Of a stretch of DNA of 64,000 nucleotides, positions 1-64,000 are shown in pieces. The notes beneath the pieces are model-generated. The model ran no database searches, had not been told where the DNA came from, and saw only the letters and a list, made by a program, of their open reading frames with translations. Numbering within the stretch: the stretch's first letter is position 1; each line of letters starts with the position of its first letter. The translations under genes were made by a program, and so were the position numbers. This DNA is from an uncultured virus (IMG/VR IMGVR_UViG_3300037067_008364). Lineage: Duplodnaviria; Heunggongvirae; Uroviricota; Caudoviricetes. Location of the stretch: positions 1-64,000 of the IMG/VR virus record IMGVR_UViG_3300037067_008364; one strand, given 5' to 3'.

Positions 1-46
1 ATCATGCAATCGGCACAGAAACCATGTGTACAGATGATATCCAATA

Positions 47-277
47 TCATGAATTCTGTTTATAAAACCCACAAGGCAATGTATCCCATCTTACTTCTGG
101 ATATATACATTGCATTTCTGGCTTTGTGAATAAACCGGTTATTGGAGATTGAATATTTGATTTATATGATATCCATTGTGGAGGCATAGCAATACAATGA
201 CCATAACCTGAATCTATCATCCTGTAATATTTGCATTTATCACAACAATAATTACTATCTTTAGTAATCAAATCCAT
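47..277 (-). CDS. Cys-rich hypothetical phage protein
   Basis: Likely start MDLITKD next to the upstream stop; CDKCKYY...GHC...P and C-terminal PCG pattern. Confidence 0.6.
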   Translation of the reverse strand: MDLITKDSNYCCDKCKYYRMIDSGYGHCIAMPPQWISYKSNIQSPITGLFTKPEMQCIYPEVRWDTLPCGFYKQNS

Positions 278-278
278 A

Positions 279-530
279 CTATTCTCCCTGTTTGACAAGT
301 TTCTCATACTCCTTAACCTCTTCAGGTGTCGCCAGTCTGAGAGCGCTGATATGTACAGTACAATACCCATTCTTTGGATGCGGATTCTTTGTACAGTTTA
401 TAGTCACGTTCTGTTTGAACCCACATACCCCGTCATTACAGAACTCAATGACCTTGCCTATTGCAGGAGTGCTTGCACAGCAACAGACTACAATATCATT
501 GATACGTATGTATCCATTCGAAGTCTCCAT
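279..530 (-). CDS. hypothetical protein
   Basis: ORF track; tightly packed in a minus-strand operon. Confidence 0.65.
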   Translation of the reverse strand: METSNGYIRINDIVVCCCASTPAIGKVIEFCNDGVCGFKQNVTINCTKNPHPKNGYCTVHISALRLATPEEVKEYEKLVKQGE

Positions 531-533
531 CGT

Positions 534-965
534 TCACGTATACTCCAAATTTTCATCACTAACCATACCGTGAATCACATGCCCTTCTGGGATTTCATGA
601 CCGTATCTGACCTGCTTCTCGTAATTGCGTTGCATTGTATTCCGAATCTTTTCAATTCTCCGGCAGAATTTCTGCATCTTGTCCGACATTGAATTCGGTA
701 CAAAGAATTCTGCATTGATGGTGTCCCAGTTCCCTGTATTTGCTCTTCCACGAGCTATTGTAAGACCGCGTTCCCTGTCGAATGTATCAGCGTGTTCTCC
801 TGATATCTTACACTTACTCCATCCAACACGCTCATGCAGTTTCTTGTCGTCTATTGTCGCCAATAGAACACCGACTTTCTGACCCTTCTTGATCAGTTTT
901 CTCTCGCCTGTTTCGTGGTTGATCTTGTAATGATCACCTTTGCGAATGTACTCATAAATTTCCAT
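534..965 (-). CDS. conserved phage hypothetical protein (GWSxC...DxFDRxxGLxIAxGR motif)
   Basis: AGGAG RBS; motif recurrent in phage proteins. Confidence 0.7.
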   Translation of the reverse strand: MEIYEYIRKGDHYKINHETGERKLIKKGQKVGVLLATIDDKKLHERVGWSKCKISGEHADTFDRERGLTIARGRANTGNWDTINAEFFVPNSMSDKMQKFCRRIEKIRNTMQRNYEKQVRYGHEIPEGHVIHGMVSDENLEYT

Positions 966-1150
966 TGTGTTCTCCTTTTGATTTTACATTGTGTAATTGT
1001 GCTATTAATTATACTACGCTATTTATATAATCTATTGTGTGGAGTATCAGATATATTGAAACGATATCAATGACGAATAACAGTACAATGATAACTGCTA
1101 TTGCTATTATTATTTTCATCCATAGTTTCATTTCAATACCCTATATACTA

Positions 1151-1224
1151 GCCCGGCACGACAAGGTGAACAATGTGGAGCGGAGCGACCATTGTGAACC
1201 GCTGTCTGCTCTCCCGTGCCGGGC
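1151..1224. repeat. GC-rich intergenic hairpin element with apex TGGAGCGGAGCGACCA (copy 1)
   Basis: GCCCGGCACG/CGTGCCGGGC arms, inner ACAATG/CATTGT; apex shared with 34340-34416. Confidence 0.7.
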
Positions 1225-1255
1225 GGTGGACAGATGATCGCTCACACTCCGTTAT

Positions 1256-1522
1256 TTACATAACACCATCAGTTACCATCTCGATTATTTTATTCGCTCT
1301 GCCACCATGTTTCAACATCCTGAGAAGTTCTTTTCCACAGAACGGGCATACCCTTCTACGCTTGGGTACATACATCAACCTTGTGAGTATAGTAGGTATC
1401 TCTGCGAAACACGCGTTACAAAAATATTTCCGCGTCATGCGCGTTGACATATGTTCAGATGCATTACGTCCACGCCTTCTTGTTTTCTTAATCATTACTG
1501 GTTTCATTATATTCTCCATCAA
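1256..1522 (-). CDS. zinc-ribbon protein
   Basis: CNAC...CPFC. Confidence 0.65.
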   Translation of the reverse strand: MMENIMKPVMIKKTRRRGRNASEHMSTRMTRKYFCNACFAEIPTILTRLMYVPKRRRVCPFCGKELLRMLKHGGRANKIIEMVTDGVM

Positions 1523-1739
1523 TGAATGTATTCAGATTAAATCCGCACCATGTACATATACCAGTTGTTACATTTAAAGCGTAATTCTCTCTGTTACATA
1601 CAGGACATTTAATCAATCCAATTGTACTACGAATCTTACCGATATAACCAAGTCCATTAATTACATTTTTATCATCGTCATGGAATATCACATTATGATG
1701 ATCATAGTGTTCGTCTGTTTTGCGTATCTGATATTTCAT
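1488..1739 (-). CDS. zinc-ribbon protein
   Basis: CPVC...CTWC. Confidence 0.65.
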   Translation of the reverse strand: MKYQIRKTDEHYDHHNVIFHDDDKNVINGLGYIGKIRSTIGLIKCPVCNRENYALNVTTGICTWCGFNLNTFIDGEYNETSND

Positions 1740-1758
1740 GTTGTGCTACCTTATACCC

Positions 1759-2037
1759 TTATTGTTTAATCGTATACTTTTCTTTTAATTGCCTTACTGT
1801 ATCATAAAATTTATCTGAATACAATTGCATCTTTGGGTCATGCATGTCTGATATATTATCTATTTCCACGTCAACATGATCAAAACTGAACACTACAGTT
1901 ACATCGTCAATGTTCTCATAGAACTTCCTTGACAGTTCTTCGTACAGTTCACTTGCGTTTCCTACACCGCAGTTAACTGTATATGTTTTTCTGTATCGTA
2001 TATCCACATCGTACCTTTTGGTATCCATTGTTATCAC
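1759..2037 (-). CDS. hypothetical protein
   Basis: ORF track, operon packing. Confidence 0.6.
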   Translation of the reverse strand: MITMDTKRYDVDIRYRKTYTVNCGVGNASELYEELSRKFYENIDDVTVVFSFDHVDVEIDNISDMHDPKMQLYSDKFYDTVRQLKEKYTIKQ

Positions 2038-2058
2038 CAGCTTAATATAATATTATTC

Positions 2059-2265
2059 TTATTGTTTCTTCTGTTTATCAACTGCGTGTGCGGATGTCAT
2101 TCCAGCAATCAAAAAAAGTTCTTCTTTAGATAATTCTGGATGATCTGTAGCAAAGTCAGCAAAAGAAAATAATACATGAAAGATTGACTCTCCATCAATA
2201 GCACTATCTTTGACAAGCCTATCGTATAATTCTTTTGCAATAGCAACATAGTCATCAAGTGTCAT
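2059..2265 (-). CDS. hypothetical protein
   Basis: AGGAG RBS. Confidence 0.6.
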   Translation of the reverse strand: MTLDDYVAIAKELYDRLVKDSAIDGESIFHVLFSFADFATDHPELSKEELFLIAGMTSAHAVDKQKKQ

Positions 2266-2280
2266 ATCTTGTTCTCCTTA

Positions 2281-2523
2281 TCATATATGAAATGTATTTA
2301 TTATAGACAACATAACTTTATTATATAACTCCATATCATATTTCCCAAGATTAATATTTATTTCTAAAAAAGTAGTGAAATATATACTAATTTCAAGATT
2401 ATAAAGTTCATTCTCAAATTTACATTTGATAAAATTATATATTTCTTTAAGCAAATTATAATCTTCATTGGTTTCCCATTGTAATTCTATCGTAATAACT
2501 TTTCTTTCATTTATAGATATCAT
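2281..2523 (-). CDS. hypothetical protein
   Basis: ORF track, AGGT RBS. Confidence 0.55.
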   Translation of the reverse strand: MISINERKVITIELQWETNEDYNLLKEIYNFIKCKFENELYNLEISIYFTTFLEININLGKYDMELYNKVMLSIINTFHI

Positions 2524-2615
2524 GTAATATACCTTTAATTAGTGGGGGACACCCTTCCCTTGATGCCCCCCGATCACATAGTCTTGTTTACCATCAAGAT
2601 TTCAAGTCCTGATAT

Positions 2616-2689
2616 TAGACAAGTGCATGGGAATTGAACCCACAACAGATGGCGTAGAAGCCATTGCTCAACCATTGAGCTAGCACTTT
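2616..2689 (-). tRNA. atypical/degenerate tRNA with 6-nt anticodon loop TTCTAC (Arg-TCT-derived or CTA amber-like)
   Basis: AAAGTGC TA GCTC-AATGGTT-GAGC A ATGGC-TTCTAC-GCCAT CTGTT GTGGG-TTCAATT-CCCAT GCACTTG; 1:72 mismatch, no CCA. Confidence 0.75.
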
Positions 2690-2744
2690 ACAAGTGGTCT
2701 TTCAAGCCAGTCTTTCACCGAACCATGCATTTCAGTTTTACAGT

Positions 2745-2827
2745 AACATTGCGGATTACCATTGATCCGATTCAGCCATGTATTTTTTTGGGGGCTGAAG
2801 CAGGATTCGAACCTGCATTTCAATGTT
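2745..2827 (-). ncRNA. circularly permuted tRNA-like gene (3' half precedes 5' half)
   Basis: 3' half AACATTG AAAT GCAGG-TTCGAAT-CCTGC TTCAGCC C CCA; 11-nt linker; 5' half GGCTGAA TC GGAT-CAATGGTA-ATCC G CAATGTT. Confidence 0.7.
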
Positions 2828-2981
2828 GTTTTAGAATACATACCCGGCTACTTGATTCCGACATCAACCAATAAACTTGTTGGGCAATACACCAACACTA
2901 AGTCGACCATTGTTACGAACACAAGGTTCTTATGGTCATTTAACACTGATACTAGCGATAAGTTTAGCCCATTGTTACTAT

Positions 2982-3227
2982 TTATTCTATAGTTAATTCA
3001 TAATACGCCATAGCACAAGCAGCCAATAGTTCTCCTGAACTTAAAATACTTTTGCTATTTGTAATCTTTTCTGATATTACAGTCAATAACAAACATATCT
3101 TTTTAAAATCTGATATGTCAATATGACAAGATGTAATATGTTCTTTGATCAAATCGCATGCAATCCGAACATCTGGGTTGTCACGCATAATATTATCAAT
3201 AATACCTTTCGCTTTTTCTGTTCTCAT
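2982..3227 (-). CDS. hypothetical protein
   Basis: Start overlaps the upstream stop (TAATG). Confidence 0.6.
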   Translation of the reverse strand: MRTEKAKGIIDNIMRDNPDVRIACDLIKEHITSCHIDISDFKKICLLLTVISEKITNSKSILSSGELLAACAMAYYELTIE

Positions 3228-3451
3228 TATTTCATTCCAGATATAAATTTGTTGACAGTCTTCCGCACATCGGCATGTTTGATATCAGCGACAACAATCC
3301 CGCCGAGATTATCACTGTACTTTTTGATGTGCCTGATAATCTTGCGAGCCTTGTTCTTGACCTGTCGATTCTCCGCATCATACCGAAGTTTGGATGGGGC
3401 TTTCAGGTTGCGTCCTTTTTTCTTTGAATTTTTTCCTTGACCACCAGCCAT
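3227..3451 (-). CDS. small basic protein
   Basis: AGGAG RBS before MAGGQGK; the longer ORF-track start runs through the tRNA. Confidence 0.7.
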   Translation of the reverse strand: MAGGQGKNSKKKGRNLKAPSKLRYDAENRQVKNKARKIIRHIKKYSDNLGGIVVADIKHADVRKTVNKFISGMK

Positions 3452-3468
3452 AGTATTTATCTCCTTTT

Positions 3469-3544
3469 TGGTAGCGGGAGTCGGATTCGAACCGACAATC
3501 TCTTGGTTATGAGCCAAGCATCTTAACCATTAGAATATCCCGCA
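3469..3544 (-). tRNA. tRNA-Met(CAT), initiator-like
   Basis: Cloverleaf with CTTGG-CTCATAA-CCAAG, GTCGG-TTCGAAT-CCGAC, 1:72 mismatch, encoded ACCA. Confidence 0.92.
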
Positions 3545-3560
3545 ATCCCGCCACCGTATA

Positions 3561-4328
3561 TTACTTTCCTTCCTTCTTTTCTCCGCTGATGAACCTGCAT
3601 ATCGCATTTCCGATTGATGCTGGTTTCACTTCAGTACAGTTGGCTCTCATACGAGCCTTCTTTGTTGCCTGAATCAATTTATCCACACGCTCAAGCAACT
3701 CTGCTTTCTTGGCAGGAGAAATCAATCCGCTCCATGAATCGGTAATGTACTTACCAACGTTTGTGTTGACATTCCATTTCTCTATCTGTGCAGGATGTTC
3801 CTTGGTAGCATCATAGAGAACCTTGTGCATGAATGTCTTTTCTGTTTTGAACGTGGTCTCAGGTTCGACACGTTTGTATATGTGCTCACCTTTCGACGGG
3901 TCTTTTTCCCATTTGATTCCCGGGGGAAGAGTACCAACTGTTAGGATCATATCCTTGATTCGTTTCATCTTCTCTTCAAGACCGAGAAGGAATGTTGCCG
4001 GAAGGTCTTTCGCTATTACAACACCGTCAATTTCGAGGTCTGCGACAGCTTCCTGATTTGTCTTCTCTTTCTGGAGTACAACATCAATGTACCCGGAGAA
4101 TTGCTGACCCACCCAGTCGAGTTTGTCGTATACAGTAGTGTCTATCTCTTTGATATCCACAGTACCGGACTTTGCGTTCTCTTCCTCATCGAAATACTCA
4201 AGGCGTTTCTGGAATCCGAAGAAGTGCTCACTGCGTTTAGTGAATGTTACTTTGGCTTCATCCACCACAGCCTTGAAGACGTTGGCTTTGTCGGCTTCTA
4301 CTGCAAGAAGTTCATGTAGCTTACCCAT
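3561..4328 (-). CDS. conserved phage/bacterial hypothetical protein (MGKLHELLAVE... family)
   Basis: 255 aa, CAGGAG RBS, motifs PATFLLGLE and ATKEHPAQ. Confidence 0.8.
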   Translation of the reverse strand: MGKLHELLAVEADKANVFKAVVDEAKVTFTKRSEHFFGFQKRLEYFDEEENAKSGTVDIKEIDTTVYDKLDWVGQQFSGYIDVVLQKEKTNQEAVADLEIDGVVIAKDLPATFLLGLEEKMKRIKDMILTVGTLPPGIKWEKDPSKGEHIYKRVEPETTFKTEKTFMHKVLYDATKEHPAQIEKWNVNTNVGKYITDSWSGLISPAKKAELLERVDKLIQATKKARMRANCTEVKPASIGNAICRFISGEKKEGK

Positions 4329-4382
4329 ATTGATCTCCTGAGTTTAATTGTGAATTGTAAGAGTTATAAGATTGTTGTTTTT

Positions 4383-4859
4383 TTACTCCGTTGTTTCGTC
4401 ATCCTTCTTGTCATGCTCAGCGTCAACAGGTTCAATATGTTCAGGTTCACGGGATTCAACAGATTCAGGAAGTTCAGCAGCTATAGCAATGGTCTTCCTG
4501 CCCTTCTCAATATCATCCATCCGTTTGATGAACCTTATCATCTGAATCCTCATATCACTGATGCTGTTTCCATCATTGTATAGCTTCTGATACAACCCGA
4601 ACAGTGCTATGGCTATATCATCCATCACTCTTGGAATCATCTCACTTAGGATATCAATAATATCTTGTGCATCCGAACTCTTTGTCGCCTTTTCTACAGA
4701 TGCCTTTACCTTGTTCATTGATTCCTTGGAGCGACGATCTTTGAGCATTGCAGACAGAGCACCGACAGACAGTATATTATCAAATATATGATTAAGATGA
4801 TCATCATCGACAACACTGCTTTTGTCTGATAGACGTTTTTTGAACGCATCCATATCCAT
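4383..4859 (-). CDS. hypothetical protein
   Basis: 158 aa ORF. Confidence 0.7.
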   Translation of the reverse strand: MDMDAFKKRLSDKSSVVDDDHLNHIFDNILSVGALSAMLKDRRSKESMNKVKASVEKATKSSDAQDIIDILSEMIPRVMDDIAIALFGLYQKLYNDGNSISDMRIQMIRFIKRMDDIEKGRKTIAIAAELPESVESREPEHIEPVDAEHDKKDDETTE

Positions 4860-4865
4860 AATATA

Positions 4866-5276
4866 TTATTCTCCTTTTTCTTTATCAACGAGATATCTAT
4901 GCATAAGAAGAATCATAGATGCCATTGATGCGATGATACAGACAAGTTTGGACTTATCAATTTCTTTGCCAGCTATCTCATCTTCTATCAATTTCTGAGC
5001 ATATTCTCCTATTGAACTGGCTATCATAAGTGAAAATCCACTCCCCAAATTACCATCAAAATCAGTCATTGTATTGATGAGTTCTTCAGGCATACCATCA
5101 TCCTGCATTTGTTTCCTCAGTTCTTCAACTGTTTTCGGTCTTTCCTTACCACTCTTTTTACCACTGCACATACCAACTATCGGACGGCTAAAATCATGCT
5201 CATTGCCTTTAAATATTTTGGCAAAGAACTCTTTGTTTTTCTTATCATTATCCATATTATCCATATTGTTCTCCAT
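4866..5276 (-). CDS. hypothetical protein
   Basis: 136 aa ORF directly downstream of a promoter. Confidence 0.7.
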   Translation of the reverse strand: MENNMDNMDNDKKNKEFFAKIFKGNEHDFSRPIVGMCSGKKSGKERPKTVEELRKQMQDDGMPEELINTMTDFDGNLGSGFSLMIASSIGEYAQKLIEDEIAGKEIDKSKLVCIIASMASMILLMHRYLVDKEKGE

Positions 5277-5308
5277 ACTTTAACAGGGGGCGCGACCGCA
5301 CGTTACGC

Positions 5309-5337
5309 AATATACAAAAAAACGTGCGAAAAGTCAA
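5309..5337 (-). promoter_or_regulatory. sigma70-type promoter TTGACT-N17-TATATT
   Basis: Exact spacing; intergenic. Confidence 0.75.
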
Positions 5338-5346
5338 GCAAAAAAA

Positions 5347-5375
5347 CGTAAAACGTTGCGCGACAAAAAGTTGCG
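5347..5375. promoter_or_regulatory. 29-bp imperfect palindrome, putative operator
   Basis: CGTAAAACGTTG-CGCGA-CAAAAAGTTGCG; related copies at 19465 and 35716. Confidence 0.6.
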
Positions 5376-5397
5376 TGCGCTCAGGTACTTTTTATAT

Positions 5398-6240
5398 TTA
5401 TACACGCGCCTCTTCAGCTTCGAGCTTATATCTCTTGTCGTCTTCCGCTACCTTATTCAGTATCCTCTGAACCTCTTCCTTGGCTTTGTCTATTGTTGCA
5501 AACTTGTCTGCTTCAGCTCCCGGTTTCATTGCAGGAAAATGAATACAATCCTTTGGAAGCTCCGGATGATAATTTTGGTTTACAGAACCATATCCACCAC
5601 AATTAGATCTATTAAAAACCCTTTCATCAAGTGAAAACATGATACGCCTAAGGAATGATTGGTTTGCAACATAGAAAGCCATGCTGTCGTGAGAGAAATC
5701 ATTATCCGTGTCGATATGGAAGTATGCTTCGATATGTTTAGACCCAACTACATCTTCTGCAAACTCATATACAACAAGGTCAACTCTATGTGTCATAAGT
5801 AATCTCTCAACAAGAGCCATAATTGCTGCACCACGGTTATATATATTATCCTGAGATATACTATACACTACAGATGCGCCAGTATATACAGGGATAATAC
5901 GCTTAAATCCTTCAGCTGGTATCACCTTTGCAAAGCATTCAGGTATTCCGGCAAGGTATGACCCTATATCAAGATAGTCACCTTCGGTGTCCATAAGAAT
6001 ACCCATACCATCAACTTCATCAAGCTTTGCGTTTATCTTGTCCATTGCATACTTCATCTTTGTTATTCCTTCGTGCCACCCATACTTCAACATAGTTATA
6101 GCTTCATCCCATGAATACTTACAGAAATCATGGTTACTATATTCACGTGAATGATGTGATTCAGGTGTATCTTTCACGAAGTCATACAGTTCCTTGACAG
6201 TATACATATGAATTTCTTGTCCGCCACTTTTTACAGCCAT
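5398..6240 (-). CDS. VWA-like partner protein of MoxR-type ATPase
   Basis: Adjacent to the AAA gene; D(I)GSYLAGIPEC, RGAAIMALV, FLRRI and GGYG motifs typical of this phage pair. Confidence 0.65.
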   Translation of the reverse strand: MAVKSGGQEIHMYTVKELYDFVKDTPESHHSREYSNHDFCKYSWDEAITMLKYGWHEGITKMKYAMDKINAKLDEVDGMGILMDTEGDYLDIGSYLAGIPECFAKVIPAEGFKRIIPVYTGASVVYSISQDNIYNRGAAIMALVERLLMTHRVDLVVYEFAEDVVGSKHIEAYFHIDTDNDFSHDSMAFYVANQSFLRRIMFSLDERVFNRSNCGGYGSVNQNYHPELPKDCIHFPAMKPGAEADKFATIDKAKEEVQRILNKVAEDDKRYKLEAEEARV

Positions 6241-6259
6241 ATGTACTTTCCTTTGTAAT

Positions 6260-7663
6260 TTATTTTACCTGCTCTTCAACCTTATCCTTAACATCTTTTG
6301 ATACCCCACGGTATATAAGCATATCTTTGAGTGCGTTCTCATCCTTGAAACCATTGGAGAGCAGTACACCACCACGGATAATGGCACGAGTTGATACGAT
6401 AACATTCTCTCCAAGTTTGTATACCGCTGCCCGGATACGCTGTACCTTACGACACCAATCTTTATTGGGGGCAAGATCATATTCAAGATTCTCATCGTAG
6501 TCGAAATTGAACACGACGAACCTGTCAAGAGTAGCACCGTCAATCGGATTACGTCCAACATATTTACGGTCAGCACCACGACCATATGTATTACCTGCGC
6601 ACATGAATACAAAATCTTCATGACGTTTGATGATCTGGTCAGGAAATGAACCTACATTATTGGACAATAGTGCATTGATAACAGTAAGCACATTAGGATT
6701 GCCAGCATCAATTTCATCAAGCAGGAACAACCCACCATTTTCATATGCCTTTCGAAGATGAGACGGAACATACTGCCCATGAGCATCAAGATATCCCATG
6801 AGGTCTGACTTTGTGGTCTGTAACCCGACAGAAGTAAAATAGAATTTCAATCCGAGACCTTTGGCTACCGAATCACCAACAAATGTTTTACCTGATCCAC
6901 TCGGCCCGACAAGAAATGTATCAAGCCTCATTTGTGCAAGCCTGAGAATGGTATCAAAATCCCTGTGCTGTTTACCAAGTTCAACCTCATAGTTCTTCAC
7001 TTCATCACAGATTTTAATAATCTTTACACGGCTTAATGCCTCAATCTTTGTGTCGATAAGATCATTTAATTCAGGACGCGTAATGGGATTCAACTTATCA
7101 GTGAGTACACTTGCAAGAGAACCGGAAAATATTTCGGCAAGCATTCTCATCATTGCAGGAGACATGTTCCCTCCTGCTCCTGCACCATCATTACCATGCT
7201 GTTTGGCAAGTTCATCTAACATGCCATCGGATAACCGTATAGTTTCCTGTTCTTCGAATGCCCCGGTAAGTTTGTCATACAGCACAGCGATAAGCTGATC
7301 TTTTGTCTTTGATTTATATGTTCCCTTTTCTGATTCTTCATGGTCAACCTCATTGAGAACATTGAGCAAATCCTCTTTTACCATCTTCCCGATCATATCA
7401 GCAGGGATACCGTTATTGCTTTTAATATAACTCTCAAGAGTCACAACCTTATACATCACGTTCCCTATCCACCCCATAGGAACCTGTATATCAGAAGGAT
7501 TACCGGACTCATCGAGTTCAAACGCTAGATCGTCTTCACATATTTCCTTATAGTCTGTGATGATCCATGTATACTGCCTTCCTGTTTGAAGATGTTTGTA
7601 TTTTGCACCTGTAAATTCAAGATTCTGGCAGAATATTGAACCGATCTGATATTTTCTACTCAT
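6260..7663 (-). CDS. MoxR/CobS-like AAA+ ATPase
   Basis: Walker A GPSGSGKT, Walker B LLDEID, GNT...GRN..D.ATLDRF, STR. Confidence 0.9.
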   Translation of the reverse strand: MSRKYQIGSIFCQNLEFTGAKYKHLQTGRQYTWIITDYKEICEDDLAFELDESGNPSDIQVPMGWIGNVMYKVVTLESYIKSNNGIPADMIGKMVKEDLLNVLNEVDHEESEKGTYKSKTKDQLIAVLYDKLTGAFEEQETIRLSDGMLDELAKQHGNDGAGAGGNMSPAMMRMLAEIFSGSLASVLTDKLNPITRPELNDLIDTKIEALSRVKIIKICDEVKNYEVELGKQHRDFDTILRLAQMRLDTFLVGPSGSGKTFVGDSVAKGLGLKFYFTSVGLQTTKSDLMGYLDAHGQYVPSHLRKAYENGGLFLLDEIDAGNPNVLTVINALLSNNVGSFPDQIIKRHEDFVFMCAGNTYGRGADRKYVGRNPIDGATLDRFVVFNFDYDENLEYDLAPNKDWCRKVQRIRAAVYKLGENVIVSTRAIIRGGVLLSNGFKDENALKDMLIYRGVSKDVKDKVEEQVK

Positions 7664-7741
7664 AGCACCATCCTTGCGTTAAATAATTTTATTATTTATT
7701 GTACATCAACACTTATAGTAAATTAATATCTCCTTTAACTG

Positions 7742-9034
7742 TTATATTGTTTCGAGTAGTTTGATTGCATCTTGATAATGTAAAAATATATTATCATATG
7801 TATATTTGGAAATTTCTATATTACTCTCAAGTATCTTGCCATGATCGAAGTATACATTGACATCCATTGATGTTCCATATTCTTCTATTTGTGCGTCTGT
7901 CATCATCACATCACATCCGACTTTTGGCAGACTGTATAGAGGAATATTCTGATCATCGAAACTTTCACCATTGCTGGTTCTCGAACAGTCATCATCATAA
8001 TCATGCATTTGTTCAAGTTCGCCATAAAGTTTCTTCGCCTTTTGCAGTACACGCTTGAAGTCTGCCTTATGGATAATATATTCCTGAGTGACATATACAC
8101 ATTCACCATCAATCCTTGCATATCCATGCTGTTGCCATAGATGCTTGCAAGAATGATTGTCCATTGTTACACTAAATTTCTGATCAATATTTAAATGTAT
8201 CCCTTTCTTCATATCGGCAAACTTAACATCAAGTATCTTACTGAATATAGTATCATCTGTAATATATGTTAGATAATCAGCAATGTATAATTCATTGATA
8301 CAGTATACCGCCATTCTCGTATATGGATTACCATCTGTAAATACAATATCTTCAACAAGGTTTGAATTTTTATATATGACAGCGTAATTCTGTTCCAGTA
8401 TTTGACCATGATTATATTTTGATTGCAACATCTTTTTATCTTTCTTGACAGCCTGAAATGCATACAACTGTTTATGATCTATATACTCTTTGAGTTTTGA
8501 AAGTGCCTGTTCATCTGCATCACATCCCCTTAACACTTTCTTTACTTTATCAAATCCACCGCGCATCTTAATGTACTTTTCGGCATGCTTTATCACACCA
8601 TACGCATATGCATATCCATTGATACGTTTTGATGCCTTTCCTTTCTTCATAAGCGTTTCTATCTTATTTACATAAGAATGTATTTCGGTCTGCAACTCAT
8701 CATTCCCACCATTATTATCAATATGTATAGTTGGGCATATTATGAAAGTTACATCTTTTACATCATCCGGTTCAAGACAATAAAACTCAGTAATAACACA
8801 GCTTCTGTGTGATGAATCACTAAATCTGCATGTCATAAGTACATATACATGTCCATGTTTATCCTGTACTGATTTAAAGTATGCATGTTGAGTATCATAA
8901 TCATGTCCCATGACACCATTTTTATATGTTACTGAATCATGTATCCCGGAAAGATATGTATACCATTCACCACTTTCATGTCTGACCAACGCTCTTATAG
9001 CACTATTACCATCTTTATATTGTAACCCTGACAT
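7742..9034 (-). CDS. hypothetical protein
   Basis: 430 aa ORF, no recognised motif. Confidence 0.8.
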   Translation of the reverse strand: MSGLQYKDGNSAIRALVRHESGEWYTYLSGIHDSVTYKNGVMGHDYDTQHAYFKSVQDKHGHVYVLMTCRFSDSSHRSCVITEFYCLEPDDVKDVTFIICPTIHIDNNGGNDELQTEIHSYVNKIETLMKKGKASKRINGYAYAYGVIKHAEKYIKMRGGFDKVKKVLRGCDADEQALSKLKEYIDHKQLYAFQAVKKDKKMLQSKYNHGQILEQNYAVIYKNSNLVEDIVFTDGNPYTRMAVYCINELYIADYLTYITDDTIFSKILDVKFADMKKGIHLNIDQKFSVTMDNHSCKHLWQQHGYARIDGECVYVTQEYIIHKADFKRVLQKAKKLYGELEQMHDYDDDCSRTSNGESFDDQNIPLYSLPKVGCDVMMTDAQIEEYGTSMDVNVYFDHGKILESNIEISKYTYDNIFLHYQDAIKLLETI

Positions 9035-9217
9035 AGAACCCCCTTATTTCCCATTATTATTATTCAACGCTCTGCATACATTTTCAGCAAAATCCCTTGA
9101 AAAATATATACCATATAGTTGGCCATTACAATCTATTATATATACCTTGTTCAGTCCATCATATTCAATATGGAACGGCTTTCTCGATCTCCATTCATCG
9201 TCCGACCACTGCATACA

Positions 9218-9562
9218 TTATTCATCTTTTTCATTATCGTCATCTGGGTTGAATACTCTTAATATAAACGTGTTATTGTTTTCAAGCATTATGCCAAGTC
9301 CACCACAGTTTCTTTTCAGATTGTCAAGTTCGCTAAGCGATACAGAAATATTGTTCCCTTCTTTCATGACGAAGTAACTTACTATTGCCGATAATGTCAC
9401 AATAATTTTCTTAACTTCTTCATCCATACCTTCAAAGAACTCTTCACCTATGACAGATTCAGGACTTTCTCGTATGGCATCGTACATGTTGTCTGAATAG
9501 AACCCTTTAGTCTCATTCTTTTGTAGAATGTTCTTGATGATCTCTTCCCAGTGTTTATCCAT
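9218..9562 (-). CDS. hypothetical protein
   Basis: RBS, packing. Confidence 0.7.
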   Translation of the reverse strand: MDKHWEEIIKNILQKNETKGFYSDNMYDAIRESPESVIGEEFFEGMDEEVKKIIVTLSAIVSYFVMKEGNNISVSLSELDNLKRNCGGLGIMLENNNTFILRVFNPDDDNEKDE

Positions 9563-9565
9563 AAT

Positions 9566-9931
9566 CTACTCCTGTTCGATAGGATTTTCTTCCTTGATTA
9601 TTTCACGCAGTCTCAATATACCGCCTTTGATGTTGGTAATCATAGACATTGCCCTGCTACTTACCCCTTCGGCTGTTTCGATCTTCTCGAAATACGTTAG
9701 ACATTTATCACACATGGATATGACTTCAATGGTACTATATACTTCCTGATAATCACCATCAACTATACCTATACACATAGGATCAATCTGGTAAGTCCTG
9801 TCCTTTTTTTCACGTTCTATCTTAGCTGTTTCCTGCTGGTACTGCTTGTCCTGTTCTTCTGATATATCATCAATAATTCCACCAACCATCTGCATCTGTT
9901 GAATAATATAGTTTATATCATATGGTCTCAT
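9566..9931 (-). CDS. hypothetical protein
   Basis: ATGA overlap. Confidence 0.7.
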   Translation of the reverse strand: MRPYDINYIIQQMQMVGGIIDDISEEQDKQYQQETAKIEREKKDRTYQIDPMCIGIVDGDYQEVYSTIEVISMCDKCLTYFEKIETAEGVSSRAMSMITNIKGGILRLREIIKEENPIEQE

Positions 9932-10200
9932 ATACTTTTACCTAACCTTTTATTGATGGTTTCTCTATATGTTGATTCCAATTTATTATAGTTTGTATAT
10001 TCATGGGAATTTGTAGGTTTGTTATATAACCAGTTTTTAAATTCGATCATAAATTCACATTGATTACACATATTACATTTGATGCAGATAGTATAGTTTA
10101 AACCATCACATCTGTCTGCTTGGTTGCTATACAACTCAAATTTACAGTAACTCGTAAAATCATAAAACATATTGACTATTATATCATCAAACTTATCCAT
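9928..10200 (-). CDS. Cys-rich paralog family member
   Basis: CIKCNMCNQCEFMIEFKNW. Confidence 0.65.
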   Translation of the reverse strand: MDKFDDIIVNMFYDFTSYCKFELYSNQADRCDGLNYTICIKCNMCNQCEFMIEFKNWLYNKPTNSHEYTNYNKLESTYRETINKRLGKSI

Positions 10201-10441
10201 TCTTATTCACCTCTTCACGATATGACTGATACCATGAACTCTGTTTATATCCTATCATCAGTGGGCACTGATTCGACTTTTTGCATTCAGTTAAACACCG
10301 AATCTTTCTTGCCTTTATTGACAAGTTAGGATTTGGATATTTAAAACACTTCATCCATTTTTGCCATTCTGGAGTTAATGTGTTCAGTGCGACTAAGTAA
10401 TTTCCGAATCCACACATAATAGCATCAATCTTCATGATCAC
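10193..10441 (-). CDS. Cys-rich paralog family member
   Basis: CLTECKKSNQCPLMIGYKQ. Confidence 0.65.
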   Translation of the reverse strand: MIMKIDAIMCGFGNYLVALNTLTPEWQKWMKCFKYPNPNLSIKARKIRCLTECKKSNQCPLMIGYKQSSWYQSYREEVNKNG

Positions 10442-10715
10442 TCCGATAATAATTACTATTCTTAAACCGTATCATAGTTATACATGTGTTGACTGAATCA
10501 CACTTTTTAAGACAGTATCTTATTGGTTTATTGATATAATCTCTTAGTTTATCTGTATTGCTTTGATCAGAATATTTCTTGTTACAGTTATCCCATGTTG
10601 TCCATTCAATACCATTCTCATTACAGCACCAAAGATACATCTTGTACTCAAAATGCATCGTCTTGTCATATTTACGTCTGTATTTTATCTTCATGATCTT
10701 TCCTGTATTTAACAT
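10425..10715 (-). CDS. Cys-rich paralog family member
   Basis: CLKKCDSVNTCITMIRFKN; the true start may be the second Met. Confidence 0.6.
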   Translation of the reverse strand: MLNTGKIMKIKYRRKYDKTMHFEYKMYLWCCNENGIEWTTWDNCNKKYSDQSNTDKLRDYINKPIRYCLKKCDSVNTCITMIRFKNSNYYRSDHED

Positions 10716-10914
10716 ATCCTATTACGGTCTTACATGTATTAGCCTGTTTACACTTTGAACACACATCAAAGAATAAGCTAAAGTCACAATTAGTTCCCTT
10801 AAGTTTTTGGTCTTTGTCGTTGGAATAACAATGAGACAGACATTCCCATTCTTCACTCCTTGAATGAATATCATTCAGATATTTTCTATATTCTTCTGAA
10901 TCCCCTACTATCAT
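10672..10914 (-). CDS. Cys-rich paralog family member
   Basis: CSKCKQANTCKTVIGY. Confidence 0.65.
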   Translation of the reverse strand: MIVGDSEEYRKYLNDIHSRSEEWECLSHCYSNDKDQKLKGTNCDFSLFFDVCSKCKQANTCKTVIGYVKYRKDHEDKIQT

Positions 10915-11198
10915 TTCTTTTTATCCCTATATTTCCATTGTTTGAATGCGATCATCATTGGGCACTGGTTCTGATTTGGACAGTTCAATGGATGATAGTA
11001 CCGTCCTGATTTACTGATAGGTCTATGTATATTAGGACAATCAGCCATATGTCGCCATTCTTTTGAGTTAATATTAACATGATTACAGTGGAAGCTTCTT
11101 AGTTCTCGATTATATATATCAGATTCGTTCATCTCCTGCCATGTCTTGTTGGTAATTATTGACACGTTCTCTTCCTCCGATGGATAGTTTCCTGCCAT
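10911..11198 (-). CDS. Cys-rich paralog family member
   Basis: NCPNQNQCPMMIAFKQW. Confidence 0.6.
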   Translation of the reverse strand: MAGNYPSEEENVSIITNKTWQEMNESDIYNRELRSFHCNHVNINSKEWRHMADCPNIHRPISKSGRYYHPLNCPNQNQCPMMIAFKQWKYRDKKK

Positions 11199-11395
11199 AT
11201 ATCATCTATCTTGTCATCAGTTGTCCCAATATAACTGTCATTGATTACACTACGCACCAAGTCCATGACATCTTTCTTCGACATCTTGGATACTTCATAC
11301 TCGATAAGCTCACTGATCTTCTGAGCGCGTGTTACTTCAGGTTCCTGAGGTACAGGTACAGGTTTTACTTGTTTGATTACTTTTTTCTTAACCAT
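11156..11395 (-). CDS. hypothetical protein
   Basis: ORF track. Confidence 0.65.
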   Translation of the reverse strand: MVKKKVIKQVKPVPVPQEPEVTRAQKISELIEYEVSKMSKKDVMDLVRSVINDSYIGTTDDKIDDIWQETIHRRKRTCQ

Positions 11396-11973
11396 ATCAT
11401 TATACCCTTTTTATCTGCATAACATTTAAAATCCATTTTTAATACGTTCAATATCTTCCCGTCTTGCTTCATCAGTCATAATCAAAAGTTCATTAAGTAT
11501 TCTTACCATGTCTTCATATGGGAATGTAACAGCAATAAGCGGGTTAGGAGTTTTACGTTTTTGCATAGAACCCTACTGTAACAAACTTACCATCTCCTAC
11601 AGATATCACAGACATGCGTCTCGGTACAAATATCCCACTTCCGTTGCGCTGTGCGAATGTATGTTCAATTTCTGGTATTTCATGAACAATTGGTTGCGCA
11701 TATTCGATTGATACAATATTGTAATCCATTATATTTTACTCCTTACTATAAATGAAACACTCAATATAATTTTATACACCGATACCACAATCTTGATACA
11801 CCCGTGTTCCCATACGATTTCCACCCCGAACCGTCTCGCGTACTGAATTGAATACACATCAAGCCCGAATACCAATCGTCCGACAGTCAATGAATACATG
11901 ATAGGATAGTACTCATCAAAATACAGTCCACATTCACGGATAATCTTAGGGGTATATTTGAACAGAAATGATG

Positions 11974-12294
11974 TCATGCGTTACCCTGTACATTAAAGTT
12001 ATCTATGTGAGGTTGCGACAGAAGGTCATTCTGACCCTTGATATATCCATTGGTAAAGCATATTTTGGATATACGTATGATAACTTTCATGAACGTCTCT
12101 TCATCACTTGCAAGATATCTTATCCCTTTGTTGAAAGATACCGGGATATCCCCATGCTGTTGTGTTTCATGTGTAAGTTCATACAGTACAGACGATGAAA
12201 TTACCTTACACATTTCATCACATTCGGTAAGGATTCTATTTATTTCAGTCATTTCGTTATTATCAGGTGCTTCAGTTCCAAAAATGTTTTCCAT
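11974..12294 (-). CDS. hypothetical protein
   Basis: ORF track, RBS. Confidence 0.65.
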   Translation of the reverse strand: MENIFGTEAPDNNEMTEINRILTECDEMCKVISSSVLYELTHETQQHGDIPVSFNKGIRYLASDEETFMKVIIRISKICFTNGYIKGQNDLLSQPHIDNFNVQGNA

Positions 12295-12297
12295 TGA

Positions 12298-12537
12298 TCA
12301 GTCTCCCATGATGATATTATACCATTGTATAGCAGCATCATAATCGCGTTTAAAAGTAACCAGAAAAGCATCTTTATTATCCATTGGGCGAAACTCACTT
12401 ACGAGAATAGCTGTCTCCATACCATTCCGATCAATGATTTCAATATAATCCTTGCCAACAAGATGTTTAACAATAACAGGATTACATAAAAGTTTAGTAC
12501 GCCCGGTATAGTGTCCAATATCTCCGCGTTTTACCAT
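12298..12537 (-). CDS. hypothetical protein
   Basis: AGGAG RBS. Confidence 0.65.
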   Translation of the reverse strand: MVKRGDIGHYTGRTKLLCNPVIVKHLVGKDYIEIIDRNGMETAILVSEFRPMDNKDAFLVTFKRDYDAAIQWYNIIMGD

Positions 12538-12548
12538 GCCTTTATCTC

Positions 12549-13181
12549 CTAAATACTATAATTGTTTGATAATTTCTTTTTGATATTATTCCAATACCAC
12601 ATCACCGGACATTCGTCTCTATACGGGCATACTCCAGTACACTGTTCCTTTCTTTTTTGTCTGCTGATATGCATGTCTACAATAGAACCACCATGTTCAA
12701 AAGAATAATAATCATGATTTGTGCACCTACTTCCATTAGCCCAAGCATTGAATACTTCGGGTGGAATATCTACTGCATCTTTCATACGCTCGTATAATAT
12801 ATTATATTCATCATTAGTCAATGCATAATATTGTGTACTGTGTATAATGTCAGTTTTTAATGTTGTGTTGTACGGTACCGGTCTTTCTCCCAACAAAATA
12901 CGTCCAATTTCCTTTGATTTCATTTTATACGATATGCCAGTCAACGATTTTAACCATTCCCATTGTTTAATAGCTGGACACTCTGATGGATTATGAATAG
13001 TACACGTACTTTTTTTACAACACTTGTCATAAAAGTCATAATTAATTATACCACTATCGCTATGGCATAATCTAAGTTTCTCTCTTGATTCATCTGTAAT
13101 CCAGCTATCTTTCTTATGAAAAACAAATACTATCCAAAACAATTCATTTTCAGTTTTATTCATAAAATCATCTTTAGACAT
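12549..13181 (-). CDS. two-domain Cys-rich paralog
   Basis: CTIHNPSECPAIKQW and CTGVCPYRDECPVMWYW. Confidence 0.7.
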   Translation of the reverse strand: MSKDDFMNKTENELFWIVFVFHKKDSWITDESREKLRLCHSDSGIINYDFYDKCCKKSTCTIHNPSECPAIKQWEWLKSLTGISYKMKSKEIGRILLGERPVPYNTTLKTDIIHSTQYYALTNDEYNILYERMKDAVDIPPEVFNAWANGSRCTNHDYYSFEHGGSIVDMHISRQKRKEQCTGVCPYRDECPVMWYWNNIKKKLSNNYSI

Positions 13182-13200
13182 GGCTTTCCACCTCGACCTT

Positions 13201-13449
13201 TCAGGATTTAAACGATAAATAAGGATTAGCTTCTTTGTGTTTGTAGTAATTCAATACCTGATCAAGCACTTTTTCAAACATAGTAAACTGAAGTTCAGTA
13301 ATAACAACATCACTTGCTATCACATCATCATCATGTCCGATGAGCCTGACAAATGTACCACCGCTCGGATAATCCGCAATGGTATAGTTCTTCACTTCAG
13401 GATACAGTTTCTTGATACGCCCAAGACGTGTAATCAGGTATTCTTTCAA
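13201..13449 (-). CDS. hypothetical protein
   Basis: AGGAG RBS before a TTG start. Confidence 0.6.
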   Translation of the reverse strand: MKEYLITRLGRIKKLYPEVKNYTIADYPSGGTFVRLIGHDDDVIASDVVITELQFTMFEKVLDQVLNYYKHKEANPYLSFKS

Positions 13450-13490
13450 CGGCAGTCTCCTTTATATAATATTTATTGTTGAATTTATTG

Positions 13491-13970
13491 TTAAGATTTC
13501 CCTTGTCCCCACACATACGGTAAATTATCAGGAACATCCCATCTATATTGACCATAAAATACAGGATCTTTACGTAACAAGTTGGAACGATGACTATTTA
13601 CAAGATCAATAGTATACCAGTCAGGAATGATAATATTATTAAAAGTATAATCATTGAGCCGTGGCATGTTATTTTTGTACCCCTTGTATTCCCAAACCAT
13701 AAGACAAGTATCATGATACAGAGCAAGAGTATTCTCGTAACCTTTCCACATCTTTACTGCCGGATGGTTAGCCCATGCACCCGGGTTATCCCAATCTTTA
13801 TTAGCCCCGGTATTGATATCGTATATGGTACGAGCCTCAATGCGTTGTTTACCAAGACGCTTGTAATCAAGATGTTCAATAGCTGGCACAAATAACAATA
13901 CTATTAAAGCTCCTCCCGTATGAATTGCTCCTTGATATGGCATCTCACATAAGAATGTCTGCATAATCAC
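13491..13970 (-). CDS. pyrimidine-dimer DNA glycosylase / endonuclease V-like protein (MSMEG_6728-like)
   Basis: MQTFL...LDYKRLGKQRIEA...WANHPAVKMWKGY...SHRSNLLRKDP...YVW. Confidence 0.85.
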   Translation of the reverse strand: MIMQTFLCEMPYQGAIHTGGALIVLLFVPAIEHLDYKRLGKQRIEARTIYDINTGANKDWDNPGAWANHPAVKMWKGYENTLALYHDTCLMVWEYKGYKNNMPRLNDYTFNNIIIPDWYTIDLVNSHRSNLLRKDPVFYGQYRWDVPDNLPYVWGQGKS

Positions 13971-14144
13971 CTCTTTTACAGCACTATGTATTTTACCTGT
14001 TTCTCTACAATTTTTTTCTCAAGAAACACAAAAGATTCAATGTCCTCTTTCAAACATCCATGGTCTGTCAAAAAATCAACTGCACTGTCTATTGTATCAA
14101 ATTCTATTTCATTCCCATGACAACCGCTGATAAGAAAGTACACA

Positions 14145-14420
14145 TTATCTGCGTCTCCTTTTTTTTGAACACGCTATTGTTTCAATAATCTCTATTGCAT
14201 GATACGGGATAAACATCATATCTTCATATTCAGGGGATCGCTTATCAATTGGCTTCTGGTGAATAGACTGGAAATATCCACCATCTTTATCAATATCAAA
14301 CATGCGTGAATAAGCATCTTTAGATGATGTAAATTTTTCTATTTCACCATCCTTGTTTTTAACAAAAAATATCTTTCCACTTATAGTCGTTATCTGTATT
14401 TGATATATAATTGTATCCAT
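14145..14420 (-). CDS. hypothetical protein
   Basis: GAGG RBS. Confidence 0.65.
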   Translation of the reverse strand: MDTIIYQIQITTISGKIFFVKNKDGEIEKFTSSKDAYSRMFDIDKDGGYFQSIHQKPIDKRSPEYEDMMFIPYHAIEIIETIACSKKRRRR

Positions 14421-14821
14421 TGTTGATTATACCTCACATAATTTTACAAACAGGGGATAAAGCTGCCCGGCAATACCCCCTGTTCGGGTCATTTGAATAA
14501 GAATAAAACAGGTCTGACTTAATGCATTACATCAATACACGAGTAGTACACGAAAATACATAGATTATTTCATCACCATCTCCTTTCCTTATTAATTATC
14601 TATTTATGTATCCATTCTTTTTAATACAACCACCACACTGAATCTCTCATTTCTTAGTTGTGTATCTGTTAAAATGGAATGCGACTATTTGCACATTATT
14701 GCACTGAATGCACCTTTGCACATATGCAGTGTTAAATATTTCACATGTTTTAGCTGTTAGTACCAACATTACATATGATATTTTACGTTTTGTATGATAC
14801 CATAGCATACGCATATTGACA

Positions 14822-15007
14822 TCACTTTCTCTTGATTGGATAATGATGACCATCTTTCTTGGGATGGTGAGACGGTTCCCTTTTCACTCCGAACAACCAG
14901 TGATCTTCTCCTTTTGATACATGACCACCATGTTCATTTCTGTATGCTTTCGCATCTCTCTTGTTGGAAAAGTATTTTGTAGCAACTCGAAACAATCTTA
15001 ATGACAT
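14822..15007 (-). CDS. small basic hypothetical protein
   Basis: GAGGAGG RBS; YFSNKRDAK..R motif. Confidence 0.65.
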   Translation of the reverse strand: MSLRLFRVATKYFSNKRDAKAYRNEHGGHVSKGEDHWLFGVKREPSHHPKKDGHHYPIKRK

Positions 15008-15176
15008 AATTATTCCTCCTCGTCTTCGTCTTCAAACTCCAAAATAGCAATAGGATATATATCCCAATTATAGTCACTTGGATCATCTACACCCAAAAGA
15101 GCGAGAAGTTCCTGCTGTTTCTCTTCAATTAAATCATCGAACATGACAGTGAAAGATTGCATTTGTCGCCTCACTA

Positions 15177-15494
15177 TTATAATTTAACTGAATGATGGAA
15201 TACTCCCGGAATCACTATATCCGTTACCTTTCGACTGTTCTGGAACATCCTGTTGCCCTTCAGATACTTCTTGATATCACCGCGTATCTTTCTGAGAATC
15301 CCTGCATCACTCCAATTAACACCGATAAGCGTACGTACAAATATACGAAAGTCATTCTGCTGGAACAGATACACCTTGACTTCCCGCATCTCAGCAACAG
15401 GTGTATTGTGCACTGTTTCTGCATCCCCATAAATGATCTTGTGTATATCAGGGATGCTGTCGCGGTTTGTCAAGATTTCAGATGTCCCGTTCAT
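15177..15494 (-). CDS. hypothetical protein
   Basis: GAGG RBS. Confidence 0.65.
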   Translation of the reverse strand: MNGTSEILTNRDSIPDIHKIIYGDAETVHNTPVAEMREVKVYLFQQNDFRIFVRTLIGVNWSDAGILRKIRGDIKKYLKGNRMFQNSRKVTDIVIPGVFHHSVKL

Positions 15495-15555
15495 TTGTTC
15501 ACCTCTCTTTGTTAAGACAAGATTAAATAATATGCTGTTTCGTTTATATGTATCA

Positions 15556-15759
15556 TTATGGTTTCACAATTACGATCATTGCCGTCGCAATCTTATACCC
15601 AAGATGTTCCAATGCTTTAGTAACTCTTTCAGGTGTTGCTTCATCATCAAGCGTTACTGGTAAAATGACCATATGATCATCCATATCAGGAGTACACGGG
15701 GAAAACCCGTCTTCTTTAAGTTTGGCAATCAACTCTAACCTTTTCTTTTTGATTGACAT
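15556..15759 (-). CDS. hypothetical protein
   Basis: GAGG RBS. Confidence 0.6.
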   Translation of the reverse strand: MSIKKKRLELIAKLKEDGFSPCTPDMDDHMVILPVTLDDEATPERVTKALEHLGYKIATAMIVIVKP

Positions 15760-16041
15760 CAGTTCACCTCTTCCTCATCAAACGAGTCAAGACCAAGGAC
15801 AACCTCACTCTTAGTGATACCACTACCGCACTTGACCAAGTACTCATGGCATTCTTCATGGTATGACAGCATGGCAGTCTCCTTAGAATAATGATCCAAT
15901 GAGTCCTAACGATAATACTATTGCACCGAAAATCAATTTCTTCTTGGTGTCATTAGTCATCCATAACATTCCACAAAAGAACCACATGGCATATATACAA
16001 GCATATCTTAACGGTGACATATTATTATCTCCTTAGATTAA

Positions 16042-16566
16042 TTACCATAACTCTTTCTTCGGTGTATAATACGAAAATGATGCATTAGTCTGCTCAAAAT
16101 CATTAACCATTCCATTATAATCATGGTACAAGTTATGTCTGGCAATGTAGTTATTTATACTACTCCTGATTTTATTTATCATACTAATTTTTATCAATAT
16201 GTTAAATAATAAATCAATTATATTGCAATACATCAATCCAATTCTTATTAATAACTTATGATACAATCTCACTTGTCTGCGATTGTTGATTGCAGTTGTT
16301 ATTTCAACAAGAATGCTATCCAGTTCTTTATAAATTCTATTGATAATATCATATTTTGTATCACGTTGATACTGAGACACATAGTTCTTGAATTTTACTT
16401 CTTCCACATCATCTGTGTATACTGCTTCTATTAATAGATTAATATATCCAGATGAATAATACTCTTTCTGCCTGCTATCGACTTCTACCATGAACCTGAA
16501 TCCTCTGTATTCTAACCATTGATTCATGATTTCTTCAAATATGCTAATATTTTTGTCAGATCCCAT
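16042..16566 (-). CDS. hypothetical protein
   Basis: GAGGAG RBS, 174 aa. Confidence 0.7.
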   Translation of the reverse strand: MGSDKNISIFEEIMNQWLEYRGFRFMVEVDSRQKEYYSSGYINLLIEAVYTDDVEEVKFKNYVSQYQRDTKYDIINRIYKELDSILVEITTAINNRRQVRLYHKLLIRIGLMYCNIIDLLFNILIKISMINKIRSSINNYIARHNLYHDYNGMVNDFEQTNASFSYYTPKKELW

Positions 16567-16620
16567 AACGTCAACTCCTCATTTATCATCTCGAAACAGA
16601 TTTTGGGATCACAAAGCAAA

Positions 16621-16684
16621 TGCCCCCGGCGCGGGAATCGAACCCGTGTGCGCACTCTTGGAACCTCTCCGTCCACCGGGGGCA
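16621..16684 (-). ncRNA. minimal tRNA-like element (acceptor-like stem + T arm, no normal D or anticodon arm)
   Basis: TGCCCCCGG...ACGGG-TTCGATT-CCCGC-GCCGGGGGCA, intergenic. Confidence 0.6.
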
Positions 16685-16877
16685 ATAGTTCAACGTTTAT
16701 TAACAATACGTTCCAGTTTATCAATACGTTTGCTCAATAACTCAAGAATAGTATTGATATTATTCAAAGTATTGGTTATTGACTGCAACGATTCCAATAA
16801 GTCATCAATTACATTTGCCATAGTGACCTCACTTATATTATATTAAGTAATAGGTAGCATCCGTTTACCACATCGGA

Positions 16878-17111
16878 TTACCTGATCTTACACTCATCAG
16901 ACACATGATACAACTCACAATTCCATTCTGTCACTGCCCCATATTCGTACAGTCCCCGCTTGATCGGAACCCGTACTCTTTCAGGATTGCGTTTCCATGT
17001 CTGCACACATCCGTTCACTCTCCACCGCTCACAGGAACCGTCTTTGTTCTTATATGCAGAGTGATGGAGTATATCCCCATGTTTCAGTGACTTTGCTTGT
17101 TCGAGTGTCAT
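16878..17111 (-). CDS. conserved phage hypothetical protein
   Basis: RWRVNG..QTWKR.P...RVPIK.GLY motif. Confidence 0.75.
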   Translation of the reverse strand: MTLEQAKSLKHGDILHHSAYKNKDGSCERWRVNGCVQTWKRNPERVRVPIKRGLYEYGAVTEWNCELYHVSDECKIR

Positions 17112-17132
17112 CGGATTATCCCTTTATCAGTG

Positions 17133-17354
17133 TTATACTTTCCACTCAGATACTCTAAGTACAGTAATCCATAGCCCATTTATAATATATCCTGTATGTA
17201 CAGTACTTCCATCTTTCTTGTCACAATACATTTTCCCCGCATGTTTACATGATAATTTTGCCAATAACTCTTTTCTTGGATACTTATTTAAAATATAATG
17301 ATTACCATATTGATCTATTCCAATATATCCTAACTGCTTACCTTCAGTACTCAT
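17133..17354 (-). CDS. conserved phage hypothetical protein
   Basis: IDQYG...PRKELL...KMY.D..DG..H.GY motif. Confidence 0.75.
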   Translation of the reverse strand: MSTEGKQLGYIGIDQYGNHYILNKYPRKELLAKLSCKHAGKMYCDKKDGSTVHTGYIINGLWITVLRVSEWKV

Positions 17355-17566
17355 TTCACTATCTCCCCAAGTCTCTTTTCCACGTTTTCATAATTCTCTT
17401 TCCCGGTAATGAACAATTATTAGCCTTCAACTGACCATACAAACCATAGCCATCTATATACTGGAGGATTACATTCCAATGTTAATCTTTTTGGTATCAT
17501 ATATCTATACCATATTTTCTTGTTACTATGTATCTTTATATCTGAATTTAATTTTATAATAGCCAT

Positions 17567-17595
17567 AATATCACTCTCCATATTTATCTTGTCAA
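17567..17595 (-). promoter_or_regulatory. sigma70-type promoter TTGACA-N17-GATATT
   Basis: Consensus -35 and spacing. Confidence 0.55.
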
Positions 17596-17838
17596 TTCAC
17601 TCAGTCTTTTTTCCAGCGAGTACTTTTCAAGACACAGCCTATCATATACTACCTGCCGTGTCCCTGAATCACTCAGTTTCTGCTCTATCATGTCCAGACG
17701 TTTCTCAATAGCTAACCGTTCCGGCAACCATCCCTTATAATACTGCTTGTTACCTGATATGCACTGCTTGATACGCTTCTCTAACAGTCCCTTTGTAGAG
17801 CGATTAGGGATTAAACGAGCATCTGAACAAGATTTCAT
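17584..17838 (-). CDS. hypothetical protein
   Basis: GGAG RBS. Confidence 0.55.
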   Translation of the reverse strand: MKSCSDARLIPNRSTKGLLEKRIKQCISGNKQYYKGWLPERLAIEKRLDMIEQKLSDSGTRQVVYDRLCLEKYSLEKRLSELTR

Positions 17839-18173
17839 GGCATCTCCGAGTGATTATAATTTCCGTTTCACTACGAAACTATAATATATATAACCTCATC
17901 AATTACTCTTTCATCATCCGCACTAAATACCCTAAATCCCCGTCTATCAAGTTAAGCATTTCTCTTTCACTACATGACATTACTGTGATACTGGAAAAGA
18001 ATAAATAATCAACAATACAGTGAGCAAGCTTGACAGCCAGTATACTAAGAAACCGTCTAATCTTTTTCATGATATCCCCTAAGCATATTATATATAAAGT
18101 AAAGTACTGTACGCTTCCCTCGACGACTACCTACCTACCATCCCTATTTTACCAGAGTAGATATACACACTGG

Positions 18174-18237
18174 TAAATCTATAGAGATAAATCTACATGG
18201 ATAAATCTATCAGATTAAATTTATACTGGTAACATAC
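18174..18237. repeat. degenerate 14-bp-period tandem repeat (TAAATCTA core)
   Basis: Cores at 18174, 18188, 18202, 18216, 18230. Confidence 0.65.
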
Positions 18238-18823
18238 CAAGCTGATATCACATATATTATGCTACCAGCAATATAAAATTATTTCGTCAAGTTGTAAGTT
18301 ATTTACTAACAGTATGTTACCAGTATATAATCAGGTATCTGAAAACAGGTGAAAAAGCGCAAAGCGAACGAAAAAAGCGTCTCGAAAGTAAACTTGCAAT
18401 GCGTTTTAAACGCTCGCAAACAGCTTAAATTTTGCGTTTCGTATGCAACTGAATACCGAAGTACGTTTAAAGCGCAAAAATCGCTTAAAAAGCCGTTGGG
18501 CACTAAAACAGCGGTAAAAGTAGTGTACATCGGCAAAAAAACGCACGTTTGCATGCTATCCGGTATAACATACCTGTTTTCACAAGATAATTGACAGGAC
18601 AAGCGTTATTTGGTTTTCTAAGAGCAAAAAAAGCGCATACATGTTTCAGGTATAAAACCACTCTTCAGTGCAAGTCAATTCTCTTGCATACATGTATTAT
18701 ATATTCAGTATAAACCCTTATCTTATTGTATACTGTAGATTTAGTGAGGTAAACCATCAGAACAAAAATAAGACCGGACACACGTCAATAGTGTATCCGG
18801 TCGCGGAAATTACCTAATTACGA

Positions 18824-19090
18824 TCAGGCACCGGGGTCTTTAAGAATGAGAATGTTTGCTTTGTATCCTGGTTTTCCGGGGATCATCTGAAACCCGCCGG
18901 AACTGGCCACAATCTTCATCTTTCCGTGATCCCGCCCGGCTTCCTTGTCTTTGTCGTTCGGTTTTGTATAGCCGTAATCTTCGGTGAGATCGACATTCAG
19001 AGTCAGATCGGAACCGTCTATTTTGCCCTGGAGATTTGTGAACCCGAAAGATTTCGGTTTAACGTCAACATGTTTCGGATCGTTTGCCAT
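18824..19090 (-). CDS. small conserved protein (N....G..LTL.VDL...G...K..IVAS.GG family)
   Basis: AGGTAGGT RBS, GC3-rich codons, followed by a terminator-like hairpin at 18772-18802. Confidence 0.8.
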   Translation of the reverse strand: MANDPKHVDVKPKSFGFTNLQGKIDGSDLTLNVDLTEDYGYTKPNDKDKEAGRDHGKMKIVASSGGFQMIPGKPGYKANILILKDPGA

Positions 19091-19205
19091 GATGTACCTA
19101 CCTTGTTTAAGTGAGTGTGAGTGTGAATGTGAGTTTAGTGTAAAAGCCCGGTGTTACTGTGTTTTCCTATACCATATAAGTCCTTTCATATTAGGTGAAC
19201 GTGAG

Positions 19206-19349
19206 TTAATAGTCTTCACTATGTACCAAATTAAACCCGATTGCGTACTGTGAATTGTCTTGTTCATACTCTTCGGTTTCTACTATTTCCAGCAATTCAG
19301 AAATAGTCTGCAACATCTCAAGGCGTAATTGATTCTTGTTGTTTGGCAC
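19206..19349 (-). CDS. small hypothetical protein, first gene after the promoter
   Basis: GTG start after AAAGGTAGG. Confidence 0.5.
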   Translation of the reverse strand: MPNNKNQLRLEMLQTISELLEIVETEEYEQDNSQYAIGFNLVHSEDY

Positions 19350-19414
19350 GGTTAGCCTACCTTTGCGAAAGTGGATACAAGTCTCAAGGCACAAGCGTTT
19401 TTTGCAATGTGCAT

Positions 19415-19443
19415 AAAATACGAAAATCGCAAACGAATGTCAA
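19415..19443 (-). promoter_or_regulatory. sigma70-type promoter TTGACA-N17-TATTTT
   Basis: Heads the minus-strand early block. Confidence 0.7.
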
Positions 19444-19464
19444 GCGAAAAATTTCACGTGTTCG

Positions 19465-19493
19465 GCTAACGTGTTGCGCTGCAACATTTTACG
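19465..19493. promoter_or_regulatory. 29-bp imperfect palindrome, putative operator
   Basis: GCTAACGTGTTG-CGCTG-CAACATTTTACG. Confidence 0.55.
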
Positions 19494-19870
19494 CACATGT
19501 TCGACTCAGGTAAATCAGGCATCGGAACTGACGCTTACTCAGGTAGATTGACCATGTTAAACGGACAAGGGGGATATAAGATGGACAGGCGGGTAGCGAG
19601 TGCCTAGAATGTCAATACATCACCTTTTTTTCGGAGGAGGGGAAAGCGCCTATTTTATTTTTCCAGCACCTATGATTTTATTTGCAGTTGTTAAGAATAT
19701 TCTATTAGCCTGCGGAGTTACAACGCTAAAATGTGGAGGTGAGATGTGGGGTTAGCACCGTCGGTAAAACGGGGGTTGTGGTATTGGGCCAGCACCGCAG
19801 GTAGCCAACGCTTACTGCGGCGAAGGGCGAGTCGGATACGTGTAAAAGTTTACAGGATGCCGGGGCTCCC

Positions 19871-19928
19871 ATTGTAACGCCATGTAACACCATATAACTA
19901 CATGTAACACCATATAACTATATGTTAA
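19871..19928. repeat. 10-bp-period tandem repeat (2 exact copies of CATGTAACACCATATAACTA)
   Basis: Direct reading of the sequence. Confidence 0.85.
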
Positions 19929-20628
19929 GTGCAGGGGTCGGGGTTAACATAGTGGTACGATGCCGGTGAGAAGTGAGTGAGAAGTACCGGGGAAAGTTAT
20001 ACGGGGTTTACAAGCGGGGTTTTACAAATTGTATACACTTATAAATAATTGGTGACATTTTGTCTGATAATATTAAGTTGCCGTTGGTATCGTTATATGT
20101 CACTTACGGCAAACTTATATTATGAATTTACGTCAAAACTAGTGCACCTTTGAACAGTATTTTCTGGGTTTTTACAGGCGTTTTTAGCGATTTCGCATTA
20201 CAATAACACAATATCGTTATAATATGATATACCATGTCCTGTAACATTTTACACACACCATCTCATACTTTACATGAACATTGAAAAAACACTTACGCAT
20301 TTTGTATGACAAGAAAGTGTATATAACACAACAACTTACGAAGTGGCTATGTCACCTAAGTGTTTATTACTATATAGTGATAAAGGGTATAATCTAATAT
20401 AGAAATGTGATATACGTCACAAAACGCATATTTCGGTGTAAATCAATACACTAAATTATAAAAAATATAGTAACATAGTAATATTGCTATATCCGACCAA
20501 GAAAGATACGCATGCGTACAAAAAATCACCTATATTACGGAATCACGATATTGCGTAAGTTGTTGATGTGCTGGCTGTTAAGTATATTATTACAAGTGTA
20601 GTAGCAACGAGAAGACCTACCCATATAT

Positions 20629-20657
20629 AATATAACATTTTTTATTTAATTTGTCAA
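20629..20657 (-). promoter_or_regulatory. sigma70-type promoter TTGACA-N17-TATATT
   Basis: Consensus; fires into the non-coding region. Confidence 0.65.
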
Positions 20658-20900
20658 TAGACATCTGCAAAATATTATAGCACAAAAAACGGATTCGTGC
20701 TATTTAGCTATTTTATTTCTATAAGTAGGCGCAAATACTTAACTTAAGTGGTGTAAAAAAAAGTGTATGACAGTATACGTAAAATTTCGTGTATACTGTC
20801 ATACAAAAAGTAATATTACTATATCATAATATACGAACATACTAATTAAATAAAAAAGAAGCAGTTGTTTTGTTACTCTTCTTTCCGCGTTTCTATAAGT

Positions 20901-20929
20901 AATATAATCTTTTTTTCGTGTTTTGTCAA
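20901..20929 (-). promoter_or_regulatory. sigma70-type promoter TTGACA-N17-TATATT
   Basis: Consensus; a hairpin plus U-tract follows about 50 nt downstream. Confidence 0.65.
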
Positions 20930-21106
20930 GAGTGTCGCAGAGGTTTTTTAATGCAGAATTAAATGCAGTAATTGTTTTTTGTATCACGTTCTATTTAGCT
21001 TTTCAAAGTTGAAACGGACAAGCAACCCTGCCCACGGTTATTACTATTTATAGTCTCATTGTTGTGGGTTGTCGGACTTATATTATAACATCACGGAAAC
21101 TATTTT

Positions 21107-21275
21107 TTATACAGGGGGCGTACGCCAGAAAGGAGGTGGTAGAAAAATAGCGTATATACTGCCCTTGGTTTTGAATGACTGTAGGTAGGTTGTGCGCAGT
21201 ATATATAATGCCCCCTGTATAATCAAAGGTAGGTAATCTTTATAGAAGCCGAAGAACTCACGACTCCGGTTTCTG
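21107..21275 (-). ncRNA. candidate structured small RNA with anti-SD motifs
   Basis: Downstream of promoter 21282-21310; 13-bp and 10-bp nested inverted repeats; CACCTCCTTTCT and two ACCTACCT. Confidence 0.55.
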
Positions 21276-21281
21276 ACGACT

Positions 21282-21310
21282 AATATAACACATTCGCGTT
21301 TGTTTGTCAA
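21282..21310 (-). promoter_or_regulatory. sigma70-type promoter TTGACA-N17-TATATT (leftward of a divergent pair)
   Basis: Consensus. Confidence 0.75.
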
Positions 21311-21394
21311 GCACTTTTCCATGCGCGCGTACATTTTTATATTTTCGCGTTCGCGGTTTGCGCAAAGTTTTTTTCGCGTTCGTGCGTTTTTTCC

Positions 21395-21423
21395 TTGACA
21401 ACTGTTGCGGAATTTCGTATATT
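21395..21423 (+). promoter_or_regulatory. sigma70-type promoter TTGACA-N17-TATATT (rightward of a divergent pair)
   Basis: Consensus; heads the plus-strand block. Confidence 0.8.
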
Positions 21424-21592
21424 GTATGCTGTAACGTAGCGCTATGGAAACTATATGGATATACAAGGCATTAGCGAAACAAGAATTAGCTATTCTGATA
21501 TAACTAATACACCGTATATTGGGAACTTGGGCAACTCCTTTGGTTGAGAGTCCATAAAACCCAAGACCAAAAAATGAATATAGAGGAATGAT

Positions 21593-22042
21593 ATGATGTA
21601 CATAAAGTATCTTTGGTATATTATCCGCCACAAATGGTTCGTGTTTATCGAGTGTTGCAAGTACGGGCTTGTCTGGAGAGGGATAGTTCATGATATGAGC
21701 AAGTTAAGACCGAGCGAGTTTATTCCATATGCGAAGTATTTCTACGGAGAGTGGGATATATACACAAAGGCTTATATTAACGATGCGTTTGACAAAGCGT
21801 GGCTGTTGCACCAGCACAGGAACCCTCATCACTGGCAATACTGGGTGTTGAGAGAAGACGACGGTGGTACAAAGACTGTACCTATACCTATGAAGTATAT
21901 AAAGGAAATGGTCGCTGACTGGCGAGGAGCCGGGAGAGCCATTAATGGAAAAGAGAGTAATGTATATGAATGGTATGATAAGAACAAGAGCAAGATGGTG
22001 ATATGGCATCATACTAGACATAGAATAGAGAATATATTGTAA
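21593..22042 (+). CDS. DUF5662-like HD-type protein
   Basis: HK..V...HDMSK...AWLLH..RNPHHWQYW...EMVADW. Confidence 0.85.
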   Translation: MMYIKYLWYIIRHKWFVFIECCKYGLVWRGIVHDMSKLRPSEFIPYAKYFYGEWDIYTKAYINDAFDKAWLLHQHRNPHHWQYWVLREDDGGTKTVPIPMKYIKEMVADWRGAGRAINGKESNVYEWYDKNKSKMVIWHHTRHRIENIL

Positions 22043-22061
22043 CATCAATAAAGAGATTGTA

Positions 22062-22337
22062 ATGAGTAATCCAAATACAGTACCATGTACAAGCTGTAAT
22101 GGAACAGGCAGGATAAACGGTGGGTGGTGCATAGACTGTCATGGCCTAGGGAGAGTGCACCCAAATACGCCGATGCCAAGTTTCTCATATTACTTCAGGA
22201 GAGATATCACAATATCATATAACTATCAATATCAAGGATTTGTTGATACTTACGATGAAGCGATAGAACGCATGGCACAACAGCTAGCCGATGAAATAGA
22301 CAATGAAGTATTAAACGAAATAATTAATAATTCTTAA
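22062..22337 (+). CDS. DnaJ-type zinc-finger protein
   Basis: CTSCNGTG...CIDCHGLG. Confidence 0.7.
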   Translation: MSNPNTVPCTSCNGTGRINGGWCIDCHGLGRVHPNTPMPSFSYYFRRDITISYNYQYQGFVDTYDEAIERMAQQLADEIDNEVLNEIINNS

Positions 22338-22350
22338 AAGGGAATCGCAT

Positions 22351-22932
22351 ATGAGAATGCCTGAGATGATGCGAACAATAGAAAATATACTGACTCGTAA
22401 ACCCGATAAACCTGCTCCAGATAAACCTGCGCCAGAGAAGAAACCTAATACTGTTCTGTGCCCGAGATGTGGTGGGAAGAGGTTTATCAATAAGAAGAAG
22501 TGTGATTACTGTGGGGGGTTCGGGAGAGTACATCCTGACAAAGGAATAGATTCCGATGCACCGTTCGTGTTGAATAGTAAAAATATAGTTGAACATATTC
22601 AAGGTGATTTAAAGGGATTGGTAGACGAACTGCGTGGTCATGTGCACTGTGGTTCAAGAGAGGTCTACACCAAAGGAAATATACATAGTGATATGTTTAA
22701 TAATATTATAGCTCCGGGTAAAATAAGAAAATACAATGAGTATGTGTATATTGTAAATAATGATATGGAGCATAGGCTCTATAGTTATATAATAGTACGC
22801 AAGCATGAAACAGCATTTGACGATGATTACGAAGTCATAAGAATATCCAAATCAGACCTTGAAGACATGGCACTGCGCTCACTGACGGAAAGAAGAATTA
22901 TATTTGACTTATTTGATGAACTGTTTAAATGA
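22351..22932 (+). CDS. DnaJ-type zinc-finger protein with PDKPA repeats
   Basis: CPRCGG...CDYCGGFG. Confidence 0.75.
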   Translation: MRMPEMMRTIENILTRKPDKPAPDKPAPEKKPNTVLCPRCGGKRFINKKKCDYCGGFGRVHPDKGIDSDAPFVLNSKNIVEHIQGDLKGLVDELRGHVHCGSREVYTKGNIHSDMFNNIIAPGKIRKYNEYVYIVNNDMEHRLYSYIIVRKHETAFDDDYEVIRISKSDLEDMALRSLTERRIIFDLFDELFK

Positions 22933-22944
22933 AAGGAATAAGGC

Positions 22945-23214
22945 ATGGTTACATTTATATTATTTTATATTGCATGTATATTAGGAGCAATTGTTATAAC
23001 AGTTTTAGGACTATGGGTACGTGAACTGAGAAGCGAGATCAGTGCGTACAAAGAGATATTCAGCCGTATACGGTACACGCTTCAGGATTGCGTGGACAGG
23101 TGCGATATAGACAAGACAATCAACAAAGCCAGTTTAACTGCAAAGATTTACACTGTATGCGGATATCTGGAAGAAGAGATTCGCAGGGTAGATAATATCA
23201 TAGGGAAGGAGTAA
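22945..23214 (+). CDS. membrane-anchored hypothetical protein
   Basis: N-terminal hydrophobic helix. Confidence 0.65.
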   Translation: MVTFILFYIACILGAIVITVLGLWVRELRSEISAYKEIFSRIRYTLQDCVDRCDIDKTINKASLTAKIYTVCGYLEEEIRRVDNIIGKE

Positions 23215-23216
23215 TT

Positions 23217-23486
23217 ATGCGGGTAGTAATTATACTGTTATCAATATCGAGTTTGTTTTTAGCGCACAAATATGTTAAGGTCAAATGCGAGAAGATTCTT
23301 CATGAACACAATATGAAGCATGTAAGAAAGATGCTTGACGAACATACCAGTCTGTGCGCTGAATATAAAGCTGCACTTAAAGATTTCGGCAATACAAATG
23401 ATAAGCTTGTAATAGATATGATTGTTTCGTTAGAACATTTAACACAAAGATGTATGAGCGCAATACAACTATCACTTAAGGAGTAA
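23217..23486 (+). CDS. membrane-anchored hypothetical protein
   Basis: AGGAG RBS, hydrophobic N-terminus. Confidence 0.65.
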   Translation: MRVVIILLSISSLFLAHKYVKVKCEKILHEHNMKHVRKMLDEHTSLCAEYKAALKDFGNTNDKLVIDMIVSLEHLTQRCMSAIQLSLKE

Positions 23487-23820
23487 TGAACATACATGGG
23501 AGTAACCAATGTACCAAAGTTCGGCGGTAAGCAGAACAGACGTAACAAGTTTGACAGCAGGCATGCGCCGTATCCAATCAAGAGCAGACCGTATTTCAAT
23601 ATAGTGTCTGACGATGAATGGGAACGGATATTCGGGAGTAAAGACGAGGAGAAAATAAAATGAAGATTATACCATTCAAAAAAGACACAGTATGTGATGA
23701 GTGTGGATGTGTTGGAGCATTTGATGTTTACGGTGATTATTTATGCGTAGACTGTTTCAACAAATATTATGAATTAGAAGAACAAGACGAAGGCGGTGAA
23801 CAGGATGGGGAGGAAAAGAG

Positions 23821-24168
23821 ATGATAATTACCTTATGTGGTTCAACAAGATTTACATCTGAAATGTTAATATTACAATGGGAGTTAACAAAACAGGGGCA
23901 TGTTGTAATGTCATGGTGTGCGTTACCTGATGGATATTTTGACAAAGGACAAGATAAGACACACATTGGAGACCAAGAGGGCGTTAAAGAAATTGTCGAT
24001 AAAGTACATTTTCAAAAGATAGACTTATCAGACAAAGTAATAGTTTTAAATATAGGTGGATATATTGGGGAGTCAACACGAAATGAAATTAATCATGCTA
24101 TTGCAAAAGGAATACTTGTTGAATATTTAGAAGGAAGTGACAATAATGGGGAGGAAAAAACTGCCTGA
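23821..24168 (+). CDS. nucleoside 2-deoxyribosyltransferase-like fold protein
   Basis: ITLCGSTRF...H..KID.SD...VLN.GGYIGEST..EI. Confidence 0.75.
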   Translation: MIITLCGSTRFTSEMLILQWELTKQGHVVMSWCALPDGYFDKGQDKTHIGDQEGVKEIVDKVHFQKIDLSDKVIVLNIGGYIGESTRNEINHAIAKGILVEYLEGSDNNGEEKTA

Positions 24169-24688
24169 TTACGAACTATCAGAATCGGTAATCAAAGCAT
24201 TCAAAAAAGCACTTATAGACAGCAACTCGAATATGAGAAAGTTCTGCGAAGAGAACGATATCAGATATGGGTCTTTCAGGGTTTCGGTATCGCGTACAGG
24301 TAAGATGCAGAAGACACACGCAGACCTAATAGCAAAGTTTCTTGGACTGGAATCGCAGATAGACAAGCACGAGAACCGTACTCATAGGGAGATAGTGGAA
24401 CTGGTAAAACGCAACATACCGGGAGACCCGGGGAAATATGCGAAACTGTACTCGATGCTGACCAACACTAACTATATATACTTGGCTGTACAACACGTGA
24501 AAGGGAACTATAACGGACTTACAGATTACTTTATTGACAACTGTACAATAGACAGCAAGACGATAGAAACTGTATTTGATAATGAACGCAACACAAACAT
24601 CATACTGGTCGTGGCTCCGAAGAACTCTGAGAACAACCAGAAGATAGTATCGTGTTACAATACGTATCTGAATACAAAACCAAACTAA
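24146..24688 (+). CDS. putative HTH-containing DNA-binding protein
   Basis: N-terminal XRE-like helical pattern (weak). Confidence 0.55.
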   Translation: MGRKKLPDYELSESVIKAFKKALIDSNSNMRKFCEENDIRYGSFRVSVSRTGKMQKTHADLIAKFLGLESQIDKHENRTHREIVELVKRNIPGDPGKYAKLYSMLTNTNYIYLAVQHVKGNYNGLTDYFIDNCTIDSKTIETVFDNERNTNIILVVAPKNSENNQKIVSCYNTYLNTKPN

Positions 24689-24706
24689 CAATAGAGCGGG
24701 GACAGG

Positions 24707-25204
24707 ATGTCGCAGGGAATATATACTATTACAACCAACGATAAGGATTTTAATATATTCAAAGAGGAGGCAAGGTTCTGGATTGACGTGTTCGGATTGA
24801 GTTCATGGGACGTGGATTTCGCCCATATAGATGAGGACGAGGGATACTCTGCTTCGTGCATGTACTGGTCAACTGCTCGGTATGCGGTGCTCAATCTTGC
24901 ACAGACAATGGTTACAAAGAATGTCAGGCTTGCTGAAGACAGGGAGAACGAAATACGTAGATTCGCGTTTCATGAGGTTGTGGAATTACTCCTGTCTGAA
25001 GTGGATGATATCATGAAATCGCGTACAGGAATCACCAGTGAGAACATAGAAACAGCATCGCACAGGGTTATCAAGACTCTTGAAAATGTGATATTTAATA
25101 AGTGCAAGGGGTTTTTGTCGCATGAGTTACAGTCACGGAGCACCAGAGTGCCGAAGAAAGTAACTAAAAGGAGAACTAGAAATGGACAGCAACAAAACAC
25201 GTGA
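24707..25204 (+). CDS. zincin-like metallopeptidase-fold protein
   Basis: W...FGL..W...AFHEVVELLL (HExxE variant). Confidence 0.6.
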   Translation: MSQGIYTITTNDKDFNIFKEEARFWIDVFGLSSWDVDFAHIDEDEGYSASCMYWSTARYAVLNLAQTMVTKNVRLAEDRENEIRRFAFHEVVELLLSEVDDIMKSRTGITSENIETASHRVIKTLENVIFNKCKGFLSHELQSRSTRVPKKVTKRRTRNGQQQNT

Positions 25205-25451
25205 TATTCTTGAAGAGGTTCTTAATGAAAGAATTCATCAAATAGAACTCAAACATGGTGGCGATACTGATAAGTTTGATAAATCCAATACAAAAAATGA
25301 TTGGGTGTCGTATATTGCCGCATATTCAGGAAGAGCATCTGATAAAGTTTTGAAAAACGAAAGAGATGGATGTAGTTTTAGAGCCAATATGATAAAGACT
25401 GCTGCCTTAGCTATAGCGGCTATTGAAGCGCATGATAATGGATGGTGTTAA
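25182..25451 (+). CDS. MazG-like small protein
   Basis: EV..ER..Q..K.G...D....W...IKTAALAIAAIE. Confidence 0.6.
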   Translation: MDSNKTRDILEEVLNERIHQIELKHGGDTDKFDKSNTKNDWVSYIAAYSGRASDKVLKNERDGCSFRANMIKTAALAIAAIEAHDNGWC

Positions 25452-25519
25452 GAATGGGTAAGTGCAAAGGTAAACCGAAACCTAAAACAGTATAACCGCA
25501 CAGCACAGGAGATTGATAT

Positions 25520-25984
25520 ATGAAAAGTTATTTTATGAGGTATTATATAGAAGGAATTGATACGCAATATGATGACAATTGGTATAATGTATATGGAGAT
25601 GACGACAAAGATGCTGTTATGAAAACAATACTTGATTTGCCTAATATAGAATCCAAAATATTCCACATAGAAATATGTGATTTTAAGAAACAGTTAAATC
25701 CTTTAACATATAGAGTATATGTGTTTGATAGCGATACCGGAGAATTTTTAAGAGATATTTTACGCGAAAGCATTATACCGGGGAATATAAAAGTAGTAGA
25801 CGCTATTGATTATATGGTACATGATTTTATAAAACAGGAACAATTATTTGGATACGAACAAACAATAAAGAGATTATTCGATGTGATTGGTGCTGGGTAT
25901 AGTATGGGATATAAAGATGGGTTAAATGAATCACAACAAAATGGAGATTTTTATGGCAGAAATGATTATAATACACTGGAATGA
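25520..25984 (+). CDS. hypothetical protein
   Basis: CAGGAG RBS. Confidence 0.7.
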   Translation: MKSYFMRYYIEGIDTQYDDNWYNVYGDDDKDAVMKTILDLPNIESKIFHIEICDFKKQLNPLTYRVYVFDSDTGEFLRDILRESIIPGNIKVVDAIDYMVHDFIKQEQLFGYEQTIKRLFDVIGAGYSMGYKDGLNESQQNGDFYGRNDYNTLE

Positions 25985-26207
25985 TGCCGCAATGTATGGG
26001 AATGAATCACAACACAAAGATGATGTTCTTGAATATGGGACACTTGAGGTTATAAGTTGTGGCGTTCTTGTTAATGAAACAGATAAATTTTATACAATAG
26101 CTATGGACTGGAATACAGAATATGATAATTACAGGGGTGTGAATGTAATACCGAAAACATGTATAACAAAGATTAGAAAATATAAAATAACCGGTAAACG
26201 AATATAA
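25953..26207 (+). CDS. conserved phage hypothetical protein (I.W.DA...S.G...IP..CI family)
   Basis: GGAG RBS before MAEM. Confidence 0.7.
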   Translation: MAEMIIIHWNDAAMYGNESQHKDDVLEYGTLEVISCGVLVNETDKFYTIAMDWNTEYDNYRGVNVIPKTCITKIRKYKITGKRI

Positions 26208-26219
26208 GGAGATTCACCA

Positions 26220-26852
26220 ATGGGAAGAAAACGTAAATACCTCAAAACAGAAATCGTATGCGTACTTGACAAGTCTGGTTCCATGTATTCTCTTCAACAC
26301 GATACCATACAGGGGTTCAACAAATTTCTTGAAGAGCAGAAGACGGTAAAAGGGGAAGCTAACCTGACGCTTGTACTGTTTGATACCGCATACAGGTTTC
26401 TTTATGACGGAGTTGACATCAAGACAGTAGCTCCACTAACCGTCAAGACATACGCACCTGATGGGCTCACTGCATTGCTTGATGCTGTAGGTCGAACTAT
26501 TGATACTGTCAACAAGCGCATTCAATCCATCAATCTTCCGAAAGATAGACCTGATAAAGTTATCTTCATGATAATGACAGACGGTGAAGAGAACGCAAGC
26601 GTGGAGTATAAACTTGAACAGGTAAAGGAAAAAATAACAAAGTACACTGGCGACGGATGGGACTTTATATTCCTTGGGGCAAATATAGACGCGTTCAATG
26701 CAGGTCTAGGGCTTGGAGTACGTGGCGGGAATATCGCTCAGTACACAGCAACGTCGGATGGAATAAGCATTGTATTTGATGGGCTGAATAGGTATTCTAC
26801 ATCACTCAGAACAAGCGCTTCTGTTGACGGATGGAAGGATACCATAAAATGA
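26220..26852 (+). CDS. von Willebrand factor A domain protein
   Basis: MIDAS DKSGS, T.LLDA, TDGEEN. Confidence 0.92.
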   Translation: MGRKRKYLKTEIVCVLDKSGSMYSLQHDTIQGFNKFLEEQKTVKGEANLTLVLFDTAYRFLYDGVDIKTVAPLTVKTYAPDGLTALLDAVGRTIDTVNKRIQSINLPKDRPDKVIFMIMTDGEENASVEYKLEQVKEKITKYTGDGWDFIFLGANIDAFNAGLGLGVRGGNIAQYTATSDGISIVFDGLNRYSTSLRTSASVDGWKDTIK

Positions 26853-27175
26853 CAGACACAGAACTTGACAATCTTACAAAAATTATTGGAGACAAGCTTG
26901 ATACAATGCTTGGTTATGGTCAGTATGATTACTGGATTGTGTCAGGTAAATATGAAGATGGTTCTCCAAAATTGCTAGTTATATATAAATATAGCGATAA
27001 GGATATGGCTGGCAACATAAACTATGTTATTACTGATATCGTTGAAAATAACACACCATTCACATATTATGATAATATAGAATATAAGTACACTCGTTCA
27101 ATCAAGATATATGAAGATATGGTTATGGAAGCACCATTCGAAATTACACTTAAATTTGTTTATAAAGAGGAGTAA
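26849..27175 (+). CDS. hypothetical protein
   Basis: ATGA overlap with the VWA gene. Confidence 0.65.
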   Translation: MTDTELDNLTKIIGDKLDTMLGYGQYDYWIVSGKYEDGSPKLLVIYKYSDKDMAGNINYVITDIVENNTPFTYYDNIEYKYTRSIKIYEDMVMEAPFEITLKFVYKEE

Positions 27176-27179
27176 TAAC

Positions 27180-27458
27180 ATGGCTAAATACAGAAAGAAA
27201 CCTGTAGTAATAGAAGCTGTCCAGCTTAGATGGGATACTTGGTCTGAAATGTGCGACCACGCTGGAGTTGGTAAACTAGTAGATGGCAAGCCTGAAGGTG
27301 ACCAAGATGGTGAAGCAATAGGACTTGATATTCCTACACTTGAAGGATTAATGCATGCAAACGAAAACGATTGGATTATCAAGGGCGTTAATGGCGAATT
27401 ATACCCATGCAAGCCCGATATATTTGAAAAAACGTATGAAAAAATAGAGGAGGAGTAA
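27180..27458 (+). CDS. conserved phage protein (KYRKKPVVIEA / TLEG / YPCKPDIF family)
   Basis: Characteristic motifs, GAGGAG RBS. Confidence 0.85.
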   Translation: MAKYRKKPVVIEAVQLRWDTWSEMCDHAGVGKLVDGKPEGDQDGEAIGLDIPTLEGLMHANENDWIIKGVNGELYPCKPDIFEKTYEKIEEE

Positions 27459-27459
27459 T

Positions 27460-27885
27460 ATGTTATACTGGTTTATCTTTCTTGTGTTCTGTCTATTAAC
27501 AGGGTTTACGCGCGGTATCCATGAGGGCATGGTCATGACAAAACCCGGGGTACGTTCACACATGATGTACAACCATTACAAACTGTTCAGTATTGCTCCG
27601 TATGTTGCGTGGACTGTAGCGCTTGCCGTATACTTTACAGCATCGCATACCACAACTATTCCATATATCGGGTTCAAATGGGTTATAGGTTCTCTCATCC
27701 TTCTATGGGAAGCTACCGAAATAGGTTACGCGTATGCTCTTGACGGCAAACTTATCACAGACCACGAACACATCAACCCAATTGACGGCATATCACTTAT
27801 GCTCAATGATACGTATTACATATGGTTCGCGCATTCGATGAGGGTTATATCTGGAATTATGCTGCTTATATACGGGACGGTATAA
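27460..27885 (+). CDS. multi-pass membrane protein
   Basis: About 4 hydrophobic segments. Confidence 0.7.
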   Translation: MLYWFIFLVFCLLTGFTRGIHEGMVMTKPGVRSHMMYNHYKLFSIAPYVAWTVALAVYFTASHTTTIPYIGFKWVIGSLILLWEATEIGYAYALDGKLITDHEHINPIDGISLMLNDTYYIWFAHSMRVISGIMLLIYGTV

Positions 27886-27908
27886 TACAATAAACATGGA
27901 GAGCAATT

Positions 27909-28370
27909 ATGACAAACGAATTTGATTTTTTATGCGATACTATTTTACATGTAACAGAAGTACAAGAAAACATAGAACAAATAACAGGCAATCTTCGTAG
28001 GCGTGGTTTTGCGCATGACCGTACAAAGTTTCAGGAACCGGAGTTCAGTGCATTCGTATCAACACGTGATGATTTCAAGAAAGCGAATTATGGTACGCCT
28101 GAATATAAGGCATGCGTAGACCGTATCAAACCTGCTGTTGACCACCATTACCAAAACAACCGTCATCATACAGGATACCATGAAGACGGCATTAATGACA
28201 TGTCTCTTATTGATATCATTGAAATGATTTGTGACTGGCATGCTGCATCGCGTAGAAGTCCAGATCAAAGTGAAATAGAGGGTCTTGAAAAAGCGCTAAG
28301 TAAATATGGTATCAGTGAGCAATTACAACAGATTATAGTAAATACATATGGTGAGTTAGGATGGATATAA
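27909..28370 (+). CDS. DUF5662-like HD-type protein
   Basis: H...V...HDRTK...HHY..NRHH...EMICDW. Confidence 0.85.
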   Translation: MTNEFDFLCDTILHVTEVQENIEQITGNLRRRGFAHDRTKFQEPEFSAFVSTRDDFKKANYGTPEYKACVDRIKPAVDHHYQNNRHHTGYHEDGINDMSLIDIIEMICDWHAASRRSPDQSEIEGLEKALSKYGISEQLQQIIVNTYGELGWI

Positions 28371-28371
28371 T

Positions 28372-28596
28372 ATGAAACACATCGAGCTTGGCGTTTACGT
28401 ACGCGATACCATAACAGGGTTCGCCGGCGTGGCTGTAGCACGTACCGAATTCCTGCATGGGTGTATGCGTTATGAAGTTGAACCGTCTGAACTGAAGGAT
28501 GGAGATTTGATACCGTCCAGAGTGTTTGATGAACCGAGGCTGAAACGCTGTGACGAACCGGCAAAGGATAAGCGATTGGGATTCTACGATAAGTAA
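28372..28596 (+). CDS. conserved phage hypothetical protein
   Basis: LG..V.D.ITGF.G.......GC.R...FDE motif. Confidence 0.75.
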   Translation: MKHIELGVYVRDTITGFAGVAVARTEFLHGCMRYEVEPSELKDGDLIPSRVFDEPRLKRCDEPAKDKRLGFYDK

Positions 28597-28607
28597 TGAT
28601 GCAATTA

Positions 28608-28640
28608 AAAAAAGGGGAAAGTATAAAAGCTCTCCCCTTT
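28608..28640. terminator. bidirectional intrinsic terminator between convergent blocks
   Basis: A-tract-GGGGA...TCCCC-T-tract. Confidence 0.7.
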
Positions 28641-28835
28641 ATTATATTTTCTAAATTAGAACAGTTGTTGTTTTACGTCATGCATTCCATGCGTCTACAT
28701 ACCCACTTATAAATTCGTTTTTGATATGTTCTATAATATCGCGTGGTTCATTATCATAACCGAATACCTGAATTATTTTATTTGCTATTTCTTGACCGGC
28801 ATTGTACGCTATAATATAAACATTATTTTCTTCCA

Positions 28836-29609
28836 TTAATCCACCCTCAATAACCTTTCCAATTCATCAACCTCTTCACGTGTTATATTCCCGAAGTTGC
28901 TTGAATTAAACAACTCCAGTATCCGTTTCTTATACTCAGCGTTCCTTTTCTCCCAATCCTCAAACAGCTTTATCGACTCTGACGGTCTCATGTAATACCC
29001 TTTCTTGGCATACTTCAGAGACCTGAGCAGTGCAGACGCAGGGCAATGCACAACCCTCATTGACAGAAGGTTAGCCTTTTCATCACGTTCGAAGTCCTGA
29101 TCGCATACAGCAGTCTTCTCGTCCTTTATGGCAACCCTAGCAACCGTGAAGTCAAAGTTCCCGAGCACTTCTTCGATTGTTCCGTACGACGCAATGGCAC
29201 CCTTCTTTACAGGCTTGATAATCTGTATAGTCGGAAGGTACATGTACTTACCAGTATTGTGATTGCTGAACGTCACCGATATATCGTTCTCATGTCTTAC
29301 TTTGAATTTGTATTTCCCCTTATGTGTCTTCCCGAATATCTCCACGATACTATGGTACGCTTCAGGTGTCTTGCAGTATATGTCACAATCACTTGCCGGA
29401 AACGGAACCTTCTTCGGTGAAGCACAGTACCGGGCATATCCACCACAGATGAATCCATTCAGCCTTGTAACGTCTTCATAGACCTCAGCTATCTCGGTGA
29501 ACCCGCGTCGGATTGGTATTTCCTTGAACACGTGAACGCTCATGTCTGTTTTTATAACTTTCTCTTCATCCATTTCTTCATCAATATCATCCACAATAAT
29601 CTCATCCAT
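28836..29609 (-). CDS. nucleotidyltransferase (poly(A) polymerase/CCA-adding head-like domain)
   Basis: CGGYAR...DCDIY...NFDFT. Confidence 0.75.
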   Translation of the reverse strand: MDEIIVDDIDEEMDEEKVIKTDMSVHVFKEIPIRRGFTEIAEVYEDVTRLNGFICGGYARYCASPKKVPFPASDCDIYCKTPEAYHSIVEIFGKTHKGKYKFKVRHENDISVTFSNHNTGKYMYLPTIQIIKPVKKGAIASYGTIEEVLGNFDFTVARVAIKDEKTAVCDQDFERDEKANLLSMRVVHCPASALLRSLKYAKKGYYMRPSESIKLFEDWEKRNAEYKKRILELFNSSNFGNITREEVDELERLLRVD

Positions 29610-29613
29610 TTTA

Positions 29614-30009
29614 TTATTCCTCTTCGTCAATCAGCAATTGTTCATTGATATAATCTTTTACGGTTTTCTTTCTCCGGTTTATCACTCTCTTGGTTTTGTT
29701 CCTCTTGTCGTCTCTTGCCTCCCTCACCGTGTTATGCGTAGTCTCAGCACGTTTCAGTCTTGTTTCGCGGTTATCCTCATACTCTCCGATAATCATGTGC
29801 ATTTCTTTTACTGACGCATTAATCAAATTGGCAAGCTCTGTAACTTTGTCCGGCAACCTATTGAGAACAAACGGATGAAGCTTGTGTATTCTCCTCTTTA
29901 TCCAATACGTCCGCTTCACTGCTTCGTCAATAAGCGCAACCACAGGAAATGACAGTCTCTTTCTCCCCATTGATGCGCTTCGTTTACGGGCAATTTCCTT
30001 ACTGTTCAT
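29614..30009 (-). CDS. basic hypothetical protein
   Basis: ORF track. Confidence 0.65.
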   Translation of the reverse strand: MNSKEIARKRSASMGRKRLSFPVVALIDEAVKRTYWIKRRIHKLHPFVLNRLPDKVTELANLINASVKEMHMIIGEYEDNRETRLKRAETTHNTVREARDDKRNKTKRVINRRKKTVKDYINEQLLIDEEE

Positions 30010-30280
30010 CTTCCAGATCTTCCTGCCATTCCGGTTTCACGATATCGTCTTCAGTTACCACAGGCCTTACGACTGCATTCTTGGCAATGGTTAAGTTGTT
30101 CTTAAGCTCTCCCATGTTCTGGCCAACCATAGACAGCGGTGAATGCTCTATGCAGACAACATCGCCATTGCCATTGAAATGCACCATTGATACAGAGTAA
30201 AACGTCCTGTCGCAGAACCGCCGTTTAACCAACCTGTATTCACTTGTGAACGGTACTGTTTTGGTTTTATTCTGTTTCAT
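29999..30280 (-). CDS. hypothetical protein
   Basis: YRLVKR...V.F motif. Confidence 0.6.
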   Translation of the reverse strand: MKQNKTKTVPFTSEYRLVKRRFCDRTFYSVSMVHFNGNGDVVCIEHSPLSMVGQNMGELKNNLTIAKNAVVRPVVTEDDIVKPEWQEDLEDEQ

Positions 30281-30427
30281 ATTACCGCCAGTCACCAAGC
30301 CAGCCAATATCTCCGTCACAGACATCGCCAAATTCAAGAACATGGTTATAAATAACATACATCACAATTGAACATATCATGATAACAACCGACAGTACTG
30401 CAATATACCGTTTCATAGTTTCACTCT

Positions 30428-30685
30428 TTATTCTTCCTTGTTCTTATCGCTATTGTTCATATCATTCAGACGAGTCATGAACGCATCAAACTTTTCGTCA
30501 ATATGAACTACAATGTTACGGCTATCAGAATCATAGAGATACACGTAACTTCTTGTTTCATCATGCATGTCAGATGCAATACGCTTTATATCCCAGATAT
30601 CAAACGCACACTTTATCATGATGTCCTGTGCCAGAGCACCATCGTATTCAATAGCGTCAACAATGATCATATGATCTCCACCCAT
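30428..30685 (-). CDS. hypothetical protein
   Basis: AGGAG RBS. Confidence 0.6.
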   Translation of the reverse strand: MGGDHMIIVDAIEYDGALAQDIMIKCAFDIWDIKRIASDMHDETRSYVYLYDSDSRNIVVHIDEKFDAFMTRLNDMNNSDKNKEE

Positions 30686-30697
30686 ATTGTACTCCTT

Positions 30698-30919
30698 TTA
30701 TTTTTGTGATGCTACCGAACATATTTCATACTGTACTACAGGTTCCAATGTTTTTCTGCCCATCTTTGACATTTCACCGTACAGTTCCCATATCCTTCCG
30801 GAGTATATTTCTCCATGACGTCTGGCGTGTGCGTAGAATTCATCCTTGCCGGTGTAGTGTTCGCCAGTATTGCTCAAATATTCTTTCCCATCAATCTCTA
30901 CTACTTCCATAAGTACCAT
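30698..30919 (-). CDS. hypothetical protein
   Basis: GGAG RBS. Confidence 0.6.
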   Translation of the reverse strand: MVLMEVVEIDGKEYLSNTGEHYTGKDEFYAHARRHGEIYSGRIWELYGEMSKMGRKTLEPVVQYEICSVASQK

Positions 30920-30931
30920 GATAAAATCTCC

Positions 30932-31375
30932 CTATAGTTCTCTTTCTACATATCCGATTTCTTCATTAAAATTAAACAGCACTTCACTTCTCTGTATCCC
31001 GTTCTCAAATGCGAGCCCCCTGTCTTCGCACCATATGTCTATTCTGTTTATCCAACAAGTATTCATGCAGTCATGTATCTCAAACCATCCATGATCCTGC
31101 ACAAACACACTGTCCCCATAATTGAAATACTTGAACAAGTCTCTCGATATTGCCATGATTCCATGCCGTACATGGGTACCATCAGCCGTAATGAACGGAG
31201 TGTCATCGCACTCCAACACCGAAGACGTATACCATGTGACATATACATTTATCGAATCATATGTTAACGTTCTGGTTTCTTCGTATACCCTTCCAACTTC
31301 TCCCTCGATTACTACATTCGGTGATATAACAATCATAATCATCATCACCAGAAGAATAATTGTGGAGTGTTTCAT
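30932..31375 (-). CDS. 3D-domain (double-psi barrel) cell-wall-acting protein with signal/anchor
   Basis: TWY....CD.TPFITA.G...AISRD...G..V...D.M...RIDIW. Confidence 0.85.
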   Translation of the reverse strand: MKHSTIILLVMMIMIVISPNVVIEGEVGRVYEETRTLTYDSINVYVTWYTSSVLECDDTPFITADGTHVRHGIMAISRDLFKYFNYGDSVFVQDHGWFEIHDCMNTCWINRIDIWCEDRGLAFENGIQRSEVLFNFNEEIGYVEREL

Positions 31376-31402
31376 GCATCCTCCCTAGTAAAGTTACCGG
31401 GC

Positions 31403-31606
31403 TTACAGCTTGTCTGTAATTATCTGTACCCATTCAAGGAGAGTTGTTTTAACACGTTCCTGCATATATTCAACTCCAACACGATACCCATTGTTATGTG
31501 TATTCTTCAGAGCGTTGAGTAATGTGTTCATACACGTCCCCTTGTCAAATCCATCTTGCCGCATCTTCTAGTATAGGTCATTTGCCGACTGTGTATAATC
31601 CTGCAT
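31403..31606 (-). pseudogene. 67-codon ORF with an in-frame TAG at codon 13
   Basis: CAGGAG RBS, MQDYTQSANDLY*KMRQDG...; TAG at 31568-31570. Confidence 0.5.
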
Positions 31607-31619
31607 TGTAATCTCCTGT

Positions 31620-31892
31620 TTATTCATATTTCAGACTTAAGAAATCTTGTAAATCGACTGCACCATATTGTATACTATTATGTACTTTTTGCTTATATGT
31701 ACTTGAGCAATCATCGCATATATGAAACCATTTACTATAATTATTTACAATAACCCACCCTTCGTTTTTCATGGTATTAACTAATGTTTTAAATTCTCCT
31801 AACCCAAAGTTAACGTGTTGAAAAGTTTTTCCACAGTTGTCGCACTGTGCTAAAAGTCTTTTTCTACGATGATTCATATGCTGAGTGATCAT
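31620..31892 (-). CDS. zinc-finger hypothetical protein
   Basis: CDNCG...GW...HICDDC. Confidence 0.7.
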   Translation of the reverse strand: MITQHMNHRRKRLLAQCDNCGKTFQHVNFGLGEFKTLVNTMKNEGWVIVNNYSKWFHICDDCSSTYKQKVHNSIQYGAVDLQDFLSLKYE

Positions 31893-31912
31893 AATAATCT
31901 CCTGTTTTAAGT

Positions 31913-32068
31913 TTACCCTTTACCACGCCATCCATTAGCCCTAGCCGCTTTTTCCTGTCTCTTCACTTTAGCCAGAGCCCTCTTGCGTCCAGCTTCTGAT
32001 TTATAATGATACTTTGATGTACCGAATGCAACGTACTTTCCCTGAGCGTCCTCACCATATTTCGGCAT
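31913..32068 (-). CDS. small basic protein (51 aa, below the ORF-track cut-off)
   Basis: MPKYGEDAQGKYVAFG...AARANGWRGKG. Confidence 0.65.
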   Translation of the reverse strand: MPKYGEDAQGKYVAFGTSKYHYKSEAGRKRALAKVKRQEKAARANGWRGKG

Positions 32069-32156
32069 TGCAATCACTTGTCCTTATTGTTATGCTTCCA
32101 TGCAACCAACGCACAGAATACCGATGCTGTTGCTATGAATAATGCTATTGTTACTG

Positions 32157-32363
32157 TCATCTTTCCCATCCTATAGCCTTAGATATTCGCACATGCTCAT
32201 CGTTGCTGATTTCATCTCTCATCTTGAACATGCGCTCTGAATAGTATTGTCCAGACTCTCCTTGAAACATCTCGTTCCCTGCGTGTGAAAATCTCCAGCC
32301 ATATAACAGGTCATAATATGACATATCGTCAATACGCTTTTTTACTTCAGGAGTTAATTCCAT
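32157..32363 (-). CDS. conserved phage hypothetical protein
   Basis: ID.MSY..LL..WRF...FQGE.G.Y...SK.IGW. Confidence 0.75.
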   Translation of the reverse strand: MELTPEVKKRIDDMSYYDLLYGWRFSHAGNEMFQGESGQYYSERMFKMRDEISNDEHVRISKAIGWER

Positions 32364-32599
32364 TATACCTCCCCATGGTCACCTTCATCAATTTTCTTAT
32401 TATATTCATGCTCAACCCTGAACACTACTTCCAATGGATACTTATGTACAACGTCATCAAGCCCCTCGTCATTGTGCTTGAACCGTATGCACAGCATTCC
32501 ATCCTTCACGTATACATCTGATACGTCATGGTATGTCTTAAAGTGTGACTCTGTGTTGAAGCATACCTTAACTGTAAAATCGTTACTATAGTTTGCCAT
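32363..32599 (-). CDS. hypothetical protein
   Basis: AGGAG RBS. Confidence 0.65.
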   Translation of the reverse strand: MANYSNDFTVKVCFNTESHFKTYHDVSDVYVKDGMLCIRFKHNDEGLDDVVHKYPLEVVFRVEHEYNKKIDEGDHGEV

Positions 32600-33143
32600 A
32601 TATTATTTCTCCTTATACTATTATTCAAACCTCTCAAAACACCCGCATGCGTACCCATCATCATAACCAATATGGTACACTTCACCAATTAACTCTTCAA
32701 TCTCAATCTCTGATAACTCAAATGTAAGTATGCGCTGGATAATCTCTTCTACGCGTTCGTCCATTATAGTATTCCTTATTTATGCATTATCATACAGACC
32801 ACATATCACATCAATCATTTCATCGAGTATCGCAAACAATCTTTCTCTGTGTTTAACCGGTACCATCTTGTCAAGTTCTTCGACAAGTTCTCTGTACCTG
32901 TCAATATCACCAACGAGTCTTGCGCATTTATCAATTTTTTCATCACCCATTTTCAACCCCTTCAATATATCCGTTCTTGTGCCCTTCGGTGTACCCGATA
33001 AAGAATGCCCGGCCAGCTACATATTCCATTATATCCCTGACCTCCTGTATCAATTTTGTATCAAGTTTGATATAGTCTGTGCCGAACTGTTCAATCTGCG
33101 TATCTATAATCTCTGCCAATTCCTGATGCAACATTATATCTCC

Positions 33144-33389
33144 TTATATTTCAATTGGATATTTTTCCATGATTTTGTGTATTGCAAACACGTTCATCGC
33201 GCATACGTGTAAAAGAGCTCCGACGACAACCTTGACATCGCATGTTTCGAGAAACTCATTCAGCTTTTCCACATAATCTTCTTCGCCGGTATCGTTGATC
33301 ATATCAGCAAGAAATTTAGTGGCGCGTTCAAGATGTTTGAATTCATCAGGTGAAAGCTGTAACGCATTATAGTTGTCTTTTAATTGCAT
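33144..33389 (-). CDS. hypothetical protein
   Basis: AGGAG RBS. Confidence 0.65.
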   Translation of the reverse strand: MQLKDNYNALQLSPDEFKHLERATKFLADMINDTGEEDYVEKLNEFLETCDVKVVVGALLHVCAMNVFAIHKIMEKYPIEI

Positions 33390-33625
33390 GTTATTCTCCT
33401 TATAATTCTATTTCATCAATATACACATCAACAAATATCCGATCACCGAACACATATGCCTCTGTTCCCATAAACTGATCATTCCATTTGATTTTAATCT
33501 TCGAAAAAATTTCAGCCATCCGTTCTTTGAATCCATCGGTATACTCGTCCACTTCTTCCTGAATTTTGAATATACGAGCATTTGTTGAAAGCCCGTCATA
33601 AGACACCACTATATACACTCTCATA

Positions 33626-33856
33626 TCAACTGTCCTTATCCCAGTCGCTGTCAATCTCCAAATCCCAATCACCGGTATAATCCACTATCTCATACGGATA
33701 CGGTATCAGTTCATTGCGAACCTTGACAAACATGGTTTTCTTGTACACGATATTCTGACCGTTGACGAGTTTGAGCGCCTGACTGATTACGTCATCACGC
33801 CCCGAGTAATAACGGTTACCGATACGGCTTGGCTTCACAACGTGTAGTAGTTTCAT
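33626..33856 (-). CDS. hypothetical protein
   Basis: AGGAG RBS, ATGA overlap. Confidence 0.6.
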   Translation of the reverse strand: MKLLHVVKPSRIGNRYYSGRDDVISQALKLVNGQNIVYKKTMFVKVRNELIPYPYEIVDYTGDWDLEIDSDWDKDS

Positions 33857-34158
33857 ACATTCTCCTTTGTTTTAGATTCATTATACACTTCTATATTTTT
33901 AATATATCCGCCATCCACCAACTGCTCATACATCTTCAATCTCCAACTCAGCGGTGTTTCCGGTCTGCAATGGTACTTGCACGAAAGATAAGGTTTACTG
34001 CGTATCTCCGCAACAGGCACTTGGTTGCACTTCCCCACGCCATACTTTACGTGCAGTGTTTCATAAAACACGCATCCTTTGCACTCTTCGGCTTTTGTCA
34101 GTTCACGTTTGTAATATACTTTCGACATCAATAATTTTAATCCTTCTTGGGATCCCAT
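33853..34158 (-). CDS. Cys-rich hypothetical protein
   Basis: CKGCVFY...GKC...C. Confidence 0.6.
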   Translation of the reverse strand: MGSQEGLKLLMSKVYYKRELTKAEECKGCVFYETLHVKYGVGKCNQVPVAEIRSKPYLSCKYHCRPETPLSWRLKMYEQLVDGGYIKNIEVYNESKTKENV

Positions 34159-34339
34159 TTGATTCTTACGGGGACACCGAATATCATTGTCATTCTTGTC
34201 ATAAATTCGTTATCAATATCAAAATCGTAGCGCCCATATATTTCATATTGTGCATTATGCAGTATCTCTACTTGCTCACGAGTTAATTGTATTGTAGCAA
34301 AATCTTTAACTTTTATCATATTGTCCGCCTTTCAACATA

Positions 34340-34416
34340 GCCAAGCGCTCAGCACAGACAAGCGTTGGAGCGAAGCGACCACGCGCAGTCTTGTGCACCC
34401 CCCCTTGAGCGCTGGC
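34340..34416. repeat. GC-rich intergenic hairpin element with apex TGGAGCGAAGCGACCA (copy 2)
   Basis: GCCA(A)GCGCTCA/TGAGCGCTGGC, GCACA-GAC/GTCTTGTGC. Confidence 0.7.
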
Positions 34417-34438
34417 GTAGACCGCGCGTAGCCGCAGT

Positions 34439-34711
34439 TTATTTTTCTGTTATAATGAGACCATCTGCCAATTCCGCAAGTATGTCACCATGGCATAGTT
34501 TTGGTTTGCACCAGCATCCCAACGTTCTATCTTTCAATGTATATAACGATGCAAGTAAAGACGGCTGTGTAATTATCCATTCACGATATTTTTCTATTAC
34601 ATCTTCTCGTGTCCCATCTTTACCTATTTCAAATGGATTACCCCATTTTGATGGTCTTCCAATATACACATCATATGGTTCATGCTTGCAATGTACAACT
34701 TTAGTAGCCAT
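34439..34711 (-). CDS. DUF4326 family protein
   Basis: DVYIGRPSKWGNPF...LGCWCKP..CHGD. Confidence 0.9.
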   Translation of the reverse strand: MATKVVHCKHEPYDVYIGRPSKWGNPFEIGKDGTREDVIEKYREWIITQPSLLASLYTLKDRTLGCWCKPKLCHGDILAELADGLIITEK

Positions 34712-34715
34712 AGTA

Positions 34716-34913
34716 TTAGTCTTTATTATATTTATTCCACAAGTCTATTGCATTATATAGATAAATTTCTTCTATAAAATACTCACAATCGTTACATTCT
34801 ATACGAACATACGGTGGATTATATTCATCCCAACCACCTTCGTATTCTTCTATTTCAATATTATTACCCATACAAAGCGGGCAATGTTTAATTATATATT
34901 CTTTATATTTCAT
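34716..34913 (-). CDS. Lar-like zinc-ribbon protein
   Basis: CPLC...V.IEC..C...AI..WN. Confidence 0.6.
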   Translation of the reverse strand: MKYKEYIIKHCPLCMGNNIEIEEYEGGWDEYNPPYVRIECNDCEYFIEEIYLYNAIDLWNKYNKD

Positions 34914-35140
34914 TAATCTTTTTTATCCCAGAACCCATCGAACCAGTGCTGTTTACCACTTAACTGCACTATTCTTTTGCTCATTGCCTTAGCCATGGCT
35001 ACAGCAACACGACACTGATATTTAATATCTTCATCATCAGTCTTATGATATATACCCCGTAACACTTCACATATCGAATATTCCGGGTTAACAGCATCCA
35101 TTGATTCTTCTGGGACTGGATTATGTTTATGCAGAGTCAT
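34913..35140 (-). CDS. hypothetical protein
   Basis: Packing. Confidence 0.65.
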   Translation of the reverse strand: MTLHKHNPVPEESMDAVNPEYSICEVLRGIYHKTDDEDIKYQCRVAVAMAKAMSKRIVQLSGKQHWFDGFWDKKD

Positions 35141-35331
35141 CCAGCAACTCCCAGATTTAATGATTCACCGCATACGCATGTAACTCTTATAAACATACCA
35201 ATACTTGTCTGTTCAAAGTGATATGTAAATCTTCCACCAATGGTTGCTGTTTTTGCAATACACGTTTTACGGTGTTTACTTTTCCATTGGTCTATAAAGA
35301 TATCCTGTTGTTCGGTTGTTTCAAATATCAT
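35137..35331 (-). CDS. hypothetical protein
   Basis: IGGRFTY.F..TSIG....C.CG motif. Confidence 0.7.
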   Translation of the reverse strand: MIFETTEQQDIFIDQWKSKHRKTCIAKTATIGGRFTYHFEQTSIGMFIRVTCVCGESLNLGVAG

Positions 35332-35624
35332 AAAGATTCCTCGTCTTTAATCGTAATAGCATCCTTATCAGCAACATAATCCAGCTTCCCGTCACGGATG
35401 ACAATTACAGTACTGGGAACAAAATTAGCTCTCCTGCTATATCCATTAGATCCATACGTCAACTGAACATATATAGCGTCTTTATCGTCTTCGTCTCCAC
35501 AGGTTACTTCAATCCCGATATCCCATGTCCTAGTGTGAGACCATATACCGCTTTTGACAGTACCCTGTCTGCTAGCAAGACCGCGATTACCCTTAATCTC
35601 TGCGTACCATTTACTCATAGCCAC
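35328..35624 (-). CDS. conserved phage hypothetical protein
   Basis: Y..I.GNRG.A.R.G...SG...W..GI. Confidence 0.7.
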   Translation of the reverse strand: MAMSKWYAEIKGNRGLASRQGTVKSGIWSHTRTWDIGIEVTCGDEDDKDAIYVQLTYGSNGYSRRANFVPSTVIVIRDGKLDYVADKDAITIKDEESL

Positions 35625-35667
35625 TCTCCGATTTTAAATTTTTACGTTGCGCATTTTTCACGCCACT

Positions 35668-35696
35668 AATATACGAAAAAACTTTGCACTTGTCAA
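35668..35696 (-). promoter_or_regulatory. sigma70-type promoter TTGACA-N17-TATATT
   Basis: Consensus; heads the 28.6-35.6 kb block. Confidence 0.8.
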
Positions 35697-35715
35697 GAAT
35701 TTTTTTCAAATTTCA

Positions 35716-35744
35716 CGCAACTTTTTGCGCGCTAACGTTTTGCG
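35716..35744. promoter_or_regulatory. 29-bp imperfect palindrome, putative operator
   Basis: Reverse complement CGCAAAACGTTA-GCGCG-CAAAAAGTTGCG, arms nearly identical to the 5347 copy. Confidence 0.6.
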
Positions 35745-35760
35745 AAATCGCTTATATATA

Positions 35761-35852
35761 AAAAATTGTGGCGCAGTACCGTCCGATACCACGCCACACC
35801 ACAACTACACACAGGAGATTTTATGAGGAGAGAGCTCGTGAAGAGCCCACTA
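35761..35852 (-). ncRNA. candidate ~90-nt sRNA with two CUCCU anti-SD motifs
   Basis: Own promoter (35859-35887), 5' hairpin, terminator hairpin plus U-tract. Confidence 0.6.
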
Positions 35853-35858
35853 TAGCAC

Positions 35859-35887
35859 AATATATAGTATAAAATCTCTTTTGTCAA
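35859..35887 (-). promoter_or_regulatory. sigma70-type promoter TTGACA-N17-TATATT
   Basis: Consensus. Confidence 0.7.
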
Positions 35888-35904
35888 GGACATCTGCGCA
35901 ACAT

Positions 35905-37905
35905 TTAGATATTTTTTAATTTCTCGTGTATGATTTCTTCATCACACACAGGGCAAAATTTGTGCTCTCCTGCTATATACCCATGCTTCGGGCAGATTGA
36001 AAACACTGGAGTAATGGTTAAATACGGTATGGCAAAGTTCTCGAATGTTCTCTTCACCAGTTTCTTACATACTTCACCGCTTGGTATCTTTTCACCGACG
36101 TACATGTGAAAAACAGTACCGCCCGTATACAGTCTCTGCAATGATTCCTGATGTTTCAAACACTCAAACACATCGTCAGAATAACCAACAGGTAATTGTG
36201 TACTGTTGGTATAATATACATTCTCTACTTCACCCGACTGTATGATATCAGGGTACAGTTCCTTATCTTTTCTGGCGAACCTGTAACTGGCACCCTCGGC
36301 AGGAGTAGCTTCGAGATTGAATAATATACCATCGTCATGTTGATATCTTGAGATTCGTTCGCGCATATGCATCATTGTTTCTTCTGCTATTTTTCTACCG
36401 CATTCATCACCTATCCCATGTTCACCGCCAGAATAGTTCTGGATGCATTCGTGCATGCCATTGATACCGATAGTGGAAAAGTGATTATTAAAATGACCGA
36501 GATACCGTTTTGTATACGGGAACATGCCGGAGTCAAGAAGTCTTGTGAGCACCTTTTTCTTTGTGACTAGAGATTCTTTAGCCAAGTCCATGAGTTCATC
36601 GAGACGCTTAAGAAGACCATCGCCATCATCCTTATACAAATACCCGAGTCTAGCCATATTGATTGTCACAACCCCAATACTTCCTGTCTTGTCAGCAGAC
36701 CCGAACAGTCCGTTACCACGCTTATGCAATTCAGATAGACTCAACTGTAATCTGCAACACATACTCCTTATATCTCTGGGATCTAAATCACTTGTGATAA
36801 AATTTTGAAAATATGGCACACCATACTTTGCCGTCATTGCAAATATACCGCCAGCAATTTCACTGTTCCACTCAAAGTCTTTTGTTATGTTATATGTCGG
36901 TATTGGGAAAGTGAATATACGTCCGTTCGCATCGCCTTCGTACATGACTTCAACAAACGCTTTATTAATCATATCCATTTCTTTTTGGAGTATGCCATAC
37001 GTCACGTTCTGTTCTTTACCGCCAATCACAGGATGCCATAACACCATATCCTCTGGGCACTTTACGTCAAGAGTGATGTTACTGAACGGGGTTTGATTCC
37101 CCCATCTGCTTGGTACGTTAAGATTGTATACCAGCTCCTGCATACACTGCTTAACTTCATTATATGAAAGTTCATCTACCCATACGAACGGAGCAAGAAA
37201 CGTATCAAACGAACTGAATGCCTGTGCACCGGCCCATTCATTCTGAAGTGTCCCTATAAAATTGATAATTTGACCTATTGCTGTTCTCAGGTGTTTCGGA
37301 GGGTTTGATGACACCTTTCCGTATACACCGTTATATCCCTGCTCCAGTAATTCTCTCAAACTCCATCCGGCGCAGTATCCACTCAGCATATCCAAATCAT
37401 GGATATATATATCGCCATTAAAATGCGCGTCTCTAATCTCTTTAGTATACACATGGTTTAGCCAGTAATTTGCAGTAACTTTCCCAGACACATTTAATAT
37501 CAATCCACCCAATGAATATCCTATATTAGCATTCGCACTAACTCTCCAGTCAATATTGTCGATGTAATCGTTCATTGTACTTTCGACATCTATGGCAACC
37601 TTCCTGCCGTCACGTATCTGTTCGTGCTTATACCTATATGTGATATACGCTTTAGCCGTTTTATAATACCCAGACCTCATTAGCATGTCTTCAACGGCAT
37701 CCTGTATTTCTTCCACGTTTGGCACATAATCCATGGGTTTTCCAGTATCGACATTACTTATAATTTTATCAACCAGCACACCAAGTGCAGTTTCATTTAT
37801 CTTTGTATCTTCTCCTGTGCTTACAAGAGCCTTGCGTACAGCTTCCTTTATTTTCCTACTATCAAACAATACAATCTTCCCGTCACGTTTTTCTATATAA
37901 TTCAT
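35905..37905 (-). CDS. nrdD: anaerobic (class III) ribonucleoside-triphosphate reductase, catalytic part with ATP cone, lacking the glycyl-radical loop
   Basis: KRDG ATP cone, HDLD, FTFPIPT, SMCCRL, EATPAE, YTGGTVFH, CPKHG...CPVC. Confidence 0.95.
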   Translation of the reverse strand: MNYIEKRDGKIVLFDSRKIKEAVRKALVSTGEDTKINETALGVLVDKIISNVDTGKPMDYVPNVEEIQDAVEDMLMRSGYYKTAKAYITYRYKHEQIRDGRKVAIDVESTMNDYIDNIDWRVSANANIGYSLGGLILNVSGKVTANYWLNHVYTKEIRDAHFNGDIYIHDLDMLSGYCAGWSLRELLEQGYNGVYGKVSSNPPKHLRTAIGQIINFIGTLQNEWAGAQAFSSFDTFLAPFVWVDELSYNEVKQCMQELVYNLNVPSRWGNQTPFSNITLDVKCPEDMVLWHPVIGGKEQNVTYGILQKEMDMINKAFVEVMYEGDANGRIFTFPIPTYNITKDFEWNSEIAGGIFAMTAKYGVPYFQNFITSDLDPRDIRSMCCRLQLSLSELHKRGNGLFGSADKTGSIGVVTINMARLGYLYKDDGDGLLKRLDELMDLAKESLVTKKKVLTRLLDSGMFPYTKRYLGHFNNHFSTIGINGMHECIQNYSGGEHGIGDECGRKIAEETMMHMRERISRYQHDDGILFNLEATPAEGASYRFARKDKELYPDIIQSGEVENVYYTNSTQLPVGYSDDVFECLKHQESLQRLYTGGTVFHMYVGEKIPSGEVCKKLVKRTFENFAIPYLTITPVFSICPKHGYIAGEHKFCPVCDEEIIHEKLKNI

Positions 37906-37906
37906 A

Positions 37907-38587
37907 TCAACCTCTTATCGCAAAGTTCTTGAACACAGCATTCCCGAGTTCTTTAATCACAGGACTAATGTAATTATTTTCACTTAATCCGCTGGTATTA
38001 TTTATATTCTTGTATCTCTGTATGTAATAATTTATACCACCGTTCTCAGATACCATGCTCATTATATTCAGCATATCATCTTCACTTAAAAAATCAGGAT
38101 GGTATGTGGTTCTGAATTCATGTTCGACATTTGACTCGGTGATAATTTTGATACTATTAAGAATGTTCTTGTCACTATGCAGCACTTGTGTTATACTGTC
38201 GTATTTATTCAATGGAGCCTTGACATCCATGGCGATATAATCAACGTTACCACTATATACCAGTTTATACAATATTTTGTGATTATATCCATTGGTGTGT
38301 ATTCCGACATTATAACCATGGTCTTTAACCAGATGCACCAAGTCAAGTATCTTCCTGTACGCAGTAGGTTCACCGCCAGATAATATGATACCGTCAAGCA
38401 GTCCTTTACGTTCAACCAGAAAGTTCACTATAACATCATCGCCAACTGGATGTAATTTATTACACACGATGTCTCTGTTATAGCAGTACGTGCAGTTCCA
38501 AGGACATCCGCTGAGAAAGAAAACCCCTGCAATATTGCAAGGGTAGTCTATCGTAGTTACCTTTTGTATTCCTACTATCGGCAACAT
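37907..38587 (-). CDS. nrdG: anaerobic RNR activating radical-SAM protein
   Basis: GCPWNCTYCYN, SGGEP, EFRTT. Confidence 0.93.
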   Translation of the reverse strand: MLPIVGIQKVTTIDYPCNIAGVFFLSGCPWNCTYCYNRDIVCNKLHPVGDDVIVNFLVERKGLLDGIILSGGEPTAYRKILDLVHLVKDHGYNVGIHTNGYNHKILYKLVYSGNVDYIAMDVKAPLNKYDSITQVLHSDKNILNSIKIITESNVEHEFRTTYHPDFLSEDDMLNIMSMVSENGGINYYIQRYKNINNTSGLSENNYISPVIKELGNAVFKNFAIRG

Positions 38588-38588
38588 A

Positions 38589-38753
38589 TTATTGTTCCCG
38601 TACTTTGAATGTAACTCGTTCTTTATGTTCCTGTTTCTTTCCTATATTGAAATTACTTACAGGTCTATAATATCCGCAAACTCTTGAAAATACTTCACAT
38701 GGTTGACGTTCTTCATCCTTTAACTGCACAAGGTTTCGTATTGCAGCTGTCAT
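38589..38753 (-). CDS. stand-alone NrdD glycyl-radical domain (54 aa, not in the ORF track)
   Basis: MTAAIRNLVQLKDEERQPCEVFSRVCGYYRPVSNFNIGKKQEHKERVTFKVREQ; AAGGAG RBS. Confidence 0.9.
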   Translation of the reverse strand: MTAAIRNLVQLKDEERQPCEVFSRVCGYYRPVSNFNIGKKQEHKERVTFKVREQ

Positions 38754-38865
38754 GCATTAACTCCTTTTATGGTTGTAATAATAGATTATAAGATGAATAC
38801 AGGCTAGCAGTTGCGAGTTCTGCTAGCCCATATTTTAGCCTGAGGAGGCTTCACAATTCGTATAT

Positions 38866-38894
38866 AATATAATAAAAACGCATCCGAATGTCAA
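38866..38894 (-). promoter_or_regulatory. sigma70-type promoter for the nrd operon (TTGACA-N17-TATATT)
   Basis: Consensus. Confidence 0.7.
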
Positions 38895-39184
38895 GTGATT
38901 TTTTTATTTTTTTTTAAATTTATACGGGGTGCGCCGACCGGCAAAGCGCCAACTGTCTCCATGATACATTCCGCAATATATCCATTGCAGTTTATCTGAT
39001 ACACACGATCCACTGTCCCCGCATATATCATAATTATCTAGGGTGCGCTCTTCATTCACCGAAGCAGTATTTTCTCAACAGCGCACCCTTTGGCTAGTTA
39101 GTTACTATAACCATCTTATTTTTGAGCTTTGACTGCTTCTGATTTTCAACTAGATACAACAAGTCCGCATAACTTGCAAAACAT

Positions 39185-39213
39185 AATATACGAAATTTTC
39201 TAACGTTTGTCAA
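39185..39213 (-). promoter_or_regulatory. sigma70-type promoter TTGACA-N17-TATATT
   Basis: Consensus; divergent from the terminase promoter. Confidence 0.7.
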
Positions 39214-39262
39214 GCGTTTTTTTCGATTGTTAATTTTTTGCAAAATTTCTTTGCGATGTCTC

Positions 39263-39291
39263 TTGCATATCTGTATATAAATTATTATATT
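39263..39291 (+). promoter_or_regulatory. putative promoter of the packaging genes (TTGCAT-N17-TATATT)
   Basis: Near-consensus, upstream of the small terminase. Confidence 0.55.
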
Positions 39292-39335
39292 GTTTTTGAT
39301 AAACGTTATTTGAGTTTGTTTGCGAAAGGGAATGA

Positions 39336-39821
39336 ATGAACAAAACAGGAATATACGATCCGGTTATATGTGATGAATTGGTGGATTTTTTCGATATAGA
39401 ACCATATCGTGAACAGATCATCTCCCGCATGGACGGTTCATATGATGTCATCCGCACAGCAAACCCGCTCCCGTTATTCTCTAAATTCGCAGCAGACAAC
39501 TATATTACACTGGGCGCAATGATGGACTGGATTGCACAGTATCCAGCCTTCAGTCTTGCCTATGAACGAGCAAAGTCGTATCAGGAATACATACTTGTAA
39601 CAAATGCACTTCTCGGACTATACAATTCGAAGACAGCAACATTTGCCATGAAGAATCTTATAGGCTGGCAGGAAAAGATTGAAACAGTGCATAGCGGTCA
39701 GATACAATTGAATTCTGTCATGAACAAAATAGCAGACAGCAATAAAGGTAAAGACCTTATACAGCAAAGAGATGAAGCGCTTTTAAGCGAGGTAACAGTT
39801 GGCACCCATGCTGAACGGTGA
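39336..39821 (+). CDS. terminase small subunit
   Basis: Position; W...YP.F..AY.RAK..QE...F.MKN..GW pattern. Confidence 0.8.
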   Translation: MNKTGIYDPVICDELVDFFDIEPYREQIISRMDGSYDVIRTANPLPLFSKFAADNYITLGAMMDWIAQYPAFSLAYERAKSYQEYILVTNALLGLYNSKTATFAMKNLIGWQEKIETVHSGQIQLNSVMNKIADSNKGKDLIQQRDEALLSEVTVGTHAER

Positions 39822-41367
39822 TTATACTCAGCCACTTAGTAGAGACCATTTAAAGAGCAAAGAAGAAAAGTCTGTTGAACTTATCGGCAACCAGTTCTGG
39901 AGACTAAACAACCTTTATTACTGCGTGGATGAAGATGCAAACAAGCTTCCGTTTAAGATGAACAGGATGCAGCTTCGTCTGTGGAAAGAATTACATTACT
40001 GGAATATAGTGCTTAAAGCGCGTCAGTTTGGTGCAACAACTTTCATATGCTTGCTCGGACTTGACATGGCTTTGTTCAATGACAATGTTACAGTACATAT
40101 TATAGCGCATACAATACCTGATGCAGAGAAGATATTTAAAAACAAGATAGCATATCCATACAGTGAATTGCCTGATGACATCAAGGAAGTGCGAAGCGCC
40201 ACGACAGAGAACGTGCGTGAATTAAGATTCGCAAATAATTCTTCAATAAGTGTAAGCAACTCTCCTCGTGGTGGTACTGTAAACTTTCTTCATATATCAG
40301 AGTTCGGTAAGATATGTGCGAAGTTCCCTGACAAGGCTCTTGAAATCAAGACTGGTGGTTTCCCTGCCGTTCACCCGGGCAACATGTGTTTTGTAGAATC
40401 AACAGCAGAAGGCGCAAGCGGTCAGTTCTATGACATGTGCATGCAGTCAATAGAAGACGCTAAACTCGGCCGTCCATTGTCGAAGAAGACATTCAAATTC
40501 CATTTCTTCCCTTGGTACGAAAATCCGAAGAACATCATCGACCCGTCAACTGTAGAAGTACCGTTGCGCATATCAGAATATTTAGACCGCTGTGAACAGG
40601 ACGTTGGGATTAAATTCACATCTGAACAGCGAGCATGGTACGCAGTTGAGGAACGCAATCTAGGCGACGATATGAGACGCGAGAATCCAGTATCTCCTGA
40701 AGAAGCGTTCCAGCAGGCGATAGAAGGGGCATATTATTCCAGCCAGATATACAAGATACTTGAAGAAGGAAGACTGTGTTCCGTTCCACATATGTCAGGA
40801 TACCCTGTAAATACAGCATGGGATATCGGAGTATATGACGAAACTGGAATATGGTTCTACCAGATTGTTGGGCGTGAACTTCATGTACTTGATTACTATG
40901 AAGAAGATGGTGCCGGTATACAGCATTTTATAGAAATACTTCGTCAGAAATCAGATGAACACGGATATGTGTACGGTACTCATTACGCTCCGCATGACAT
41001 AAGAAACCGTGAATGGGGTTCTGACGCACAGTCGCGTATCAATATAGCTGCTCGCCTCGGAATCTTTTTTGAAGTAGCTCCTCCTCCTACAGAAGTATCT
41101 GTACAGGATGGAATAGAATCAGTTCGTGAAACATTGCAGTCATGCTGGTTTGACAAGGAACGATGCCAGCACGGATTTGCGATGTTATCCAAGTACCGAA
41201 AGGAATGGGATGCACGGCGCGGAGTGTGGAAAAGCAGACCGTATCACGACGAAACTTCTCACGCCGCTGATGCGTTCAGATGTTTGGCATTGACATGGAA
41301 GAAACCTATGCATAAAGGCAAAATAGTAGTTGAACCCAAGATAGTTTCGGCAGAAGGATGGACATAA
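39799..41367 (+). CDS. terminase large subunit
   Basis: LKARQFGAT, LHISEF, ESTAEG, WDIG, PHD, HAADAFR. Confidence 0.93.
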   Translation: MAPMLNGDYTQPLSRDHLKSKEEKSVELIGNQFWRLNNLYYCVDEDANKLPFKMNRMQLRLWKELHYWNIVLKARQFGATTFICLLGLDMALFNDNVTVHIIAHTIPDAEKIFKNKIAYPYSELPDDIKEVRSATTENVRELRFANNSSISVSNSPRGGTVNFLHISEFGKICAKFPDKALEIKTGGFPAVHPGNMCFVESTAEGASGQFYDMCMQSIEDAKLGRPLSKKTFKFHFFPWYENPKNIIDPSTVEVPLRISEYLDRCEQDVGIKFTSEQRAWYAVEERNLGDDMRRENPVSPEEAFQQAIEGAYYSSQIYKILEEGRLCSVPHMSGYPVNTAWDIGVYDETGIWFYQIVGRELHVLDYYEEDGAGIQHFIEILRQKSDEHGYVYGTHYAPHDIRNREWGSDAQSRINIAARLGIFFEVAPPPTEVSVQDGIESVRETLQSCWFDKERCQHGFAMLSKYRKEWDARRGVWKSRPYHDETSHAADAFRCLALTWKKPMHKGKIVVEPKIVSAEGWT

Positions 41368-41370
41368 TAA

Positions 41371-44300
41371 ATGGCAGATCCTGTTGGAATGGCAGCCAAT
41401 TCTGCCAATAGAGATAATGAACCGATAGTTCCCGGTAGTATAGAAGCGAAGGTTGTACAGCGCAAAGCACTCGACGAAGCCATAAAGGAAAGTGAACGCA
41501 GACAACCGGCTTTATCCGGTGAATCTACGCTTGTATCGTACATACAGAACGCATGGAACGCAGCACAGAGAGCGAAGCAGGAAGTAACAGAAGAACTTTA
41601 CGAATCAGCACTTCAGCGCAGAGGTGAATATACCGCACGGAAACTTGCAGAAATCAAGAAGCTTGGCGGTTCAACTATATTCATGAAGATAACCAGCATC
41701 AAATGCCGTGCTCTTGAATCGTGGATACGTGACATTCTATCTCCTGTTGGTGATGCTATATGGACTATACGTCCTACTCCGATACCAGATATTCCAATTG
41801 GTCAAAAAGAATACATCAATCAGTATGTACAACAGCAGGTTTCCATAAACCCAGCACTTAAACTTGAAAATCCAGTAGAATACGAAGCATATCTTGAGAA
41901 GAACGTACAGAAAGAAATAGAGAAACGCGCTGCCGAAGCATGTGCCAAGATGTCAAAGAAGATAGCAGACCAGCTTGCGGAAGCCAATTGGCGCGAAGAA
42001 CTGGAAAAGGTTATCAGTGACATCGCTACTTATAAAGTAGGTGTACTGAAAGGCCCTCTTGCGGTACGCAAGAAAGATATTCTTTGGCAGCAACAGGAAG
42101 GTACCGGACGATGGGTTCCGATACGTGATGATACATTTGTAGTCCAATACAAGCGTGTATCCCCATTTGATATATATCCTTCACCTACAGCAACTAATGT
42201 CGAGAATGGTTATCTAATAGAACGTCATACAATGACACGTGAAGATTTGAACGAACTTATCGGTGTACGTGGATTCGATGAAATGAAGATACGTTCTGTT
42301 CTTGAGAAGTATGGAGAATCAGGATATAGTACAAAAATCATGGATGACCAACTCAAGGAAGAAGCTGAAAACAAGAACGATGACAATATAACAAATACTC
42401 CTGATAATACAATAGAAGTTCTTGAATTTTGGGGAAGCTGTCCCGGGAAACTCCTAGTCCAATTCGGTATTGAAGGAATAGAAAGCAACACTGACGATTA
42501 CCATATCAACGCATGGCTGGTTGGAGACGATGTTATAAAGGCTGTCATAAACCCGTCACCAATAGGTCGTAAACCGTATCATAAAACATCCTTCGAACTT
42601 GTTCCTGATTCTTGGTGGGGTCAAGGTGTACCAGAAGTAATGTCAGATCTTCAGGCGATGTGCAATGCTTCGGCTCGTGCATTGTCAAACAATATGGGTA
42701 TAGCGTCAGGCCCTCAGGGATATGTAGATGTAAGCCAGCTTGCGTCAGGTCAGGATGTACGTAATATGTATCCTTGGAAGATGTGGCTGTATGACGGTTC
42801 TGCCGGTGGTTCGTATGGCGGAGGCCGTCCTCCGATAGGATTCTTCCAGCCGAACGACAATGCCGATACCCTTATGGCTGTCTATGAAAAATTCGCACGG
42901 CTTGCAGACGATTATACTGGTATACCTGCGTATACATATGGTTCAGTTACCAATATTGGTGGAGCCGGAAGAGCTCTTGCAGATTATGAAAAAGTTTTAA
43001 CTCCATATGGGCCAATTCCAATTCGTAATATAAAGATTGGAGATAAAGTATGTAATACATATGGTACTACATCAAATGTAGTTGGAGTATTCCCGCAAGG
43101 AAAACGTGATATTGTTAGAATAAAATTTAGTAATGGTACACATATTGATTGTGATATGGAACATAGATGGAGTGTTCGCACACGCAATAATAGAAAATTT
43201 CACACACTAACAACAAGAGAAATTATAGAAAAAGGCATATTATGGAAAACTAGAGAAAAAGTATATAACAATGGAATATGTTATACAAGAGAAGATGGAT
43301 ATCTGCGTCCAAAATGGATGCTTCCTTTGATAGATAGCATTGAGTTTAAAGCTCGTGAAATAAAAATAGATCCATATACTATGGGTATATTGTTAGGTGA
43401 TGGTGATGCTAATTGTAATTTAGTTGGAATGGATGATGAAATATTTGATAGAATACCATATCAATTAGGTAAACGAATTAATAGACCAAACAATAAATCA
43501 TATAAAAAACACATAAAAGGTATAAGAAAATACTATCATAATTATGGTCTTAACTGTAAAGGTATTGATAAATTCATTCCAGAAGATTATTTGTATAATA
43601 CAAAAGAAGTTCGACTTGAACTTTTACGTGGACTTATGGATACTGATGGATATTGTACACAACGTGGGCAAACAGTATTTTGTAGTTCATCTAAAAGATT
43701 AATATATGATTTTAGAAAATTAGTTGAATCTCTTGGTGGATATGTTAGAAGTATAAATAAACAAAAAGGAGTAGGTAATACTGAAATATGTGGGGTAAAA
43801 TGTTTTGGTAGAGATCATTATAGGGTATATTTTAAATTATTCGGAGAAAAAGTATTTCATCTAAAAAGAAAACAATTGCTTGTTAAAGATGCTATAAAAA
43901 CACATATTGCTATTACTGGTATAGAATATTTAGGAATGGAAAATGCTACTTGCATATCAGTAGATTCAGATGATAGTCTATTTATATGTGAAAATTTTAT
44001 TCCTACTCATAATACAGCGACTGGTTTATCAATGTTACTTGGTAACGCTAGTAAAGGAATCAAATTCGTCTTGTCCAACCTTGATACATATATCATAGAA
44101 CCTTCTATCCGTGACCTGTACGAATTCAATATGCTATATGATCCTGATGAATCAATCAAAGCAGATTTGAAAATCGTCGCTCGTGGTACACTATCATTAG
44201 TCGAGAAGGAGCATCAACAGGCACAGCGCGTTGAATTCCTTCAGACAATCGCAACATCACCGATGTATCAGGAAATTATAGGAAAGAAAGGCGCTGCGAA

Positions 44301-44631
44301 TCTTCTGCGCGAAGTCGTCAAAGTTCTCAATATGCCAGCGGATGACATAGTTCCATCTGAAGAAGAGATTGAAGCGTCAGATGTGGAACAGCAGATGCTA
44401 CAGCAGACCGCTTCGCTGGTACAGGGACTTGTCGCAGGACAGGTATCGCCCGAGGAATTCATAGCAGCAATAGTCCAGATGTTTCCTCCGCAACAGCAGA
44501 ATGCTGTACAGCCGGGGATGAACAAAAACATGAATAGTACAAACCACGGAACGCCTCCTGCCATGTCAGATCGCACACCTGACGGACGCAGACTCGGAGG
44601 AGTTGACAGTTCTTATTTCGTTAACAAATAA
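41371..44631 (+). CDS. portal protein precursor containing an intein (about 739 aa after splicing)
   Basis: Follows the large terminase; VSPFD.YP, V.EFWG, WG.GVP..M.D.Q..CNA..R, GAGR|TATGLSML. Confidence 0.88.
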   Translation: MADPVGMAANSANRDNEPIVPGSIEAKVVQRKALDEAIKESERRQPALSGESTLVSYIQNAWNAAQRAKQEVTEELYESALQRRGEYTARKLAEIKKLGGSTIFMKITSIKCRALESWIRDILSPVGDAIWTIRPTPIPDIPIGQKEYINQYVQQQVSINPALKLENPVEYEAYLEKNVQKEIEKRAAEACAKMSKKIADQLAEANWREELEKVISDIATYKVGVLKGPLAVRKKDILWQQQEGTGRWVPIRDDTFVVQYKRVSPFDIYPSPTATNVENGYLIERHTMTREDLNELIGVRGFDEMKIRSVLEKYGESGYSTKIMDDQLKEEAENKNDDNITNTPDNTIEVLEFWGSCPGKLLVQFGIEGIESNTDDYHINAWLVGDDVIKAVINPSPIGRKPYHKTSFELVPDSWWGQGVPEVMSDLQAMCNASARALSNNMGIASGPQGYVDVSQLASGQDVRNMYPWKMWLYDGSAGGSYGGGRPPIGFFQPNDNADTLMAVYEKFARLADDYTGIPAYTYGSVTNIGGAGRALADYEKVLTPYGPIPIRNIKIGDKVCNTYGTTSNVVGVFPQGKRDIVRIKFSNGTHIDCDMEHRWSVRTRNNRKFHTLTTREIIEKGILWKTREKVYNNGICYTREDGYLRPKWMLPLIDSIEFKAREIKIDPYTMGILLGDGDANCNLVGMDDEIFDRIPYQLGKRINRPNNKSYKKHIKGIRKYYHNYGLNCKGIDKFIPEDYLYNTKEVRLELLRGLMDTDGYCTQRGQTVFCSSSKRLIYDFRKLVESLGGYVRSINKQKGVGNTEICGVKCFGRDHYRVYFKLFGEKVFHLKRKQLLVKDAIKTHIAITGIEYLGMENATCISVDSDDSLFICENFIPTHNTATGLSMLLGNASKGIKFVLSNLDTYIIEPSIRDLYEFNMLYDPDESIKADLKIVARGTLSLVEKEHQQAQRVEFLQTIATSPMYQEIIGKKGAANLLREVVKVLNMPADDIVPSEEEIEASDVEQQMLQQTASLVQGLVAGQVSPEEFIAAIVQMFPPQQQNAVQPGMNKNMNSTNHGTPPAMSDRTPDGRRLGGVDSSYFVNK
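42973..44013 (+). mobile_element. class-3-type intein (347 aa) with LAGLIDADG homing endonuclease
   Basis: Starts ALADY, block B HRW, LLGDG / GLMDTDG, block F ATCISV, ends THN|T; AT-rich. Confidence 0.9.
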
Positions 44632-44657
44632 AACCCACTTCTATGCAGGAGTAAACT

Positions 44658-44912
44658 ATGAGGAAGTTTAAACTTGATGAACTGAAGCAGATAGCAACTC
44701 TGTCAGATCATGCAAGAGACGTTGTATCTGAACTTATCAATATCATGTACAAGGAAGAATTGATGGTACTGATAAACACTGATGATACGAGACGCATGGT
44801 TCGGGCACAGGGTTCTGTTCGCTCTCTCGGTTCGCTTGTTGTGGCTTTTGAAGATTTCCACGAATTACTAAGTGACGGTGCATATCGTGAAGATTATTCC
44901 GTCGAAGAATAA
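44658..44912 (+). CDS. small head-module protein
   Basis: Follows the portal; R.QG motif; CAGGAG RBS. Confidence 0.7.
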   Translation: MRKFKLDELKQIATLSDHARDVVSELINIMYKEELMVLINTDDTRRMVRAQGSVRSLGSLVVAFEDFHELLSDGAYREDYSVEE

Positions 44913-44963
44913 CACACATCAGTAACCATTCTGATGAACACTGAAAGGTAATGTGAATAAACA

Positions 44964-45884
44964 ATGGCTAGGTACGAAGAGCTTCTTGTTTATAAACTCA
45001 AAGCAGATACAATTGTCGGTTTGACAACCGATACAACTGCAATTTCAATCAATACCAACCTTCAATTTGATGATGATTACAGTCTCAAATTTGGTACAGG
45101 TAACGATGTTGAAATGAACTGGAACGGAACATATTTCGAAGGCCCGAACCCTACAAGCGGCATGTGGGCAAACTGTCCTTCGACAGCGTATTCCGATCCT
45201 TCCGGTTATTTTTATTTCATGGATGACTTTGTCGGAGACCCTGCCGCTGACAGTTCAGCTCCTCTTCCTTGGTCTTCTACAGACGATGGTGATTCAACAG
45301 CATATGCTTTGACATCAACCGATATAGGTGGAGTCCTGCATATCGTTTTGACTGCTACTGATAATGATGCTGCCGTTATGAGACTCGGTGGAGACAGTGG
45401 TAATATTCTTGAGTTTGTTGAATCCAGTGGCGACCAGTGGTGGTTTGAAGCCCGCGTCAAAGTTGGGCACAAAGGCAAAGTATCAGTCTTTATTGGTCTC
45501 GGTAACGAAGGATGTCTCAGCACAGATTTTATTGCTGACGCTGGTAATGATTTCTCAGATCAAGATCTTATTGGTTTTGTTATTTGGGAAGCTTCTAATC
45601 CAAGTGTGCATTGGGCATTCCAGACAACTGGCAGTGCGTATGCATATGGCGATCAAGCGGTTCTGACAAATGACGAAGGGTGGCATACATATGGTATGCA
45701 CTTTGATGGTGATTCGACAATCACTGGTTATATTGATGGAACAGCAATTGCAAGTACCGTTGACACCGGTACTACAAAAGTTCCTGATGGTGAGGAAATG
45801 TCTCCTCTGATCTTCATCAAATCTCAGTCTGGTTCAGCAAAGAATCTTTATGTTGATTGGGTCAAGGTTGTTTCTGAGCGATAA
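44964..45884 (+). CDS. putative virion decoration protein with concanavalin/LamG-like domain
   Basis: FMDDF...GGV...WFEARVK...FIGL...WHTYG...YIDG...YVDWV. Confidence 0.6.
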   Translation: MARYEELLVYKLKADTIVGLTTDTTAISINTNLQFDDDYSLKFGTGNDVEMNWNGTYFEGPNPTSGMWANCPSTAYSDPSGYFYFMDDFVGDPAADSSAPLPWSSTDDGDSTAYALTSTDIGGVLHIVLTATDNDAAVMRLGGDSGNILEFVESSGDQWWFEARVKVGHKGKVSVFIGLGNEGCLSTDFIADAGNDFSDQDLIGFVIWEASNPSVHWAFQTTGSAYAYGDQAVLTNDEGWHTYGMHFDGDSTITGYIDGTAIASTVDTGTTKVPDGEEMSPLIFIKSQSGSAKNLYVDWVKVVSER

Positions 45885-45897
45885 ACCATAATTAAAC

Positions 45898-45932
45898 TTG
45901 GGGAGGTATACATGAGTTTATATCTCCCCAAA
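45898..45932 (+). terminator. hairpin TTGGGGAGGTAT...ATATCTCCCCAA
   Basis: Inverted repeat between the decoration gene and the sugar cassette; no U-tract on +. Confidence 0.4.
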
Positions 45933-45952
45933 AATATACTGGAATTATTAAC

Positions 45953-46990
45953 ATGAGTCAATTAAAAATAGTAAGCATCATCGGATCACGTCCACAATTT
46001 ATAAAATATCATGCAGTCAGCAGACACATGGAATCATTTGGATTCGAAGATATTCTTATTCATACAGGTCAGCATTATGATTATAATATGTCAGATATAT
46101 TCTTTGAGAAATTAAATATCAAACATCCTGATTATTATCTCAATATTCATGACAATAACAATGCGAAACAGATACTTGATACATCTATACTTTTACGTCC
46201 AATATTACATGCAATTAATCCAGATATTGTTATGGTATATGGAGATACAAACGCAACTATAGCAGGATCATTAGCAGCTTCATCAAATGATATTCCAATA
46301 GTACATATTGAAGCGGGATTACGTAGTCATAATTTACAGATGACCGAAGAATCAAATCGTATTGTTACTGATTCGTTATCAGATATGTTGTTTTGCCCAT
46401 CAGAACATGCGGTTAATAATTTAAGAACAGAAAATATAATAGAAAATATATACAATGTTGGCGATGTTATGTATGATGTCTTAAAGTTATTTGATATCAA
46501 ACAACCACACAATATCACTAACCCGTACAATTTTATGACATTGCATCGCGCCGAGACAGTTAACAATAAAACAACTTTACGTGATATTATTGAATTTTGT
46601 GTGGATATTTCAGATAATAAAGATATTATATTTCCAGTGCACCCGAGAACAGCCGTGAAAATTATAGATTATCATATACGCATCCCAAATAATATAATAA
46701 TGTGTGATCCGTTTTCTTATGATACAGCATTATGTTATATTCAATATGCAGATATTGTTCTTACTGATTCCGGTGGTATTCAAAAAGAAGCATATTGGCT
46801 TTATACCCCATGTATAACATTGCGCAGAGAAACAGAATGGCATGAAACAATTGATACTGGATGGAATGTATTATATGGGGATTACAATAGCAAACATAAC
46901 TTAGGAAAACATATTGATATATATGGAGATGGTACAGCAGCACAACAAATATTATCAATTATTAAACAAACTTATCAGGAGAAAAAATAA
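45953..46990 (+). CDS. wecB: UDP-N-acetylglucosamine 2-epimerase (non-hydrolysing)
   Basis: G.RPQFIK, HTGQHYD, GDTN, HIEAGLRS, EE.NR, TDSGGIQKEA, YGDG. Confidence 0.93.
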   Translation: MSQLKIVSIIGSRPQFIKYHAVSRHMESFGFEDILIHTGQHYDYNMSDIFFEKLNIKHPDYYLNIHDNNNAKQILDTSILLRPILHAINPDIVMVYGDTNATIAGSLAASSNDIPIVHIEAGLRSHNLQMTEESNRIVTDSLSDMLFCPSEHAVNNLRTENIIENIYNVGDVMYDVLKLFDIKQPHNITNPYNFMTLHRAETVNNKTTLRDIIEFCVDISDNKDIIFPVHPRTAVKIIDYHIRIPNNIIMCDPFSYDTALCYIQYADIVLTDSGGIQKEAYWLYTPCITLRRETEWHETIDTGWNVLYGDYNSKHNLGKHIDIYGDGTAAQQILSIIKQTYQEKK

Positions 46991-47892
46991 TGCACATTCC
47001 ATATGAATCGTTTCTCGTAACCGGTGGTGCTGGTTTTATTGGAAGTCATCTCGTTGAATATTTGTCTAAAAATAATAAGCATGTTACCGTACTTGATAAC
47101 TTTGTATCTGGTAAGCGCGAAAACCTTGCAGGTATCAATTGCGATATAGTCGAAGGCAGTATAACAGATCGTGATCTTGTATTCGAACTTGTGTCAAAAG
47201 CTGATGTTGTATTCAATGAAGCTGCATCGAAGTGTACGGTATGTTATGATGACCCACAATTAGATATGATGGTTAATGGTATAGGTACTCTTTACGTTGC
47301 ACAAGCATGCAATGAATATGATAAACGGTTGGTACATGCATCAAGCGGTTCTGTAATGGATGGTACTCCAAACTCATATTATGGTATAAGCAAATGGGCC
47401 GGAGAAAATTATATACGTCAACATGAAAAATATTCACTGCAACGAATGAGTACGATATTGCGTTATTATCATGTATACGGCACACGACAAGATGACAGCA
47501 ATAGTGGGGGTGTAATCCCGATTTTTATACGCAGAATTTATAATAATGAACCAGTAGTTATATTCGGTACCGGTAATCAAGTACGTCATTTTACTTCTGT
47601 ATATGATGTCGTTAATGCAAATATTACAGTGTTAGTCAATAACTATTCTAATATAGTATATAATGTTGTATCAAATGTAAAGATTACAATTGATGATTTG
47701 GCAATCATGATATATGATATTTTTGGCAAACCGTGTGAGATATATCATGAACTTCCAAAACGTGGCGATATCTTTTTATTTCCTAATATATATGATATTC
47801 AGATTCCAATAGGATATATAGATAATTTTCGTAAAGAACTCGAACGAACTATAGAATGGTATGTAAACAAGTATGAACAGGAGAAAAAATAA
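46990..47892 (+). CDS. NAD-dependent sugar epimerase/dehydratase (extended SDR)
   Basis: TGGAGFIGS, ASS, YGISK, R.FT.V.D. Confidence 0.9.
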   Translation: MHIPYESFLVTGGAGFIGSHLVEYLSKNNKHVTVLDNFVSGKRENLAGINCDIVEGSITDRDLVFELVSKADVVFNEAASKCTVCYDDPQLDMMVNGIGTLYVAQACNEYDKRLVHASSGSVMDGTPNSYYGISKWAGENYIRQHEKYSLQRMSTILRYYHVYGTRQDDSNSGGVIPIFIRRIYNNEPVVIFGTGNQVRHFTSVYDVVNANITVLVNNYSNIVYNVVSNVKITIDDLAIMIYDIFGKPCEIYHELPKRGDIFLFPNIYDIQIPIGYIDNFRKELERTIEWYVNKYEQEKK

Positions 47893-48914
47893 TGATTGAT
47901 GTGTTGATGTTATCATATCACGACTGGGCAAACACCGGTTACCGATTCAAAAAGTGTCTTGAATATCTAGGGTATAATGTTGTTGCATTCAAAGGGTTCC
48001 CACACACCATGTCATATCCGGAACAAATTGCTGTAAGTATTTATATATCACGTGCCACACAATTATCTGCGCACCCTGAACTTTACAAAGTTCCTGAACT
48101 GCGGTGGTTCGCTGAACAGGCGGAAGTCATTCATTTCATAGCATCGACAATAGTAGATACCGGAGTTAACATAACAGATAAAAAAGTAGTTGCGCAACAT
48201 GGTGGAAGTACATATCGCATGCGCCCAATGATGTGCAACAACGTATTTAATAATTTTGTTAATGCATCTATTATGCAGTTTCCTACACTATTGAGCCAAG
48301 GCGCTAAAAATGAACATCTCATCTATTATCCTGTGGATACTTCTTTTATTCAGCCTGTATATGGACGACAGGATAAGAAAAAATTAATCATAGGACATTT
48401 TCCAAGTTCATGGGAATCCAAGGGAACTGATGTAATTAACCAAGTTATACGCGAACTTTCAGAAGACACCGAGTTTTCAGACAGATTCGAATACGTAGGA
48501 TTGTCAGAACTCACAAATGAACTTCGCGTAGGATGGTTGCAGAATCTTGAGCGTATGTCTCAATGTGATATAATAATTGAAACAATCAAACCTGAACTCA
48601 GCGGGAAGCCGTTTTGTGAATGGGGAAACACAGCACTTGAAGCTTCAGCTCTCGGGAAAATTGTAATAACAAATACTGCAAGCACGAAACTATATGAACA
48701 GGAATATGGTTGTGTTCCTCCATTGCATATAGCCAATTCAGATAAAGAACTTAAACTTGCCTTGCAAAATATATTGTCGAAAGATGATTTAATGATACGT
48801 CTTGATAAGGAGAGACATCGTACATGGGCTGAAGAGAAACATTCGATACCGGTAACTGCCGAACGTTTGTATGAAAAAGTTTATAAACATCTGCTTCCAA
48901 ACAGGAGAAAATAA
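47892..48914 (+). CDS. GT-B (GT4-like) glycosyltransferase
   Basis: H.PS....KGT...DII...WG..ALEA.ALGK.VI. Confidence 0.75.
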   Translation: MIDVLMLSYHDWANTGYRFKKCLEYLGYNVVAFKGFPHTMSYPEQIAVSIYISRATQLSAHPELYKVPELRWFAEQAEVIHFIASTIVDTGVNITDKKVVAQHGGSTYRMRPMMCNNVFNNFVNASIMQFPTLLSQGAKNEHLIYYPVDTSFIQPVYGRQDKKKLIIGHFPSSWESKGTDVINQVIRELSEDTEFSDRFEYVGLSELTNELRVGWLQNLERMSQCDIIIETIKPELSGKPFCEWGNTALEASALGKIVITNTASTKLYEQEYGCVPPLHIANSDKELKLALQNILSKDDLMIRLDKERHRTWAEEKHSIPVTAERLYEKVYKHLLPNRRK

Positions 48915-49965
48915 ATGGATAGAAAACCAAAGATAGCAATGGTTAGCGACAAGTGCTGTATCCGTGTCATAAAAGAAGCCGCAATGCTCTATCGTGCTGG
49001 ATATACTGTTTACAATTACCAGCAGAAGCCACCGGCATTTGTAAAGTGTTTCGCTGTTAATAGTATATATCTTAATGAATATGATCTTGTTAATCTTGTA
49101 AAATCATCTGATGCGGATATATTTCATATTCACAATCAGCCAGACTGGATGGTTCCCGTAGTCAAGGAAGTATCCGATGGTCGTCCTGTTATTTTTGATG
49201 TTCATGACCCACAGTTTCTTATGCATGCTGAAGGAGAATGTGGGAATATTGAAACACGAGCAATGATGAGCGCTGATGCGATTGTCCATGTTAGCGAAGC
49301 ATGCAAAGCAGCCTCAGACAAGGCGCACCCATATTCAGCTGATAAACCGAACCGTGTTATCATAGCATATGCTGATGACTCTTCCATATTTAATGAAAAA
49401 GAACTTGTACCGCGTCCATGTCTTGACTCTGTAATCTACGAAGGCGGAGTTAGTGTAGAAGGTACAAAATATCATCCAGACAATCCCAACCTCGCACAGA
49501 TAAACCTGCGTTATTTCTTTGACGTGTTCCGTGCGTTCAAACTTGAAGGATATCATGTGGCGATATTCCCAAATCAGGACATGTCAAACACACAATACGC
49601 AAATGAGTTCACGGTCTTCCAGCCTCAAGTCTACGCGAACATGCTTCATTCAATACGCCCGTATGCGTACGGGTTCGTAGGCGCGTCGATTCCAGCACCT
49701 CTTATTATGGCAGCGATGCCGAACAAGTTATTTGAANNNNNNNNNNGTAGTCCCTGTCATATATAACGATGAGGAAGCTAGCAAGTTTGCAGCAAAGCAC
49801 AGTTGCGGTATAACACTCAACTCTCTTGTCAACATACGCGAACAGATAGAATCATATGATTACTACAAACTTCGTGAGAACATACTGCAAGTCCGCAAAC
49901 AGTTTGTCATGAGTTCGCAGTATGATTCACTTACCAGTCTTTATGATGAGGTATTGAAAAAATGA
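48915..49965 (+). CDS. GT-B (GT4-like) glycosyltransferase spanning an assembly N-gap
   Basis: ADIFH.HN.PD, FDVHD, PNKLFE[gap]..PVI; the frame change coincides with 10 Ns at 49737-49746. Confidence 0.75.
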
Positions 49966-50600
49966 TGCGCAATTACGAGCAGTGGCTCAGGTACCTGAAA
50001 CGTGAAGTCCCAGAATGCATATATCGTCACGATGTTGATATCGGAAGTCCGGTAGTACTTGAACACATGCTCGATATTGAAAATCATCTTGGCATCAAAA
50101 GTGTCATATACATTGATATCTATAATGGTATTTATTCTAATAGTAAATTCATGCAATTATACCATAAATATGTACCTCTTGGATTCAGGTTCGGTATCAT
50201 TATCAACCTAATGTATGTATATGCAGATCCAGATGAGGCTTGGGAACACTGCAAGTTCACAATGAACAATCTCAAACTTCTCGGTGCTGATATACATTCT
50301 GTTGTTGGGAAAATATATAATCCGGCATATATTAAAGCGCCTGATTACACGAATCGCGACTTGGAATCAATTTCATTTTTGCAGGGGTATCCTCCGTCGT
50401 TCTTCAAGGCATTTGAACTTGGCAACACTGCATGCATGCTTACTGACGCTGAAGGAGTGATGTCGTGTAACGGTGTGATTATTGATGATTTGGATGAGTT
50501 TGTAGCTGAATCCTTAACATACGAAAAGTCATTCTGTATCACGCATCCGCAATATTATTTTAACACAGGTTCTGAAGTATACTTCATGGGGAGGGCGTAA
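49962..50600 (+). CDS. polysaccharide-deacetylase-like protein (possibly degenerate)
   Basis: RHDVD...E...GI.S..Y...THP; the expected GLH is replaced by GII. Confidence 0.6.
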   Translation: MMRNYEQWLRYLKREVPECIYRHDVDIGSPVVLEHMLDIENHLGIKSVIYIDIYNGIYSNSKFMQLYHKYVPLGFRFGIIINLMYVYADPDEAWEHCKFTMNNLKLLGADIHSVVGKIYNPAYIKAPDYTNRDLESISFLQGYPPSFFKAFELGNTACMLTDAEGVMSCNGVIIDDLDEFVAESLTYEKSFCITHPQYYFNTGSEVYFMGRA

Positions 50601-50644
50601 CGGAATAAAAATAAAATTAACAGGAAAATTTTTACACGACTCTA

Positions 50645-50672
50645 TTGCACATTTGTTTTTTTATGATATATT
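50645..50672 (+). promoter_or_regulatory. putative promoter of the scaffold/capsid operon (TTGCAC-N16-TATATT)
   Basis: Near-consensus, intergenic. Confidence 0.45.
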
Positions 50673-50770
50673 ATACAGTATGTTAAGAACACATATACAT
50701 CGACTTCCTTGTTTTTAGGCTTGCACTTGTTAAGTGCGACTTCCTGAAACGGGCTTGATTGGAGTGTTAA

Positions 50771-51928
50771 ATGAAGAACGCTAAAAGCCTTATAGCTGAT
50801 GCAGAAGAAAGAATCCAGAACTCGGAAACATTACACGCCTCTTTGTATTCCGGCGGTGACGAGTTCGAAGACACAACCGATACGCCAAATGTTGAATCCC
50901 CTGTAGAACAGGCTGAAGATACTGAGGGCGCAGGTACACAAGAAATTACACAAGAGGAAGAAGCGGTACAGGAACAGACGACTCATAATGCTGAACCAGA
51001 TTTTAAATCGCAGCTTGAGTCGATGCGCGGAAGACTTGAATCCGAACGTACGCGTAAGGACGGCATCATAACTCAGCTTCAGAAAGAAATCAAAAATCTT
51101 ACCGAAGCGTTGATTGAATCAAATAAATCAAAGTCCATTGAAACCAAACCTGAAGAACAGTCTGCCGGTTTGCAGACTCCTTCGTTTGATACAGATACCA
51201 AGTTTGACATGCCGAAAGAAATAGTTGACCCGTTCACAAAGGCTGAACGAGAAGAATGGGGAGACGAACAGCTTAACCTTATCGTACGCGGTGCTACACA
51301 TGTAGTGAATACAATGTTGCAGTCATATAACAAAAATATCATGACTCACATTGCAAGACTTCAGAACGACGTTGTAGAACGCATATCTTCTGTAAGTGCT
51401 GTAGTTGAAGAAACCAAACGCGGTACGTTCTTTGATGAACTTTCAAAGATGGTGCCAGATTGGGCACAATACAATGAAGATCCGGGATTCTTACAGTGGT
51501 TGCAAAATGACTACTTTGATTCCGGTTTCAAGCGTATTGATATTCTTACAAAAGCACAGAATGACGGTAATGCGAAACGCGCAGCAAAGATGTTCTCGTT
51601 GTACATTGAAGAGCTTGGACAAGATAATTCAGTTGGCACAAGCGCAGATTTTACTTACAATCAACCTACTGTGATAGCTGAGCCTGTTCAAGTTGTAACA
51701 CCTGTAATGCAGCAAAATGTTCCAAGTATTCCTGATTCTCTGATTACTTCCGGTTCGAACAGAACCACGCAGACAATACAGAGAACGCCTGAAAAACCTA
51801 TCCGTCATTTAAGTGAACTTAAACGCGGTGTTGAACAGGTGCGCAGGGGTAAGATGACATTGGCTACATTCAACGTTTTACAAGATGAAATAGATCAAGC
51901 TAGAGCAGAAGGAAGATTAGAGCCATAA
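50771..51928 (+). CDS. capsid scaffolding protein
   Basis: Acidic coiled coil, VPDW..N.DP.F..WL, C-terminal I..A..EGR; precedes the major capsid gene. Confidence 0.8.
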   Translation: MKNAKSLIADAEERIQNSETLHASLYSGGDEFEDTTDTPNVESPVEQAEDTEGAGTQEITQEEEAVQEQTTHNAEPDFKSQLESMRGRLESERTRKDGIITQLQKEIKNLTEALIESNKSKSIETKPEEQSAGLQTPSFDTDTKFDMPKEIVDPFTKAEREEWGDEQLNLIVRGATHVVNTMLQSYNKNIMTHIARLQNDVVERISSVSAVVEETKRGTFFDELSKMVPDWAQYNEDPGFLQWLQNDYFDSGFKRIDILTKAQNDGNAKRAAKMFSLYIEELGQDNSVGTSADFTYNQPTVIAEPVQVVTPVMQQNVPSIPDSLITSGSNRTTQTIQRTPEKPIRHLSELKRGVEQVRRGKMTLATFNVLQDEIDQARAEGRLEP

Positions 51929-51949
51929 TTTAAAAGGAGTGTATTTTAA

Positions 51950-52573
51950 ATGGCATACCCTAGATCTTCTAATCATCCTGATTATACAGGTTCTAGTAAA
52001 TTTATCCCTGAAATTTGGGATTCCAGAATTCAGGTACGTTTTTACAAGAAAACCATCTTCATGGAAATTGCTAACACAATGTATGAAGGTGACGTAAAGA
52101 AATTCGGTGATACGGTTCGTATTCGTACTTATCCTGATATCACCATCAGTAACTATTCCAAGGGACAGAAACTCAATATTCAGCTCCCTGACAGCACAGC
52201 TACATCGCTGACAATCGACAAAGGCAAGTATTTCAACTTCCTCGTCGATGATGTCGATGAAACTCAGTCTGACCTTGACCTCGTCAATGCTTTCTCTGAG
52301 ACCGCTGCCGAGCAGTTGGCTGTTGGAATTGACGCAGATGTTCTTCAGAATACATATTCAAGTGCAAACTCAAGCAATATCGGCGCTACAGCCGGTGTGA
52401 ATTCCGCTGCGTTCAACCTTGGTGCAGCCAATGCTCCTATCACGTTGACCAAAGCCAACATCCTTGAGTACATCGTTGATGTGCGTTCGGTTCTCAAAGA
52501 GCAGAACGTCCCCGACGAAAGTCTGTGGATTGTACTGCCTCCGCACTTCACCAACTTGATACCAAAATCGGAT
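51950..52573 (+). CDS. major capsid protein, exon 1 (208 aa)
   Basis: FIPEIW, N..YEG....GDTV.I, L.ID..KYF.F..DD. Confidence 0.88.
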
Positions 52574-53491
52574 TTCTTTGAAGTCCCCTGCTATAGTAAT
52601 GTTGCAGCGTAAATTGAGTGAATTGCTGGAACTCTGAAATGGGAATCAGCAGCCAAGCCCTTAAGTGGGAAGGTTCAACGACTAATTTTTTGAACAGAAA
52701 AAACCTAAGCTTTTATGCCGGAGGTTAACAGTGAATAAAGAAAATAGAGGAGTTTTAGTAGGTATGGTTTTAGGAGATGGATACATAAGAGTGGCAAGTA
52801 AAAGAGATCAAGAAATGGATAGACGCACTTCCCCACAAATTTCTTTTAGTCACTGTATGGATCAATATGAATATGCTAAATATAAAGTTGATAAACTCAA
52901 TAAAATATTTGGCGGAAAGGCTACTCTTAGAACTGGTATGTATAATACTACCTATCAAGACAATTACATAAAGTGTTATGCAAATAAAAGTAATCCCTAT
53001 TTTAAGTCTCTTAAACGTATGATGTATAGAAATGGAAAAAAATATATCACAAAACGCGTTCTTGATATGCTTACACCAGAAGGTATTGCATTTTGGTTTA
53101 TGGATGACGGAAGTTATCGTATAAACAAAAATAAAGATGGCAGAATATCTTCAGTATCGTTAACAATTAGTACCTATTGTTCAAGAGAAGAAGTTGATAA
53201 TATTATAGACTTTTTCTTGAATGTTTACGATATAATTTTTAAACCTGCATATTGTAAAAAAACAAAATTGTGGTATGTTAGAACTAATACAAATGAAGCG
53301 ATTAAATTATCAAATCTTATTTCTCCATATATTATAGATTCTATGCAATACAAATTAAGAGCAGTTAAATATGTTCAAAAAGACAAGAGTGCTCAATACC
53401 CAATTATATTTGGGTAATGATATAGTCTGATCTCATGGGAATAGAAACCATGAGAAGTTCGGGATAAAGAGCCTGAACGATAACAAAAATG
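52574..53491 (+). mobile_element. group I intron (918 nt) in the major capsid gene
   Basis: P1 GGAU|UUC-UUU-GAAGUCC; P GAATTGCTGGAA, Q AATCAGCAG, R GTTCAACGACTA, S ATGATATAGTC; terminal G; splicing restores ...PKSD-MKDAS... Confidence 0.9.
52731..53417 (+). CDS. intron-encoded LAGLIDADG homing endonuclease
   Basis: LVGMVLGDG and IAFWFMDDG; GGAGG RBS. Confidence 0.9.
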   Translation: MNKENRGVLVGMVLGDGYIRVASKRDQEMDRRTSPQISFSHCMDQYEYAKYKVDKLNKIFGGKATLRTGMYNTTYQDNYIKCYANKSNPYFKSLKRMMYRNGKKYITKRVLDMLTPEGIAFWFMDDGSYRINKNKDGRISSVSLTISTYCSREEVDNIIDFFLNVYDIIFKPAYCKKTKLWYVRTNTNEAIKLSNLISPYIIDSMQYKLRAVKYVQKDKSAQYPIIFG

Positions 53492-53791
53492 ATGAAGGAC
53501 GCAAGTTTAAGTGGTGATAAGGAATCCATTATCCGTAATGGCAAACTTGGTAGTGTTGTCGGCATGACAATCTATGAATCAAACAACCTTTATTCAACAA
53601 CCGACGGTTCGTCTACTGTATACTACTGTATAGCAGGTCATCCTATCGCCATCTCTTTTGCCGCTCAGCTTCAGAAGACTCGTGCGATGGAGGCTCAGGA
53701 TACATTCGGTCAGTACATCAGCGGTCTTGAAGTTTACGGTTACGATGTAACCAAACCGCAGGCGCTTTCTTACCTGTATGCAACTCGTTAA
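53492..53791 (+). CDS. major capsid protein, exon 2 (99 aa)
   Basis: RNG.LG...G..IY.SNNL, GL.VYG..V.KP. Confidence 0.88.
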   Translation: MKDASLSGDKESIIRNGKLGSVVGMTIYESNNLYSTTDGSSTVYYCIAGHPIAISFAAQLQKTRAMEAQDTFGQYISGLEVYGYDVTKPQALSYLYATR

Positions 53792-53804
53792 CAAGAAGTA
53801 AATT

Positions 53805-53834
53805 GCTGAGCCTGACAATAAAAGTTAGGCTCAG
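53805..53834 (+). terminator. hairpin after the major capsid gene
   Basis: GCTGAGCCTGAC...GTTAGGCTCAGT. Confidence 0.6.
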
Positions 53835-53886
53835 TATTAATTATGAAATCAATTCTATTTTAACATACATAAAGTGGTGAATGTTT

Positions 53887-54384
53887 ATGACTACATATAA
53901 TTATTACGATGGTTCCACATCTGGAGCTCAGGCGTATTATGGTGACGGCAATGCTGTTACAGCGCTCGGGAAGAAGTTTGTGGCTAAACGAACCATCAAC
54001 CTTGCTACTGCCGGTGATGCTCTTACCGGGTCAGGAGCTTTCGGCGCGTCTGATGTGCTTCAGGTTTTTGAGGTGCACGACGGATGGTATGTCCATGAAG
54101 TAATCGCACAATTGAATACAGCTGAAGGCGCAGCGCTGACATTTCAGGTTGGTGACGGAGACGACAAAGACGGTTTTATCACTGGAGGAAATGCCAATAC
54201 TACAGCAGGTTCATACATTACAGGTTATACTACAACAACGTACGCAGCTGATTATTGTGATGGCACAACCTATCATAATGGCAGAATTTATGCAGCAGCC
54301 GATACAATTGACATCAAACTAGATACTACTGGTGCAGATGCAGCGGTTATGGATCTTTACTTTATATACTCTATTCTTGACTAA
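53887..54384 (+). CDS. capsid decoration/cement protein, paralog A
   Basis: Follows the major capsid gene; TAEG...GD.DD.DGF motif. Confidence 0.65.
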   Translation: MTTYNYYDGSTSGAQAYYGDGNAVTALGKKFVAKRTINLATAGDALTGSGAFGASDVLQVFEVHDGWYVHEVIAQLNTAEGAALTFQVGDGDDKDGFITGGNANTTAGSYITGYTTTTYAADYCDGTTYHNGRIYAAADTIDIKLDTTGADAAVMDLYFIYSILD

Positions 54385-54413
54385 CTTTTATTTAATTTAG
54401 GTGGCGAATACAT

Positions 54414-54911
54414 ATGACTACATATAATTATTATGACGGATCTACATCCGGTGCGCAGGCATATTACGGGGACGGCAGTTCTGTCGCTGCACTTGGCAAG
54501 CAGTTTGTAGCAAAGCGTTCAATCAATCTGGCAACAGCCGGTGACTCGCTCACTGGTTCCGGTGCATTTGGTATTAATGATGTACTGCAAATCTTTGAAG
54601 TACACGACGGTTGGTACGTGCACGAAGTAGTTCTTCAACTTAACACTGCTGAGAGTGCTACTCTTGCATGTGAAATTGGCGATGGAGACGACACAGATGG
54701 TTTTTTGGTAGCTGGTAATCTCAATACAACTGCTGGGACATATGAGACTGGATATACTCAGACTACATATGCTGCCGACTATTGCGATGGCACTACATAC
54801 CATAACGGAAGAATCTACGCAGCTGATGATACAATTGATATCAAATTGACTACTGCTGGAGCAGACGTTGCGGTATTTGATGTTTACATTCTTTACACGA
54901 TTCTTGACTAA
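54414..54911 (+). CDS. capsid decoration/cement protein, paralog B
   Basis: About 79% identical to paralog A by manual alignment. Confidence 0.65.
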   Translation: MTTYNYYDGSTSGAQAYYGDGSSVAALGKQFVAKRSINLATAGDSLTGSGAFGINDVLQIFEVHDGWYVHEVVLQLNTAESATLACEIGDGDDTDGFLVAGNLNTTAGTYETGYTQTTYAADYCDGTTYHNGRIYAADDTIDIKLTTAGADVAVFDVYILYTILD

Positions 54912-54976
54912 CCCAACATTTTCAATAAGGTGGGGAGCCTTAAAACTCTCCACTTTATTGAATCAGGAGTATTATT

Positions 54977-55354
54977 ATGACAAGGTACATGAGAAAGAAA
55001 GGCGAACTTCCGATATTGGTTCTCAATGAAAAGCTTCACAACTTTCATGATTTCGAAGTTATGCCTGAAAATTTTGACGTAAGTGCGTACAATGCTACGC
55101 TCGCTTTTTATAAGGGCAAACCTCCGAAACCTTCAATAACAATGAACCCTTATACTTTCGTATATAAGAATTCAACTGAACCGGAAGTGCAAGCCAGTGT
55201 CGACGAAAATGTTGACGAACCTGATATCGTTGAAGAAGTTCCGAAGTCAGAAGTTTCTACGATGATACTGGCTGACGATTTTTTCGAGACCGACGAACCT
55301 GATGCCAAGCCTGAAATGCGCAAGGTAGGCAGAGCCGTAAAGAAAAACAAGTAA
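54977..55354 (+). CDS. hypothetical head-module protein
   Basis: CAGGAG RBS. Confidence 0.7.
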   Translation: MTRYMRKKGELPILVLNEKLHNFHDFEVMPENFDVSAYNATLAFYKGKPPKPSITMNPYTFVYKNSTEPEVQASVDENVDEPDIVEEVPKSEVSTMILADDFFETDEPDAKPEMRKVGRAVKKNK

Positions 55355-55369
55355 GGCTGAATATATACT

Positions 55370-56194
55370 ATGACATTTACACAGCTTATTGCGCGGGTTA
55401 CCAATACAATTGCTGACTGGACAAATCGCAAGGAAGGCGAAGATAATATAAAAGCATACATCAATGAAGGATATGCTGAATTTGCCAATCTTACACGGTG
55501 TCTTGTCAAACACGGCAATATCACGATTACTGCTGACACAAAGACATATTCGGTTCCATCAGACTGTATAAGCATAACACGATTTTCATGGGATGGTAGA
55601 AGCCTTCCAGTATATAGTACATATGAAATGGACAGTAATCTTGGTGAAGGATGGAAAGATACTGGCGGTACTACCATCATGAATATCGTTCAGGATCATG
55701 AAGGATACGGAACCATTCGTATTTATCCTTATATAGATGATGCTGATGATATCGGCGGACTTGTTCTTGGAAGCAATTCCAGCACATACAAGTGTATTGT
55801 TGACCACACTTCATCTTCCTCCACATATCCTATTACCGGGGCAAGTTACTCTACTTACTGGTCAGCAACAGCTACAGATGGAACCGGAGACACATGGGTT
55901 ACAGCAACAAACTATACCAAATATCTTAACTTGGAACTTGACTATGCCTATCTTCCGACAAGCCTGAGTTCGGGAAGCGACGAACCTCTTATCCAGTCGT
56001 ATTATCATCCTGCTCTTGCGGACTATGCGATTGCCATGTTCTATAACCTTGAACGTGGCGTTGACCGTGAACCGGCTATGGGCGACAGGTATTATAATAG
56101 ATTTTTGTACTACGTAAATAAATGTAAGATTGAAACTGAACGCGGGTTTGCCAGCACTGCTGATTTTGCTGTATACCAGCGTCCTTTTGCATAA
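55370..56194 (+). CDS. head-tail adaptor-like protein with a carbohydrate-binding-like insertion
   Basis: MTF..LI..V...YINEG...Y.VP.D...YP...YH.AL..Y. Confidence 0.65.
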   Translation: MTFTQLIARVTNTIADWTNRKEGEDNIKAYINEGYAEFANLTRCLVKHGNITITADTKTYSVPSDCISITRFSWDGRSLPVYSTYEMDSNLGEGWKDTGGTTIMNIVQDHEGYGTIRIYPYIDDADDIGGLVLGSNSSTYKCIVDHTSSSSTYPITGASYSTYWSATATDGTGDTWVTATNYTKYLNLELDYAYLPTSLSSGSDEPLIQSYYHPALADYAIAMFYNLERGVDREPAMGDRYYNRFLYYVNKCKIETERGFASTADFAVYQRPFA

Positions 56195-56211
56195 ATAGAA
56201 GGTGATATTGC

Positions 56212-56886
56212 ATGGCATATACAGATAAAACAGCAGCTAATATCATCACCGAAGTAAGAACGCTTATCAATGAGCCGACCGCGCGGTTTATATCAGATGC
56301 CGATATAACAGCGTGGCTGGATCTGGCGACTGCCCGTATCGGAGCAGTAACTTTGTTTGATGAAAAAACTACTACTGATACATTGGAAGCCGATACTGGG
56401 TCGTACGCATATAGTGCTAATGTGACAGACGATGTTGCAAAGATTGTTGCGGTTGTGCTTTGTCCTAACGGTTCGACAAACGGAACAGGAGCGTACGCGC
56501 TTACCAGAACACATCCGCGTCAATTCGGCAACAACAAGCCATATACCAAGGGAAGACCTACCGAGTATGCACTTTATAACGAGAGCATTAATGTATGGCC
56601 TGTCCCGAGTTCGACAACAGGAAGCGGAGATACACTGTACATATTCTACATAGATACACCTAGTGGTTACAGTGATGGAACAATTCTTCCGCCATATCTT
56701 CAGGAATATACCATACTTTACTGTGTCGCAAAATCATTCGAAAAAATGGGCAAGTATGCTATCTCTGAACAGTACATGTCTATATTCGAAGAATTCCTGC
56801 GGTTCCACCGCATGGATAGATTCTACCAGCCTGTCGATTCAAAAGATATGCTGGTCATTCAAGATAACGCACGGGTAATTCAGTAA
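56212..56886 (+). CDS. head-tail adaptor-like protein, paralog
   Basis: IITEVR.LINEPTA.FISDA.I..WL...GRP..Y...WP.P. Confidence 0.65.
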   Translation: MAYTDKTAANIITEVRTLINEPTARFISDADITAWLDLATARIGAVTLFDEKTTTDTLEADTGSYAYSANVTDDVAKIVAVVLCPNGSTNGTGAYALTRTHPRQFGNNKPYTKGRPTEYALYNESINVWPVPSSTTGSGDTLYIFYIDTPSGYSDGTILPPYLQEYTILYCVAKSFEKMGKYAISEQYMSIFEEFLRFHRMDRFYQPVDSKDMLVIQDNARVIQ

Positions 56887-56900
56887 GGAAAGTGAGATAA

Positions 56901-57572
56901 ATGTCTTTAATTACATTAGCAAATGCCATTACTGAAGTGCGTAGACGTATCAATGAACCTACAGCAAACTTCATTTCAGACGCTGAAATTACAGAATGGC
57001 TTAACAGAGGCGCGCGCAATGTCTCTTCAACTGTTCTTTCGAACTGGACTACAGAAACCGATACAATGACAGCCACACTTCAGTTTGTATATACCACTAC
57101 AGCGGAATTCATTAAGGCTGCCGGTGCGGTTTATACATCAACAGCTGGGCTTGCATACCATGGGTTGAGGCGCATGCGCTTGCAGGAAATAGGTCATACC
57201 AAAGCGCAGGATACAACTGGTGACAGACCTCTTGGATATATATTGTGGGGCGGTAATATGATATATTGGCCCGCCCCGGGGTCTACAGCAACAAGTGCTG
57301 GTGATAAAGTTGTTGTATATGGTTATATTATAGAAGACAACTATACAGATGGGAATCTTCAAGACTATGTAGGACTACTTCCAATTACATACGCAGTTGC
57401 GATGGCGCATATAAAACTAGGCAACCATTCCAAATCCGCTCTTGAATTCAAACGTTATATGTCAGGTATCATGATGGCTCGCCGTGACTTTGGTTTCGGC
57501 AGAACCGAAGAGGTTGAAGGATATGACGTAAGCAAGATACCCGATATTACAGTTTACCCTGAACAAGGATAA
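56901..57572 (+). CDS. head-tail adaptor-like protein, paralog
   Basis: AITEVRRRINEPTANFISDAEITEWLN...RP..Y...WP.P. Confidence 0.65.
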   Translation: MSLITLANAITEVRRRINEPTANFISDAEITEWLNRGARNVSSTVLSNWTTETDTMTATLQFVYTTTAEFIKAAGAVYTSTAGLAYHGLRRMRLQEIGHTKAQDTTGDRPLGYILWGGNMIYWPAPGSTATSAGDKVVVYGYIIEDNYTDGNLQDYVGLLPITYAVAMAHIKLGNHSKSALEFKRYMSGIMMARRDFGFGRTEEVEGYDVSKIPDITVYPEQG

Positions 57573-57574
57573 TT

Positions 57575-60500
57575 ATGGCTCGCAAGAAGATTACGCAGGA
57601 AACAGATATAACACAGCATGGAATGGATGTCAGGTTTGATGGCGATTTTCCTGTTGCAAACGACGAGTTCACGCAGTCAGTCGCGCTTACAGAGACAGGT
57701 GCTAACGTTAACTTTGATATAAGCTTCCCGTCTGCGCCGGACAACAAATATGCACAGGGAAAATATCCTGACGCTGCATTTGATTTGGAGATACCTGTTG
57801 CCGGTAATGAATTAACACCTGTTAAGAATATGGGCGAACCGACTCTCAACGGAGATTTCTTCGTAGCAGATGATGCCAAGTCCGGCAAAGCAATTACCGC
57901 AGAGAATGGCAGCACTCGCCCCAACTTTACGTTTGACAATCTGTACGATGCTGAATCAGACCGCATGGAACGTTTCCAGATGGGATTCACCGGTAGACTT
58001 ATTACTAAAGGCGACCCAATAACTATAGGCAAAGATAACTATAGTGAACTGAAGAACTTCAGGTATACAGACTTTGGTGTTGAAGGCGTTGGCGGTACAT
58101 CGAAGATTAATACGTACGAACCAAGAATACCAAGTGGTTACGCTATGGATTTCGAAAGCGGCATTCACTTGCAAACGGCTTATGACAGGGATGTGTCTAC
58201 ACAAACATGGTACTCAGTACACGATTATCTTTTACTTTGTGGAGAATATTCCAACCTTAGATACATTACAAAATATGAAGATGACCTTACATCTGATACT
58301 GGAGAATTTCCGTTTACTGTTGAAACCAGTCAAAATTCACTACGTATTCTTGGGTCGCTTGCCGGTTCTGATGATATTTCTCTTACAGTTAGAAACTATG
58401 GCGATGATGACTTGGCGAATCAACTTGCCATTGCTATCAACGCAAGTGATATTTTAACTGGATCTGATACAATAGGATATCAGTGTACTTATAGCGATAC
58501 ATCAAGATATTTTAAAATAGAAGCCGTTATAACTATAGGTAGTACTAATGACGGGTTAATATTTACATCGGATTTAGGCGGGCCCGTAACTATTGATATT
58601 CCAGATAGTGATTATTCCCCAACAGAATATATAACAGCCTTAAGTACTGCATTAAACAACGACGCTACTTTAACTGGGTCTGGTACAATAACATTTACAG
58701 TATCTCTTTCGAGCGGCAAAATTTCAATAGATGCTGGTTCTAGTCACACAATAGCTTATACTTTATTTGGCAGTGATGGGGCTACTGTGTCTGGGTTTTT
58801 AACTGATAAAGGTGCCTCACAATCTATTACGGCAACTGTTCCTATGTATGGTGTTCTTGGATTGAATTATAGTCAGTGTGGTGAAATAGCAGATAGAATG
58901 GGACTATACCAAGATCAAGGATATTCTACATATTTACAAAGTCAAAAACAAGTTAAACAAAATCTTTATGCATGTTCTACTGGTAGTCAAAAAGCACGTT
59001 TTGCAAATCTTCCAAATGGTTCTGTTGGTGTATGTACTCAAAAAGAAGACCTTATTTGGTCTGGAGATATACATGAAATATCAGCTTTTTTATCTGTAAG
59101 AGTAACTGCGGCAGCAATGTCAAGTTGGTTGCATGGTGATGATTATACCCAAATAGTACAGTCGTCAAGTACCAATGAATATATTATACCACAGTCATAT
59201 AATTCTGGTAATGGTTATTTATATCTTATTGGTTCTACGAGACCTATTAGCCGTATTTACTTTGATATGGTATCTGGTTATAGTAATTCAGCTACTAGTA
59301 CAATGTCTGTATTGTATTATAATAATAGTACTTGGTCAACGTGTACAATAACTGACAATACTTCAGATGGTACTCACACATTGGCACAAGATGGATGGGT
59401 TAATATAGATTCTCCCGGATACACATCACATGACCAACTTTATTATGGAGGATATCTTTTATATTTTTATCAAATACGGTTTTCTGATGTTGCCGGTTCT
59501 CCAAGAATTAATAAAATATATGTAGATTCTGATATGCAACCATTAAAAGATATTTGGGATGGTACCGAAAGAACACCTATTAATGTAAGTACATATATAG
59601 ATAGTACATATAAAGATTATACATTAGATATAGCTGAACAATCATATGGATATACCGATGCTACTACAACAACAATTGATGTCAGTTCCATGGCTTCTAA
59701 CCAGTCTTTATATTGTATATTCGAAGAACCGATAGCAGCATTAAAATTTACCTGTATAGGTAAAAATACAAACTCAAGTGCAGATTTAGAAATTAGTGAT
59801 TTTGAATACACAGGGTTAACAACATCAACTATAGTACATGATACGTGGAGTGCAAGCGGTAACGGCACTGTATTTTTTGAACCAAGCAACGCTGATAATG
59901 AAAAGAAAACAACTATTAATAGTATTAATGGATACGCATATCGCGTAAGATTTGATGCAACTCTTGCCGGTACACTTGAAATTGATAAAATTACTGGCAT
60001 CCCACACTACCCTGCGTCTAGCAGAGTAATTAGATCAAAACATATATTCCCTACCCAATTTGCAAATAGAGCGTTATGGTGTGGATCTGTTACTGATGGT
60101 GAATTGAATCGTATTGACTATTCAATGGCTAATACTGTCGATGTGTATAATGGTGAAGATGCAAGCGGTATGTTCAACGAACGTTCTATATTTATAGGTG
60201 GGCATGAAGCACTTACTGGAGCTGCCGAAGTATATACAAACATTGTAGAAAGTATGGATTCGGTATTGGTATTGTTTAAGAACAAAGAAACCTATCTTTT
60301 AACTGGTTATAGTCCATCGACATTTAAAGCAAAAACTATATCAACTTCTATTGGTTGCCCAGCGCCATTTACCATAACTTCAGTAGCTGTTTCTCCGAAA
60401 GAAATTGGGACGGGTATACAAAATATAGTACTATGGCTTTCCAATATCGGCCCTATGATGTACATCAATAATACCATCGTTCCCATAGGCCAAGAAATAC

Positions 60501-61534
60501 AGAATCTATTCGACCCGTATGAAGGGGCAAACAGCATAGATCAGTATTACATCAGCGGATCATCCGCATGGTTCGATGCTGATCATCTTGAATGGAATCT
60601 TGTATTCCCTCTTGGCACATATCAGTCTGCTGCTACTATAGACAAGTGGATGGTATATGATATCATCCGCAATAAATGGTACGAAAAAGATACCGGGACA
60701 AGCGGTATACAGCCTATCGGTGGATTTAATTATACCGATTCACGTGGACGTACCAGAACATGTGTGTATGGTGACGCAGGATATCTTATGCTACACGAGA
60801 ACGGTTTAGATTGGGTAACCTTAGACAGCACGGAGGCGATAGCCAATACTATCACGAGTTCTGATTTTTTTTTCGGGGACAGCATATGGGATCAGACGAG
60901 AGTCCTGAGGCACGAACTGATATTCGCAACAGAGGCAAGCGGTGAATTGACGGTCACGTATTATAAGGATTCAGGTACAAGCACCACAAGTGTAGACGGT
61001 CTTCCCGAGGACGCTTCAATGGCACTATCAGGATATCGTACAAAACATCGTATATCTGTCATGGACAATGTAGGATGGTCACATAAATTCTCGCATCTTA
61101 TCGAGAACTGTACCAATTACCGTCCTGAACTTATCGGAATGGGAGTTGTGTATCAGCAATACACTGAAGACAAGACCGATGCCGGATTGCTTGGTACGCT
61201 TACTATTACGTCAGGCTCAGACGCAACTATTTACACCAGCGATTTAGGTGGGCCTGTAACGATAGACATACCTGACGGAACATATAATCCTCTCGATATT
61301 GCCAATGCGCTTTCAACAGGACTTAATAACAGCGCTGTGCTCACTGGAACAGGAACAATTTACTTTAATGTTTATATCGACAATGAACATCTTGTTGTGG
61401 ATGCTGGAACTGGACACACGATAGCATATACACACTCAGGAAGTGATGGAGGTACAATGCTTGGGTTCAACGGAAACATAACTGCATCACAGACTATTAC
61501 AGCCCAGAACCCGATAACGGAGAATACAGCTTAA
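57575..61534 (+). CDS. tail nozzle/stabilisation-like virion protein with repeated inserted domains
   Basis: 1319 aa; F.NR, LVLFK....Y.L.G, IGC.AP..I, W.S..G propeller-type motifs; position after the adaptors. Confidence 0.7.
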   Translation: MARKKITQETDITQHGMDVRFDGDFPVANDEFTQSVALTETGANVNFDISFPSAPDNKYAQGKYPDAAFDLEIPVAGNELTPVKNMGEPTLNGDFFVADDAKSGKAITAENGSTRPNFTFDNLYDAESDRMERFQMGFTGRLITKGDPITIGKDNYSELKNFRYTDFGVEGVGGTSKINTYEPRIPSGYAMDFESGIHLQTAYDRDVSTQTWYSVHDYLLLCGEYSNLRYITKYEDDLTSDTGEFPFTVETSQNSLRILGSLAGSDDISLTVRNYGDDDLANQLAIAINASDILTGSDTIGYQCTYSDTSRYFKIEAVITIGSTNDGLIFTSDLGGPVTIDIPDSDYSPTEYITALSTALNNDATLTGSGTITFTVSLSSGKISIDAGSSHTIAYTLFGSDGATVSGFLTDKGASQSITATVPMYGVLGLNYSQCGEIADRMGLYQDQGYSTYLQSQKQVKQNLYACSTGSQKARFANLPNGSVGVCTQKEDLIWSGDIHEISAFLSVRVTAAAMSSWLHGDDYTQIVQSSSTNEYIIPQSYNSGNGYLYLIGSTRPISRIYFDMVSGYSNSATSTMSVLYYNNSTWSTCTITDNTSDGTHTLAQDGWVNIDSPGYTSHDQLYYGGYLLYFYQIRFSDVAGSPRINKIYVDSDMQPLKDIWDGTERTPINVSTYIDSTYKDYTLDIAEQSYGYTDATTTTIDVSSMASNQSLYCIFEEPIAALKFTCIGKNTNSSADLEISDFEYTGLTTSTIVHDTWSASGNGTVFFEPSNADNEKKTTINSINGYAYRVRFDATLAGTLEIDKITGIPHYPASSRVIRSKHIFPTQFANRALWCGSVTDGELNRIDYSMANTVDVYNGEDASGMFNERSIFIGGHEALTGAAEVYTNIVESMDSVLVLFKNKETYLLTGYSPSTFKAKTISTSIGCPAPFTITSVAVSPKEIGTGIQNIVLWLSNIGPMMYINNTIVPIGQEIQNLFDPYEGANSIDQYYISGSSAWFDADHLEWNLVFPLGTYQSAATIDKWMVYDIIRNKWYEKDTGTSGIQPIGGFNYTDSRGRTRTCVYGDAGYLMLHENGLDWVTLDSTEAIANTITSSDFFFGDSIWDQTRVLRHELIFATEASGELTVTYYKDSGTSTTSVDGLPEDASMALSGYRTKHRISVMDNVGWSHKFSHLIENCTNYRPELIGMGVVYQQYTEDKTDAGLLGTLTITSGSDATIYTSDLGGPVTIDIPDGTYNPLDIANALSTGLNNSAVLTGTGTIYFNVYIDNEHLVVDAGTGHTIAYTHSGSDGGTMLGFNGNITASQTITAQNPITENTA

Positions 61535-61917
61535 TGGATATCAATTTTTTAAAGTATATAAAGTTTATTCTTGGACAGGGTAATTATGATATCTCCTTGA
61601 CGCATTACAGTGATACATTGAATTATACATCTGATGTATCATTGCCGTCACAGCTAAATATGATGCGTTCTGGATATAATAATAAAAACATTATAGCACA
61701 TGATGGCGTACGAGGCCGATGGCACAAAATGTCATTATCGACAAGCAATGTAAATACAAAACCAAAACTTAATGCATTTGGAATGATGTATTCACATTAT
61801 CGAGAAGATAATATTGATCAGGGATATCTTATTTATAGTGAACATGGATATCTATTAAAAATATCTGATACTGAATATTTACTTTCAGAAGGAACGGACG
61901 GAGTGTTGGTACAGTAA
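61534..61917 (+). CDS. small virion protein paralogous to a C-terminal segment of the preceding gene
   Basis: Manual alignment (see findings). Confidence 0.65.
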   Translation: MDINFLKYIKFILGQGNYDISLTHYSDTLNYTSDVSLPSQLNMMRSGYNNKNIIAHDGVRGRWHKMSLSTSNVNTKPKLNAFGMMYSHYREDNIDQGYLIYSEHGYLLKISDTEYLLSEGTDGVLVQ

Positions 61918-63920
61918 TGGCAGACAAATTTGTACATGAACTTACACAGCTTTCATCTTTTGCTGATACTGATAAACTTCCAATAGAAGATGCGGATGCT
62001 CAAACCGTGCTCAAGTATGGTACTCTCGGGGATATAGCAGATTATATTACGGAGAATGCTACCAATATAGGCGGTACTAACGTCAGCGATATCGACCCTG
62101 TTGTTGATCCTACGGCAACTGGTACTCCGACTGGCCTTACTCTTACAACTAGTGGTGTGTATTTCTCTCCAGCTACATCTGGTGGATGGACTGCATATGC
62201 GCGTCTTGAATGGGATGCTAATACTGAAGATAATTTTGGTCATTATATCGTTAGGTACAAAAGAAGTTCTGATTCTTTATATTCATACGTAACAGCTTAT
62301 AATAGTGCAAGACAGATAGATGGTCTCATACCCGGGCAAGAATATAATTTCGGCGTGTGCAGCGTTAACAAAGCAGGATTCGCATCAGATTACTGTTTAA
62401 GCATTACAGAAACATTGACCGCTGATGCTGTAGCTCCCAATGCCCCAAGCAATGTCAGTGCTGCCGGTGGGCCGGGATATGCTGTTATAGATTGGGATGC
62501 CAATACCGAAACAGATTTAAGTTATTATAATATATACAGGAATACAGTAAGTGATTTTGTATCGTCAGTATTGGTAGGTAATTCCAGCACTGAATACTTT
62601 ATAGATTCAAACGATGGCAGTGGATATCTCGCTAAGGCTACATGGTATTATTTTGTCACAGCTGTTGATACATCAGGAAATGAATCTTCTGCATCCACTG
62701 TTGCATCTGCTACGGTTGTAAAAGTATCAGATACTCATGTTGAATATCTATCAGCAAGCAAGATTCTCATAGACGGCGTTGTGTATTTGTCTAATTGGAG
62801 ACACGGTTCTGATGCCACAAAAATAGATGGTGGAGATATTTACACTGGAAGTGTAACGGCTGACAAAATAACTACAACATATTTGTCATCTATTCAGGCT
62901 AACATGGGGTCTATCACTGCCGGGTCTATCGTAATCACAACCGGTTCAGACAAGATATGGTTAAATGACGGTGGTGACGGAGGATTAAATATTGGTGGAG
63001 GAACAAAGGCTAGTGCTCCATTCAGAGTAAGCGCAGCGGGAGCATTGGTTGCGACGAGTGCCACTATTTCTGGTACAGTTACATCTGGAACAGCAGGTGC
63101 ACAGAGAATTTATCTTGATGGTTCAACTGGAAAACTTGAACTATATGATTCTAGTAATAATTTAAAAGTACAAATAGATGATGATTCAACAAATGGGTAT
63201 ATAACAGTTGGAGATGTGGTTGGCGGATATACAAAAAATAAAGTAGCTTTATATACTAATACTATTTATGTTATGAATACAACATCTACAGATGAAACAT
63301 TTTATAGTTATTATACTGGTACAAGTCCTATTGTAAAAACATTTAGTATTACAGCTGGTGGTGTTCTTACTGCATATAGTAATATATTTTCATCTACTGG
63401 ATACGTTGATTCTGCTGCTGGATATTATGAAAGCGGAACTGAAATTATTACAACAACCAAAGCAATCCAAAATATTACCACAATAACAAACTCAGGACTT
63501 ATTGATTGTGGAAATTATGTAGACGCTGCCAGTGGATTCAAGGTGAATGGCACAGAGATAATAAATAGTTCACGAGTAATGTCAAACGTAACACTTCCAA
63601 ATCATTCAGCAGCTCTTGTGACATCTGGATACATGGATTGTGCAAGAGTACACAGTGCGTCAACCAATAAGATAGCTTATTTCGATTCAAGTACCGGTAT
63701 ACTTTCAGCATCAGGAGTTACTAATACAACACTTGGTTACCTTGATATATCATCATCACTTACAACGCTATTAGCTGGCAAGGCATCCACATCGCATTCA
63801 CATTCAATCAGCGACATTACAGGACTGTATGCAAACGAAATGGTGACAAATAACGATAGTGGTACTCCTTCACTTGGACAACGACCTGTATGGAGTACTG
63901 GGTATTGGGCATATTCATAA
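61917..63920 (+). CDS. tail fibre/spike-like protein with two fibronectin type III domains
   Basis: P.GL...L.W...Y.VRY...GL.PG.EY.F.V...N; P.APSNV...W...YNIYR...Y.VTAVD.SGNES; APFRV; H.H.ISDI.GL. Confidence 0.8.
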   Translation: MADKFVHELTQLSSFADTDKLPIEDADAQTVLKYGTLGDIADYITENATNIGGTNVSDIDPVVDPTATGTPTGLTLTTSGVYFSPATSGGWTAYARLEWDANTEDNFGHYIVRYKRSSDSLYSYVTAYNSARQIDGLIPGQEYNFGVCSVNKAGFASDYCLSITETLTADAVAPNAPSNVSAAGGPGYAVIDWDANTETDLSYYNIYRNTVSDFVSSVLVGNSSTEYFIDSNDGSGYLAKATWYYFVTAVDTSGNESSASTVASATVVKVSDTHVEYLSASKILIDGVVYLSNWRHGSDATKIDGGDIYTGSVTADKITTTYLSSIQANMGSITAGSIVITTGSDKIWLNDGGDGGLNIGGGTKASAPFRVSAAGALVATSATISGTVTSGTAGAQRIYLDGSTGKLELYDSSNNLKVQIDDDSTNGYITVGDVVGGYTKNKVALYTNTIYVMNTTSTDETFYSYYTGTSPIVKTFSITAGGVLTAYSNIFSSTGYVDSAAGYYESGTEIITTTKAIQNITTITNSGLIDCGNYVDAASGFKVNGTEIINSSRVMSNVTLPNHSAALVTSGYMDCARVHSASTNKIAYFDSSTGILSASGVTNTTLGYLDISSSLTTLLAGKASTSHSHSISDITGLYANEMVTNNDSGTPSLGQRPVWSTGYWAYS

Positions 63921-63932
63921 CATGGAGATTAT

Positions 63933-64000
63933 ATGCAAACAATAACGTATAAAGTTAATTTGAATGTTCCTGAACGTATTTACCTTGATGATGTTCTTTC
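63933..64000 (+). CDS. start of the next gene (truncated by the window end)
   Basis: GGAG RBS, MQTITYKVNLNVPERIYLDDVL... Confidence 0.55.
   Translation, partial: MQTITYKVNLNVPERIYLDDVL

Follow-up and report, generated by a model that had tools for sequence, protein, structure and literature searches.

The DUF7873 locus and its permuted tRNA-like element

The window analyzed here is a stretch of 64,000 nucleotides, positions 1 to 64,000 of an IMG/VR phage record (IMGVR_UViG_3300037067_008364) that is 94,377 bp long and rated complete. Its gene content includes a terminase, a portal protein, and NrdD, and the terminase shares 45% identity with those of small siphoviruses. The phage uses the standard genetic code. 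On the minus strand, at positions 3561 to 4328, lies a gene for a 255-amino-acid protein of the DUF7873 family (Pfam PF25283, E = 9e-69), for which there are 1,388 homologs. Between this gene and the RNA that is the subject of this study are an ordinary tRNA-Met with a CAT anticodon (3472 to 3544, minus strand; found by ARAGORN and scoring 64.2 bits against Rfam model RF00005) and two small open reading frames (3227 to 3517 and 2982 to 3227). Further along the minus strand are the tRNA-like head of the RNA (2745 to 2827), the two rod strands that flank it (2828 to 2880 and 2690 to 2744), and a second tRNA-like element, here termed element C (2619 to 2689).

The initial annotation had described the 83-nt head as a circularly permuted tRNA-like gene, in which a tRNA 3' half precedes the 5' half, and re-reading the minus strand recovered the elements exactly in the order and with the sequence claimed. 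From its 5' end, the head consists of a closing-helix strand, AACATTG (2827 to 2821); a 4-nt variable loop, AAAT (2820 to 2817); a T arm with a perfect stem, GCAGG-TTCGAAT-CCTGC (2816 to 2800); the acceptor 3' strand, TTCAGCC (2799 to 2793), followed by a discriminator C (2792) and CCA (2791 to 2789); an 11-nt A-rich linker that serves as a loop (2788 to 2778); the acceptor 5' strand, GGCTGAA (2777 to 2771); TC, equivalent to U8 and C9 (2770 to 2769); a D arm, GGAT-CAATGGTA-ATCC, with GG in its loop (2768 to 2753); and a G26-like G (2752) followed by the second closing-helix strand, CAATGTT (2751 to 2745). The helices that join the two halves were likewise as proposed: the acceptor helix and the anticodon-stem-like closing helix (2821 to 2827 with 2745 to 2751) each have 7 of 7 Watson-Crick pairs, with cloverleaf spacing. 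Folded alone, the 83 nt give a permuted cloverleaf of -24.9 kcal/mol, compared with -14.9 ± 3.0 kcal/mol for shuffled sequences (z = -3.35), and 0 of 200 shuffles matched this energy. The head also carries U8, the D-loop GG, the T-loop TTCGAAT, and an A15 with U48.

The junction of the two halves is no assembly artifact, since a contig from an independent metagenome run (X2, from another study) spans positions 2221 to 2806 with 0 differences; the misassembly that the initial annotation had raised could thus be ruled out at this junction. A second contig covers positions 2840 to 3076, and positions 2807 to 2839 lie outside the listed contigs. An exact 24-mer from the T arm and acceptor strand had 0 matches in IMG/VR, and the tRNA-Met was the sole match in a blastn search against cultured phages. 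Single-protein scans for near relatives with DUF7873, its 92-amino-acid neighbor, the terminase, and an AAA ATPase yielded nothing usable.

A family of RNAs downstream of DUF7873 genes

Using an alignment of 30 of the 1,388 DUF7873 homologs, we collected 80 IMG/VR loci, which were scanned with a pattern calling for a T arm (perfect 5-bp stem and TTCRANY-like loop), then two perfectly complementary 7-nt strands separated by a loop, and finally a D arm. The permuted module was found behind DUF7873 in most loci. A covariance model, R1, was built from an alignment of 25 relatives that excluded the window, and at E ≤ 1e-12 it detected the RNA in 73 of the 80 loci, 48 of the 73 lying outside the training set; loci L030, L036, L043, L062, L064, L067, and L072 had no match at this threshold. 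In all 73 loci, the RNA is on the DUF7873 strand, 95 to 1,585 nt past the protein match (median, 147 nt). In the window it lies 721 nt downstream of DUF7873 on the same strand, an unusually long spacing that is due to the intervening tRNA-Met and two small open reading frames. When 11 window proteins were compared with 81 loci by tblastn, DUF7873 alone was held in common.

On the window, R1 matched positions 2716 to 2840 of the minus strand over its full length (71.6 bits, E = 1.7e-21), which was the only strong match across the 94-kb genome. A weaker match (28 bits) at positions 3408 to 3520 consists of the 3' half of the tRNA-Met, followed by a ribosome-binding sequence rich in A and by a start codon, and has no D arm. 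Family members score 49 to 106 bits. All seven cultured DUF7873-bearing phages tested carry the RNA, in each case unannotated: Rhizobium phage RHph_Y1_11 (72.4 bits), Arthrobacter phage Racecar (63.4 bits), Klebsiella phage vB_KpM_FBKp24 (60.4 bits), Gordonia phage Ronaldo (52.4 bits), Ralstonia phage phiRSL1 (51.6 bits), Vibrio phage D517 (49.2 bits), and Pseudanabaena phage Pam2 (46.9 bits). Their DUF7873 proteins are 29 to 45% identical to the window protein, and the linkage of RNA and gene persists over 29 to 58% protein identity. Among contigs of bacterial and archaeal genomes, the RNA lay downstream of DUF7873 in approximately 20 of 50 loci, many of them from Bacteroidota. In some GenBank records, the RNA is overlapped by small "hypothetical protein" calls. 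Taken together, these data show, at the level of sequence, a large family of predicted RNAs located just downstream of DUF7873 and on its strand. Its carriers are phages that infect widely differing hosts (Proteobacteria, Actinobacteria, and Cyanobacteria) as well as some bacteria, with Bacteroidota genomes among them.

We then considered how well the structure of the head is preserved. In an alignment of 69 distinct sequences, 95.1% of the cells were paired, a value that for the T and acceptor helices arises partly by construction, since the search pattern required these helices to be perfect in the training sequences and the alignment was fitted to R1. Compensatory changes were present in 21 of 21 pairs, and the covariation score of 0.893 exceeded both that of shuffles (0.216) and that of slid structures (no more than 0.164). 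The closing helix and the 15:48 pair had no part in the selection of sequences. In a plain MAFFT alignment, 68.8% of the cells of the closing helix pair in a fixed register, which a 5-nt variable loop shifts in some members, while structures slid by 1 to 3 columns pair 34 to 51% overall. Of the 69 sequences, 66 retain the 15:48 pair (G15:C48 in 51 and A15:U48 in 15), relative to 43.8 expected if the two positions were independent, and U8 and the D-loop GG are each present in 69 of 69. The head keeps the tertiary contacts of tRNA (U8, G18G19 with the T loop, and the covarying 15:48 pair), which supports an L-shaped, tRNA-like fold.

Homologs with compensatory changes were thus sought and found, and the cross-half pairing described in the initial annotation is functional, the relatives preserving it by means of these changes. 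Its central proposal, that a phage carries a circularly permuted tRNA-like gene, is borne out by sequence, fold, and relatives alike.

Flanking rod and comparison with YrlA RNAs

The sequences on either side of the head can be paired with each other. The 5' strand of this rod (2828 to 2880, minus strand) pairs with the 3' strand (2690 to 2744, minus strand), which stops approximately 4 nt before element C, as delineated from the minimum free energy (MFE) structure, the flank duplex, and the R1 alignment. In the MFE structure of positions 2690 to 2885, the head sits atop a long imperfect rod. The whole 196-nt fold was no more stable than shuffles (z = -1.12), and the duplex of the window flanks reached -27.0 kcal/mol (z = -3.07). 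For the family, pairing was computed between the 55 nt that precede the T arm and the 60 nt that follow the D arm, and it was stronger than in shuffles: the mean z was -2.56, and 34 of the 48 distinct cores fell below -2. The window flanks align to R1 positions 1 to 15, with high posterior, and 95 to 122, and their sequence is similar to that of the flanks listed for the relatives; the 5' strand contains AATCAAGTAG..GGTATG..TTCTAAAAC, which resembles the corresponding part of relative L005. A sarcin-ricin-like AGUA/GAAA pair in the rod was rejected as a family feature because it is present in just 15 of the 48 cores.

These flanks had been taken in the initial annotation for decayed, redundant tRNA halves, traces of a tandem duplication that could have made the permuted gene. 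A direct repeat is indeed present, with CATTGAAATGCAGGTTCG (2825 to 2808) and ACTGAAATGCATGGTTCG (2736 to 2719) reaching a local alignment score of 28, and it exceeds chance (shuffles, 16.0 ± 2.6; 0 of 150 reached the window score). The interpretation as decayed halves and the duplication origin did not stand, since the flanks align to conserved model positions and pair as the strands of a conserved rod. No such direct repeat was seen in the relatives, and the fold of positions 2800 to 2850, inspected for an alternative hairpin arising from the repeat, retains the T arm (z = 0.21).

The direct repeat also speaks for another reading, in which two tandem tRNA paralogs have decayed and their halves pair through common descent, with nothing functional involved. 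A weak RF00005 match at positions 2792 to 2869 (17.9 bits, at a lax threshold) fits this reading, as does the warning of Chen et al. (PMC4201824) that tRNA dimers can resemble YrlA, the class of Y RNA discussed below; R1 itself gives 20 to 39 bits on true tRNA pairs. These R1 scores nevertheless answer the caution about dimers, the window RNA scoring far above them at 71.6 bits. Moreover, positions 2792 to 2869 were rejected as a canonical tRNA, with an RF00005 score under the cutoff of 29, an MFE structure that is no cloverleaf (z = -1.37), and no call from ARAGORN there, so that the case of two intact tandem tRNAs, which the initial annotation had set against its own proposal, does not apply. 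Finally, 73 of the 80 loci and all 7 cultured phages keep the permuted order, with compensatory changes. We consider it extremely improbable that the element is the remnant of a tRNA pair.

Permuted tRNA genes of the type found in Cyanidioschyzon, which also occur in some other algae and archaea, yield real tRNAs via a circular intermediate through the action of a splicing endonuclease and a ligase. Such genes were described in Cyanidioschyzon merolae (Soma et al. 2007, cited in 10.1101/312249). The phage element resembles them in that the 3' half lies upstream, joined by a short linker, and the 7-bp acceptor helix with its CCA is closed by this linker in a manner that RNase P and a 3' nuclease could open; in addition, its flanks contain heptamers resembling anticodon loops. 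In contrast to these genes, the phage RNA has no anticodon loop to restore, and its ends run on into the long rod for ~50 nt per strand. The discriminator and acceptor sequence are also free to vary in the family, the standard code suits the genome and so no special tRNA is required, and according to 10.1101/312249 bacteria have no known enzyme for splicing of this kind. That the RNA is circularized and reopened into a normal decoding tRNA accordingly has next to no likelihood in our judgment. Recoding, an idea prompted by suppressor-like CTA heptamers, was dropped because the standard code already yields dense open reading frames.

Two-piece permuted tmRNAs, which occur in alphaproteobacteria and cyanobacteria, have no D stem and contain a tag reading frame and pseudoknots. 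They resemble the phage RNA in that a CCA-ended acceptor piece precedes the piece with the acceptor 5' strand and in that the product would consist of two pieces, whereas the phage RNA has the D arm that tmRNA lacks. Neither ARAGORN nor Rfam detected a tmRNA in the window, and Rfam tmRNA models gave weak partial matches on the relatives.

The closest likeness in layout is to YrlA. The initial annotation knew of no permuted tRNA in a phage; this claim of novelty was mistaken, since YrlA-type Y RNAs have already been called circularly permuted tRNA mimics, phages included (PMC4201824; Wang et al. 2018, 10.1101/312249). YrlA RNAs have been described next to Ro60 genes in over 250 species of bacteria and phages, and one of their domains mimics the T arm, D arm, and acceptor stem of tRNA (Chen et al. 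2014, PMC4201824). When positions 2690 to 2900 were searched with the Rfam YrlA model (RF02553), it aligned to positions 2722 to 2841 of the minus strand over model positions 1 to 114, with 20.4 bits and E = 0.038, under its cutoff of 69. The same model matched 7 of 10 relatives' loci, directly behind DUF7873, at 27.4 to 47.3 bits, also under the cutoff, and these alignments show the YrlA layout of an outer stem, T arm, closed acceptor hairpin, and D arm. The window RNA thus shares with YrlA RNAs of Salmonella Typhimurium, M. smegmatis, and phages a stem that pairs the 5' and 3' ends, a permuted tRNA-like module in the same order, and the tertiary contacts. It differs from YrlA in that there is no TROVE gene beside it or elsewhere in the phage, no Ro60-binding motif (GNCGAAN0-1G), and no Rfam score at the gathering cutoff, three defining points that place it outside the Ro60-linked family in the strict sense. 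The DUF7873-linked family further differs in its encoded, nearly invariant CCA, in its conserved neighbor, and in the second tRNA-like element, of conventional order, that often follows. The window RNA may work like YrlA and is at least built like it.

If the RNA were a canonical, Ro60-dependent YrlA, its rod would bind a host Rsr/Ro60 protein, as part of a machine of Rsr, Y RNA, and PNPase, and the proximity of DUF7873 would be incidental. The shared overall design and the end-to-end alignment of the Rfam YrlA model speak for this arrangement, phages are known in which a YrlA RNA adjoins the phage's own Ro60 gene (PMC4201824), and the record of one relative, L047, has a TROVE gene a few kilobases away. 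Against it, the Ro60-binding motif, taken from PMC4201824, is absent from both window flanks and present in 3 of 48 cores, and the Rfam scores of 20 to 47 bits compare with a cutoff of 69. No TROVE match was found anywhere in the 94-kb genome. Of the relatives' records, 44 of 46 lack TROVE, among them all 23 with a completeness of 90% or more; none of the 7 cultured phages has it, and it is missing from 3 of 5 DUF7873-bearing bacterial genomes, one of them a complete chromosome. RtcB was likewise not found in the phage genome. The retention of the DUF7873 link over 29 to 58% protein identity also speaks against an incidental neighbor, and dependence on Ro60 appears quite unlikely to us.

Approximately positions 2690 to 2880 of the minus strand therefore very probably specify a single noncoding RNA of ~190 nt of the YrlA type, consisting of a rod and a permuted, tRNA-shaped head and belonging to a Ro60-less family linked to DUF7873. 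Its 5' and 3' parts would pair into the long imperfect rod, with the head at the rod end in the order closing helix, variable loop, T arm, loop-closed 7-bp acceptor helix, and D arm. The YrlA design itself was already known, and the RNA belongs to a Ro60-less, DUF7873-linked branch of it. The methods of Chen et al. (PMC4201824) describe a search of TROVE-gene flanks only, so a family without Ro60 would have escaped it. In the literature, no sign of this family was found among titles and the opening lines of abstracts, and a search for the name DUF7873 found no paper.

Processing cues, element C, and the DUF7873 protein

The three bases after the discriminator are strongly conserved, with C in 69 of 69, C in 62 of 69, and A in 65 of 69 sequences, and the discriminator itself varies (G in 22, T in 28, C in 6, and A in 13 of the 69). 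The acceptor 5' strand is preceded by N-A-U at positions -3 to -1 in 35 of 69 sequences, the window among them. Bacterial RNase P favors a U at position -1 of the leader, and a 7-bp stem is suitable for it. The head shares its 7-bp acceptor stem with the YrlA of M. smegmatis, where this stem permits cleavage by RNase P and the RNA acquires CCA in vivo (PMC4201824; Wang et al. 2018, 10.1101/312249). Given this precedent and the conserved 7-bp stem, N73-CCA, and A-U at -2/-1, it is plausible, as the initial annotation had proposed, that a cut by RNase P followed by 3' trimming would yield an RNA in two pieces that ends in CCA. Such opening cannot be general in the family, since about half of the members lack the A-U, and some extend the closed hairpin by pairing the CCA with UGG.

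The D arm of the head and the start of element C (2619 to 2689, minus strand) are 64 nt apart, and ~4 nt separate the element from the rod. It folds as a full cloverleaf whose anticodon loop has 6 nt (UUCUAC); ARAGORN reports it as "tRNA-???," it scores 48.2 bits against RF00005, and its fold z is -3.27. ARAGORN also places the start of a tRNA 49 to 62 nt past the D arm in 17 of the 47 cores of relatives, and these companions often have unnatural anticodons (ATA, TAT, ATG, and TTA) or loop sizes of 6 or 8 nt. In phage records, the companion element is annotated as tRNA-Ile(tat) or as a TTA suppressor. We infer that element C is likely an RNase P site that would fix the 3' end of the rod RNA. 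A parallel is offered by the tRNA-like elements at the 3' ends of long RNAs, such as the MALAT1 mascRNA (10.1101/312249), where a tRNA-like structure directly after a structured RNA would let RNase P set the 3' end; MALAT1 mascRNA, unlike element C, belongs to a eukaryotic nuclear system.

An alternative is that the whole RNA is no free RNA but a cis-acting part of the transcript, its elements serving solely as RNase P/Z cutting sites or as stabilizers that punctuate a polycistronic mRNA after DUF7873. The RNA is always on the strand of the gene and close behind it, a second tRNA-like element often follows at a fixed 49 to 62 nt, and there is precedent for long RNAs whose 3' ends are processed in a tRNA-like manner (cited in 10.1101/312249). 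A cutting site, however, needs no conserved rod, no closed acceptor with CCA, and no 15:48 pair, and in the window other genes separate DUF7873 from the RNA, all of which makes a purely cis-acting element highly improbable in our assessment.

For the YrlA-type RNA proposed here, maturation could proceed as follows. The RNA would be produced within a longer transcript; a promoter scan gave 4 promoter-like sites, compared with 4.6 expected, and was uninformative. RNase P would free its 3' end by cutting at the 5' end of element C and may also cleave just before G2777, at a site with A-U in leader positions -2/-1 and a 7-bp stem. The A-rich loop would then be shortened by exonucleases to the encoded C-CCA (2792 to 2789). 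The product would be a tRNA mimic in two pieces, its CCA end exposed and the rod taking the place of the anticodon arm. In the most speculative step, this mimic, with the DUF7873 protein as its phage-encoded partner instead of Ro60, would engage host factors that recognize the elbow or the acceptor end of tRNA.

The DUF7873 protein has a confidently predicted structure (pLDDT, 90.8) and a neutral pI of ~7. A Foldseek search against the PDB returned nothing at E ≤ 0.001, and the best matches in a wide structure search (VIA) were generic helical bundles (best Z, 9.3), with no recognizable RNA-binding fold. The protein atlas returned DUF7873 clusters only, and no family match was found in PHROGs. 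Since the pI is neutral and no RNA-binding fold is evident, it is the conserved gene order that points to a physical partnership; that the DUF7873 protein is the partner of the RNA is the most speculative of our suggestions.

We advance only tentatively, as a model that is unlikely in its full form, that DUF7873 and the RNA constitute a widespread, Ro60-independent phage ribonucleoprotein whose two-piece mimic, opened by RNase P so that the genomically encoded CCA is exposed and devoid of an anticodon, targets host machinery recognizing the elbow or acceptor end of tRNA. If this is true, the mimic could be a decoy for defense toxins that modify or cut tRNA 3' ends; alternatively, it could be a substrate of CCA-adding or aminoacylating enzymes. 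The cultured Rhizobium, Gordonia, and Arthrobacter phages, whose hosts are harmless, carry the DUF7873-RNA pair, so that processing, partner, and phenotype are directly testable. The misfiling of the companion element as tRNA-Ile(tat) or a TTA suppressor also distorts inventories of phage tRNAs and codon usage. Finally, Y RNAs have been understood only as partners of Ro60, and here the same design recurs without Ro60 and tied to DUF7873. This recurrence suggests that the tRNA-like head performs a function in its own right, which bears on a question that has stood since 2014.

Repeat and reading frames around the tRNA-like head

A direct repeat of ~16 nt (TGAAATGCA[T]GGTTCG) occurs on the minus strand at 2825-2808 and 2736-2719, with one copy in the variable loop and T stem of the permuted tRNA-like head and the other in the 3' strand of the rod formed by the flanks. 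Its score exceeded chance expectation (28 versus 16.0 ± 2.6 in shuffled sequences, with 0 of 150 shuffles scoring as well), and no such repeat was seen in the relatives.

An A-U-G that spans the presumed RNase P site of the head is conserved and starts a mini reading frame, which in the window consists of ATG plus six codons to TAA (2779-2756, minus strand). When read by eye, this frame takes the form ATG-NNN-NNN-TAG in many relatives because U8-A9-G10 creates an in-frame stop. Constraints on the tRNA-like structure probably produce the frame incidentally.

R1, the covariance model built from relatives for the RNA family linked to DUF7873 genes, also matched a region that takes in the 3' half of tRNA-Met (3408-3520, minus strand; 28 bits) and lacks a D arm. 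Here, tRNA-Met is followed by CCA, after which come an A-rich Shine-Dalgarno stretch and then ATGGCTGG, a region similar to the loop and 5' acceptor strand of the head (…AAATAC-ATGGCTG…). The ATGGCTGG region likely marks the true start of the small open reading frame listed at 3227-3517.

Element C and its counterparts

The tRNA-like element C (2619-2689, minus strand) forms a sound cloverleaf (48.2 bits), but its anticodon loop, UUCUAC, is 6 nt long. In relatives, the equivalent elements have either loops of 6 or 8 nt or anticodons such as ATA, TAT, ATG, and TTA; GenBank labels the counterpart in Rhizobium phage RHph_Y1_11 as tRNA-Ile(tat) and that in Klebsiella phage FBKp24 as "tRNA-Sup-TTA." Element C and its counterparts are probably not decoding tRNAs.

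Neighbors and carriers of the DUF7873-linked RNA

Upstream of the DUF7873 gene, minus-strand genes at 5398-9034 encode a protein of DUF7192, an ATPase of the AAA_5 (MoxR/CobS-like) type, and a 430-aa protein assigned to no family. An AAA-domain protein is likewise encoded a few genes upstream of DUF7873 in phage FBKp24. At the 80 IMG/VR loci, tblastn detected no shared copy of any of these window proteins within 3 kb.

Whereas the window has one R1 match after DUF7873, some relatives have two in tandem, each a tRNA-like head (L140, 2299-2415 and 2454-2590; L141, 2333-2447 and 2491-2605; L047, 3886-4031 and 4042-4175; and L057). Small genes annotated as "hypothetical protein" overlap the R1 match in both Gordonia phage Ronaldo and Vibrio phage D517 (L137, 2489-2698; L139, 2431-2526) and are probably false gene calls.

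Bacteroidota genomes (Cytophagales, Microscillaceae, and Saprospiraceae), including a complete Bernardetia chromosome, contribute a coherent DUF7873 group with 36 to 41% identity (genome contigs L097-L136), and R1 found the RNA at only some of these loci. In a 209-kb phage record, ARAGORN identified a tmRNA gene with the tag GKQPSKAEPMKLAA (L070, 5505-5895) ~1.7 kb downstream of the DUF7873 gene.

Among the relatives, only in the record of L047 (G019) is a TROVE/Ro60-like gene clearly present (84817-85548; 476-aa frame), a few kilobases from that record's DUF7873 locus. Many tRNAs and the two R1 matches noted above likewise lie at this locus, which may be a link between the system tied to Ro60 and the one tied to DUF7873.

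Follow-up and report, generated by a model that had tools for sequence, protein, structure and literature searches.

At positions 5297-5384 of the window, the whole stretch of 64 kb analysed here, a non-coding island of 88 nt is flanked by two minus-strand genes with the same direction (5398-6240 and 4866-5276). With a G+C content of 43%, it has no CC or GG step and carries 11 CG and 9 GC steps. It includes a predicted minus-strand promoter, P5337m (TTGACT-17-TATATT, 5309-5337), around which the CC/GG-free DNA extends from about -83 to +6 relative to the assumed start.

The window is the first part of a 94,377-bp virus record rated complete and has a G+C content of 38.5%. The gene map consists of simple ORF calls and "non-coding" is therefore approximate throughout. 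Matches to Pfam and PHROGs identify an SU10-type portal with adaptors, a large terminase, a major head protein, the anaerobic ribonucleotide reductase proteins NrdD and NrdG, and helicase and recombination genes; many ORFs have no assigned function. No DNA polymerase family was found among the Pfam and PHROGs matches of the scanned ORFs, which do include helicase, nuclease and annealing proteins. The genes are oriented to the left at 1-18 kb, to the right at 21.6-28.6 kb, again to the left at 28.7-39.2 kb and to the right from 39.3 kb on. Two tRNA genes are located at 2618-2689 and 3469-3544, one being a tRNA-Met and the other, with an irregular anticodon loop, remaining unassigned by ARAGORN.

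Among the virion genes, the portal gene (41371-44631, 1086 residues) contains an intein-like insert at about residues 510-890 with a LAGLIDADG_3 domain, and this insert also matches intein-bearing terminase, primase and helicase-loader families. At 51950-53791, the gene for the major head protein lies in two pieces (51950-52612 and 53489-53791) flanking a LAGLIDADG endonuclease ORF (52731-53417); the interruption looks like an intron, but no Rfam intron family was found in the window. The same virion gene block holds a sugar-nucleotide cassette (45953-49766) composed of a UDP-GlcNAc 2-epimerase, an NAD-dependent epimerase/dehydratase, an ORF of unknown function and a GT4-like ORF, and a run of 10 N is present at 49737-49746. 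NrdD also looks split (35905-38753), with a 666-residue ORF corresponding to Pfam NRDD positions 2-531 and a separate 54-residue ORF (38589-38753) corresponding to positions 531-562, the glycyl-radical end, which is located upstream of nrdG and not behind nrdD.

No relative was found in IMG/VR through the neighbouring DUF7192 protein or through the large terminase, and none was retrieved with a 19-nt island pattern. The DUF7192 protein has one homologue, at 36% identity, in a search of 5.8 billion proteins, and the large terminase retrieved from JGI metagenomes only one identical fragment of 1,463 nt (0 mismatches). The 41 NrdD loci recovered are not relatives of this phage and served as controls only. 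The nucleotide-sugar epimerase has matches at 36-47% spread over many phyla, which do not indicate the host. Identical contigs are present in groundwater, landfill and wastewater runs from four studies. Across runs X1-X4, the 17.5 kb at 5000-22500 are nearly unchanged, with one C>T at 6877 and one 2-nt deletion at 16203, both outside the islands, so that the islands show no strain variation in these runs.

The six islands and their predicted promoters

The original prediction had listed six stretches poor in CC and GG, and their coordinates and counts proved correct on recount. Besides 5297-5384, three of them are entirely free of these steps: 18349-18456 (108 nt, 40% G+C, 10 CG, 11 GC), 35664-35770 (107 nt, 31% G+C, 7 CG, 7 GC) and 39166-39328 (163 nt, 27% G+C, 8 CG, 7 GC). 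The last is the longest CC/GG-free run of the genome and separates the leftward, early-looking gene block from the packaging genes. Island 19389-19509 contains one GG, and 21270-21445 contains two CC and two GG together with the longest G+C-rich alternating purine-pyrimidine run of the genome (21320-21334).

All but the 18349 stretch had been said to overlap promoters, and indeed consensus sites were found in the other five and none in 18349-18456, which has a weaker promoter-like site, 18302-18331(+), just upstream. A coding origin of this island was rejected, as the overlying 81-codon ORF has neither a homologue nor a Pfam match. Our promoter pattern was TTGAC, 18 nt and TAnnnT, corresponding to a 17-bp spacer, and all zone positions given here assume a +1 located 7 nt after the -10 hexamer. 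The genome contains 12 such consensus sites, in or beside intergenic gaps, six of them within islands: 5309-5337(-), 19415-19443(-) (P19443m, TTGACA-17-TATTTT), the divergent back-to-back pair 21282-21310(-) and 21395-21423(+), 35668-35696(-) (P35696m, TTGACA-17-TATATT) and 39185-39213(-). These six score 10-11 out of 12 against TTGACA-like -35 and TATAAT-like -10 hexamers at 17 bp spacing. Island 39166-39328 holds a further, divergent promoter, 39263-39291(+) (TTGCAT-17-TATATT), before the small terminase gene. The other consensus promoters are A+T-rich and lie at 20629-20657(-), 20901-20929(-), 35859-35887(-) and 38866-38894(-) in the window and, beyond it, at genome positions 74471-74499(+) and 89896-89924(-).

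The sequences of the islands are alike mainly in their promoter cores. An exception is a 31-nt element at 5347-5377, which has 91% identity with 35714-35744 and is located just upstream of the -35 hexamer in both cases, at the same distance from it and in opposite orientation. The word CTCAGGTA occurs at 5380-5387, 19505-19512 and 19538-19545, marking the upstream edge of two islands; the window holds 4 copies of it where 1.1 are expected. CAGGTA, for which 24 copies are expected, is found 42 times, six of them within 18332-19803. The core TTGACA-N12-TTTCGTATATT is found in at least 116 stretches of viral contigs (IMG/VR loci L005-L120), often following an A-run and GC, and this extended promoter core is thus widely shared among phages.

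Part of the islands fall in a 3.5-kb stretch without clear genes (18071-21592), located between divergent gene blocks and containing five consensus promoters. This stretch also displays a perfect 16-bp inverted repeat (18222-18237 / 18312-18327), "taccag/ctggta" repeats, 10-nt tandem repeats at 19875-19914 and 400 G-rich nucleotides at 19610-20030. Structured RNA was searched for at 18.0-21.7 kb, where no Rfam match at E <=1 was found; the G-rich part likewise has none, and it shows no excess folding (fold z-score 0.51).

A base-step rule anchored on promoters

The length of a CC/GG-free run is not special by itself: 21 runs of at least 88 nt occur in the 94,377 nt, mostly in A+T-rich coding DNA. 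However, only four of these, the zero-CC/GG islands, carry 14-21 CG+GC steps, whereas the other 17 carry at most 8. Among 20,000 base shuffles per island, none matched both the low CC+GG and the high CG+GC counts, and the binomial probability of so few CC/GG among the steps between G/C bases ranges from 6e-7 to 8e-5 across the islands. In a 100-nt scan of (CG+GC)-(CC+GG) over the whole genome (mean 0.32, sd 4.3), the five highest peaks (23, 22, 21, 19 and 17, at 21288, 5290, 18351, 19395 and 35645) are islands; all five are non-coding on the ORF map, and consensus promoters overlap four of them. Across 200 simulated Markov-1 genomes, the highest score per genome was 15.8 on average and at most 20, with values of at least 21, 19 and 17 reached in 0/200, a fraction of 0.025 and a fraction of 0.30 of the genomes, respectively. 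Therefore, three islands reach genome-wide significance individually, a fourth is borderline (0.025) and the fifth falls short of it (0.30). Two of the six thus count jointly only, the sixth, A+T-rich 39166-39328, owing its weight to the 15:0 ratio alone. In this 94-kb genome, all five top peaks have a 100-nt window with CG+GC >=18 and CC+GG <=2, compared with 3 distinct loci in about 911 kb of control loci.

Pooled over the islands, the ratio of CG+GC to CC+GG is 126:5, against 820:972 in other non-coding DNA (Fisher P 2.5e-34), a test that is biased because the island borders were picked as CC/GG-free.

Fixed windows from -100 to +20 are independent of the earlier island borders, although the two windows of the divergent promoters at 21.3 kb overlap by 46 nt. 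In these windows, the ratio is 123:17 at the six G+C-richer island promoters and, more mildly biased, 59:26 pooled over the six A+T-rich promoters. In contrast, 103 distinct promoters of other viral contigs that share the core TTGACA-N12-TTTCGTATATT give 618:621 and have a median G+C of 29% (P 1.6e-19 for 123:17 and P 4.8e-4 for 59:26 against these controls). Since these controls, the other non-coding DNA and the coding DNA (6377:6029, in agreement with the original remark that genes use CC and GG freely) all lack it, the bias is a property of this phage's promoters and not of promoters or intergenic DNA in general.

Around the six island promoters, the zone delimited by the nearest CC/GG steps begins between -75 and -151 and ends between -3 and +20, with 0-2 exceptions inside each, and it spans roughly the DNA contacted by the polymerase holoenzyme. 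The proposed link to sites read by host RNA polymerase is supported in this respect, the CC/GG-poor zone being anchored on consensus promoters (123:17 versus 618:621). The rule is strongest at these six G+C-richer promoters, which head or lie inside early-looking blocks of small genes, their "early" timing being judged from gene order alone. The G+C content is 34-42% in five of the six island-promoter windows, and 30-42% in the upstream DNA.

In the windows from -75 to -1, leaving out the core, the observed/expected values are 0.26 for CC/GG, 2.71 for CG, 2.48 for GC, 1.70 for AA/TT, 0.38 for AG/CT, 0.60 for GA/TC, 0.67 for TA and 0.81 for AT, whereas in other non-coding DNA the ten steps range from 0.84 to 1.13. 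The strongest depletion is that of CC/GG (0.10-0.26). Of the G/C bases in the islands, 172 of 281 (61%) have a base of the opposite purine/pyrimidine class on each side, compared with 28% in both the whole genome and other non-coding DNA. Neighbouring G/C bases occur at only 1.30 times expectation, and 88-96% of them alternate; therefore, the apparent CpG and GpC enrichment is mostly the mirror image of the CC/GG ban at unchanged G+C. The rule can be stated as pure A- or T-tracts joined by alternating CG/GC blocks, in modules of about 90-180 bp. Our results thus confirm that the feature is real, promoter-anchored and particular to this phage.

Several familiar features were rejected as descriptions of the islands. 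Eukaryote-type CpG islands exceed 200 bp and 50% G+C and have a high CpG content; with 88-176 nt and 27-43% G+C, the stretches described here are CpG islands by loose analogy only. A curvature with 10-11-bp phasing was rejected, A-tracts recurring at 9-12 nt with an observed/expected ratio of 0.80 (P 0.88); a recurrence at about 22 nt (21-24 nt) reached 1.62 (P 0.003) in a window chosen post hoc. Melting focused on the -10 was also rejected, as the nearest-neighbour stability profile does not single out this region. General Z-DNA potential was rejected too, a G+C-rich alternating run of about 10 nt or more being present in one of the six islands (21320-21334, 15 nt) and 42 times elsewhere in the genome.

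Sigma-70-type promoters with an UP element are exemplified by rrnB P1 and by strong early promoters of lytic phages. The island promoters resemble them in their consensus -35, near-consensus -10, 17-bp spacer and the A/T tract upstream of the -35. In each of the six promoters, the -35 hexamer is closely preceded by an A- or T-tract: in four consecutive columns, 5-8 nt ahead of the hexamer, none of the six has G/C, like a proximal UP subsite, and directly before the hexamer five to six of them have G/C. Only this tract is in register, the blocks further upstream not being aligned between promoters. In contrast to UP-element promoters, the upstream G/C of this phage occurs in alternating blocks only, with almost no CC/GG.

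Possible causes of the rule

The original prediction had invoked a bulky modification of virion DNA at CC/GG contexts, and our results do not support it: no enzyme gene was found and the restriction sites that bear CC/GG are purged. Pfam and PHROGs searches on 133 and 126 ORFs and six-frame searches recovered no base-modification gene. The latter covered the whole 94 kb and found no C5, N4/N6 or Dam-type methylase and no thymidylate-synthase-type hydroxymethylase, TGT/DpdA or PurZ-type gene (PF00145, PF01555, PF02086, PF00303, PF01702 and PF00709: 0 six-frame matches). The glucosyltransferase families PF09198 and PF11440 also gave 0 matches, but the controls were silent too, making this result uninformative. 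Genome-wide, CCWGG occurs 2 times (about 85 expected), GGWCC once (about 41-85) and GGCC 40 times (108-141), and other sites are purged as well, namely GATC (165, with 335-369 expected), CTGCAG (0, with 18 expected) and ATCGAT (2, with 13.6 expected). This purge speaks against a bulky adduct on every CC/GG, and the phage seems to escape restriction by site loss rather than by protection. Clusters of methylatable sites are known from phage and transposon promoters, such as the GATC clusters at Mu mom or IS10. The islands resemble these clusters in the local enrichment of short palindromic steps in promoters (CG and GC, hence ACGT and GCGC), but no methylase gene was found and no single site exceeds the dinucleotide expectation.

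In a broader form, an agent would read GG/CC on the incoming phage DNA at the start of infection, be it through a virion modification or as a protein or nuclease, and the first-firing promoters would be kept free of these steps, with escape pared down to their polymerase footprints. The ban does cover the polymerase contact zone, CC/GG is the most depleted step and no motif accounts for the ban; moreover, the cassette at 45953-49766 belongs to the virion module and most genes have no assigned function. However, known modification genes were not found, the purge of CCWGG, GGWCC and GGCC suggests unprotected contexts, and CC/GG is present within the spacer or next to the -35 hexamer of A+T-rich consensus promoters. 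The genes downstream contain CC/GG without restraint: no kb-scale GG/CC-free block exists in the genome, where the longest run is 163 nt and the lowest 1-kb observed/expected value is 0.69, and the control loci (910,827 nt) contain none longer than 257 nt. Together with the depletion of AG/CT and GA/TC, which such an agent does not predict, these observations make this reading unlikely in our opinion.

The lack of CC/GG could also be a by-product of the composition of regulator sites, if the islands were arrays of short degenerate sites such as CGCAA, TCGCAAAC and ACGTTAG. CGCAA occurs 18 times, against 1.8 expected when the expectation is drawn from the rest of the genome, and the two promoters sharing the 31-nt element at equal distance and in opposite orientation would agree with this. 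A comparable case is found at 1470-1580 of another viral contig (L038), where three TCGCAA-N5-TTGCGA palindromes around the same core, between divergent genes, look like a classic repressor-operator set, as far as their sequence tells, and give 12 CG+GC and 0 CC+GG. Both cases share the promoter core, the local lack of CC/GG and the many CG/GC steps. However, the thrice-repeated 17-bp palindrome explains the composition there, whereas no repeated word or dyad was found here. A repeated operator was rejected with an island-trained Markov model, which leaves only promoter-core words clearly over-represented among about 300-800 words tested (CGCAA 18 versus 10 expected; TCGCAAAC 3 versus 0.16; ACGTTAG 3 versus 0.2). 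Dyads are not enriched (11 versus 12.3, 61 versus 58 and 21 versus 26 expected), the L038-type operator pattern is at chance level (27 versus 24.5), the upstream blocks are out of register between promoters and no regulator gene was recognised. This explanation must therefore be regarded as doubtful.

Two further proposals concern what the islands avoid and where they came from. Around strong promoters, both strands could have been cleared of competing signals, namely -10-like TA/AT-rich hexamers and purine-rich, Shine-Dalgarno-like words (GG, AG, GA), so that nothing but A/T homopolymers and alternating C/G would remain. This would agree with the depletion of TA, AT, GG/CC, AG/CT and GA/TC, the enrichment of AA/TT, CG and GC, and the probable passage through several islands of transcription from genes or promoters upstream. 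This negative design appears improbable, given that the 103 same-core promoters in other phages show no bias, that it does not need a CC ban in the mRNA sense, and that the G+C content kept at 34-42% in five of the six windows is not explained by it. Alternatively, the islands could be copies or shuffled pieces of an ancestral low-complexity promoter cassette, inherited without selection, comparable to the PeSL (promoter-early stem-loop) cassettes of T4-type phages, which the portion of the literature consulted describes as repeated, recombining units of a sigma-70-like promoter and a stem-loop (PMC2839356). The cores are alike beyond their hexamers, the 31-nt element is common to two islands and a terminator-like hairpin, 35767-35798(-), precedes island 35664-35770; as in that portion of the PeSL description, strong sigma-70-like promoters stand before small early genes, with some shared sequence and one adjoining hairpin. 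In contrast to the PeSL units as described there, no stem-loop is conserved with each copy here, no terminator-like hairpin being present at 5150-5500, and the islands resemble each other in the cores and one 31-nt element only; a dinucleotide rule is absent from that part of the description (PMC2839356). The upstream parts cannot be aligned outside these segments, yet the ban is kept (123:17), and neutral point changes would erode it, so unselected inheritance seems very improbable indeed.

We therefore tentatively favour, with a probability of about 0.4, selection exerted through a protein that reads base steps or DNA shape over the contact zone of the promoters in this host-phage pair. The reader could be the polymerase with its alpha C-terminal domains or, alternatively, an architectural or silencing protein that must bind this zone or be excluded from it. 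This read-out is suggested because no repeated word, dyad or helical phasing was found and because same-core promoters elsewhere lack the rule, although selection is here inferred from one genome without relatives. The original prediction had offered DNA shape or a bound regulator as its second choice; the read-out of steps or shape is thus retained, while lenient Pfam scans of 61 early ORFs revealed no credible DNA-binding domain. In addition, the favoured and avoided steps cannot be ordered by flexibility in a simple way, TA being depleted and GC enriched, and island 18349-18456, with no consensus promoter inside, does not fit a polymerase footprint.

In bacteria, the strength and timing of promoters are usually attributed to hexamers, spacer, UP element and discrete operators, whereas in this phage a dinucleotide rule spans the whole contact zone. 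In the parts of the literature consulted, we found no description of CC/GG-free promoter zones in phages. If base steps or shape are indeed read by the polymerase or by a nucleoid or phage protein, these islands could give access to a level of promoter recognition or silencing outside current models.

Follow-up and report, generated by a model that had tools for sequence, protein, structure and literature searches.

A putative early-promoter RNA of an uncultured tailed phage with an open linker complementary to the ribosome-binding sites of a neighbouring operon

A short folded stretch in the genome of an uncultured tailed phage raises the question of whether it specifies a small RNA that silences nearby genes by base pairing, or whether its likeness to such a regulator is incidental. 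The initial annotation had proposed that positions 21107-21275 specify an RNA acting in trans to silence early or host mRNAs by covering their ribosome-binding sites (RBSs). The IMG/VR virus record that holds this locus is 94,377 bp long and rated complete; the window analysed here is its first 64 kb. Recognised genes for terminase, portal, capsid, tail, anaerobic ribonucleotide reductase and replication functions identify a tailed phage, and the Shine-Dalgarno sites of its genes are of the AGGAG or CAGGAGA type. A search of IMG/VR with the capsid protein gave a best identity of at most 45%, so that close kin are absent there. In prokaryote genomes the same protein reached at most 47% identity, with matches spread across many phyla, and the host of the phage therefore cannot be named. 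The locus lies in a gene-poor stretch, approximately 18070-21600, where leftward and rightward genes diverge. The only credible genes inside it are two small ones, 19349-19206 (47 aa) and 19090-18824 (88 aa).

The first step in answering the question is to ask what would be transcribed. Promoter P1 (21282-21310, minus strand) reads TTGACA-17-TATATT with a TG before the -10 element, matches the consensus at 11 of 12 positions and predicts a start near A21274, which bears out the consensus promoter of the initial annotation. The exact sequence TTGACA-N17-TATATT is found at eight sites in the 94-kb genome, on both strands and always in control regions (-20657, -20929, -21310, +21395, -35696, -35887, -38894 and -39213, the sign giving the strand), against about 0.06 sites per genome predicted from base composition by our own arithmetic. 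Since P1 is one of these eight and so belongs to a true phage promoter class, the minus strand is likely to be transcribed from near 21274. Three of the exact-class promoters stand in tandem on the minus strand of the region. One more diverges from them (21395-21423, plus strand) and drives a DUF5662 gene at 21593-22042, which matches its Pfam family across its full length (E 3e-39). That the candidate RNA is made, where it would end and that it would act as a repressor are inferred from the sequence.

The predicted fold is well above background. The minus-strand RNA of 181 nt reaches -48.9 kcal/mol, compared with -33.4 +/- 3.8 kcal/mol for 200 dinucleotide shuffles (z -4.1), none of which is as stable (0/200). 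A 5' hairpin (21244-21274, minus strand; AGAAACCGGAG...CUUCGGCUUCU), present in the minimum-energy fold, starts no further than 1-2 nt from the predicted transcription start. It is followed by the linker seed UUACCUACCUUUGAU (21222-21236, minus strand), predicted to be single-stranded, and by the main folded domain (21107-21222, minus strand). This domain is closed by a perfect 13-bp stem, whose arms 21222-21210 (TTATACAGGGGGC) and 21119-21107 are exact reverse complements. Within it lie an inner arm (21153-21205, minus strand), built on a perfect 10-bp stem between 21205-21196 and 21162-21153 and displaying the loop motif CAACCUACCUACAG at 21192-21179, and a second loop, CUACCACCUCCUUUCU (21127-21142, minus strand). 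The hairpin and both stems are thus where the initial annotation had placed them. Its three unpaired motifs are likewise all predicted to be open, with in silico mean unpaired probabilities of 0.75 for UUACCUACCUUUGAU, 0.96 for CAACCUACCUACAG and 0.94 for CUACCACCUCCUUUCU.

The 3' end of the RNA is less sharply defined. The main domain was considered as an intrinsic terminator and rejected, because an A-run (AAAAAAUAG) rather than a U-run follows the 13-bp stem on the minus strand. The plus strand carries AAUCAAAGG at the corresponding place, and the stem is absent from the terminator scan. A weak 7-bp hairpin lies approximately 80 nt 3' of the domain, and a possible extended -10 element (TGTTATAAT, 21090-21082), read from the sequence, also follows it. 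The first strong terminator downstream of P1 is a perfect 15-bp hairpin followed by T8 (20764-20805, minus strand), which is the likely end both of P1 read-through and of the transcript from the promoter at 20929. As the domain itself has no terminator and the weak hairpin and the strong terminator lie further downstream, the RNA could be about 170 nt long if it is processed, and otherwise about 270 nt or, to 20764, about 520 nt.

Neither known families nor several familiar kinds of element account for the fold. An Rfam search of 18000-24000 returned no family at E <= 1, and across the whole window only two tRNAs reach the gathering score. A 6S-like RNA, a tRNA-like RNA and a riboswitch were dropped for want of an Rfam match, and an RNase III site was dropped, the helices being short. 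An invertible segment was also dropped: its 90-bp core is short in our judgement, and among the joints listed none changes strand. The GC-richer non-coding stretch at 19445-20060 has no significant fold on either strand (z -1.5 and +0.4).

The strand of action requires separate consideration. With the help of G-U pairs the plus strand folds even more stably (-65.6 kcal/mol, z -5.3), and folding energy therefore does not decide the strand. A functional plus-strand RNA would expose one perfect and two variant Shine-Dalgarno-like sequences, among them AGAAAGGAGGTGG, the best Shine-Dalgarno match of the genome, and could act as a sponge for ribosomes or the 16S tail, or as the message of a tiny open reading frame. 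We regard this as very improbable. No plus-strand promoter of the exact class lies upstream of the element, and within approximately 400 nt none of at least 9/12 matches points through it; the divergent plus-strand transcript starts beyond the candidate RNA. None of the three motifs has an ATG, GTG or TTG at working distance behind it, and to the left of the element no plus-strand gene is found for more than 3 kb.

The minus strand could instead be read as protein. A 194-codon frame (21691-21107) spans the whole control region, and if it were a real gene the hairpins would be incidental. An open frame of this length is improbable by chance at 36% GC (approximately 0.01-0.1 by our estimate), and the ESM Atlas holds the 194-aa sequence letter for letter, so that it is on record as a predicted protein. 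Its coding score is nevertheless -0.004 per codon, against +0.18 +/- 0.20 for 116 small open reading frames elsewhere in the genome, and its strand has more C than G, contrary to most real genes tested in the genome. It has no Shine-Dalgarno sequence before its ATG, contains two exact-class promoters and overlaps the start of the DUF5662 gene on the opposite strand. Searches recovered no PHROG or Pfam family and no relatives in the JGI metagenomes, and the Atlas model is poor (pLDDT 0.44, pTM 0.23). On reading the sequence, no open reading frame with both an RBS and a start codon was found after the predicted RNA start. The frame looks spurious, a false gene call over a stretch that is probably non-coding, as the initial annotation had held; a real 194-aa gene is hardly credible. 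The practical hazard is that a predicted protein on record conceals an entire control region.

What, then, could such an RNA pair with? The proposed targets form a two-gene operon on the minus strand, behind a promoter at 19415-19443 (TTGACA-17-TATTTT, 10/12 matches) and closed by an intrinsic terminator at 18772-18802 (12 pairs, then a T-run). The first gene (19206-19349, 47 aa) has a coding score of +0.22 and no Pfam or PHROG match; its RBS, CAAAGGUAGG (19356-19365), lies 6 nt before GTG 19349. The second (18824-19090, 88 aa) encodes a phage hypothetical protein, with a coding score of +0.39 and an Atlas model (pLDDT 0.70) resembling viral hypothetical proteins; its RBS, AAGGUAGGUA (19095-19104), lies 6 nt before ATG 19090. 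Over 10 nt, each RBS is exactly complementary to the linker seed, so that both complementarities reported by the initial annotation are real. The targets lie 1.9-2.2 kb from the candidate RNA on the same strand.

These matches can also be ranked within the genome. When the linker UUACCUACCUUUGAU was paired with 144 start regions (mean -6.3 +/- 2.9 kcal/mol), its two best partners were gene 19090 (-16.8 kcal/mol) and gene 19349 (-16.5 kcal/mol). Among 100 shuffles of the linker, two reached the best energy and none the second-best. Given that three segments were tested, the corrected chance of the best match is approximately 0.06, and the two targets count as roughly one event rather than two because both share the rare RBS motif AAGGUAGG. 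Co-folding of full-length RNAs again ranked gene 19090 first of 143 (ddG -14.4, compared with -4.6 +/- 2.5), with a duplex from -14 to -1 relative to the ATG; gene 19349 was weaker (ddG -7.3) and fell outside the top 15 of 143. The other two motifs behave differently. The loop ACCUACCU pairs with phage RBSs no better than chance (96/100 composition-matched shuffles were as good), and the same is true of the 16S-tail-like CACCUCCUUUCU (29/100). Perfect complements of at least 10 nt to the three open segments number 9 genome-wide, against about 8.5 expected by chance on our arithmetic, and a sliding duplex prediction over the whole genome was uninformative, as it allowed long loops. Of the three motifs, the linker alone, whose two best partners are the operon genes, thus matches RBSs moderately better than chance; the loop, the 16S-like segment and the total of 10-mer matches do not exceed it.

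These mixed statistics leave room for the main rival, in which the RNA is real and its RBS matches are incidental. The tandem promoters would then transcribe into an origin-like region, for activation or priming of replication or for insulation against read-through, and the fold would do no more than stabilise or process the transcript. The gene-poor character of 18070-21600 suits this explanation, as do iteron-like repeats at 19873-19925 and 18174-18224 and an AT-rich trough (GC 0.25-0.28) at 20600-20950. Three tandem strong minus-strand promoters without credible genes behind them point the same way, and two of the three motifs, together with the total match count, are at chance. The explanation does not tell us why CCUACCUU is carried by one transcript only, and by one that adjoins the only two genes with the RBS AAGGUAGG, nor why the fold is predicted to leave each of the three pyrimidine motifs open. 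Family matching against Pfam and PHROG also identified no replication initiator gene beside the gene-poor region. We consider an incidental match doubtful, at odds of well under one half, and tentatively place the occlusion of early RBSs by a trans-acting RNA ahead of it as the best reading of the sequence, itself somewhat short of even.

The distribution of the motifs around the locus bears on a different possibility. The genome has four copies of AGGTAGGT, every one of them between 18128 and 21234 (3.1 kb; scan-statistic estimate 1.4e-4), two in sense orientation in early leaders and two in antisense inside the candidate RNA. The shorter GGTAGG has 7 of its 17 genome sites inside the same interval, two of the seven overlapping. 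Its four minus-strand sites are all in leaders, namely at both operon RBSs, in the first bases of the transcript from the promoter at 20657 and approximately 60 nt before gene 18070. Two of these further leaders may also pair with the RNA. In the leader of gene 17903-18070, GGUAGGUAGGUA (18128-18139, minus strand) contains a 10-nt complement to the loop motif and pairs with the linker on co-folding (ddG -16.1); GGGUAGGU (20616-20623, minus strand), at the very start of the transcript from the sibling promoter 20657-20629, gives a co-folding ddG of -13.6.

Such a cluster might equally belong to the DNA. The (AGGT)n motifs could be binding sites for a phage regulator in either orientation, and the nested inverted repeats a protein-binding or cruciform element. 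Copies of the motifs do cluster within 3.1 kb on either strand, the stems consist of Watson-Crick pairs throughout and are hence strand-neutral, and the plus strand folds at least as well as the minus strand. Two of the sites, however, lie exactly 6 nt before start codons, which is the position of an RBS, and only a single site overlaps the start of a promoter. A promoter and a 5' hairpin with nested stems of 13 and 10 bp just behind them resemble the design of an RNA, and family matching against Pfam and PHROG recognised no DNA-binding regulator near the element. A DNA-level element is accordingly quite unlikely.

Elsewhere in the genome a second unit of similar build was observed. The promoter at 35887-35859 drives a 93-nt unit (35852-35760; fold z -4.0) that has a hairpin at its 5' end, exposes CUCUCCUCAUAAAAUCUCCUGUGUG and finishes in a 14-bp terminator with U6. 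Its seed, AUCUCCUGUGUGU, mirrors the consensus RBS of the phage, ACACAGGAGAU. Its open stretch pairs most strongly with the start region of the gene that begins at genome position 88802 (-25.3 kcal/mol), an energy that 4/100 shuffles reach. A pairing energy of -12 kcal/mol or stronger is predicted for 46 of 143 start regions, a count that none of 100 shuffles attains. As a parallel unit read from sequence, this candidate would support the theme of anti-RBS RNAs.

The same unit can be enlisted for a broader kind of decoy. An RNA made abundantly from a strong promoter, with three anti-Shine-Dalgarno-like faces, one of them equal to the 16S 3' tail over 12 nt, might titrate Shine-Dalgarno sequences across a large number of mRNAs, both host and phage, or a factor recognising that tail. 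The segment CACCUCCUUUCU, which we take to be the 3' tail of many 16S rRNAs (a 12-mer match), is predicted to be exposed, with an unpaired probability of 0.94. The complement of the second loop, AAAGGAGG, occurs only once in the genome, at this locus; it is also the complement of the exposed CACCUCCUUU, and its single copy is not followed by a start codon. The loop ACCUACCU can pair with AGGAGGU if one base is bulged, as read from the sequence, and the 93-nt unit complements the consensus phage RBS, with the start-region count given above. For the anti-Shine-Dalgarno sequence, PMC10783764 gives the CCUCC core. Against the decoy, the 16S-like segment does no better than shuffles on phage RBSs, its 12-mer matches the tail of many 16S rRNAs in general, and stoichiometric titration needs very high RNA levels. 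A general decoy is thus unlikely.

Comparative searches covered the DNA, the neighbouring genes and the environmental assemblies. No GenBank phage matches the DNA of 20500-22000. The neighbouring DUF5662 gene has 292 relatives in IMG/VR, the best at 57% identity, of which 80 were kept; none of the 80 shows DNA similarity to 19351-21600 (best E 0.09). The first 39 of them have neither a cluster of GGTAGG or Shine-Dalgarno motifs nor a comparable gene-free gap beside the gene, and in the eight relatives that were read the gene sits within rows of genes on the same strand. The 88-aa target protein has no relatives in IMG/VR or the JGI metagenomes, and neither an exact 33-mer nor the three-motif pattern gave a match in IMG/VR (0 each). 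When 3.6 kb of the region was compared with five whole records, out of ten records of capsid relatives, the best E was 0.057; a cluster of weak matches in one such record was rejected as coding sequence. The phage occurs at landfill, wastewater or groundwater sites, and among the sequencing runs listed for it none is of RNA. Landfill and wastewater assemblies contain the identical sequence, with 0 differences over the element. The four runs compared consist of contigs, among them X2 (20469-21807), X3 (20682-21187) and X4 (20862-21123), which cover it in this way and reveal neither ends nor strand of a transcript. Loose-end matches of X2 at 21096 and 21264 were rejected as a variant, since they look like chance matches to promoter-like sequence of other organisms.

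In the preferred reading, occlusion of early RBSs in trans, a host RNA polymerase of the sigma-70 type would read P1 (21310-21282) to give a non-coding minus-strand RNA from near 21274. Behind a protective 5' hairpin, this RNA would expose the linker UUACCUACCUUUGAU, and the 13-bp stem would close its two-armed domain. The linker would then pair in trans with the unusual AAGGUAGG RBSs of the two neighbouring operon genes, 19349-19206 and 19090-18824, and probably also with the GGUAGGU sites in the two further early leaders (18139 and 20623). The duplex is predicted to cover the Shine-Dalgarno sequence and to reach within one base of the start codon, which would exclude the 30S subunit and limit translation of the early proteins. 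The candidate RNA and its target operon have the same promoter class, so that repression has no obvious timing logic, a point that counts against it. A more ambitious extension, which we think unlikely to hold as a whole, is a translation-control layer made of a set of anti-RBS RNAs driven by early promoters. In it, 21274-21107 would provide a seed for the private AAGGUAGG of the first early operon and 35852-35760 a seed for the consensus RBS; together they might time or cap whole classes of genes, and the 16S-tail copy might compete with host ribosomes for Shine-Dalgarno sequences.

Several known systems help to place the candidate. In the immI operon (c4-icd-ant) of phages P1 and P7, c4 RNA base-pairs in trans through short exposed segments; the RBS of the first gene downstream is among its sites, and c4 is cut from the same transcript as its targets. 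Rfam presumably contains a c4 family. Like c4, the candidate lies upstream of the genes that it would control, on their own strand, and short exposed sequence would cover RBSs. Unlike c4, it is preceded by a promoter of its own and is separated from the operon promoter at 19443 by two terminators (20805-20764 and 20703-20677), which speaks against processing from a common transcript. It has no Rfam match (E <= 1, 18000-24000), hence no sign of family homology, and it is larger, about 170 nt or more. Immunity or lysogeny genes, which accompany c4, were not recognised in this phage by PHROG searches, in which most open reading frames match no family of known function. No repressor or antirepressor appeared among 106 PHROG queries (105 distinct open reading frames), and the sole integrase-like match was faint (E 6e-6, 163 aa). 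The candidate would work most like P1/P7 c4, yet with its own promoter, the intervening terminators and no Rfam match it lacks the features that define c4.

Other regulators share parts of the design. Gram-positive small RNAs with C/U-rich seeds, such as RsaE/RoxS and the hairpins of RNAIII, use pyrimidine motifs in loops or linkers to pair with purine-rich Shine-Dalgarno regions and block initiation. PMC6158497 describes RsaE as targeting rocF mRNA via direct interactions. The candidate resembles these RNAs in having several pyrimidine-rich motifs in loops or linkers. It differs from them in being phage-encoded, in having no sequence or Rfam relationship to them and no terminator hairpin directly at its end, and in that its seed is ACCUACCU, which fits the rare AAGGUAGG RBS, and not UCCC or CCCC. 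Lambda OOP and P22 Sar, also small RNAs of phages, regulate phage genes through base pairing, a mode that for the candidate is predicted. They lie opposite their targets and are fully complementary to them, whereas the targets here are on the same strand, 1.9-2.2 kb away, and share 10 nt.

The layout of the region also recalls T7, in which the tandem, near-identical host-polymerase promoters A1, A2 and A3 head the early region and folded RNA elements follow. The T7 early promoters all feed one long early mRNA, and the hairpins are RNase III sites between genes. Both regions combine tandem strong promoters with folded RNA elements, but the units described here are separated by terminators and free of genes. 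If real, the candidate would be a new, orphan base-pairing small RNA of a known kind. Small RNAs encoded by lytic phages turn up in transcriptomes, and to our knowledge few of them have known targets. The present locus would then make a small and readily testable example: an RNA that has a consensus promoter to itself and a seed matching a rare RBS that is common only to the two genes of the neighbouring operon. The eight-copy promoter class and the second RNA candidate suggest that this phage lineage may control translation at the RNA level more widely.

Eight exact TTGACA-N17-TATATT promoters were found by a genome-wide pattern count. Named by their first coordinate, with the sign giving the strand, they are -20657, -20929, -21310, +21395, -35696, -35887, -38894 and -39213. 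These eight sites are a sharply defined class of putative early promoters. A-tracts and the extended form cTTGACAa often lie upstream of or at such sites.

The unit of promoter 20929 (20755-20929, minus strand; promoter 20929-20901) contains no ORF in the ~140 nt downstream of the promoter and terminates with a perfect 15-bp hairpin followed by T8 (20805-20764). Its initial bases (AGAAACGCGG) are similar to those of the P1 RNA (AGAAACCGG), the candidate anti-RBS RNA predicted for promoter 21310. The latter candidate and two promoters are spanned by a 194-codon open frame on the minus strand (21107-21691). The ESM Atlas contains an identical sequence for its product, with a pLDDT of 0.44, and the frame is probably a false gene call. 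Automatic annotation that takes it as a gene would mask the control region that it lies in.

This gene-poor control region covers 3.5 kb (18070-21600). It carries origin-like traits: repeats of 14 nt (18174-18224; 20002-20027) and of 20 nt (19873-19925), and a stretch at 20600-20950 that is rich in AT, where GC content falls to 0.25-0.28. Folding of its GC-richer portion, 19445-20060, was not significant.

On the plus strand at 51950-53417, the similarity of a 220-aa ORF to a profile of major head proteins is confined to the first half of the profile (positions 38-225 of 410). Downstream of this ORF lies a gene for a LAGLIDADG homing endonuclease (52731-53417). An intron or intein may interrupt the capsid gene; no intron reached the gathering score in Rfam. 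The 1086-aa protein encoded at 41371-44631 (plus strand) is a fusion: its N-terminal half (residues 52-524) resembles a portal or head-tail adaptor, and the P-loop domain that follows (~510-890) matches terminase, helicase-loader and primase families. A tRNA-like gene at 2618-2689 (minus strand) scores 48 bits as tRNA in Rfam, and ARAGORN could not assign its anticodon ('ct' at position 33).

Behind promoter 39213 (38900-39213, minus strand), no ORF is evident in ~280 nt, and a perfect 10-bp stem is formed by AGGGTGCGCT and AGCGCACCCT at ~39087 and ~39045. The leader of promoter 38894 (38760-38894, minus strand) contains a small hairpin, AGCCU-CCUC-AGGCU, which displays CCUCCUC ~80 nt upstream of AAAAGGAG, the RBS of a small ORF, and may be a cis anti-SD element.

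A second sRNA-like unit lies at 35760-35887 on the minus strand. Its exact-class promoter (35887-35859) precedes a predicted 93-nt RNA whose fold has a z-score of -4.0. This RNA begins with a hairpin, leaves CUCUCCUCAUAAAAUCUCCUGUGUG unpaired and closes with a terminator of 14 bp and U6. The open stretch is complementary to the phage consensus RBS. Pairing at -12 kcal/mol or better was predicted with 46 of 143 start regions, a count matched by none of 100 shuffles, and the strongest pairing (-25.3 kcal/mol) is with the gene whose start lies at genome position 88802. In shape, this unit is closer to a textbook sRNA.
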